Source: Prorocentrum cordatum
Taxonomy: Eukaryota
Direction of reading: 5' to 3'
DNA length: 64,000 bases
NCBI GenBank assembly: GCA_963575745.1
Contig: CAUYUJ010000248.1
Location: 1-64,000, forward strand
Below the pieces are notes generated by a model that was not told the DNA's origin, did no database searches, and worked only from the letters and a program-made list of their open reading frames with translations. Each line of letters begins with the position of its first letter. Position 1 is the first letter of the stretch. Shown here in pieces: positions 1-64,000 of this stretch. A program made the translations under genes and the position numbers.

Positions 1-12500: not shown

Positions 12501-13014
12501 TTCCAAAAAGAATTCAGGAAGCCTTTGAGGGCCCCAAGTCGTTGAATACCTTCCGCACTTCCCCTTCTATACGATTCCGAGGTTTGCGCAGGGCCTCCAA
12601 GGGAGTCCCTGGACGCAAGAAGCGACCAACATGATATCACATGAGTTAGCCGATCAAGCCTAGCTAGAACTTGAGCGCGCGCAAAGCTCTCGCGATGGTT
12701 CTGGTTGCTATAGATTGGGCCTCCCCTGGGGCACGAATCCTCCCTAGAAGGCCCCAAGAGGCTCCTGGAGGCCCCAGGAAGCCCCAGTAGGTTTCAGGAG
12801 GCCCCAGGAGGCCCCAGGAGGACCAGGCTCATGCGCAGAGACGCGCTCGTACTACTGAGGCTCATTCACACTCCAATTCATTCTCAGTTAGATTCATGAC
12901 CAGACCGTCACAACTGAAGCCTGTTTATATTCGAAAGCTCTTGCGCCTAGACATTCAGGGCGGACAGGTCCATGCGAATAGATGCACATATGGGGAGCTC
13001 CACGCAGTGAATAA
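9513..13014 (+). mobile_element. Helitron2/Helentron-like element, copy B (non-autonomous)
   Basis: 5' TCCCCATATCCTAAGATGGGGTTCTT; 3' AGATGCACATATGGGGAGCTCCACGCAGTGAATAA then TTTTT; same internal order as copy A (CTC tract, 18-bp minisatellite, ~150-bp repeat at 9706-10550). Confidence 0.72.
10900..12820. repeat. Degenerate CCAAGACGGC/CCAAGAGGC ~11-bp-period repeat family
   Basis: Reverse complement of the GGCCGTCTTGG family at 27100-27560 and 30100-36100. Confidence 0.85.
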
Positions 13015-13448
13015 TTTTTGAGTGCCGCTATACGCGGGTCGCAATGGGTCCCCCCAGATCCCCCACATTAGCCACCGAAGGACCTCCTGGTTGGCGGCAG
13101 GGGCGCGGACGAGGAGGAGAATTCTGACACCTGGTATGTAGTGGCTGTCGGCCCATCCCGCCATTCAGAGGAGGAAAGTATTTCGATACTACAATCTCTC
13201 CTTCGATTCCGCTTTCACGGTTGGATTCGCCTGGGAACCTTAATCAGAGTGCACCCCCAGAGAAATTTGGGGAGACGCGGTAAAAGGTAGATTTCTTGTG
13301 CGCCCAGCCGCCATGCATGGGTCGTGGGCGCGAGCCTTTGGGAGGGCTTCTTGGAGAGATTCTCGGTGTCTTCAGTATTGAGGGCTCTATATCGGATCCT
13401 GAGGACTCGACCTGAGGACACTCCACTCAGAGCCTACGGCCTAGGGCA

Positions 13449-15104
13449 GTGGCGGATTTTGAGCATGCAGGAGACGAGCGGTCGAACAGAAGAGTCGGCC
13501 TGGACGGCCCCGAAAAGTTGCAGCCCGAGTCGTCGGAGAGGTTCGCTGTCGCGCAGGCGTCACAGCAGTGTCGTCTTCCCTCCGGGGTCCAGCCCAGCCT
13601 CGAGAACGGAGTCATCGTGTACTTGGTTACCCGGCTGATGGATCTGACGAGGTTGGAGCAGAGCGTGGCATTGTTGAGTAAGCATTTCCTCCGGCACTGG
13701 GCATACGACGTAAAGATTTTCATCCCGAGCAACGCCATGCGCAAATATGATCGTGTTAGTTATTTTGGGTCCCCCACTTATCAGGATGTGCATAAAGTCA
13801 TGCGTAGGGTCGGGGAGGTGGATTACGACTGGGAGATCGTAGAATTTAACATCACGTTTCCAAAGGTCCTCGACAATGCGACTGGAAAGCCTACATGGAA
13901 ACCAAAGGCAGATTGGACAAAGAAAATGAACTCGTGTGCAAAAGCGGTGAGTACTAGCTACAAGCACATGAACCAATTTTTCATAAAGGCAATGTATGAA
14001 CACACGGCCTTGGAGAAGTACAGGTATTATTTGAACGACTGCGTCCTCTGCCGCCATCTTGTCTTGACTCGGGAGTGTTTTGTCTTCCGGGGCATATTGT
14101 GGCTCTGGGACCACCGTCGGGCCGTCCTGAATAATATAAAGACTATCTCTCGGGGCCACTCTTAGGGGCCTCTTGGGGACATGTTGGGGCTGCGCTGGGT
14201 TTTCTAGCCTTGCCTGGCATCCTGGCCATCATGGCAATGTTTAGGGATCACCTTGGTGCCGCGTTGGGTAATCTTGACGCAACATACGGGACAGAGGCAA
14301 GGACGATGAAATGACAATGCTTGTTGTGTGTGTGTGTGTTCCTCTCGAGGGTATCTTGGGACCTCTTGAACCATCTCATGGTCATCTTGAGGCCGTCTTT
14401 GCCCGTCCTGGCCCTAGAGGCCCTCGGGGTCGTTTGGTGGAGTCCATGAAGGAATCCCAGGCAATCTATCGCGACCAGAGGTCTGCGCAAACACCTTGAG
14501 TGACTTCAGTGGCGCCGGGGGGCATTCAGCAGAATGAGACAGGGCTAGCGAGAAAAAGGCATTGAAACAAGAGACAGCACGGCAAGGAAGACAGTTTTCA
14601 CCAGAAGGCCAGCTGTCCAGCAAGGGGCTTCACAACCTTGCGCCTCCAAGGGGGCAGTCGGATTTGCGTATCGATGCGGACTTCTTCTTTGTAAACGATG
14701 TCGACGAGGATCCGTTTTGCATGATGGCGAAGACTGAACGGAAGTTCATGTGGCAGACGCGCAGGACGGTACGGGATCCGACCTGCTCCGAGGGCCTTTG
14801 GGAGTGGTTTTTTCAGTACCAGCAGAAGCACGGCCTGACCCCGCAGGATCCCCGCTTCTTCAGACCTCAGGGAGCGATGGTGAACTACGTGGGATATGCA
14901 GTCATGGGTGACCTAAAGTTCTTCAGGTCAGAGCCGGTCCGCAGGCTGGCGGAGGCGCTGAACAACGACGGGCGCATCTACCTAAACAGGTGGTCGGATC
15001 AGACTTACTTCGTCCTTCTTCTTGCCCTCTTCGAGAACCACACCGCTGTCGGCGACATTGGCTTTGGTTGGCCGTCAGGCGTCTGGTGTCATAAGGCGTG
15101 CTAA
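13449..15104 (+). CDS. Glycosyltransferase family 15 (Kre2/Mnt1-like alpha-1,2-mannosyltransferase), coding 13449-14033 + 14667-15104, interrupted by an insertion; possibly a pseudogene
   Basis: SYKHMNQFF...HTALEKYRYYL|RIDADFFF..D...DPF and GDLKFFRSE...ALNNDGRIYLNRWSDQ align with GT15 motifs (SYRHMC, YDWYWRVEP, FFYERWGDA); both halves are in the same frame; in-frame TGA at 13413 leaves the true start unclear. Confidence 0.8.
14034..14666. mobile_element. 633-bp insertion in the GT15 gene with inverted CGACTGC/GCAGTCG ends
   Basis: ATTTG occurs at 14029-14033 and 14662-14666; removing 14034-14666 restores YYL-RIDAD; the interior contains TCTTGG-type repeats. Confidence 0.75.
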
Positions 15105-15849
15105 ATCTCAGAAGCCGTGCAGTCTGGCCATTGGCCCGGACCTGTCAGTTCTGGGAACTCCTCTGGCCCACCCCATCGCCTTGAGTTCCCTCAGGTGGGC
15201 AATCTGTATAGTTACGCTTTTGGCCTATAGCCGACATTTGCCGCGGACTGAGCACGAGGGACCGTTGTGTAACAGACGTGTCCGCATCAAAACATCTCCT
15301 CAGACTGCCAGACGCTCACTGTTAAGTGGCCGGCGCGATCCTTTGACACCCCCACTAATTCGGCATGCGCTATCTGCTCCTGCTGCAGCCTGACACTGTT
15401 CTCCTGGACCGTTGGTGCAAGAGGCTGTACTACACCGCCTCTGAACATGCTCGCAGACTTCGCCCACGCCCCTCCTCCCTCTCTCCTCGTTCCTCTACCG
15501 ATTCCTCCTAGCATTCCTCCGCCTGTTCTGCTATATCCCCTCAAGCCCGCATTCTTTCAACATCATCCCCCTCCTTGTCCTCCTGCTTTTGCCCCTAGTC
15601 CACATCAGCATCATCAGTACCCTTGTTTTCATTTCCCTATCCCACCGCCGCCTACGGATCGTCCTCTAGTCCTTGTGACGTTCCTCTTCCTCCTCACCAT
15701 CGTCTTCTGCATCCTTTGACTGCTTCCATTATTATCACTGCTACCATTGCTACTGCACAAGATCCTTCTTACTGCTGGTGCTGCTGATAGCTGTCACGTA
15801 ATGGTATCTGACTCTCACACCGCAGCCAGAATTTCTGCTACTATAATTC

Positions 15850-20960
<5,111 letters not shown>

Positions 20961-21442
20961 ATGGACGCTACATGTGCCCCCACAAGCCCATGCACAAAAG
21001 GTTATCAGCAGAGGCGTCGCGAGAGGGAATCCGGATAGTCTCTAGTGCCAGCAACGTGGGGGGCACGGTCCGAACCGAGGCTGCATCATCCTGGGCGCGA
21101 AAACGAGGACCAGGAGGAAGACAGGGCAGAGCCAAGAGGACGAGGAAGGCGAGGAGGGACGACGGAGGCGAAGGACGAGGGGGACGAAGGGGAGGAGGAG
21201 GAGGAGGAGGAGGAGGAGGAGGAGGAGGAGGAGGAGGAGTGCCAAGACGACGCCAAGGACTGTGAGGGGGAGGCGGAGGAGCGTTTTGCAGGCTCACTGC
21301 TGCGATTTGCACGGAGCTCGGGATCGTTTAAGGGTTGGGTTTCGTGGGTGCGTATAGGGTTGCAGCTTTTCATGCTGCATTGTATTCAGTGTAGTTTTGC
21401 GGCGGTTACTCAGTGCTGCAGGAGTGTTTGCAGGGGGGATTG

Positions 21443-23548
21443 TAGTAGACGGTGCTCGATGGAAGGGAACGCAGCTGCAAAATCGAAAAATATTCCGTGC
21501 GCCCCTTCCGCCGCCATGGCAGCCTCGAACATGCCCTCGTCGACGTCCAGCAAGTTGGCGAGCATGGATCTGCCCGGCAGGAACCCCCGCTGAGAAGACG
21601 TGATTCGGTCCGCGAGGCTGGGCTCTATCGCGATGCGCACCGCGCTGGCCAACAGCCTGTTGTCTGCGTTGGTGATGTTCAGCGGCCGCACGCCCGTCGG
21701 CACGTACGCCTCCTGGCCGTCTGCCGTGAGGCCAGCAGCGGCCTTCGGGAGAAAGATCAGCAGGCTGCTGTTGAAGTCGGGTAAGTCTTCTTGTAACCGT
21801 GCCTGGGCGTCCGACTCGCAGCACTCTTGGAGAGCCTTGAACAGCACCTCTTCCGCCAGATCCCCGAGCCGCCGCCACGCTTCGTACGGGATGCCGTCGG
21901 GGCCCGGCGCCGAGTTGCCAGAACAGCGGATGGCTTGGCGCACGTGGGACCGCCGAAGCCGAAGCCGCCGGAGACCCTGGTGCGAGGGGGCGCGGCCGGT
22001 GTCCATCGAGACCCCGGGGTCGCCCTCGGCTAGGGCCCGGTTCTCTGCGTCCTCCCGAAGCCACTCGGCCAGCACGGCCTCGTCAATGCCCCGGGCGCGG
22101 AACACTGCGGCCCAGTGGGTCCTGAAAGCCGCTGCGATGTCCGCCGGGTCTGTGGCGTGTTCGCCGTTATTCAGCAGGATGGCCTTGAGGCCATCGCCGC
22201 GCCCAGTGGCCAAGCGGTAGAGCAGCCGGCTACACTTCGCCTTGGCCTGGGCGGCCCGGTTGGAGTCACCGGACTTGGCTGCTTCCGAGGCGCGCCGCAA
22301 TTCTTCCATAGCGTGGTCACGTGCGAGTTCCACAGCATGATCCCGAACCGGGCGGAGCCTGCGCTCCAGCTGCCCTCCGACCTCGTACGGGTTCCCGGCG
22401 AGGGTGGCAATATGGGGGTAACGTTGAAGACACACCGATATCTCCCCCATGGCTCCCGCCTCGGCTGCTCGGAGAAACTTCATGGTAAGCCCCAGGCGGT
22501 CCTCTGTCTGGATGGCCGGCTCCCGCCGCCCTGCGTCGGCGCACAGATGCCTAGAGACCGAGGCCATGCACTCCTTCAGCAGACGGAGCCGGCGCAGACC
22601 AGTGGCGCCGGGCGACTCAGCGCAAGCCTCCTGGAAAGCAGGGGCGGTGCGCCGGGGGAAGTCCTCGTGCTTGCTCGCGCCTGGCTTGACGCCACGGGCC
22701 TCCTGCGTCCGCCACTGGGGCGCTCGTCGGTAGAAGAGAACAGCTCGGTGCTGCGAGAGGCCAGGTTTCCACTCCAAAGCAACGGCCTTGATGTCCCTGT
22801 CCAGCTGCTCGGCGATGTGCCCGTTGCAATCAAATCTGTCTAGACATGCCCGGGCGGCGGCCCCTGCATAAGTCATAGCAGGCTGATGCATGTCGTGCAG
22901 TTCGAACGGCCTGCCCAGAACGCTCTGGAAGTGGTTCTCCTCGCGCGCGTCCCGCCTACCCGTGCCCTCGGCCGTGGCAGTGGCCCGCCGATCCACCGGC
23001 GAAACAACGTAGTTGAAGTCCCCCCCGAGGACGGTCAGGGCCCGAACTGGCGAGAGCAAGTGTCGTGCGAGCCTGGACCGGAGGTGCGCCCGCAGCTCCG
23101 GAAACGAAGGGCGGTCAGGCAAGTCCACCATGTGGGCGCCGTACAAGTCCGCCTTGTGGACATCCGCTCCCGTGGGGAAGTAGTCGACGACAATATCAAG
23201 AGCCCCCTCCGAACCACGCAGCGATAATACTGCAGCACGACCAGGCCACACGACTGACCACCGCGGGGGCTCCTCGAATCGGGCCAAAAACTTGTCCTGG
23301 ACAACGATGCCCACGCCGGCGTGCGCTGTGGACGCTCCTGCGGACCACCATGCCGAGCAACCGGTGGGCGGCCGCCACACCAGGTGGCCCCCCTCGGTGC
23401 CGTGGGCCTCCGTGAGCAATACGGCGTCACTCCGGGCCAGCAGGGAGACCAAGTAGTTCACCTTGAGCTCATGCCGGCTGGGTTCAGCTGCAAAGAAAGC
23501 CTGGGCATTCCATTCCACGATGGCGAAATCCCCGCGGTACGGATTCAA
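21443..23548 (-). pseudogene. LINE ORF2 N-terminal half: APE endonuclease + first RT domains (inverted segment)
   Basis: WNAQ, LLTEAH, GGDFN, SQHRAV (EN); APGPDGIP, RPLNITNADNRLLA, QRGFLPGRS, DFAAAFPSIEH (RT). Confidence 0.92.
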
Positions 23549-23567
23549 GTCTCGCCGAGCACTCCCA

Positions 23568-25050
23568 GCTTGTACTGGAACAATTTCTGCCAGATCTCAG
23601 TGGGGGGCTCGCTGCACGCCGGCATGGACATCACCCGGGGCATCCGCCAAGGCTGCCCGTTGTCGCCGCTTCTATTGCGGCCGTCTCGGACCTGTACTTG
23701 CGGAGGTTGGCGAGAGCGTTTCCTGACGCCCTTCTGAAGGCTTGGGCGGACGACCTGGCCATGGTGCTCCCGCGCGCCCTGCCGCGGCTCCTGGCGCTCT
23801 GGCAATTCTTCGAGGACTTCGCCAAGGTCACTGGCCTCCGACTCAACGTGCCGAAGACAGTCTTTGTGCCACTCGACCAGTTTGACGAGTTCGAAATGCG
23901 AAGTTCACTGAGCCGGGCGGTCCCCGCATGGGGCGGAGCTGACATCGCCGCCGCGGCGAAGTACCTGGGGTTCTACGTCGGCCCGGGGCGGGGCCAGCGC
24001 TCGTGGGAGAAGCCTCTGGGCAAATACTTGGACCGCGCCCGCCAATGGGGGCAGATCGGAGCGGGGGCTTTGCTGACCGCGCAGGCCTACGCAGTGTACG
24101 TGGCATCCGTGCTGCTGCTCATCGCTCTGTTGGACCCGCTCCCTCCCGATTTCGCCGACTTCGAATGCCGCGCGTGCCGGGCCCTGTTCAAGGGGCCCAT
24201 GGGCTGGATGGCCCCGGGGTGTCTGAAGGACCTCAGGGCCCTCGGTCTGCCCTGGCAGCTCAAGGACTTGGAAGCCACGGCGCTAGCGGCCAAAGCGCGG
24301 GTGGTCCGGTTCGAGGCCGGGGGCGCCCTCGGAGTGCGCCGCCGGGCCGCGCGGCTCCGCGCCCTGACGTGCCTCGCAGGGGAGCGATCGGCCGTTCGAG
24401 AGGCATGGCTGGATGCGTGGCGGCCGCAGCTCTTCCTCTTGCACCTCGACGACGCCGCCGATCGGGTCGCAGTTCTTCTTCGACGGGTACCAGCAGGCGA
24501 GCGCTGGCTGACGGAGCAGCCGGGCTGGCAGCGCCGGGTGGCCGATCTTGCTCGGGCGCCATCCGGGGAGGGTGCCTTCCGGCATCTGCGTCGACAGCTG
24601 GATCGCTGGCCTGCCGTGACGTTGCCCGGGCGTCGGCTCGGTCGCGTCGTGGCCCGGATGCAGCTACTGGCCCGGTGTTGCACGCCGCGCGTCCAGGCCG
24701 CGTATTTACGCCTGGTTTGCGACGGGTGGTGCACGCGTTGCCGATTTCAAGGGCGCGGGGCCGGCCTATTCGGGTGCGACGGGCACGAGGACAGCGTGGC
24801 CCACTTCGCGCGATGTCCTGTCGTACGCCACCTCTTCCAGACGTTCGCCGGCCTCGCCGCGACGACATCTGCGGATGCTCTGGACATCTTCCTCGGACTT
24901 ACAGGGTCGAAAGGGGAGGCGCGGCAGCGCGCTTGGGCCACTTACGCTTTGTACAGGGTCCACAACGCGCGCCGCACGGGATCTCTGCCTTTGGGCAACG
25001 TGAACGGAGCCTTCCGCATGGCTCTCCTGGAAGCTGCACGAAGCACATGA
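23568..25050 (+). pseudogene. LINE ORF2 C-terminal half: RT core, thumb and C-terminal Cys/His motif; 1-nt frameshift near 23677
   Basis: GIRQGCPLSPLL, WADDLA, GLRLNVPKT, KYLGF, and C-terminal GCDGHEDSVAHFARC. Confidence 0.9.
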
Positions 25051-25169
25051 CGGTCGTTTTTTTTTGAATCCGAAATTACGCGCCCTTGTGGGGACGCAGA
25101 GGGTACGTGGTAGTGCATGGCCCTACCGGCCTCCAGGGCAACCGAAAGGATTGCACGCTCTTCTCCTTC

Positions 25170-25790
25170 CTCCTGCCTCCTCCCCTCCCTCCTCCCTCCC
25201 CTCCTCGTTTGAATTTCCGGCCAGTGCGTCTAGGCCGGCTGGATGGAGTGCCGCGCGTGTGCGGAACCACGAGGCTCGGCGAGGCCGACCCCTCCTCTCC
25301 TCTCCGTCCTCCGTCCTCCGTCCTCCCCGCCCTCCTCCCTCCCCTCCTCGTTTGAATGTCCGGCCAGTGCGTCCAGGCCGGCTGGATGGAGTGCCGCGCG
25401 TGTGCGGAGCCACGAGGCTCGGCGAGGCAGACCCCTCCTCTCCTCTCCGTCCTCCGTCCTCCGTCCTCCCCTCCCTGCCGACCCCTCCTCTCCTCTCCGT
25501 CCTCCGTCCTCCCCTCCCTCCTCCCTCCCCTCCTCGTTTGAATTTCCGGCCAGTGCGTCTAGGCCGGCTGGATGGAGTGCCGCGCGTGTGCGGAACCACG
25601 AGGCTCGGCGAGGCCGACCCCTCCTCTCCTCTCCGTCCTCCGTCCTCCGTCCTCCCCGCCCTCCTCCCTCCCCTCCTCGTTTGAATGTCCGGCCAGTGCG
25701 TCCAGGCCGGCTGGATGGAGTGCCGCGCGTGTGCGGAGCCACGAGGCTCGGCGGGGCAGACCCCTCCTCTCCTCCTCCCCTCCCCTCCCC
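25170..25790. repeat. Four-copy tandem repeat (329-bp dimer) in the LINE 3' UTR
   Basis: ctcctcgtttgaat at 25201, 25344, 25530, 25673. Confidence 0.9.
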
Positions 25791-27839
25791 CCCCATCAGC
25801 CGCCACACACTCCGTCATGGTGTGGTGCCAGCTATCTTGCCCACTTTGTGCTGGCCGCGTGGCCGATGGATTCTGGGGGCACGGAGCGCGGAGCAGCCGA
25901 TTGGAGCTGCCCTTCCCCCTCGTCTCTTTCCTCCCGCTCTTGCCTCCCGGAGGCGGAGCGCCGGCTAACCCTGCTGGGGTGGGCCGGCTCTCCGCCTCCT
26001 CTTCCTGTCTCGTCCTCGCTCTCCCCCGGATTGACGCTCGCGCCGGCTGCACGTGGAGGGGGCTGTTAATTGCTGGGCCGCCCGGTCTCGCCGGCCGCTC
26101 CCTAGCCAGGGAGTCGCCCCTAGCCCGTAGTGTCCAGCCTTCAGCCGCCTTCGCCTACCACATGACCATTTTCATTTGCGGTAGGGCCGCTTTCAGTAGC
26201 CAGGGAAGTGTAGGGGATGTTTGGCACTTCGACCGCACGCTGTCTTCTTCATTGCTGTCCTCCTGCTGTTGCTGTCGCGTTCCTCCTGCTCCTTTTCTTC
26301 CTCCTCTCCTCCTTTCCCCTCCTTGTGGCCGGTGCTTTTTTACTTCTGGCATGGGCCAGGGTCTGAAGCAACTGTTGTGCCTGACAGCTGTTTTTTTACT
26401 TCTGGCATGGGCCAGGGTGTGAAGCAATTGTTGTGCGTGACGGCCGTTTTTGGCGACCACGCTGCCCACTCTACCCCCTCGTCTTCCTCCCTTCCTCCTC
26501 CTTCCTGTCCCCTCCTCCTCCTAGTCGGGACGCGTCCCACGGCGGACCCAGAGGGACCATTTTGAGTGAATTGTTTTTCACTTGTTTGGCACGCGCTGGC
26601 CGTCCAGACCGTTACGGCGTGTGCCCAGTGAGGCTTAATCTGCGGCCTCACATTTGCCCGGCCGCGCTTGTCATCTGCAGTGGTCCGGTCCCTCCTCCTC
26701 AAAAAAAGTGTTTGCAGGGGGGATTGCAGGGACCCCCAGGAGTGGGCGGGGAGAGTTGTTCAAAGCCCTCCCAAACGGGATAGAATACGGGTTCAATGAT
26801 TACACCTATCGTTTGTTGCAGGTAGACACGGCAGCCTGACGACAGGCGGCAATGACGAGCTAGTGGCTTTCGGCCCATCCCGCCACCGCACCTGGGTCGT
26901 GGGCGATGGGTGTCTTGGATACCTATCAGAGTCTCTTGGGATGCCTTCCGGGGCCTTCTCAGGATGCCTCCCCCTTGGATGGAAGCTATATGACTCAAGA
27001 GGTGCCCAAGCGATACCATGTGGTCATATCGATTACAGAGGGCGTCTATCTTTTCTGCCTGGGTTGTGGGTTAGGGGTCTGTTAGTTGCCTCGCTGTGAG
27101 ACTTTGGAAGACCTCTCAGAGGCCTCATGGGGCCTCTTGGGGGCCTGGTGGCGGCTCCTGGGAACTCTTGGGGGCCTCGTAAGGTTTTTTTGGAATAGGG
27201 TCTTCTTGAAGCCCTCTTGGGCCGTCTTGGGTGCCTCTTGGGCGTTCTTGGGTCCTTCGTGAGACGTCGTGGGGCCTTCCTGGGGGCCTGTTGGGCCATC
27301 CTGGGGCGATCCTGGGGGCCTCTTATGCCGCCTTGAAGCGTCGGAAGCCCAAAAAGGCGGGAACATTTACAGCATTCGGACACCAACGGGATATCAACGA
27401 ATTTTGCCTCTTGTGGTCCTCTTGGAAGAGCTCTGGGAGCCCTCCTGGGGCGTCCTGGGAGCTTCTTGGGCCTTCTGGAGGCCATCTTGGACGTCTTGCA
27501 GCGATCTTTCGACCCCTTGAGGCTCTCTTGGCCCGTCTTGGGGCCCGTTCGGCTTGGAAAAAGTCACGCGGCTACATTCCCATGTACACGACACGCGCCA
27601 GGAATTCTGGGCATCTTGGGCCTGGGCCAATTAATTGATGACAGGTTTTTTACCTAACATCGAAGACTGATAGGTTTCTAGTAGTCTCAAAAGAGAGCAG
27701 CACATTACTTCAACATTACTTCAACATTACTCCACAGGGGGGTCTGGGCAGCCGTTGGGGGCAGTTGGGGGGCAGTTGGGGGGCTGTTGGGGTTTGCCGG
27801 CGGGGATCGTTTTTCGCATACAGTCACACACTTCGTGCC

Positions 27840-28330
27840 CACTTCGTGCTCTTCGATTTCCCAGAACTCCATTCCCGGGCCACATTTTGGATGCCCGGAG
27901 CCAACTGTAGGCCACTTCGTGCTCTTCGATTTCCCAGAACTCCATTCCCGGGCCACATTTTGGATGCCCGGAGCCAACTGTAGGCCACTTCGTGCTCTTC
28001 GATTTCCCAGAACTCCATTCCCGGGCCACATTTTGGATGCCCGGAGCCAACTGTAGGCCACTTCGTGCTCTTCGAGTTCCCAGAACTCCATTCCCGGGCC
28101 ACATTTTGGATGCCCGGAGCCAACTGTAGGCCACTTCGTGCTCTTCGAGTTCCCAGAACTCCATTCCCGGGCCACATTTTGAATGCCCCGAGCCAACTGT
28201 AGGCCACTTCGTGATCTTCGAGTTCCCAGAATTCCATTCCTGGGCATGATTTTGAATGCCCGGAGCCAACTGTAGGCCACTTCGTGTTCTTCGAGTTCCC
28301 AGAATTCCATTCCCGGGCCACATTTTGAAT
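27840..28330. repeat. 73-bp tandem repeat, ~6.7 copies
   Basis: cacttcgtgctcttcg at 27840, 27913, 27986 and onward. Confidence 0.95.
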
Positions 28331-29742
28331 GCTGAGGCAGGCTGATGCTGAGGCTGAGGCAGGCTGAGGCTGAGGCAGGCTGAGGCTGAGGCCGAGGCTG
28401 AAGGCAGACTGAGGCTGAGGCTGAAGCAGGCTGAGGCTGAGGCTGAGGCAGGCTGAGGCTGAGGCTGAGGCAGGCTGATGCTGAGGCAGGCTGAGGCTGA
28501 GGCTGAGGCTGATGCAGGCTGAGGCTGAGGCAGGCTGAGGCTGAGGCCGAGGCTGAAGGCAGACTGAGGCTGAGGCTGAAGCAGGCTGAGGCTGAGGCTG
28601 AGGCTGAGGCAGGCTGAGGCTGAGGCTGAGGCAGGCTGATGCTGAGGCAGGCTGAGGCTGAGGCTGAGGCTGAGGCTGAGGCTGCAGGCTGAGGCTGAGG
28701 CAGGCTGAGGCAGGCTGAGGCCGAGGCTGAAGGCAGCAGACTGAGGCTGAGGCTGAAGCAGGCTGAGGCTGAGGCTGAGGCAGGCTGAGGCTGAGGCTGA
28801 GGCAGGCTGATGCTGAGGCAGGCTGAGGCTGAGGCTGAGGCTGATGCAGGCTGAGGCTGAGGCAGGCTGAGGCTGAGGCCGAGGCTGAAGGCAGACTGAG
28901 GCTGAGGCTGAAGCAGGCTGAGGCTGAGGCAGAGGCAGGCTGAGGCTGAGGCTGAGGCAGGCTGAGGCTGAGGCAGGCTGAGGCTGAGGCTGAGGCTGAT
29001 GCAGGCTGAGGCTGAGGCAGGCTGAGGCTGAGGCCGAGGCTGAAGGCAGACTGAGGCTGAGGCTGAAGCAGGCTGAGGCTGAGGCTGAGGCAGGCTGAGG
29101 CTGAGGCTGAGGCAGGCTGATGCTGAGGCAGGCTGAGGCTGAGGCTGAGGCTGATGCAGGCTGAGGCTGAGGCAGGCTGAGGCTGAGGCCGAGGCTGAAG
29201 GCAGACTGAGGCTGAGGCTGAGCAGGCTGAGGCTGAGGCTGAGGCAGGCTGAGGCTGAGGCTGAGGCAGGCTGGCTGAGGCTGAGGCTGAGGCTGAGGCT
29301 GAGGCAGGCTGAGGCTGAGGCAGGCTGAGGCTGAGGCCGAGGCTGAAGGCAGACTGAGGCTGAGGCTGAGGCTGAGGCTGCAGGCTGAGGCTGAGGCTGC
29401 AGGCTGGCTGAGGCTGAGGCTGAGGCTGAGGCTGAGGCTGAGGCTGAGGCTGCAGGCTGAGGCTGAGGCTGAGGCAGGCTGAGGCTGAGGCTGAGGCTGA
29501 GGCTGAGGCTGAGGCTGAGGCTGAGGCTGAGGCTGAGGCTGAGGCTGAGGCTGAGGCTGAGGCTGAGGCTGAGGCTGGCTGAGGCTGAGGCTGAGGCTGA
29601 TGCAGGCTGAGGCTGAGGCAGGCTGAGGCTGAGGCCGAGGCTGCAGACTGAGCTGAGGCTGAAGCAGGCTGAGGCTGAGGCTGAGGCAGGCTGAGGCTGA
29701 GGCAGGCTGAGGCTGAGGCTGAGGCAGGCTGAGGCTGAGGCT
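28331..29742. repeat. (GCTGAG)n hexamer array with GCAG interruptions
   Basis: Direct reading. Confidence 0.97.
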
Positions 29743-29946
29743 GTGACTGCGACTGCCGTTGCCACTGCGACTGTCATCGCGAATGCGACTACGACTGCGA
29801 GAACAGCAGAATTCTACAACTGGATTCTCATCCGAATCTTAAGGGGAATGCTTCCAGATATGCTCCTACACATCGATGTTAGGTTGCTTTGCCGGGATAA
29901 GTTTCCTGGACTTGATGACAATCCAGCTCGAGACTCGCGGCACGGT

Positions 29947-32900
29947 GGCGGATCCAAGACGCCTACGGCGAATCACCGCCGCCCCCTGCTTTTTTGGAAG
30001 CGCCTATGTGGCGGAACGTTGAGGCCAGACCTGCCAAGCTATCGGACCATGTGTTCCCCGAATATGTTTGGAAAACCTTCGGGGAACACGTGGGCATGTT
30101 GAAGGTCATCTTGGCCGCCTGGATGCCATTTTGACTTTTTCGGGCCTTCTTGGAGGACGTCTTGGAGGGCTCGTGGGCCGTCTTGGAGGCCACCTTGAGC
30201 GTCTTGGGGGCCTCTTGGGCCGTCTCGGGGGCCTCTTGGGGCCGTCTTGGGCGCCTCTTGGGCCGTTCTGGGGACATCTTGGAGGCCTCTTGGGCGATCC
30301 TTGGGCGATCTTTGGGAGCTCTTGGGCCGTATCGGGCCGTCGGAAGGCCGAAACGAAGCAAATGTCAAAATCCTTCAAAAACCTTCGGGGAAATCACGCT
30401 TTTTGGCCTTCTCTGGCCTTCCTGGAGGCCCTCTTGGAGGCCTCTCGGGCCGTCTTGGGCCAGCTGCGAGCCACCTTCGGCCATCTTGGTGGGCTCCTGG
30501 CCCGTCTGACGCCGTCGGAAGCCGTTTCGGGGGGCTTTCTGGGCCGACTTGGGGCCCTCTTGGGGTGCTCCAGGGCCGTCTTAGAGGCCATCTTGGGCGT
30601 CTTGGAGGCCTCTTGGGCCGTCTTGGGGGCCTCTTGGGGCCGTCTTGGGGGCCTCTTGGGCCGTCATGGTGCCATCTTGGAGGCCTCTTGGGCGATCTTC
30701 GGGCGACCTTGGGGGCCTCTGGGGCCGTCACGGGCCGTCGGAAAGCCGAAAAGGCGCAAATACCAAAATCGTTCAAATACCAAAGGAAAATCAACGATTT
30801 TGTCCTCGTCGGGCCTTCCTGGAGTACCTCTTGGAGGCCTCTTGGGCCGTCTTGGAGGCCTCTTGCGGGCTTTTTGGGCCGTCTTGGACCATATTGAGGC
30901 CATCTTGGGCCGTCTTGGATGCATCTTGGGGCCAGCTTAGCCGTCTTGGAGGCCATCTTGGCTGTCTTGGAAGCATCTTGCAGGCCATCTTGGGCCATCT
31001 TCGCGATTTTATGAGGATGTCCCGAGCGAAACTGCCGTTTTGGGCGACGACAGGCGGGTTTTCCAGGTGGCCGGCGGGACGGGCCGAAGCCCCAGGGGGA
31101 GTTCTTGTGGAACAAGAACCGAAACCACAAACCATATAATTCCGCACGCCAGGCACCCCTTTGATAAATCAAAAGGGCGCGGCGGATATCGAAGACGCCT
31201 ACGGCGAATCACCGCCATCCCCTGCCTTTTTGGAAGCGCCTATGTAGCCGAACGTTGAGGCCAGACTTGCCAAGCTATCGGACCATGTGTTCTCCGAATC
31301 GGTTTGGAAAGCCTTCGGGGAACACGTGGGCATCTTGAAGGTCATTTTGGCCGTCTGGAGGCCATTTTGACCCTTTCGGGCCTTCTTGGAGGACGTCTTG
31401 GAGGGCTTGTGGGCCGTCTTGGATGCCATCTTGAGCGTCTTGGAGGCCTTTTGGGCCGTCTTGGGGGCCGCTTGGGGCTGTCTTGGGCGATCTTTGGGGG
31501 CACTTGGGCCGTCTCGGGCCGTCGGAAGGCCGAAAAAAAACAAATGCCACAATCCTTCAAAAACCCTTGGGACATCAATGTTTTTGGCCTTTTCGGGCCT
31601 TCCTGGAGGCTCTCTTGGAGGCCGTCTTGGGCCATCGTAGGGCCATGCTCGGCCGTCTTGGTGGGGGCCTATGTCGCTGGATGTTGTTGCCAGTGCCCTG
31701 CCAAACTGTGGGACCGTGTGTTCCCCGAATCGGTTTGGAAAGCGTTGGGGGAACACATGGGGGTGGACGGGGGAGAGGAGGAGAGTGAAGACAACTGAGA
31801 AGGGATGAAGATGCCTCTTGGGAGCCTCTTGAGGCACTCTTCGGCTCTATTGCGCCGTCTTCGCGATCTTGGAGACATTTCGAGACCCCCTTGGAGGCCG
31901 TATTGCGGCGATATTGGGTTCTCTTGAGGCCAGATTGGTTGTCGTCTACGTATCTTGGAGGTCATCTTGGCCATGTTGGCCGTCTTCGAGGCAGCTTGGG
32001 CGTCTGGGTGGCCATCTCGGCCGTCTTGGAGGATCTGTCGTGGACCTTGACGTCCTTCATGGTCTCCCCTGCCCCCCCTTGCCCCCTTGGAAGCGCCTCT
32101 GTGGCCGACAGCTGGGCCAGAGCTTGGCCAAGCTATCGGGCCAGTTGTTCCCCGAGTTGGTTTGGAAAGCCTTCGGGGAACGCGTCGGGGAGCAGGAGAA
32201 GGAGGATCTGGAGAGGGAGGGGGATGATGATTAGGATGAGGATGAGGATGAAAATGATGGGGGAGGAGGAGGAGGAGCAGGAGGAGGAGGAGGAGGACGA
32301 GGAGGAGAAGGAGGAGGACGAGGATGAGGAGAAGGAGGAGGCTGGAAGAGGAGGAGTAGGAGGAGGAGACCTCTTGGGAGGCCTCTTGGGAGGCCTCTGC
32401 GGAGCTTCTCGGGAGCCTCGTGGAGGCCTCATGGGAGCTTCCCCGGGCCTCTTGGGGGCCTCTTGGAGGTATTTGGGGGCTTCTTGGGAGCCTGACCCGC
32501 CGCCCAACGTCGTCGGAAGCCGTCTTGGGGCCTCTCTGAACCGACTTGGGGCCTTCTTGGGGCGCTTGGGGGCCGTCTTGGAGGCCATCTTCAGCGTCTT
32601 GGAGGCCTCTTGGCCCGTCTTGGGGCCCTCTTGGGGGCCTCTTGGGTCGTCACGGGGCCATCTTGGAGGCCTCTTGGGCGATCTTCGGGCGACCTTGGGG
32701 GCCTCTTGGGCCTTCTTGGGCTGTCGGAATGCCGAAAATGTGCGAATGCCGCAATCCCCCACTCCTTTAAAAACCTAGGGACAATCAATGAGTTTGGCCT
32801 CTTCGGGCCTTCCTGGAGGACCTCTTGGAGGCCTCGAGGGCCGTCTTGGAGGCCTCTTCGGGGCCTCTTGGATCGTCTTGGGCCAGCTTCAGGTCATCTA

Positions 32901-35900
32901 AGGCCGTCTTGGGTGCATATTGGGCCGTCTTAGAGGCATCTTGGGGCCATCGTAGCCGTCGTGGAGGCCATCTTGGCCGTCTTCTAGGCATCCTGGGACC
33001 ATCTTGGGCAATCTTGGCCGTCTTCGAGGCCATCGAAGGCGTCTTGGAGGCCTCTTGGGCCGTCTTGCGGCTCACTTGGGGCGGGCCTCTTGGACCGTCA
33101 TAGGGCCATCTTGGAGACCTCTTGGGCGATCTTCGGGCGACCTTGGGGGCCTCTTGGGCCGTCTTGGGCCGTCGGAAGGCCGAAAATGTGCAAATACCAA
33201 AATCCTTCAAAAACCTAAGGGGCATCAACGATTTTGGCCTCTTCGAGCCTTCCTGGAGGACCCCTTGGAGGCCTCTTTGGCCCGTCTTGGAGGCCTCTCG
33301 GGGGCCTCTCCGGCCCATCTAAGGCCGTCTTGGGTGCATCTTGGGCCGTCTTGGAGGCATCTGGGGGCCATCTTAGCCGTCCTGGAGGCCATCTTGGCCG
33401 TCTTGGAGGCATCTTGGAGGCAATCGTGGGCCATCTTGGCTATCTTGAAGGCTATCTTGGGCATCTTCGAGGCCTCTTGGGCCGTCTTAAGGGGCCGTCT
33501 TAAGGGGCCTCTTGGGCCGTCATGTGGCCATCTTGAAGGCCTCTTGGGCGATCTTGCAGCGACCTTTGGGGCCTCTTGGGCCGTCTTGGGCCGTCGGAAA
33601 GCCGAGCATGCGCAAATGCCAAAATCCTTCAAACATCTAAGGAACATCAATGATTTTGGCCTCTTCGGGCCTTCCTGGAGGACCTCTTGGAGGCCTCTTG
33701 GGCCGTCTTGGAGGCCTCTTGGGAGCCTCTTGGGCCGTTTTGGGCCATCTTGAGGCCATCTTAGGCCATCTTGGGTGCATCTTGGGCCATCTTGGAGGCA
33801 TCTTGGGGCCATCTTAGCCGTCTTGGAGGTCATCTTGGCCGTCTTGGAGGCCATCTTAGGCCGGCTTGGAGCCGTCTGGAACGGAAAAACCTTTTGCAAC
33901 CACCTCTGGAAGATCTTTCGGCGTCCTTCCGGGTGGCCGTCGGGGCGGGCCGAAACCCATTGGGAGAGTTCTTTTAGAAAAAGAACCAAAACCAAAACCG
34001 TAATAGTCTGGCACGCCAGGCACCCCTTTGATAAATCAAAAGGGGGCGGCGGATCGAAGACGCCTACGGCGAATCACCGCCGCCCCCTGCCTTTTTGGAA
34101 GCGCCGATGTGGCCGAACGTTGAGGCCAGACCTGCCAAGCCATCGGACCATGTGTTCCCCGAATCGGTTTGGAAATCCTTCGGGGAACACGTGGGCATCT
34201 TGAAGGTCATCTTGGCCGTCTTGGAGACCTCTTGGGCGATCTTTCGGCGATCTTTGGGGGCCGTCGGCAGGCCGAAAAGAAGGAAGTGTCAAAATCCGTC
34301 GACAACCTTAGGAAAATCAAGGTTTTTGGCCTTCTCTGGCCTTCCTGGAGGCCCTCTTGGGGGCATCTTGGGCCGTCTTGGGCCAGCTTCGAGCCAACTT
34401 CGGTCATCTTGGTGGGTTCCTGGCACGTCTGACGCCGTCGGAAGCCGTCTTGGGGGCCTTTCTGGGCCAACGGGGGACCCTCTTGGGGCGCTTCGGGGCT
34501 GTCTTGGAGGCCATCTTGGGCGTCTTGGAGGCCATCTTGGGCGTGTTGGAGGCCTCTTGGGCCGTCTTGGGGCCCTCTTGGGGCCATCTTGGAGGCCACT
34601 TGGGCCGTCATGGGGCCCTCTTGGGGGCCTCTTGGGCGAGTTTGGGGGCCTCTTGGGCCGTCTTGAGCCGTCGGAATGCCGAGAAGAAGCAAATTCCCAA
34701 ATCCTTCAAAAACTTAGGGGAAATGATTTTGGCCTCTTCGGGCCCTCCTGGAGGACCTCTTGGAGGCCTCTTGGGCCGTCTTGGAGGCCTCTGGGGGGCC
34801 TCTTGGGCCTTCTTGGGCCGTCTTGGACTCTCTTGGGCCGTCTTGGAGGCATCTGAAAGCCATCTTAGCCGTCTTGGAGGCCATCCTGGCCGTCTTGGAG
34901 GCATCTTGGAGGCCATCTTGGAGCCGTCTTCGGCAGGAAATTTGGGAGTTGAGGTCCTTGGCAATCCTCTGGGTACCCTGGCGGGGCGGGCCGAAACCCA
35001 TTGGGAGAGTTCTTTTGGAAAAAGAGCCAAAACCAAAACCGTAATAGTCTGGCACGCCAGGCACCCCTGCGATGAATCGACAGGGGGCGGCGGATCGAAG
35101 ACGCCTACGGCGAATCACCGCCGCCCCCTGCCTTTTTGGAAGCGCCGATGTGGCCGACCGTTGAGGCCAGACCTGCCAAGCTATCGGACCATGTGTTCCC
35201 CGAATCGGTTTGGAAAGCCTTCGGGGAACACGTGGGCATCTTGAAGGTCATCTTGGCAGTCTGGAGGCCATGTTGACCCTTTCGGGCCTTCTTGGAGGAC
35301 GTCTTGGAGGGCTCTTGGGCCGTCTTGGAGGCCATCTTGAGCGTCTTGGAGACCTCTTGGGCCGTCTTGGGGGCCTCTTGGGGCCGTGTCTTGGGCCTCT
35401 TGGGCGATCTTTGGGGGCACTTGGGCCGTCTCGGGCCGTCGGAAGGCAGAAATAACGCAAATGCCACAATCCTTCAAAACCCATGGGAAATCAACGATTT
35501 TGGCCTTTTCGGGCCTTCCTGGGGGCCCTCTTGGAGGCCTCTTGGGCCGTCTTGGGCAATCTTAGGGCCATGTTCGGCCGTCTTGGTGGGCTCCTGGTCC
35601 GTCTGACGCCGTCGGAAGCCGTTTGGGGGGCCTCTCTGAGTCGACTTGTGGCCCTCTTGGAATGCTCCAGGGCCGTCTTGGAGGCCATCTTGGGCGTCTT
35701 AAAGGCCTCCTGTGCCATCTTGGGGGCCTCTTGGGGCCCTCTTGGGCCGTTCCGGGGCCATCTTGGAGGCCTCTTGGGCGATCTTTCCGAAAAGAAGCAA
35801 CTTTCAAAATCCGTCAAACACCTCAGGAAACTCCATGTTTTTGGCCTCTTCTGGCCTTCCTGGAAGCCCTCTTGGGGGCCTTTTGGGCCGTCTTGGGCCA

Positions 35901-36120
35901 GCTTCGAGCCAATTTCGGCTATCTTGGTGGGTTCCTGGTACGTCTGACACCGTCGGGAGCAGTCTTGGGGGCCTTTCTGGGCCGACTTGGGGCCCTCGTG
36001 GGGCGCTTCGGGGCCGTCTTGGGGCCATCTTGGGCGTCGTGGAGGCCATCTTGGGCGTGTTGGAGGCCTCTTGGGCCGTCTTGGGGCCCTCTTGGGGCCG
36101 TCTTGGGCCCCAAGACGGCC
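29947..36120. mobile_element. Head-to-tail array of a non-autonomous hairpin-ended repeat family with GGCCGTCTTGG-rich interior
   Basis: Junction GGCGGAT|..AAGACGCCTACGGCGAATCACCGCC at ~29953, 31187, 34054, 35095. Confidence 0.7.
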
Positions 36121-37624
36121 CAATAAGTTGTGAAAGCGCCCCACGAGGACCCCGAATCCCCTAAGAGGCAACAGTCAGCAACCTCACTAGGGCTTAAACC
36201 TTTTGTTGCATGCTCGCCTTTTGTTGACCTCAGAACGCCCAACACGGCCCAAGAGATCCCCAGGATCGCGCCAAGAATGACCAAAATGGCACCCAGAGAG
36301 TCCCAAGACAGCCCAAGAGCAGCCCAGCTGAGCCCGAGGACGTTCGAAACAGGCTCTTGGAGAGGCTCAAGACTTGTCGAGAGCTCCAGAACGGCACAAG
36401 AAGTGCTAGAAGTGATCCGAGACGACCCCAAGGTATCCCCAATACGGCATCGAGTGGTCCCTCACTGCTCAAGAGCGCCCGCCCCCAGACGGCCTTCTCA
36501 GTCCCCAAGACAGCCCGAGAGGGTCCTAAAGGAGGCTTCCACGAGCCACAAGGCAGCCCTTCACCCTGGAACGACTCGGACCGCATTTGCTCCCTGAGTC
36601 GTCCTATGAGCACGTCGGCGAATCAGAATTGAACCGCACCTTTGCGAGCTTTACGTGATTCATCGGTCACAAGTGCTTCGCCGTTCCACATGTGTAGGAG
36701 GTGGCGGTGATTCGCTGTGAGCGTCTTCGATTACACCATGTTCGGCGGGCTCGTGTTTTAATTATTGAATATCGAGCCCGGGTGCTGATGCTGTAAATGT
36801 TGATGCCAACGCGAGGATTGCATCCCTGAGAGTCAAGACGTTGGGATGAGGTACGCCTTCGCTTCGAAAGGGTCTCTCGACGTTCCTCGGGTCCTTCCAC
36901 GGGTCTTCCCCTGGTGTTCCTCGCGCGTCTGCGCGCCACTGAGGCCCCACAGAGGGCTTCATTCTCTATCCAAGGTTCCTTCTGGCAAAACCTTGACTTC
37001 ATTGAACCGCTTCGCTCATTCCGCCAGCCCATGTCGCACCACGGTTGCAAACTGTTGTTGGTTTGCCCATGGCGGGCGAGACGGAGGACAGGGGACTCGG
37101 TAGGGGAGTGGGCTGGGCTTCGCTCTCTATCCGAGGTTCCATCTAGCAAAACCTTGGCTTATCATTCCCGCCCCGTCCATATCCCAAGTGGCGGCGGTGT
37201 CCATACCCGTCCATGCCCCGCTCGGGGGAGGTCCCCGTGGCGGCGGCGTCCATACCCGTCCATGCCTGTCCATACCCCAAGTGGCGGCGGCGCTCGTGCC
37301 CGTCCATGCCCGTCCTCTTCCTGACCCCGTCCATACCCCACTCGGGGGAGGTCTCCCCCCCGAGTGGTGGCGACCTCCTCCTGCCCGCCGCTCGGCCGCC
37401 CCCGGCCGCGCAGGAGGTGCGAGCAGAACAGACGGAAGCCGAAGCTAACTTGCAGCGAAGCAGGCTCGCCGAAGCCCGCTGCGAGCTGACGCTTCGCCGC
37501 CAGCCTCAGCTGGAAGGAGAGAAGGGGCGTTGCTTGCACAGTCGGTCTAGCGCCCAAGATGGATCTGGCCAGGGCGGGTAATGATGGCCAGTCCTGGCCC
37601 CCTGTCGTCCCGATGTTTTTTTTT

Positions 37625-37986
<362 letters not shown>

Positions 37987-38372
37987 GGGTCCCCCCAGAG
38001 CGCTCGACCCCTTCCCTGGGGCTGGTGTCTCGTCCCGCGCCGCGTTTTGGAGGGCCCGACGCCCGAAACGGGACCCCAGGGGCCGAGAACCGCGCAAGAG
38101 CTGCCCAGGGCCCCCCTGGGGCCGAGATCGAGCGGCGAAATCTAAACGTGTCCACTGCCCCCTGGCCGCGCCATTCCTGGGCCCAGGAGCTGTGTGGTGC
38201 GCTTTCCTGGCCAGGCCAGGAGGCCGTGGCGTGCGATGGCGTGCACACCGCTGCTGGGTGCAGAGGATGGGCTTGACCAAGGAGCAATGGAGAAGGAGTA
38301 GGAGGAGGGGGAGGAGGAGGAAGAAGACGAGGAGGAGGAGGAGGGACAAGAGGGAGGAGGTGGAGGAGGAGG

Positions 38373-38472
38373 NNNNNNNNNNNNNNNNNNNNNNNNNNNN
38401 NNNNNNNNNNNNNNNNNNNNNNNNNNNNNNNNNNNNNNNNNNNNNNNNNNNNNNNNNNNNNNNNNNNNNNNN
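38373..38472. other. Assembly gap (100 N)
   Basis: Run of n. Confidence 1.
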
Positions 38473-38575
38473 GGAGGAGGAGGAAGAGGAGGAGGAGGAG
38501 GTGGGAGAAGATGGAGGAGGAGGAGGAGGAGGAGGCGGAGGAGCAACAACAACAACAGCAACAACAACAACAGCT

Positions 38576-39376
38576 ATTACTAGCACGTGGGGACACTCCG
38601 TTCTCACCAGTGCCAGGGTTTTCATAGGAGGCGGGCAATACCCCCACTTTGTGGGGGGGCCGGTTCAAGCTCTACCAAATTTCCAAACGACTCGTCGCCA
38701 CCACCCACACCCAGCTTCCCGCCCTATGACGTTCGGACACTTCACTTCGTGGCATGCGGACGACCGTGGCGACTATTCAGGGCCCCGCGGCCGACGACGA
38801 CGGCGTGCGCGCGCGAAGAAAAAACGAATGTGTCCCGCATGGTATGATTTGACAGGGATGATGGCCCTGGCAGGTGCGCAACCGTTGTTGGAGAAGTTCG
38901 AAGCACGTGAAAAAGTTGCTCGCAAAAGCCCGTTTGACAGAAATGTTTAAAAAGTGTTGGGTTTCCTACAAATCCGCAAGAGCGCGCGGGATGAAATTTT
39001 GACACTTTTTTTTTTTTTGAAAAACCATTGATTTTTTGATGTTTTTATGTTAAAATCGCTACGAACACTAAGGTTTTGGAAGGATTTCGTCTTGCGCGCG
39101 CGAATGTCCACTTTACCTTATTTTTTGCAAGGGATTCTTGAAGTTTGGTTATGTTGGAACAAGAAATGTCCACTTTAGCTTATTTTTTGCAAGGGAAAAC
39201 CGATCGTAACAACACAACCGGATCTGGATCACATCGTTTTACCTGAGACTTCCTCACGAAAATGATGAAAATGTGGCTGCGGCCTAGGCGCGGCGGGGGG
39301 GGCGCGCACCAGGGGTCCCAACAATAATTATTCTTAAGAAGAAATAATGTTCAACAACACCAACAACCACAATTAT

Positions 39377-39415
<39 letters not shown>

Positions 39416-40567
39416 CATTTTACCCGAACGCTCAGTGTTCTCACCAGTGCCAGGGTTTTCATGCGACGCGAGACAATACCCCCACTTCGTGGGGGGGCAG
39501 TTCAAGCTCTACCAAATATCCAAACGACTCTTCGCGACCACCCAAACCCAGCTTCCCGCCCTATGACGTTGGGACACTTCACTTCGTGGCGTGCGGACGA
39601 CTGTGGCTACTACACTGGCGTGGGGTACACACCCACAGAACTTGGTCACTTATTCGGGGCGCGCGTGTGCCCAGCATCCTGCAATTGTGACATACAATAC
39701 ATGACACAGACAGACAGAGAGAGAGACAGAGAGCAGACAGAGAGAGAGACAGAGAGAGCGGAGTTGGTCACATTTTTTGGGCAAGTTCCTGAGATCGTCG
39801 TGTTTTTTGTTGGTCTTGCGCGCGCGAATGTCCACTTTACTTTTTTTGCAAGGGATGTTGAAATTTGATTATGTAAGAACAAGAAAAAGTAGCTCGCGCG
39901 AGCTTATGTAACATAAATGTTGAAAAACCATTGGTTTTGTGGGAGTCGGACAGCGCGCGCGGGATGAAATTTGGACATTTTTTTTTGAAAAACCATGGGC
40001 TTTTTGATGTTTTTATGTTGAAATCGTTACGAAACCTAAGGTTCTGGAAGGATTTCGTCTTGCGCGCGCGAATGTCCACTTTACCTTATTTTTTGCAAGG
40101 GATTATTGAAATTTGATTATGTTAGAACAAGAAAAAGTAGCTCGCGCGAGCTCATGTAACATAAATGTTGAAAAAACCATTGGTTTTGTGGGATTCGGAC
40201 AGCGCGCGCGGAAGGACATTTTGACAATTTTTTCTTAAAAAACCATTGGGTTTTTGATGTTTTTATGTTAAAATCGCTACGAAACCTAAGGTTTTGGAAG
40301 GATTTCGTCTTGCGCGCACGAATGTCCACTTACCTTATTTTTTGCAAGGGATTCTTGCAATTTGATCAAGTAAGAACAAGAATTTACATTTTATAGTGTT
40401 TTTTGCAAGGGAAAACGGAGTACAACAAAAAACCGGATCCGGTAACAATCCACTTTTCTGAAGCTTTCGCGAAAAAATGATGAAAATGTAGCTGCGGCCT
40501 AGGCGCGGCGCAGAGGTCGCGCACCAGGGGTCCCAACAATAATAATTCTTTAGAAGGAATAATATTC

Positions 40568-40615
<48 letters not shown>

Positions 40616-42670
40616 TACTAGCACGTGGGGACACACCGTTCTCACCAGTGCCAGGGTTTTTCATAGGAGGCGGGCAATACCCCCACTTTGTGGGGGGGCC
40701 GGTTCAAGCTCTACCAAATTTCCAAACGACTCTTCGCCACCACCCACACCCAGCTTCACGCCCTATGACGTTCGGACACTTCACTTCGTGGCATGCGGAC
40801 GACCGTGGCTACTATTCAGGGCCCCGCGGCCGACGACGACGGCGTGCGCGCGAAGAAAAAACGAATGTGTCCCGCATGGTATTATTTGACAGGGATGATG
40901 GCCCTGGCAGGTGCGCAACCGTTGGTGCAGAAGTTCGAAAAAGTTGCTCGCAAAAGCCCGTTTGACAGAAATGTTTAAAAAGTGTTGGGTTTCCTACGAA
41001 TCCGCAAGAGCGCGCGGGATGAAATTTTGACATTTTTTTTTGAAAAACCATTGGTTTTTTGATGTTCTTATGTTAAAATCGCTACGAAAACTAAGGTTTT
41101 GGACGGATTTCGTCTTGCGCGCGCGAATGTCCACTTTACCTTATTTGTTGCAAGGGATTCTTGAAATTTGGTTATGTTAGAACAAGAAATGTCCACTTGA
41201 GCTTATTGTTTGCAAGGGAAAACGGGGGACAACAAAACAACCGGATCCGGACACCCACGTTTTGCCTGAGACTTCCTCACGAAAATAATGAAAATGTGGC
41301 TGCGGCCTAGGCGCGGCGAGGGGGCCGCGCACCAGGGGCCCCAACAATAATTATTCTTTAGAATAAATAATGTTCAACAACAACAACAACAGCAACAACA
41401 ACAACAACAATCAGTTTAAGGCTGTTCGCTCTTACTTGCCCGCGTGCCATGCAACGTGTATACCCACGCCCTCGATACCCGCCCCCTTCGTCTTCGAGCG
41501 CACCCCCTTCTGGGGGGATTCTTTCTTTTTGCGGGGGCGGGCGGGCTTAGACAAGCGGGCGTGAACGGGCGGGGAATTATTCGGAGGATGGGGCACGCAT
41601 CTCTTTGCCCACCATTGGAATTAGCGCGGGCCCTGCAAGAAAGGAAGGGGGAGAACGAGGGAGAGTGGGAGGAAGGGAGGGGGAGGGACGAGGCTAAAGG
41701 GGAACACGCCAGGAGAGAGGGGGCGAGGAGGGGGGGGGGGACGATTGGAGATAGAGAGACAGAGGAGGGAGGAAGGAGGAGGCTGGAGAGGGGAGGGCGA
41801 AGAGAGGAGGGAGGAGGGTTATGGGAGGAGGGTGAGGGGAGAGAGGGAGAGGGAGGAGGAGGGTGGATATGAGAGAGAGGGGAGGGAGGAGGGAGGTTGG
41901 ATGGGGAGGAAGGGGCAAGAGGGTAAAGAGTGTGAGCGTTCGAGGAAGTCCTAGGCGAGGGCGTATTCCTTAAGGAAGAGTTGGGCGGGAGCGGGGGTCC
42001 CGAGTACATTGTCGGACGTCTCAGGCGGGAGCGCCGGTCGGGCGGGCGGACCCTGACGGGCGGGTCGGGCGGGCGGGACATTCGAACGGGATTTTTGCGT
42101 AAATTGCGAGGAAGTATTAAGCGAGAGCGCGATTCCTAAGTAAATTGCGAGGGCGTCCTTGGCGCGAGCGTGGTTCCTGAGCGTCGAGAACGCGATGCTG
42201 CAATGAATTGCGAGGATGTCCTAAGCGAGAGCGCCATTCCTGAGTAAATTATGAGGAAGTCTCGGGCGGGAGCAGGGGTCCTGATTAAGGAAGTCTCAAG
42301 CGGGAGCGCCGTTTCTGAGTAAAATGTGAGAAAGGCTGAAGCGGGAGCGCCCTTCCAGAGTAAATTTTGAGGAAGTCTCAGGCGGGAGCGGGGGTCCTGA
42401 GTAAATTGTGAGGAAGTCTCAGGCGGGAACCGTTGTTGTTGTTGTAGTCCGGGGCCCAACAACGCAATCTGATCCGCAAGGCTTTCCCTGTCAAAAAACA
42501 GGGAGCGAGCCCCGAAGGAAGCACTTCAATTAAAAGAAACAATGGGCACTGGACAGGGGGGATCAACAATAATTATTCTTCAGAAATGAGAGTTCATCAG
42601 CAGCAACAACAACAACAGCAACAGCACCAGCAACAGCAACAGCAACAACAACAACAACAACAACAACAAC

Positions 42671-42702
<32 letters not shown>

Positions 42703-43509
42703 CACCAACACCAACACCAACACCACCAACAACAACAACAACAACAATTACTAGCACGTGGGGACACTCCGTTCTCACCAGTGCCAGGGTTTTCATAGGA
42801 GGCGGGCAATACCCCCACTTTGTGGGGGGGCCGGTTCAAGCGCTACCAAATTTCCAAACGACTCTTCGCCACCACCCACACCCAGCTTCCCGCCCTATGA
42901 CGTTCGGACACTTCACTTCGTGGCATTCGGACGACCGTGGCTACTATTCAGGGCCCCGCGGCCGACGACGACGGCGTGCGCGCGCGAAGAAAAAACGAAT
43001 GTGTCCCGCATGGTATTATTTGACAGGGATGATGGCCCTGGCAGGTGCGCAACCGTTGTCGCAGAAGTTCGAACAAGTTGCTCGCAAAAGCCCGATTGAC
43101 AGAAATGTTTAAAAAGTGTTGGGTTTCCTACGAATCCGCAAGAGCGCGCGGGATGAGATTTTGACAATTTTTTGTTGACAAACCATTGGTTTTTTTGATG
43201 TTTTTATGTTAAAATCGCTGCGAACACTAAGGTTTTGGAAGGATTTCGTCTTGCGCGCGCGAATGTCCACTTTACCTAATTTTTTGCAAGGGATTCTTGA
43301 AAATTGATTATATTAGAACAAGAAATGTCATTTTCTATTGTTTTTTGCAAGGGAAAGCGGATTACAACAAAACAACCGGATCCTGTACACACCCTCTTTT
43401 CTGAGGCTTCCTCACGAAAATGATGAAAATGTAGCTGCGGCCTAGGCGGCGCAGGGGGGGCGCGCACCAGGGGGCCCAACAATAATTATTCTTTAGAATA
43501 AATAATGTT
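38576..43509. mobile_element. Cluster of four ~770-bp non-coding elements each bordered by (CAA)n (38576-39351, 39421-40566, 40614-41374, 42747-43509)
   Basis: Shared start ATTACTAGCACGTGGGGACAC (variant in copy 2) and shared end CCCAACAATAATTATTCTT..GAA..AATAATGTT. Confidence 0.8.
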
Positions 43510-43513
43510 CAAC

Positions 43514-44225
43514 AGGAGGAGGAGGAGAAGGAGGAGGGGGAAGAGGTGGAGGAGGAGGAGGAGGAGCAGGAGGAGGAGGAGGAAGAGGATGATGAGGAGG
43601 AGCAGATGAGTAGGAGGGAGGAGGAGAGGATGAGAGGAGGAGGAGGAAGACGAGGAGTAGGAGAAGAGGACGATGAGGAGGAAGGAGGGACAAGAGTGAG
43701 GAGATGGAGGAGTAGGATAGGAGCAGGAGGAGAGAGGAGTTGAAATGAGGAGGGAGAAGACGGAGGAGGGATGAGAGGGAGGAGGAGGTGGAGGGACAGA
43801 GGGAGGAGGAGGAGGAGGAGAGGAGGATGAAATAACAGGATGAGGTGGGAGGAGGAAGAGGAGCCCCAAACCAGGAGGACGCGGACGAGAAAGGAGGAGG
43901 AGAGGAGGGAGGAAGGAGAGGAGGAGGAGGAGGTGGGAGGAGGAGAGGAGGAGAAGAATCATATGAAGAATAAGCATGAAAAGACGAGGATGAGGACGAG
44001 GGAAGAAGAAGGAGGAGGAGGAGGAAAATGGAGGAGGAGGAAGAAGAAGAGGAGGAGGAGGAGGAGAAGAGGAGGAGGTGACAAGAGGTCGGAGGTGCAG
44101 GAGGAGGAGGGGAAGGAGCGGAGGAGGAGGAGGATAGGGAGGAGGAGGAGGAGAGGAGGGGGAGGTATAGGAATGAGGAGAGGAGGAGGAGAGAGGAGGA
44201 GGAGGGGGAGGAGGTTGGAGGAGGA
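43514..44225. repeat. (GGA)n purine-rich degenerate microsatellite
   Basis: Direct reading. Confidence 0.92.
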
Positions 44226-45030
44226 TAGATCTTCGTCGCCCCACAAGAGGATGCTCGCAGCACGCGAAGATCTGCTCGTGCTGAGCGTGGCCCCTCCTCC
44301 CCCCCAGACCCTTCCCCCCCCCCCCCACCGCCCCGCGTTCTCCCACGCGCCTCTCCCCTCTCGTGACCTCGATTGCGCCCCGCCGTCGCCCGCTGGAGGG
44401 GTACACGGGGCACTACTCGTGCATTGTTAGCCGGCGGCCATGAGGAGTCAAGCAGCGTGCGAGCGACGGCGGGATGCAACCGAGGCGAATTGGGGAATGG
44501 GGGACGGGGAGGCGCGCGCGGGGAGTGGGGGGGAGGGCCGGGGAAGGGCCTGGGAGGGAGCCACGCTCAGATCATGCAAGCCTTCGCGTGCGTGCCGAAG
44601 TGCAGCAGGTTGGAGTCGAAGCCCATGGGGTGGGCATGAGGGTGGGGCCAGGAATGCGCACTGCATGCACAGTCAAGACGCTGAAATTTGGACCACCTCG
44701 GGTTCACGAGGGGCTCTGGTTTCCGGGCCGTTCCGTCAAGCCATGTCGGGGAATCTGTGGCCGATGCTCGCCGTGGCCAGGAAAGCCGCTTCGTTCTTCA
44801 GCCAGCGCTTCTTATGACAGCGCGATGGCTGCAGCGTGAAAGCTTCGGCCATGACCGGTCCTGTGCCGCGGCGCACCTCCCAGAGTGGCGGCCGGTGCCT
44901 GGGTGGCCTTCCCAAGGGGAATTGAGGTGGAAGAGGAAACAGCCAGGTCACCCTCAGGGGCGCGAAGTCGATCGCGCTTCGCGCGTCGCGGCCAGCGCCG
45001 GAGAGCTGCCCTTCTCCAGGTTCGCTTCGC

Positions 45031-45423
45031 GAGGGCGCGAAGATAACCGCTCGTCGCGCATCGCGGGGCGCAATGCGCGAAATTTGGTGACCTAGAGTGC
45101 GGGGGGCGGAACGGGTGCGTATGGGCCAGGAGGGACATGGGCGTGGAAGAGAAACATGACCAGGTCGACGGAAGGCGGCGATGGCGGCAGGGTGGTGTCC
45201 CGAAGCTCCTGTCAAAGTCCACGACTTTGAGATCTAGGTCCCCCCAGAGGCGCGAAGACAATCGCGCTTCGGGCATCGCGGCTTGGGTTGGAGAGGCACC
45301 CGTCCCAGGGCAGCGGCGCGAGGGCGCGAAGATAACCGCTCGTCGCGCATCGCGGGGCGCAATGCGCGAAATTTGGTGACCTAGAATGCGGGGGGCGGAA
45401 CGGGTGCGTATGGGCCAGGAGGG
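45031..45423. repeat. ~100-bp direct duplication (45031-45135, 45321-45423), related copy near 47015-47135
   Basis: agggcgcgaagataaccgctcgtcgcgcatcgcggggcgcaatgcgcgaaatttggtgacctag occurs twice. Confidence 0.85.
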
Positions 45424-47403
45424 AAACGGGCTGAGCGTAGCCTATGAGTTGGAGACGCACAGCTGGACGAGTACGCTCCTCCTCCTCTTGCTCCTCCTCA
45501 TCCTCCTCCACCTCCTCCTCCTCCTACTCCTCTTCCTCCTCCTCCTCCTCCTCCACCTCCCCCTCCTCCTCCTCCTCCTCCTCCTCCTCCTCCTCCTACT
45601 ACTACTACTCCTCTCCGCGCTATGTCATGTGCCCAGTGCTGTGGCGTGCGGCCGATCTCCAAACTACGTTCCTCCCCCCTGAGTCTCCGTTGGTTCGACT
45701 TCGTTTGGGGCGTGAGTCTGACTACGAGGGAATGGAGAACGGACGTATGCGCGTACATCGTCGCAGTGTTTTCGCATATCGCATATCACATCTACCACAA
45801 GCTTCGGCCCCATCTCGGCATGCAAGCGTGTGCATCATCTACCAGGTTCATCAGGCTCGCGCGACAGCGCGTGCAGCCCTATCCACAGATCAACACGACC
45901 ACGCTCGCCGTGTTTACGTGCGATCTTCCTCCTCTCCGCGCGCGCACAGCTTCTGTCCAGGACGCCCCGCGTCATGAGCCCCGCTCAGCCCCCTTCTCCG
46001 TGGGTTGCGCGACTGGTACTGTGTCCCCCGCGGGGCCACCAGCGTGTTTCTTGCTGGCCAGCAGGGTCCCTGGAGGACTTCCAGGGGGTCAGCAGCGCCT
46101 TGCGGCACCACACCAGTCTACCACCGAGCTCGAGACCAGGAGTCCAGAACGGGGCTGCCGCTGCCCTACGCCTGCGCTCCGCCGCCAACTCCCGGCAGTC
46201 TGTGCTGCGCGGCGACGCAGAGGGAGCAAGGGGAACGACAAGCAGGCCGACGGCGGCGAACGCGCAGGAGTGAAGCCAGGGCCGGTGGGAAAGGGTAGGG
46301 CGGAGCGTCCGAGGAAGCCTCCACGGAAAGGGGCCCCCAGGGGGGGCTTGCTGGGGACTTCCATGGGACCTTCGCGGGAGCCTCCAAGCGCGGCGAGCTG
46401 CAGACCTCCGTGCGGAAGGCTCCAGCGGCCTCCAGGGGCCGTGGATCCCTGCGTGGGGTGTGTGGCTCTCGATGGGCACTTTGCGCGTGCATGGCCCTTC
46501 CAGGAAGAAGTGGCGGCACATACAGTGCATGATGACAGTGCCTTGCGCACTCGTGCGTGTGCATTTCGCGCCTGCACAGTGTTCCCCAGGGCGACGCGGA
46601 GACCTGTGCCTTGTGCACTGATCTGAATCTCCGCCATGCCTGTCACCCCGCACGGCGCGATGCGGACACATCGAGTCTGTCATCGCGTGCATTGAATTAT
46701 GCCGTGTGTACCGCGCGTGCGCGGCACTTCCCAGAGCATAATTGGGGCACGGACAATCATGCATGTTCCACATGAACGACCCTTTTGTCGGCAGCTCAGC
46801 AGGTCTCTGGTCCAAACACCGTCTGCCCCCAGAGCGTGCGGGCAGACTGCCATTGGGCGTCGGGCTGGGCCAAGGGGGGCAGCTGGTCGCCACAGAGAGG
46901 TGCGGACTGAAGATCTCTTGGGACGGTCTCCAGGAGAGGTCTACTGACTCTGGAGCTGGCAACTGCCAGGAGGAAAAATGAGATTCCCCACATCCAGATC
47001 GCCCGCGGGGGCCCAGAGATAACCGCGCTTCTCGCCTCGCGTCCCGGGCCGGAGAGCTGCCCTGTTCCAGGACGGTGGCGCCCCGAGGGGGCGAAGGTAA
47101 CCGCGTGTCGCGTACTGGGGATCGCGATGCGCGAAGTCAGATTGCCAATCGCATGCGCACCCACAGGTGACAGGTGTGTCTCTGCGCCCGCTTGCCTACA
47201 TTGACGCATGTTGTGCCGCGAGCGTGCAAATCTGCAAACGATTCGAAGGCAGGATCGTGATTTCGAGGAAGGGCCCACCAATCGGACACTTGATCGCACG
47301 GTGGTCTGCTGTCATACATAGACATTTGCGATCAATACTTTATTTGGGTTTCAGGCTGATGTTTCGTGGGCCAGTCTTGAAGAGCTCGTAGCTGCTGCTG
47401 CCC

Positions 47404-48699
47404 ATGGGGACCGGCGCGTCCTCAGTTGCTTTATTATGGCTTTTCTCTGCGCTGCGGGCTGGGCGTAGTGCGCCACTGGAGTCTCGTCAGGGGGATACAG
47501 TCTTGAGCCTCTCGGCGCACAATTTCGCGACAACTTTGCAAACAAATCACGCAGTGCTTGTGGCATTCTGTGCCCCTTTCTGTAGTCATTGCAACAACCT
47601 AAAACCAGAGCTGGAGAAGGCCAAAGGAGCACTCAACGGGCGCGTGTTGCTTGCAACTGTTGATGCGCATTCAGAAGTAGATTTAGCTCAGATGTTCGAT
47701 ATTGGCGCTTATCCAACTGTATATTTTTGGAGGGGTGGGCAACAATACCAATATGGTGGTGGTCGCCACAACAGCAGTATTGTGAAATGGCTATTGGAGC
47801 ACAGTGGACTGTCAGTGCTTGTCACAAATGAAGAGGGCCTGGCCACGGCGTTGCGGACTCGCCGGACAGCCACAATATTTGTGGCTCGTGGCCAGCAGCA
47901 TTTGCAGAATATTTTTCGCGAGGTAGCAATCGAGCACAATGAGATGGGCACGTTTTATTTTGTGGAGACTAGTGGAGACCCGGTTGTGCAAGTCTACCGG
48001 GGCGTAAATGAGGTAGTCGATCTCCGAGGAGAGGAGACAAAGATTTCAGCGGCCGTTCTGGGCTTCTTGCAGACAGAGCAGCTCCCACAGTGGGGCGAGA
48101 TCACACAGAGAAACTATGCGACGTATATGAAAAGTGGGTTCGAATATTTGTTGTGGGCATGCTTCGATCCAAGCACAGTGCAAGCAGATGCAAAGCATCT
48201 GTCAGAGATGTTTGTTAGGATCGCGGATCAAGCTAAGACAGCCCTTTTTGTGTATTTGGACACTGCCGCGCAAGGTGAATTTGCACGAGACGATCTTGGT
48301 TGTACCGATTATCCAACACTTTCTTTCCAGTTTTTGAACTCGACGCCGGGAAAAGACAAAAGGCATACATTACCGTTTTCGGTAGCAGACATTACAGAGC
48401 AAGCAATCAGCCTATGGATGCAACGCGTCATCAATGGAGAGACAAACGAGCAGGCGTTGCTACAAGGCGTTGGCAGAGAGTGCTTGGTGAGAGTGCACAA
48501 CGTTGGCCAGACGCTCACGAGCGAGACATGCGCAGAGTTGGTCTCGGGTCGAGCTGGCCAAGGTTGCGGAGTCACTTTCATGTTCAGCGCTGCCAGCACA
48601 CAGTCGGGCTGTTGGTGTTGCGCGCCTGGCGACGTGGGCAAGGCCAATCGGCTGTGGAGCCTCTACAAGATCTCGGGTCCCACGCCAGAGCGCATGTAG
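47404..48699 (+). CDS. Protein disulfide isomerase-like secreted protein (a-b-b' thioredoxin folds + Cys-rich C-terminal module), intronless, 431 aa
   Basis: Signal-like N-terminus; VLVAFCAPFCSHCNNLKPE, LATVDA, FDIGAYPTVYF, YGGGR; b'-like QLPQWGEITQRNYATY and FVYLD. Confidence 0.85.
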   Translation: MGTGASSVALLWLFSALRAGRSAPLESRQGDTVLSLSAHNFATTLQTNHAVLVAFCAPFCSHCNNLKPELEKAKGALNGRVLLATVDAHSEVDLAQMFDIGAYPTVYFWRGGQQYQYGGGRHNSSIVKWLLEHSGLSVLVTNEEGLATALRTRRTATIFVARGQQHLQNIFREVAIEHNEMGTFYFVETSGDPVVQVYRGVNEVVDLRGEETKISAAVLGFLQTEQLPQWGEITQRNYATYMKSGFEYLLWACFDPSTVQADAKHLSEMFVRIADQAKTALFVYLDTAAQGEFARDDLGCTDYPTLSFQFLNSTPGKDKRHTLPFSVADITEQAISLWMQRVINGETNEQALLQGVGRECLVRVHNVGQTLTSETCAELVSGRAGQGCGVTFMFSAASTQSGCWCCAPGDVGKANRLWSLYKISGPTPERM

Positions 48700-51600
48700 G
48701 TATCTGTATGGATCCCGATGCAGACCGTGCATGAAACTATATGCGACTTTGTTGCCAACAGTCCACACACCCCGTCCTTGTCCTCTCCCCGCACGCGCCA
48801 GCTTGTTCTCCACAATCCTTCAAATATCCGTATGGAGCGGCGATGCTCCCCGCTTGGCATCAAGACAAGTCTATACACGTCCGCGTGTACCGAGGAAGCT
48901 GGCGGCGCATCACCGACCGTTTCCTGGTAGTTGAGCGGAATTGAACGCAGCGCTGAAGTTCGTGACGCGTCGTGTGTTCGAGCCATCCCTGTCGCAGGCC
49001 TTCTGGGCGTTCCTGGGGTGCGTCTTAGGTGCGTCTTCTGGGTCTCGTGAGGGCTTCTCGGAGGCTCTTGAGGGCGCGCTGTGGGTCTGGGGGCCGTCTT
49101 ATCGCGAAGGTTCACCTAAATTCTTTCGAAGCGACTCGGTATAAGAGGAAGTCTGGGCGACTCTGGGGCGGTCTGGGGGCCCTCTTGGAGCGTCATTGGG
49201 CCGTATTGGGGCAGTCTTGGCGCTGTCTTGGGGCCGTCTTGGGGCCATCTTGGGACCACATTGGGGCCATCTCGGGGTGTCTTTGGGACATCGTGAGGCT
49301 CTCGGATGCGTTCCCGAAGTTACCTGACGCCGGGTAGCTTTGGAAGCAAACATCGTTGAAGGCTTTGCTGTTCTGTTGTATGCCCTTGGCCTCCCATGGC
49401 TCTGGGGAAGGCCTCCTTGGGCGCCTTTTGCGAGATTCTTCGATTTCCCTGGGGGAATCTTAGAGGCACATTGGGCTCTCTGGGACGTCGCTGGGCTGGC
49501 GTGGGTTGGGCCTCGGGCAGTTTGCAGCCGTCTTGGGGCAGTCTGGGGTCAGGCTTGAGGCCGTGTAGCCGCATGGGGGCGTTTGGAGGCGTGGTGGAGC
49601 CAGTGGGGACCGCTGGCAAAGTTGCGCCCCAGGCAGTAAAGTATAGACGCTTCGCGTAACCCCACCAGCAGGGTCACTTTGTCCCTGGCATGTGCACTCG
49701 CTTCAGCGGCCTACGTGCCTCTGCAGCCAATTATCTCGCTCTGTGCCCCAGGCGTGAATCCCGCTCCCTGGATCTGTCCTTAGAGCCGCGAACCAAAAAA
49801 GTAACCCCACCAGCCTGAGTGGCTGCCCGCGCGCTCGCTTCGCTTGCCTCTCTTTTCGTGCTGCCTAGTCGCGGCCCGACTAGTGTTCGGACGGCTTTCG
49901 ACCTGCTTCGCGAGCCCGCAAACCAAGAAGTAACCCCACCAGCTGGGCGCCGTTCGCTTCGTTATTTTTTCCTTTGCTTCGGCGCGGCCCGCCCTAGCTT
50001 GCTCGGCGTTCGACTCGTCTTCGCGCGCCCGCGTACCAAAAAGTAACCCCACCAGCCCATCCAGAAACGATGCCCAGGCGAGTTGCCCTAATCAGGGATG
50101 TGGATGAGCATGCAGTGGAGTAGCGGGCCGGGTAAGACGTCATACCCCAAGAGGGGGAGGATGGAGGAGGAATCGAAGGAGGGGGAGGGTGCGAGGGAGA
50201 AAAAATGGAAGAGGGAGGAGGAGGAGGAGGAGGAAAAGGCGGAGGGGGAGGAGGAGGGTGAGCAGAATGGCCAGAGGCTTTTTGGATGCCTCTCGGAGTC
50301 TCTTCGGATGCCTTTTGAAAGTTTCTTGGAGTCCTCTTGGGGCGTCTTGGGGGCCACTTGGCCCTCCTGGGGGCCTCTTGAGGCCTCCTGGGCGCCTCTT
50401 GGGGCCATCTTGGGAGCCTTGATGGCCATTGTGAGGCCGTATTGGAGGAGATCGATCAAAGAAGGGGGGGAAATTACATTCCCCCCACCCCAGGAGGCCA
50501 ACATGGGCCCCAAACCTTCGTACAGCGTTTGACTTCTCGCCGATGCCTTCTTGGACGCTCTAATGGGTCGCGGGGCGCCCCATCCAGGTCCAGTCTCGCT
50601 CACTCCCACCCGCCCTCCCAACACATACGTAACACCCGAGGGAGTTTCAGCATATTGCTTAGGAGCGCCACGCATGCCATAGGCGCCACGGCTTCCAAGT
50701 GCACGAGGCACCCTTGAGTTCTAAGCGAGCCAGGCGCGCCAGGTGCGGCACGTGCCCTACGTTTAAGCAATATGCCGGCACCCCCGCTGTCCATATTAAA
50801 TAAAAACCATGCAGAATTGGTGGTCACCGGGCGCCCAATTATGCTCCAGATGTGCAGGCAAAATGCAGTCTGCATTGTTTTCTGACAGGGATGGTTGGCC
50901 TGCGCGCAGCGAGCACTATGACGGCACTCCCTCCGTCCTTGTCAAAAACCAATGCTAAGTGGTCGCGGGGCGCCCGCGCATTCTCCAGATGTGGAGGCGA
51001 ATTGTATGCTGTATTGTTTTTACAGAGATGGTGGTGGGTGGGGCATGTCCCGGGTCGGTCCACAGTCGGGTTGGGGCGGGAGGTTTATAAATAAGGAGCA
51101 GTGGTCAAGGTACCCTCCTAGATGTCAGGCCGTCTAGCTCACTCCCACCCGCCTCCCAACACATAAGTAAGACCCGAGTGACAGCAGCCCGCTTAGGAAC
51201 ACAACACGAGCCATGTGCGCCACGGGTTCCTTGTGTGCACCAGGCACCCTGGAGGCCCAAGCGAGCTAGGTGCGGCGCGTGCTCCACGTGCGCCTACTGT
51301 GCCACGTACTCCAGCCGCGCCAAGTACGCTAGCTACGGGGAAGCATACAGCCCCCAGGCGCCTGGGACCCTAACCCCACGGAGTTCAGGATCTTCATCTT
51401 CAGTACCCTTGAAGCGAAGTGCCGAGCATTCTGTGAGAAGGGCGGCTCCTCCAGGGAGCGCAAAACATCGACACCGAATGACAAACTGTGACATATTCAG
51501 GAGTAGTGAAACAGATAAGAGATCAGAGAAGATGGCCCTGCGCATGCTCCAGATTTGGAGCCAAACTGTATGTTGTATTGTTTTTTGCAGGGATGGTTGG

Positions 51601-54600
51601 CCTGCGCGCAGCAAGCAATGTGCGGCACCCCCGCCGTCCCTGTCAACAATCAATGCAAAGTGGTCGCGGGGCGCCCGCGCATGCTCCAAATTTGGAGGCC
51701 AAGTTTATGTTGCATTGTTTTAGTAAGTGATGATTGGGGTAGGGTTTCATTGGTCCGGGTCCCGGGGTTGGCTGCGGGTCACCTCGGGGAGAGGGTGTTC
51801 ATGAATTGGGAACAGTTTTAAACCCTCCCCGAATGGGAAGAAGGGGGGTTGGACGAGGAAACGCTCTAAACCATTCACGCCCTAAAGGGCTGATGGGACT
51901 TCTGGATGCTTTGAACATCAAGGTTCGTTGCGTGATATCCGACTCCGAACCGAACCTCAGGGTCGGCTTTGGAGGTCGCCGCGGCCACACATCGGGGCAC
52001 AGTTTTTGTCAAGGAGTGGCATGCCCCTTCCCAGCTCCCCCCGCTCTGCGATGTAGACGTGGCTCAGCATTGGCAATCCTTGTGGAAGACGATCAACGGA
52101 GAGGAGGCGCATTGCCACAATACTTTCCGGATGTCTAGCACATGTTAAATAATATGTGTCTGATATGCCAAGGCATGCGTGTAATATGTTTCAAACATGT
52201 TTAATTCATGTAGAAGACATGTTCAGGACATGTTCAGTTCAAGGATCAAACGGTTAGGGTGTCCATTGTCAAGGCATCCGCAAGGCAATCTAGCGACAGA
52301 CAGTCGTCAGTTCGTGTCCAACATGGGCAGTCATCTTTTTTTTGGTTAGGGATCGACTATAACGCAACCAAAGGTGTTAGTTGGTGTTGGTTACGAACAT
52401 GTGTGCTGGTCACGCATCCCTACCAGCCCATTGCAGGCGTCGCTGGAAAGTCTCTTGGGAGAGCTGGTCGGTTGGAGTTCTCCTGTGGGCCCTGGGGGGG
52501 CGTCTGGGCGCCATCTTTGGGGGGAGGCCTCTTGAAGCCGTCTTAGAAGACATCGATTAAAATTGGAAGCCATCCTGGGCAGTCTAGATGGCTCTTGGGA
52601 CCATCTTGGAATATCTTGGAGCCCTCTTGAAAGTCACTTGGGGCCCTCTGAGAGGCCCTGGAGGCCCTCGTGGGGCCAACCTGCAGGACATCGATCAGAG
52701 AGGGGAGGGGGGTCTGAACTAGTAGTGCCTCTCCTGAGCCCCCCAAAGTCGTCTCTGAGAGCGTTCTTGTGGGACCCTTGGGTCACTCTTGGGCGCTGTT
52801 GGGGCCGTCTTGGAGCCCTCTTGGGCCCCTCCTGGGTCTGTTGGGCCATCTTGGAGCCATCTTGAGGCCTCGGAAGGCAATCGGAAGCGAAACGAGCGAG
52901 AAGGCCAGAGCCGTTGATTTCCCATAGGTTTGGAAAGGAATGAGCTTCTTGGGGTCGTCCTGAGGAACCCACAAGGCCACTTGAACCCGTCCTGGAGCGG
53001 TCTTGGGACCTCTGAGAGTATGCTGGAAGCCATCTTGATCGGTCTTGCGCTGTCTGGAGCCACCTTGGCGGCCATGTTGGGCCATCTGAGGCCCTTTCGG
53101 AGCCATCCTGGGCCATCTTTCGGCGCTCTAGCGCCTCGCGGGGAGCCCCGTCCTCGCCCAGGGAGATGGGCTAGGGGGAGAGGCAAACCTCGCCCCGAAG
53201 GGGGAGAAGGAGGTGGGAATAAGAAGCGCCCTAACTTAACCCACCTACGGCCTGGAACTTTGGCTCAGCGTGTCGCTCTGCAGGTTCTGGCCCACCACGC
53301 TTCGGCGCGACGCGTTATCCACGTCCTCATTCCCAAGCGTCAACTTCCCGAGCATTTCCCAGCATCTCGCCCCGCGGAGCAGAGCGACACGCTATCCGCT
53401 CGCAAGGCATAGCGTTTCTCTGGAGCCGCTGCCGCGACACGCCAAGCAAAAGTTCCCGACCGTACGCCCGAAAGGGCTGGTGAGACCAACCTCGCACGAC
53501 CCACATCGCAGGCGGGAGCGTCCACCAGATCCGAAGGGCTGTGCCCGCTGCCGCTGATGGCTATATTGGACAAGTCGGCATCTCTCAGGGCCTCTCGGGC
53601 CACCTTTCGGGCATGTTGGGCAAAACTGACCGTGTTGGACAGTCGCGGGGGCCCTGGAGGAAGTCTGGAAGCGACCTTGGGACATCCTAATGAGGGCAAC
53701 ACATGGGACTGGCAACCGCAGCGAGAAGGTATTCCATTGGTTTCCCGTGTGTTCTGCTGACTCGGGAGGCACACCGGGGCCCTCCAGGGCCATCTTGCAG
53801 TCATTCTGGGGCCACCTTCGGGCGCCTTGGACTCTCGAGGCCCTCCTCGGGGCATGTGTTGGGCTGCCTCCGAAGCGTCTTGGACTCTCCCGGCCGTCGC
53901 GTGGCGTCCCTGTGGGAATCCTGAGGTCACCCGGAGCAGCCAGGCTCGCACCTCCAGATGCTCTTGCTCGGGGAGTTGCCAAACACAAGACAGCCGTCCA
54001 GCATCAATTTTCGTACAGGCGAGGTTGATTCGTAGGTCAACCCGGCCAAACCAAGGGTACCCTGATGTCCTGTGTTTCGTGACCCGTGCCTTCTACACTC
54101 CTATGGCGATGTGGCCCTCGGAAGTGTCTTGTGTCCTCTCGCGTCTCCGATCAACCTTGACTGTAGCCTTGCGCCCCCGAGGGGAGGGGGCCAGGGGGTC
54201 TCAGGACAAGTGCATGCACGAGGCGTTCCAGAAATCGCCTCGCCTTTTGGCGCGTCCTCGCCACTCGCGGGAGGCCGGCGAGCGCTGGCGGAAGCAAAAT
54301 AGTGGTGGGTCCGCCTGCGGAGTCTGGCGGAAGGCGGCGGAAGTAACAGTGAGACATCAACATGTGTCGATCCAGGGGTCACCGAGCGCCTTCCACTGCT
54401 CGCACAGTGCCTCCTCGCAAACGTCCATAGAAGCAAATGTGCGCCTCGATGTAGCGGAGCCTCTCTGCCTCGACGCATTGGATCCAGGCCACTTGCGAGC
54501 AGCTATTCTGCGAGCCGTGGAACGCGCTCGTCCAAGAGGGTCGGATGTGGCCACGTGTGCCCGTGAGCATGTGTATGTGTGTGTGTGTGCGCGCACATGT

Positions 54601-54610
54601 GCGCATGATG

Positions 54611-54632
54611 GCCGCACCCTCCTCGGCTCGAG
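54611..54632 (+). other. Possible relict dinoflagellate spliced leader
   Basis: CCGCACCCTCCTCGGCTCGAG matches CCGTAGCCATTTTGGCTCAAG at 14/21 ungapped positions and ends 55 nt before the symplekin ATG. Confidence 0.45.
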
Positions 54633-54687
54633 ATGGCGTTGGTGCCCGGCCCCGTGCCGCGCGGGGCCGCGCGGTGGGGCAAACGCT

Positions 54688-57600
54688 ATGCAGCCGGCGC
54701 CTGCAGGGCAGCAGGACATCCACGCCAAGGCCGCCGAGCTGCTCCGGCGAGCCGCCGCCGAGCAGGACGTGGGGCAGCGCATCCGCCTGCTGCAGGAGGC
54801 ACAGGACGTGCTGCTGCGGCCCGAGGTTGAGCGGGACACGGTGGGCTCGTGCCTCGATTACTTCCTGAACCTCCAGGCGGACCCGCACGTGGCGCTGCGC
54901 CGCTACCTTGCGCACTTCCTCGATCGGTTGCTCTTCTGCCAGCCGGCTCTCGCGCTGCGGTGCATCGCGACGGTGGCGTCCCTGCTCGGGGACGCTGACG
55001 TGTGCGTGCAGGAGCTGGCGCTCAGGGCTGCCACGACCCTGCACGGGCGCGCGATGCTGCTCCTCTCGTCGGAGAACGAGGTGCTGCAGTTTCAGCGCTA
55101 CCACGAGCAGCTGCAGAAGCTCCAGGAGGCGATCATGGCTATGCTCCAGGGCGGCTGCCCCGGCAAGCCGCGGATCTTCCAGCTGGCCGCAAGCTGGGCC
55201 AAGGCCTCGATCCTGGTGCAGACGCCCAGCCCGCTGGCCCTGCGCGTGCGCGTGCCCCCCGACCTGCGCGGCGCCGCCTGCCTGGAGGACTTCCCGGAGA
55301 AGGCCCTGCAGCACCTCGACTTGGGCAGGGTCCAGCAGCAGGCCGACGAGCGCCTCGACGCCCTGTGCCGGCTCCTGGAGGCGCCGCCCCCCGAGCTCGG
55401 CGGGGCGTGGCCGCGCGGCCATGCCCGCTCGCTGCTCTCGGCCCTGGGGGCCGTGGCGAGGCAGCGCCCGGGCCGCCTCGGGCGGGTGCTGGGCGCGCTG
55501 TGCTGCTTCCTGCGCGAGGGCCAGGTGCCGCCCGAGGCGCAGGCCGCGCCGGCGGCGGGGAGCGGCCCGGCGGGCCGCGCGGGAGGCGGCGCGGAGCTGC
55601 GGGAGCTCGTCTGGGACGAGGTGTTGCGGCTGCTGGCGTCCAACCTCACCGCGGAGAGGCGGGCCGAGCTCGTCGAGGTGCTCCACAGCGCCGGCCTGGC
55701 GGGTCGCCTGGAGGACCTGGCGACCCAGGCAAAGTATAGGCAACTCTGCGCTGCCGCGGAGCGCTGGGGCACTCTGGGCAGCGAGCCGAAGCCCAAGCGG
55801 CGGCGGACGACCTTGGCCCACCGGCTGTGGACAGGTGCCAAGGCACAGGCGGGCCACGATGGCCCCGCGCGTGCGGACGAGGACGCTTTCGATGGCGACG
55901 CGCAGCTCTGCGGCGAGGCCGAGGGCGAGTGCCAGAGCTTCGAGGAATACTTCGGCCTCCCGAGCCAGCGGGAGCCCGCGGGCCACGTGGCGGCGCCCGC
56001 ACTGCTCGCGAGCCGAAACAGCAACGGCGCCAACCTGGCGCGCATCGCGCTCACCTCCCTGAGCTCGCTGTCCATGAAGCGCAGCCTCCTGCGGGACAGG
56101 GCGAACGAGCGCGTGATCGCATTCAGCGAGCCCGCGCTCAAGGGCGTAAAGTCAAAGAAGGAGGCCCAGTCGGAGGGGCGTTCCGCAGACCTGGCCCTCT
56201 TCATCGTTGGGGCACCAACCGAGGACGCCGATGGCACCAATGGTGCGAGCGAGGACTCCCGAGAGGCGCTGAAGATAAGAGCGGCAGCGCCACAGATGCT
56301 CCCACCTGGACCGCTTGGTACTGGGGGCAGTGGCGACGGTCCGCTACTGCCCCTGGAGGGGCCCGCCGTGCAATTGGCGAGCCAGGTGGCGGTTCGCGAA
56401 CAACTGCAGCTGCGCCTGTTTCGCGAGCTGCTCGAGTCGCAGCGGCGGATGCACAAGTCTCTACTGGCAGCCAGCATGACTGACGAGCAGCTAGAGAAGT
56501 TCCAGTTCGTCAGCCGCCAGGTTGCCCTCCACTTGGCTGCGGGCTCGCATGGGTCAGTCAGCTACGGGCTGCAGCGGCAGATGTGCCAGGCCTACATGCT
56601 GAACGCCTTCGAGGCCCTAAAGCTCGCCCTCGACCCGCAAACGGCCACGCCTGGTGCCGGCCCGGCGGTGCTTGGGACGCTCGTGGAGCTCTTCTTCGCC
56701 AAGTTCGCCGCAGACGTGGCGCGGTTCCAAGAGAACGCCGGACACACGAAGAGGGCCGCGGCCGAGGCTGCGGCAAAGACGCCGCTGCGGGACATCCTCG
56801 AGGGCCCAGGAGCGAGGGCGAAGGCGACCGGTGGCATTTTCACGTACGCCGAGCTCTTCGGCGTCTTCGTCGCCGAGTTCGAGCGCAACGAGTTGCCTCG
56901 GCGAGAGATGCGCACGTTCCTGAACGAGATCCCCGTCGTGCCGCTATCTGCGTTCCGACTGCTGGAGGCGCAGTGTCAGGTGGCTTCGACGAGAAAGATG
57001 GCTCTGCTGACGGTTCTGTCGCTGGTGGACAACAAGCCCTCTTGCCGGTGGCACTGCTTGCATTTGCTGTTCAGGCTAGCCTACTCTGGGGGCGACGACA
57101 GCAGCATCCGCTTCGACACGATCCGGCTCGTCATCAACAAGATCTACAACTCGGGCCCGCGGGCCCCGATGCGGTGGCAGCTGCCTCACCTCAGCGATGC
57201 GGAAGCAGCAGCAGCCGCGCTGCAGGGCGCTGGGGGCGGCGCCTCCTGGGAGCTGCCCGACGACGACTTCCTGCCTCTGGAGAAGCTCAAGGGCAGGTGC
57301 ATCGAGGATGTTGCAACGCTGATGCTTCGCTCCATGGCGCCGAGTGCGGCCAGGTTCGCCCTGCCGGTGAACGTGCCGCTGCGCGTCGAGCAGCTACGAG
57401 GCGACCTCTTCAAAGGCGCCGTGTGCGTTCCCAAGGACAGGGTGTGGCTGTATCTCGCCCTTTGCATCAAACGGCCTGTCCTGCTCCACGAGCTCGTCGA
57501 GACCTTCACGCTGTGCGACCCGGACATGAAGGAGCACCTCGTCAACTCCATCGAGGAGGCCATCAAGTACATCCCCGCCTCGGAGCAGGAGGTGCTCTCG

Positions 57601-58570
57601 CTGGTGCGCAAGGCGACCCCGGAGACCGAGCGGCTGGTGCTGAAAGTGCTGCACATCCTGATGCAGGCCAGCCAGGGCAAGGAGGGGCAGCCCCTCTGCC
57701 CCGAGTACGGGGAGGCGGTGACGCGGCTGTACGGCGCCACCTCGAACCCGCGCCTGCTCGTGCCCGTCTTCGACCTCCTCGACCGGAAGAACCTGCTCGA
57801 CTTCCTGCCGGCCGTCCTGCAGCTGGAGGCTCGGGGGCAGCGTCAGGGGGGCGGCCAGGCTCAGGGAGGTTGCGCAGCGACCCCCGATCGCCCACCCCGC
57901 CCGGGGACGTGCGGATTCGCTGAGGAGGGCCTGTCGCCGATCGATCGGCGAGGTGTCGCCGATGCCAGGTCGACGCTTCCCCCCAAGCCGATCCCCCTGT
58001 CGTTGCCCCTAAGAGGAGGAGGAGGTCACGAACGCCTTCAGGCAGCTGGTGCACAGCCGCTCGCCGCCCCTCAGCATCTCGGAGCTGCTCACGGAGCTCC
58101 ACCACATGAACACCCCCACGGAGAACATCGTGCCAGTCAAGTGCTCGATGCAGGCGCTGAACATCCTTTTCGCCATGCGGGAGCAGTTCGATCCGAAGGT
58201 CTACGGCATCGTGGTACAGTCGCTGGTGGAGGAGCCGGGCCGGTTGCCCACGCTGTTCATGCGCACTGTGATCCAGGTCGTGAAGGAGCTGCCCCGGCTC
58301 GCGGACTTCGTCGTGGTCGAGATCCTCCCCCGGCTGGCCAGGCAGGAGGTACTGGGCGACGACAACATGCGGCGCGGCTTCATGATCGTCCTGCAGCACA
58401 CGTTTGCCAGCCAGCCGGCCGGCGCCGCGAGGGTGCTGACGATGCTGCCCATCACGCAGCTGGAGGACGTGCTCGTGCAGCACCCGGACTGGAAGGCGCC
58501 GCTGCTGGACTACGCGTCCAGGCAGCCCGCGGGCGTCGTGCCGCCGCACGTCAGGCAGCTCCTGCAGTGA
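54688..58570 (+). CDS. SYMPK: Symplekin/Pta1 (pre-mRNA 3'-end processing scaffold); exons 54688-57828 and 58016-58570, ~1231 aa
   Basis: HEAT-like N-terminus; C-terminal RLLVPVFDLL, LPAVLQL, PLSISELLTELH, LPTLFMRTVIQ, LPRLADFVV.EILPRL, LP..QL match the symplekin C domain; strong GC3 coding bias. Confidence 0.9.
57829..58015 (+). mobile_element. 187-nt GC-AG intron formed by a TIR element (Introner/MITE, 57830-58013) with AGG TSD
   Basis: Left CTCGGGGGCAGCGTCAGGGGG vs reverse complement of right end CTTAGGGGCAACGACAGGGGG (17/21); AGG at 57827-57829 and 58014-58016; splicing restores the frame. Confidence 0.88.
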
Positions 58571-59904
58571 GGGCACGCCCTGGGGGCGCGGCTGCACGTG
58601 GCCCCCGCGCCGCCAGGATGCACCGCGTGTCCAGCCTGTCGAAGTCGGGCCCCCAAGTCTTGAGGGTCTCTCGAGGAGTGGCGGATGCCTCACCGCCCCC
58701 GAGGGCGGGGAAGGTCTCCACATCCACCGTCCCCGGGGGATCCGGCCAGGACTGCGGCACTTGTGGACATGGGTGCCTCCTGCCGGTGCAGGTTCTGCTC
58801 CTCCCTACTCCTCGTCCCTCCCCCTTCCTCCTGTCTCTCCTCCTCCAGCGCCGAGGATACATCATTTCCGTGCGCCCCGAGAAAATCAGGCGGAGCTTGT
58901 GCGTTCGAGCCGGGGCAGGGTTCCGAGGCCCGGAAGTGGGGCCACCCTCGTTCGCGGGGGGCCTTCTCCCTCGGGCCCCCCCCCCCCCGTAGGCACCACA
59001 AGGGGCCAGGCGGCCCGAGGGCGGCCGGCGCATGACCCCAAGAGGGCCCCGCGGCCCCTGGATCTTTCCAGCGAGCCCCGAGGAAGCAAACCGCGGAAAC
59101 AAGCTTGTCGTTGTCTCAGCCTGTGCAGCCTCCCAGCTCTTCTGGCCAAGGTTACCTCAGCGGGCCCAAGATATCCCCAGGCCTTGTCGAGATGGCCCCC
59201 AAGCAGGCCCCAAGACTGGCTCAGGGCGTCCTGGTGCTGCCTTGGGGGCGTCTGCCTCGGGATTACAGTTGGGCATTGTTGGGGCCGTCTTGGGGCCCAA
59301 GGGGGCCTTCGTTGGATGCTTCTCACACTGAGAATGTCTGTGCAAGGGCACGTGCAGCTGTTAAGAAGACGAGCGCTATGCTCCAAGACCCCTGCAGCGC
59401 GAGAGCATTGCGTTTGCACCTGTTCCCCTGTGCTGGTTCTCCTTCTCCCGGTCCTCCTGGTCCTCCCCTCCTCTTCGCCCTCCTCCACAGCTCCCTCCCG
59501 TTGTCCACCCTTTGCCCAGGCCAGCTTCCCGAACAACAACCCTGCGGAGTACATCGCTTTCAGCGTCGTGGGCCAGGAGCTTCTGCCCGTGCGTTGGGCG
59601 GGGTGCTGCCCTGGTTGAGCTGGGCCCGCAGAGACTGCCCCGCGGCTGCTTCCGCCAACGGGCCCCGAAGACTTGCGACAATTACGCCCGCTGGCACCGT
59701 CTCGCCACGCCTCCTGTGGGTCCATCTCCCTCTCTGTAGATATCTCTCTATGATTACAACCAGATGTGTATTTGCACGGGCTTGTACCTGTATCTATGCA
59801 TTCATGTAGTTTGTATATGTGGATGCGTGCATGTATATGCATGTATGTGAACATATGTATGTACATGCATGTACAACTATATGTGTACATGTATATGTAA
59901 ATTC

Positions 59905-62322
59905 TTGACGCTTCGCGTGTCCCCACCAGCTCCAACTGGTGCAGCAGTCGCGGATAAGGTCAAGGAGTACGAACATTGGAGGACAGGTGGCGCAAGTGAC
60001 AGGAAGGCGGTTGCCCTCCCCTCCCTGGGTCATCTCCCACTTGGCTTCGGATGCAGCCCCCAATCGGACACGAGGACAGTGCCGGATCTCATCATGACGC
60101 CGACGGGCATGCACATCCCCACGCGCGCCAACACCACTATCCCCATCCTCCGGGTCAGAGATGAGCGGTTCGGCTTCAAAGCTGCGGAGAACAAGGTCTA
60201 CTCAGCTCGGTGCGACACATGCCCCCCAGGGGCACCGCTCCTAGTCTGGAAGATTGGAGCACCTCCCCTGGGCTGCTTCATATGGAAGCCAAAGGAATGA
60301 GTGGGTGTGCCCGAGCAAGCCGGGCTGCCTCCCATCGAACGGCGAGCCATAGCCTGGTGGGGGCGCGACTGGAACGCCACGTGGTGCTGCCGGCGGTGCC
60401 TGGTCACCATCTGGAACATCGGGCCCGCGACCTTGGACCACATCATTGGGAGAGACTACAGGGCACTTTATCCAGCTGAGGCCCCTGTCCTGCCAACGCT
60501 CAATAGCCAGATTGTGGCGGATGCGCCAGTGGATATTCTCAGCACCCTTCCCTGGATGGGCGCTGACGCCAAGGCCCCAGATCGCTTCACCAAGACAGGA
60601 GCGGCAAACCTCCCTGGGTCCAGCGCCTCGGGAACAGCTGCTTCCGTGGCCGAGCAGGCCCCCAGGACTCTCGCAGCTCATGGAGCTCCTGCCGGAGCTG
60701 CCAGTCCCTCAGTGGCCGCTCCTGGACAGCAGGGACGTCACCAACCCCACGCTCAGGCCAGACGACCCCAGGAGTGGGTCTGGCAACGGAGACGTGGTCG
60801 TTCAGCAGCTCCTCGTGACCAACCTCCGGGACTTCCACCCTGGATTGGACTACATTTGGCGACAGTTCTGTCACGGCCATTGCGATGATAACATCCCAGA
60901 GCCTAAAAACGAAGAAGCCTCTTGGCCAGGCAGTCGGTTGACGAGGTTTCTCAGGGCGGCGTACGGCGACAACATCCCGAAGGATTGCTCCCCGGTCAAC
61001 CAGCCCTGGGCAGGCAAGCGGCTGGCCGCCGCGCGAGTCGTCTCCCACCTCACCAACGGCGAGAAACACAGAGAGGCCTGGGAGCGGCACGTCTCGACCC
61101 TCGCCCCGGAGAGTGGCCTCAACCCAGTCAGACACGAGATGGGCACGCTGACGAGCTTCCTGCTCAGCCTCAGTGCCGATGCCCTGGCCTCGACAACCAT
61201 CACCTCCCTGGCGGAGTCGCACGTGCAGGCCATGAGCGAGGACATGCCCGGCAACGCGGCAGGGCGCCCTCCGGCACAGTGGCTGGGCCCCAAGCTCGAA
61301 GCTCCAGCAAGACCCGAGGGAGGCACCTCCACAGCGGTTCGTGCAGACAACTCCCTGGGTACGAAGGACGCCGAAATGGGTGCTGGAGACGCGAAGGTGC
61401 CTGGCCTAGCTGCCAAAGAGGAGGGCGACGAAGACGAGGTTCCTGCCACTGAGCGAGCGGATTCGGCCGACTTTGGAAGCCCCCACGAGCCTCCTCCCCC
61501 TGATGACTGCGCGGACCCGGCCGCTGGCCCCGCTGAAGATGATGGCCCTGGCGCCAGGCCGCCACAGCAAAGCCCAACGGCAGAGCGCATGGAACCCAGC
61601 TCCGACGACGACCCCTTGGCCGCCTGGGGTCGTACAGCCACCACCGAGCAGAACGCCAGTGGTTCCAGCGGGCCAGGTCAAGATGAAGCCGCGCGAGAGA
61701 GAGGCACAGCGCAGGACCGCCGCCCCCCACTACGCAACCCACAGACACCAGATCGCAGGCTTGCCTACTCTGGCGCAGCGGGACGACACGCTCTCAACCA
61801 GCTGACCGACGCCCACGGAGGCCCCATGTACAAGGCCTGGTTGGGCTCCGTGGAATTGGAGCGCCGCGGAGATACGCCCGCCAAGCGCATCACCAAGTGG
61901 ACTTGGGTGGAGTATTATGCGAAATGTGGGCGGCCTACAGAAAAGGCGCCCGGATCCCTGGGTGCAAGGATCCCAAGTCAGACCCGAAGCTGCACACGGA
62001 CGAGAACATCAACAAGTTCTTGGATGACTGGAAGCGCTGTGGATACGATGCCTACGCGATGGACAAGAAGTATAACTTCCGCATCGACTGGGCAACGGTT
62101 CGGTCCGAATACATGCGCCGCACCAGGACCGACGGCACGGGCAAGGGCAGCCACCAGCAGAGCAGCTGGTATGACCGAGCTGGGAGCTCCTGGGACGCCT
62201 GGGACAACTGGCAGAGTGGCTGGAGCTCTGGCTGGCACGACGACCAGTGGCAGTCAGGAGGCAAGCGTGGTGGCGGCAGGCCAGACGATCGTGGCGAGAA
62301 GAGACAACGGCGGGGCGACTGA
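59905..62322 (+). pseudogene. Disrupted ORF of unknown function (CxxC pairs, three W..C/H..P.(R/L)H..FL-like repeats, W/G-rich tail)
   Basis: Protein-like reading continues through TGA 60298-60300 and frame switches near ~60670 and ~61935. Confidence 0.55.
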
Positions 62323-62699
62323 GCCCCCCCCATCCCCAAGAGATTCAGGTGCAGCGTCCGATTTCCACACTCTGTGCAGCCTTCAGCTGCCTCCCTGGGT
62401 TACGTTTCATATACTCGTGTGGCGGCCTTCAGCCGCCCTCCCTGGTACACGCATTTCCTGCCTTTGGACCCAAGTGTGTTTACCAGCAATACCGTCTGCA
62501 TGACTGCGCTTGGGCGTGTCGCGTGCAGGCCATAGTTGGCCCCTGGCCCGTCTGTAGTACCCACCCATCCTGCGGGGTGGGTCCTCTTTCGAAGGGACGG
62601 CGCCCCGCGTGTTCCTCACTCCTCCTCCCCCTACGATATAATTACCTGGCGATATGATTACGAGCCTATACCATTTCACACCGATATATATAACCCTCA

Positions 62700-64000
62700 C
62701 ACGCTCCGTGGCCTATGGGGAAGCTCACGAGGCCCCAGTGGCAGGGTTCCGCTTGCCCGCGTGCCCATTTCGGCACACCCCTCACACGTTTCGTGGCCCC
62801 ATAGGGAGCTCCACCGAAGGCCCCAGTGGCTGCGTTCGCATGCCTCCCAACCACCCATTTCGGCACACCCCTCACACGTTTCGTGGCCCCATAGGGAGCT
62901 CCACCGAAGGCCCCAGTGGCTGCGTTCGCATGCCTCCCCACCACCCATTTCGGCACACCCCTCACACGTTTCGTGGCCCCATAGGGAGCTCCACCGAAGG
63001 CCCCAGTGGCTGCGTTCGCATGCATCCCCACCACCCATTTCGGCACACCCCTCACACGCTTCGTGGCCATCGGAGTCCATCGAAGGCCAGTGGAGGGGCC
63101 GATGCACTCCCCCCCACGTTCGTACCCCCGTCACAGTTTCGTGGGCCCATTGCGGCGTCACCCGAAGGCAGAGGCAGGGTCCGATTGCTTCCACACTCCC
63201 TCTAATCTGATCCCACACACGCTTGTGGCCCATTGGGCTCCACGAAGGCCCGGTGGCAGGGTCCGCAAAGCTCCCCAACATTTCGGCACACCCTTCATCG
63301 TTTGTGGCCATTAGGGGAGCTTACAACCGGAAGGCCCCAATGGCAGGGTCGCATGCTTCCCCCGGCCTTTCGGCACACCCTCACCAACGAAGGCCGTGAG
63401 GGTGGCCTGCTCCACCACCCATTTCGACACCCCTCACACGTTTCGTGGCCCAAGGGCTCTCCCCGACGCTATAGGGCGCGGTCGCATGCCTACCACCACA
63501 CTTTCACGGCACACCCCTCACACGTTTCGTGGCCCCATAGGGAGCTCCACCGAAGGCCCCAGTGGCTGCGCCCGCATGCGGTTCCACCCCCCATTCTGGC
63601 ACACCCCTCACCCGTTTCGTGGCCCCATAGGGAGCTCCACCGAAGGCCCCAGTGGCTGCGTTCGCATGCCTCCCCACCACCCATTTCGGCACACCCCTCA
63701 CACGTTTCGTGGCCCCATAGGGAGCTCCACCGAAGGCCCCAGTGGCTGCGTTCGCATGCTGCCCCCACACCAATTTCGGCACACCCCTCACACGTTTCGT
63801 GGCCCCACAGGGAGCTCCACCGAAGGCCCCAGTGGCTGCGTTCGCATGCCGCCCCCACACCAATTTCGGCACACCCCTCACACGTTTCGTGGCCCCACAG
63901 GGAGCTCCACCGAAGGCCCCAGTGGCTGCGTTCGCATGCCGCCCCCACACCAACTTCGGTGCACCCCTCACACGTTTCGTGGCCCCATAAGGAGCTCCAC
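62700..64000. repeat. 90-bp satellite/minisatellite array
   Basis: cccatttcggcacacccctcacacgtttcgtggcccc at 62764, 62854, 62944 and onward; runs off the window end. Confidence 0.95.

What the first reader, a model, noticed from the sequence alone, without database searches (positions are those of the whole stretch)
57827..58016. Introner: the only symplekin intron is a MITE whose splice sites come from its TSD
Seen: a 184-bp element with ~21-26-bp TIRs (CTCGGGGGCAGCGTCAGGGGG / CCCCCTGTCGTTGCCCCTAAG) is flanked by AGG duplicates. The GC donor is made of the last TSD base plus the first TIR base, and the AG acceptor comes from the right TSD. Splicing 57829-58015 therefore removes the element plus one TSD equivalent and yields LQLE|EEEVTNAFRQLV, colinear with known symplekins. 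Established: TIR-type Introners create introns in dinoflagellates and algae. Inference: a scarless intron gain by a 3-bp-TSD family.
Basis: partly seen in the sequence, partly recalled or inferred. Interest (0 to 1): 0.7.

Follow-up and report, generated by a model that had tools for sequence, protein, structure and literature searches.

The report
Transposon-like intron in dinoflagellate symplekin
The one intron inside the coding part of a dinoflagellate's symplekin gene is real and looks like a small inverted-repeat transposon that landed there, which is a way of making introns already well described in these algae.

Summary
A 184-bp non-coding element (57830-58013) has 17/21 terminal inverted repeats and sits between AGG repeats. 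Transcript contigs of 4 runs from 4 studies skip exactly 187 nt there, and GC..AG (57829-58015) is the only legal register. The spliced protein (1231 aa) is colinear with 27 of 27 dinoflagellate symplekins.

The inverted repeat is not chance: 1 of 200,000 arm-preserving shuffles reaches 17/21. The AGG "TSD" is weak evidence. AGG border repeats are generic in dinoflagellate introns (IRIB, Mendez 2015), and the site lies in an (AGG)n run. The repeat is in fact 4 nt (GAGG).

No second copy was found in the window or in the metagenome and viral scans, and no genome is held. A transposon origin is therefore likely, but membership of an Introner family is untested. This splice-site geometry is already published for Polarella ILE classes 9 and 12.

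"Only intron" is true for the CDS alone. Transcripts also skip 196 or 198 nt in the 3'UTR. That segment is bounded by an unrelated 17/21 inverted repeat and has no AG acceptor in any register. This is the more unusual lead, and it also keeps an "uninterrupted second gene copy" rival alive.

Verdict: a good, RNA-verified new member of a known kind.

The parts
54688..57828 (+). Symplekin CDS exon 1 (ATG at 54688; 1047 codons), ending ...CTG GAG
   Evidence: The start codon was located. The product is colinear from end to end with P0004 (1230 aa) and 11 other dinoflagellate symplekins, with no large insertion.
57827..57829 (+). Left AGG direct repeat (with G57826 it reads GAGG). Its last G is intron base +1.
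   Evidence: Sequence. The joint has 4 nt of ambiguity.
57829..58015 (+). 187-nt GC-AG intron, phase 0, followed by G
   Evidence: One contig in each of runs X1, X5, X8 and X16 skips 187 nt here. This is the only register with legal ends. 27 of 27 homologs show no gap at the junction.
57830..58013 (+). 184-bp non-coding element bounded by inverted repeats (CT...AG termini)
   Evidence: As single-stranded DNA it folds with z -2.88, and 1 of 200 shuffles folds as well.
57830..57850 (+). Left terminal inverted repeat, CTCGGGGGCAGCGTCAGGGGG
   Evidence: It matches the right arm 17/21. 1 of 200,000 arm-preserving shuffles reaches 17.
57934..57951 (.). Perfect 18-nt internal palindrome, TCGCCGATCGATCGGCGA. 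The stretch around it (57927-57982) is matched by pieces of other transcript contigs.
   Evidence: Pieces X8 record 25 (57927-57973) and X16 record 13 (57944-57982) each differ at 3 letters.
57993..58013 (+). Right terminal inverted repeat, CCCCCTGTCGTTGCCCCTAAG
58014..58016 (+). Right AGG direct repeat. Its AG is the acceptor and its G is the first exon base. It is the first unit of an (AGG)4 run.
58016..58570 (+). Symplekin CDS exon 2 (184 codons plus stop), carrying the Symplekin_C domain
   Evidence: Pfam PF12295, E 5e-29, profile positions 30-179 of 182. Translation.
58601..58796 (+). Second segment absent from transcripts (3'UTR). X1 and X5 skip 196 nt and X8 skips 198 nt. The ends are GC..CT, with no AG acceptor in any register. 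It is bounded by inverted repeats at 58604-58624 and 58772-58792 (17/21).
   Evidence: Joints, sequence, inverted repeat. The RNA folds as one long hairpin of -114.2 kcal/mol, z -2.93. It is unrelated in sequence to the CDS element.
54383..54530 (.). Third element bounded by inverted repeats (148 bp, arms 19/21), about 100 bp upstream of the transcript 5' end. Its arms recur in other transcripts.
   Evidence: Other contigs of all 4 runs lie on 54378-54424 and 54480-54528 at 90-95% likeness, with loose ends.

Best explanation
The 187 nt at 57829-58015 are a genuine spliceosomal intron of the usual dinoflagellate GC-AG|G type. It is the only intron in the 3.7-kb symplekin coding sequence.

It most likely arose when a short non-autonomous DNA transposon with terminal inverted repeats (a MITE-like element, 184 bp, termini CT...AG) inserted into the run CTG GAG GAG GAG GAG and duplicated AGG. 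The last G of the left AGG and the first C of the element now form the GC donor. The AG of the right AGG forms the acceptor.

Splicing therefore removes the element plus one repeat copy and restores the ancestral reading frame without a scar. In the pre-mRNA the two repeat arms can pair and bring the two splice sites side by side.

Shown: the intron, its exact limits, the inverted repeat, and the unchanged protein length.
Inferred: origin by transposition, the 3-nt duplication, and any role for the stem.
For: Removal from transcripts:
- One contig in each of 4 runs from 4 studies joins across exactly 187 nt. Flanks are identical to the window or nearly so (0-2 differing letters over 1.3-2.3 kb).
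- The best holders carry 0.84 of the sampled words of 57300-58600. That is about what a transcript without the intron should hold, by my arithmetic.

Exactness:
- 27 of 27 homologs show no gap at LQLE|EEEV.
- The spliced product of 1231 aa is colinear with the 1230-aa nearest relative.
- Exon 2 carries Symplekin_C from profile position 30.

Inverted repeat:
- The arms match 17/21, and the outermost pair lies directly next to the AGG copies.
- 0 of 20,000 shuffles of the element and 0 of 5,931 real window segments reach 17. 1 of 200,000 arm-preserving shuffles does.
- Across 43 kb of window there are 9 combinations of a TIR of at least 17/21 with a 3-nt repeat. Twenty shuffled windows gave a mean of 0.3.

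Context:
- The second transcript-skipped segment of the same gene is also bounded by a 17/21 inverted repeat.
- The background rate of such repeats is 4 of 6,000 random segments across 21-64 kb, and 13 of 6,000 across 53-64 kb.

Literature:
- The same geometry is described for Polarella ILE class 12 (donor made of the last TSD G plus the first C of the ILE, acceptor from the TSD) and for class 9 (3-nt TSD). GC donors are favoured in dinoflagellates (bioRxiv 10.1101/2020.10.14.339549, full text parts 1-3).
- Introns with inverted and direct repeats make up 2.4% of P. cordatum introns and 1.3% of Polarella introns (PMC10666404 supplement passages).
Against: - No second copy of the element or of its arms was seen. 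blastn against the window gave only the element itself. Pattern searches in the window gave chance-level hits.
- Six metagenome loci and 9 viral loci matched the arm pattern only, with no second arm.
- No transposase lies in the window (55 of the 116 listed ORFs were scanned).
- The AGG repeat carries little information. Dinoflagellate introns generally have 2-9-nt identical border repeats with AGG (PMC5032977). AG-type TSDs are called ambiguous by Gozashti et al. (PMC9860276). The site lies in an (AGG)n run.
- The spliced mRNA is by construction identical to an empty insertion site, so contigs alone cannot prove removal at RNA level.
- The kind of run is on record as RNA only for X8.
Confidence: 0.6

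Rival explanations
1. The intron belongs to a proliferating Introner family in the strict sense. Many near-identical copies with these arms and 3-nt duplications would lie in unrelated genes of this genome.
For: The architecture fits published dinoflagellate ILEs. Two more short TIR-bounded elements lie at the same locus. The arms of the upstream one recur in other transcripts of all 4 runs, so such families do exist in this genome.
Against: No copy was found with any means available. The three TIR elements at the locus are unrelated in sequence. Only a 39-47-nt interior piece, not the arms, recurs in other contigs.
Confidence: 0.3
2. It is an ordinary dinoflagellate intron with the usual AGG border repeat. 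On this reading the terminal complementarity arose or is kept for another reason, such as a stem that juxtaposes the splice sites, and not by transposition.
For: AGG border repeats are generic. The arms pair in the minimum-energy RNA fold and bring the two splice sites together. The element is single-copy in all data seen.
Against: A 17/21 repeat ending exactly at the border repeats is very unlikely without a mobile-element origin. The overall RNA fold is not exceptional: z -1.73, and 11 of 200 shuffles fold as well. A second, unrelated TIR-bounded skipped segment lies in the same gene.
Confidence: 0.12
3. It is not spliced at all. The window holds a gene copy recently hit by two MITE insertions, and the transcripts come from an uninterrupted, otherwise identical copy, so the contigs show empty sites.
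For: The joined form equals the empty site by construction. The 3'UTR skip has no legal acceptor in any register and differs by 2 nt between strains (196 vs 198 nt), as indels would. Both skipped segments are TIR-bounded like insertions. No DNA run of the organism was available.
Against: This reading needs two independent insertions of unrelated elements within 800 bp of one copy, with 0 substitutions over about 4 kb. The CDS element's ends give a proper GC..AG|G intron. The reading frame is otherwise intact over 1231 codons.
Confidence: 0.12

Closest known systems
Polarella glacialis Introner-like elements, classes 12 and 9 (Roy et al., bioRxiv 10.1101/2020.10.14.339549; published as Curr Biol 2023, not read here)
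   Same: The splice-site recruitment is the same. In class 12 the GC donor is built from the terminal G of an ..AGG duplication plus the initial C of the element, and the acceptor is taken from the duplication. Class 9 has a 3-nt TSD with splice sites spanning the element/TSD border. GC is the predominant donor.
   Different: Those are families of 123-272 or more introns. Here a single copy is known. The host is a different dinoflagellate: its symplekin is 65% identical to Polarella's.
Introner elements (IE) defined by structure in Amoebophrya and Prorocentrum cordatum (Farhat 2021, PMC7789003; Dougan 2023, PMC10666404)
   Same: Inverted repeats of 8-20 nt and direct repeats of 3-5 nt lie within 30 nt of the intron ends, and a hairpin joins the exon borders. 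Both the CDS intron and the 3'UTR skip have this architecture.
   Different: In Amoebophrya most such introns are non-canonical. The CDS intron here is canonical GC-AG. Only the 3'UTR skip resembles the non-canonical type.
Symbiodinium ILEs (4-nt GHNN TSD, CT at intron +5/+6, element ends in AG)
   Same: The element begins with CT and ends with AG, and it has inverted repeats and a short TSD.
   Different: In Symbiodinium the whole left TSD is the start of the intron and the element's own AG is the acceptor. That register would give AG..AG here, which is not legal. The splice is shifted by 2 nt, and a 4-nt TSD does not fit an element ending in AG.
Identically repeated intron boundary (IRIB) of dinoflagellate introns (Mendez 2015, PMC5032977)
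   Same: A 2-9-nt identical repeat containing AGG lies at both borders and is present once in the mRNA. Here it is GAGG.
   Different: IRIB is a property of introns in general and says nothing about inverted repeats. The TIR is what sets this intron apart.
Micromonas and Aureococcus Introners (Huff et al. 2016; recalled, and as cited)
   Same: A MITE-like element co-opts a splice site from its TSD, and removal leaves no scar.
   Different: Different lineages, TSD lengths and GT donors, and thousands of copies.

Membership tests
Spliceosomal GC-AG intron of dinoflagellates | Absent from mature transcripts, with G[T/C/A] at the 5' end, AG at the 3' end, and G as the first downstream exon base | tested here: met
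   A 187-nt skip appears in contigs of 4 runs. GC..AG|G is the only legal register.
Spliceosomal GC-AG intron of dinoflagellates | Removal happens at RNA level: the DNA of the same strain carries the segment and unspliced precursors exist | not testable with these tools
   No DNA run holds the stretch; the best share of words is 0.84. Only contigs, not raw reads, were laid.
Introner / ILE in the strict sense (Roy, Gozashti) | A family of similar introns at unrelated positions (all-against-all blastn, similarity running from border to border) | tested here: inconclusive
   There is no second copy in the window. None was found in the metagenome or viral scans. The whole genome is not held.
Introner / ILE in the strict sense (Roy, Gozashti) | A target-site duplication that varies from copy to copy | tested here: inconclusive
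   There is one copy only. Its repeat AGG/GAGG equals the splice consensus and lies in an (AGG)n run.
Introner / ILE in the strict sense (Roy, Gozashti) | Lineage-specific, recent gain: the intron is absent at the orthologous site of relatives | not testable with these tools
   Only proteins or transcripts of relatives were available, not genomic DNA.
Introner element by structure (Farhat 2021; Dougan 2023) | An inverted repeat of 8-20 nt and a direct repeat of 3-5 nt within 30 nt of each intron end | tested here: met
   The arms match 17/21 starting at intron base +2. The longest perfect runs are 6 and 7 nt, so this is met only if mismatches are allowed. The direct repeat is 3-4 nt.
MITE (non-autonomous TIR DNA transposon) | Terminal inverted repeats directly next to a duplication, small size, no coding capacity | tested here: met
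   The element is 184 bp, and the TIR abuts the AGG copies. The + frame read-through peptide has no real relative among 1.84 billion representatives; the single hit is spurious.
MITE (non-autonomous TIR DNA transposon) | Multiple copies, and an autonomous partner with the same TIRs | tested here: inconclusive
   None was found in the window. Pfam on 55 ORFs found a LINE-like EEP+RT but no DNA transposase. The genome is not held.

The most novel reading that the evidence does not exclude
In this core (non-parasitic-type) dinoflagellate, short hairpin-forming elements bounded by inverted repeats are removed from mRNA whether or not they offer legal splice sites.

The CDS element happens to give GC-AG. 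The unrelated 3'UTR element (58601-58796) has ends GC..CT and a junction that moves by 2 nt between strains, yet it is removed just as completely.

That would extend the Amoebophrya-type 'non-canonical introner element' removal beyond Syndiniales. In those elements the border is defined by the inverted and direct repeats. It would also suggest removal guided by structure rather than by the splice consensus.
Probability: 0.2. Interest if true: 0.6.

Novelty: new member of a known kind. Interest (0 to 1): 0.3.

Why it matters
This is a clean, transcript-verified single case of how a TIR element landing in AGG can make a scarless GC-AG intron, in an otherwise intronless 3.7-kb dinoflagellate coding sequence.

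It agrees with the published model that Introner-like elements drive intron gain in dinoflagellates. It shows the class 9/12 geometry outside Polarella. It adds no new principle.

The by-product may matter more. A second TIR-bounded segment is missing from the same transcripts without any legal acceptor. If that removal is at RNA level, non-canonical removal guided by inverted repeats is not confined to Amoebophrya.

Tried and rejected
**Searches for further copies**
- Own-genome search: no genome is held.
- blastn of the element against the window gave only the element itself and its internal palindrome.
- Arm patterns in the window gave chance-level hits: 4 matches including both arms, and 10 matches against 9.9 expected.
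- A degenerate arm pattern found 6 loci in metagenome contigs and 9 in viral contigs. In a script none had a second arm or similarity beyond the pattern. I treat all of them as chance matches. These collections are not expected to hold dinoflagellate genomes.
- HMMER with the + frame read-through peptide of the element against 1.84 billion representatives gave one hit. It is a bacterial repeat protein at 32% identity, which I judge spurious. The other frames were not searched.
- Earlier findings of this scan were looked up four times. Nothing concerned this genome or this sequence.

**Transcript contigs**
- No contig of the four runs lay on either arm or on the left half of the intron. Only 39-47-nt pieces of other contigs lay on 57927-57982.
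- Missing cover in contigs is not evidence of absence, so I draw nothing from it.

**Alternative registers and duplications**
- A 5-nt duplication (GGAGG vs AGGAG) does not match.
- A 4-nt GAGG duplication matches but costs the two outermost TIR pairs.
- The Symbiodinium register gives AG..AG, which is not legal.

**Relatedness of the three TIR elements at the locus**
- There is none. Mean column identity is 48%.

**In-window comparison intron (GT15 gene, about 14034-14661)**
- Its inverted repeat is weak: 87 of 3,000 shuffles do as well.

**3'UTR skip**
- I looked for a legal GT/GC..AG reading with the AG at 58790-58791. It is incompatible with the contigs.

**Papers**
- The Current Biology version was not looked up.
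- So sequence comparison with the Polarella classes remains open.

Full report
**What is there**

The window is nuclear DNA of a dinoflagellate. The long + strand frame at 54688-57828 and the frame at 58016-58570 together encode a symplekin.
- Residues 600-1028 of the first frame find 27 proteins at E <= 0.001 among the 8,000 candidates scored. All those with a name are dinoflagellate symplekins (Polarella, Symbiodinium, Durusdinium, Effrenium). The best is an unnamed transcript-derived protein at 84% identity.
- The second frame carries Pfam Symplekin_C, E 5e-29, from profile position 30.
- No whole genome is held for the window.

**Check of the observation**

- AGG lies at 57827-57829 and at 58014-58016.
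- Between them is a 184-bp, 73% G+C element.
- Its first 21 nt (CTCGGGGGCAGCGTCAGGGGG) and last 21 nt (CCCCCTGTCGTTGCCCCTAAG) match 17/21 in inverted orientation, or 18/26 if extended.
- The outermost matching pair (C57830 with G58013) lies directly against the AGG copies.

This repeat is not chance.
- 0 of 20,000 mononucleotide shuffles of the element exceeded 15/21.
- 0 of 5,931 real 184-nt window segments exceeded 14/21.
- Shuffling each arm separately answers the objection that a G-rich 5' end and a pyrimidine-rich 3' end pair by composition. There, 1 of 200,000 shuffles reached 17/21.

I also scanned window 21,000-64,000 for every start and every length from 60 to 1000. I left out the first 21 kb, which is rich in TAC/TAG satellite. 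The scan gave 269 pairs of at least 17/21. Nine of them are flanked by an identical 3-mer, and this element is one of the nine. Twenty block-shuffled windows gave means of 17.3 and 0.3. So a repeat of this strength is not unique in the window. What makes this one telling is that it coincides to the base with an intron defined independently.

**The intron is real and its limits are as predicted**

I laid Logan contigs of four runs from four studies on 54000-59600. Only X8 is on record as RNA. X1, X5 and X16 have no recorded kind. The contigs of X1 and X5 stop at the same 3' end as X8's, and X16's stops at 58600, at the second joint; all four cover only the transcribed stretch of the gene.
- Each run has one contig that joins 57825 to 58013 and skips 187 nt.
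- The join has 4 nt of ambiguity, because GAGG occurs at both borders.
- The flanks differ from the window at 0 (X1, X5), 1 (X8) or 2 (X16) letters over 1.3-2.3 kb.

Of the five possible registers, only 57829-58015 has legal ends: GC..AG followed by G. That is the normal dinoflagellate pattern, and GC may be the preferred donor there.

The best holders carry 0.84 of the sampled words of 57300-58600. By my arithmetic a transcript lacking the intron should hold about 0.83.

The spliced product reads LQLE|EEEVTNAFRQLV. It aligns with 27 of 27 homologs with no gap within 30 residues on either side. Over its whole length of 1231 aa it is colinear with the nearest relative (1230 aa) and with 11 further full-length homologs, and shows no large insertion. 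For that alignment I took 12 of the 27 hits, choosing those that looked full-length. So this is the only intron in the coding sequence.

**What the 'TSD' is worth**

Very little on its own, for four reasons.
- Mendez et al. (PMC5032977, passages) showed that dinoflagellate introns in general carry a 2-9-nt identical repeat at both borders, with AGG conserved.
- Gozashti et al. (PMC9860276, passages) call AG-type duplications ambiguous for this reason.
- The right-hand copy is the first unit of an (AGG)4 run that encodes the conserved EEEE. Any insertion in that run would therefore be flanked by AGG.
- The repeat could be 3 nt (AGG, element CT...AG) or 4 nt (GAGG, element CT...AA). The 3-nt reading keeps two more TIR pairs and is the better one, but a single copy cannot settle it.

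The case for a mobile-element origin therefore rests on the inverted repeat, not on the duplication.

**Is it an Introner?**

In the structural sense used for Amoebophrya and Prorocentrum cordatum, yes. That definition asks for an inverted repeat of 8-20 nt and a direct repeat of 3-5 nt within 30 nt of each intron end. Such introns make up 2.4% of P. cordatum introns, 1.3% of Polarella introns and under 1% in Symbiodiniaceae (supplement passages of PMC10666404).

In the strict sense, a sequence family that has made several introns, I could not test it.
- blastn of the element against the window finds only itself.
- Arm patterns give chance-level matches.
- A degenerate arm pattern found 6 metagenome loci and 9 viral loci. 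None has a second arm or any similarity beyond the pattern.
- A full HMMER pass with the read-through peptide gave one spurious hit.
- Pfam on 55 of the 116 ORFs of at least 180 aa found a GT15 glycosyltransferase, a thioredoxin-domain gene and a LINE-like EEP+RT, but no DNA transposase. I left out ORFs in the satellite regions and those overlapping the symplekin gene.

The mechanism itself is in print for Polarella glacialis (bioRxiv 10.1101/2020.10.14.339549, parts 1-3 read).
- Class 12 ILEs use the terminal G of an ..AGG duplication plus the initial C of the element as a GC donor, and take the acceptor from the duplication.
- Class 9 has a 3-nt duplication with splice sites that can span the element border.
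- Symbiodinium ILEs also begin with CT and end with AG, but they use another register. That register would be illegal here.

**A second skipped segment**

The same contigs show a second joint in the 3'UTR, 30 nt after the stop codon.
- X1 and X5 join 58600|58797 and skip 196 nt, with 2 nt of ambiguity.
- X8 joins 58600|58799 and skips 198 nt.
- The X16 contig ends at 58600.

No register gives an AG acceptor; the possible ends are GC..CT, CC..TG and CC..GC.

Yet this segment too is bounded by a 17/21 inverted repeat. The arms are CCCGCGCCGCCAGGATGCACC at 58604-58624 and GGTGCCTCCTGCCGGTGCAGG at 58772-58792.
- 0 of 3,000 arm shuffles reach its local score.
- It folds as one long hairpin of -114.2 kcal/mol, z -2.93.
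- It is unrelated in sequence to the CDS element.
- Random real segments of 150-260 nt reach this score in 4 of 6,000 cases across 21-64 kb, and in 13 of 6,000 across 53-64 kb.

So both transcript-absent segments of this gene, 2 of 2, are TIR-bounded. This strengthens the transposon reading of the CDS intron.

It also raises two possibilities that I cannot separate without DNA reads.
- The first is removal of the Amoebophrya type. There non-canonical introns have borders marked by inverted and direct repeats, and so far this has been reported for that parasite lineage only.
- The second is that the transcripts come from an uninterrupted gene copy and the contigs show empty insertion sites. A scarless Introner makes the spliced mRNA identical to the empty site, so contigs cannot decide.

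Against the second possibility:
- It needs two independent insertions of unrelated elements in one copy with no substitution over about 4 kb.
- The CDS element's ends form a proper GC-AG|G intron.
- The frame is otherwise intact.

**A third element**

A third TIR pair lies about 100 bp upstream of the transcript 5' end, at 54383-54530, with arms matching 19/21. Other contigs in all four runs match its arms at 90-95%. Multi-copy TIR elements therefore do exist in this genome.

**Verdict**

The intron is real, exact and transposon-like, with the published class 9/12 splice-site geometry.
- Three claims are not established: the family status, the 3-bp TSD, and that this is the 'only intron'.
- It is a new member of a known kind and of modest interest.
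- The non-canonical 3'UTR skip is the lead worth following.

Noticed in passing
window 58601-58796 (arms 58604-58624 and 58772-58792): Transcript contigs skip 196 nt (X1, X5) or 198 nt (X8) in the symplekin 3'UTR. No register gives an AG acceptor. The segment is a 17/21 TIR-bounded hairpin and is unrelated in sequence to the CDS intron.
   Followed up: partly
window 54383-54530: A 148-bp element with 19/21 inverted-repeat arms lies just upstream of the symplekin transcript start. Other transcript contigs of all four runs match both arms at 90-95%, with loose ends. It is probably a multi-copy MITE family. A further repeated piece lies at 54094-54148.
   Followed up: partly
window 11000-12800 (+), 27200-27550, 30100-36500 (-), 49150-53000 (-), 59037-59294: A roughly 11-nt periodic repeat of the type CCCAAGACGGC / CCCAAGAGGCC is very abundant. 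There are 171 matches to a 16-mer at up to 3 mismatches, against 1.0 expected. It fills intergenic and probably intronic DNA.
   Followed up: no
window 13416-15104 (+), interruption about 14034-14661: A GT15 (alpha-mannosyltransferase family) gene is split into two same-frame ORFs that both end or start at Pfam profile position 179. The 628-nt interruption is flanked by a 5-nt direct repeat, ATTTG. No register has G[TCA]..AG ends if the conserved YRYYLRIDAD motif is to be restored. Its inverted repeat is weak (87 of 3,000 shuffles do as well). No RNA evidence was obtained.
   Followed up: partly
window 1-8000 and 15800-21000: Long low-GC tracts (37-47% G+C) with strong GC skew are made of TAC/TAG-type trinucleotide satellite in both orientations.
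   Followed up: no
window 21410-23596 (-): An ORF with weak Exo_endo_phos and RVT_1 matches suggests a LINE-like retrotransposon remnant.
   Followed up: no
window 57927-57982: The interior of the CDS intron, around a perfect 18-nt palindrome, is matched by 39-47-nt pieces of other, more highly covered contigs in X8 and X16, with 3 differing letters each. The nature of those transcripts is unknown.
   Followed up: no
window about 58370 (exon 2, ...DDNMRRGFMIV...): The window encodes R where all 12 aligned homologs have a conserved W (NMWRGF). The laid contigs show no difference from the DNA at this place.
   Followed up: no
window 54633-54690: An out-of-frame upstream ATG lies 2-3 nt inside the apparent transcript 5' end (contigs start at 54631-54638) and overlaps the symplekin start codon at 54688.
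   Followed up: no
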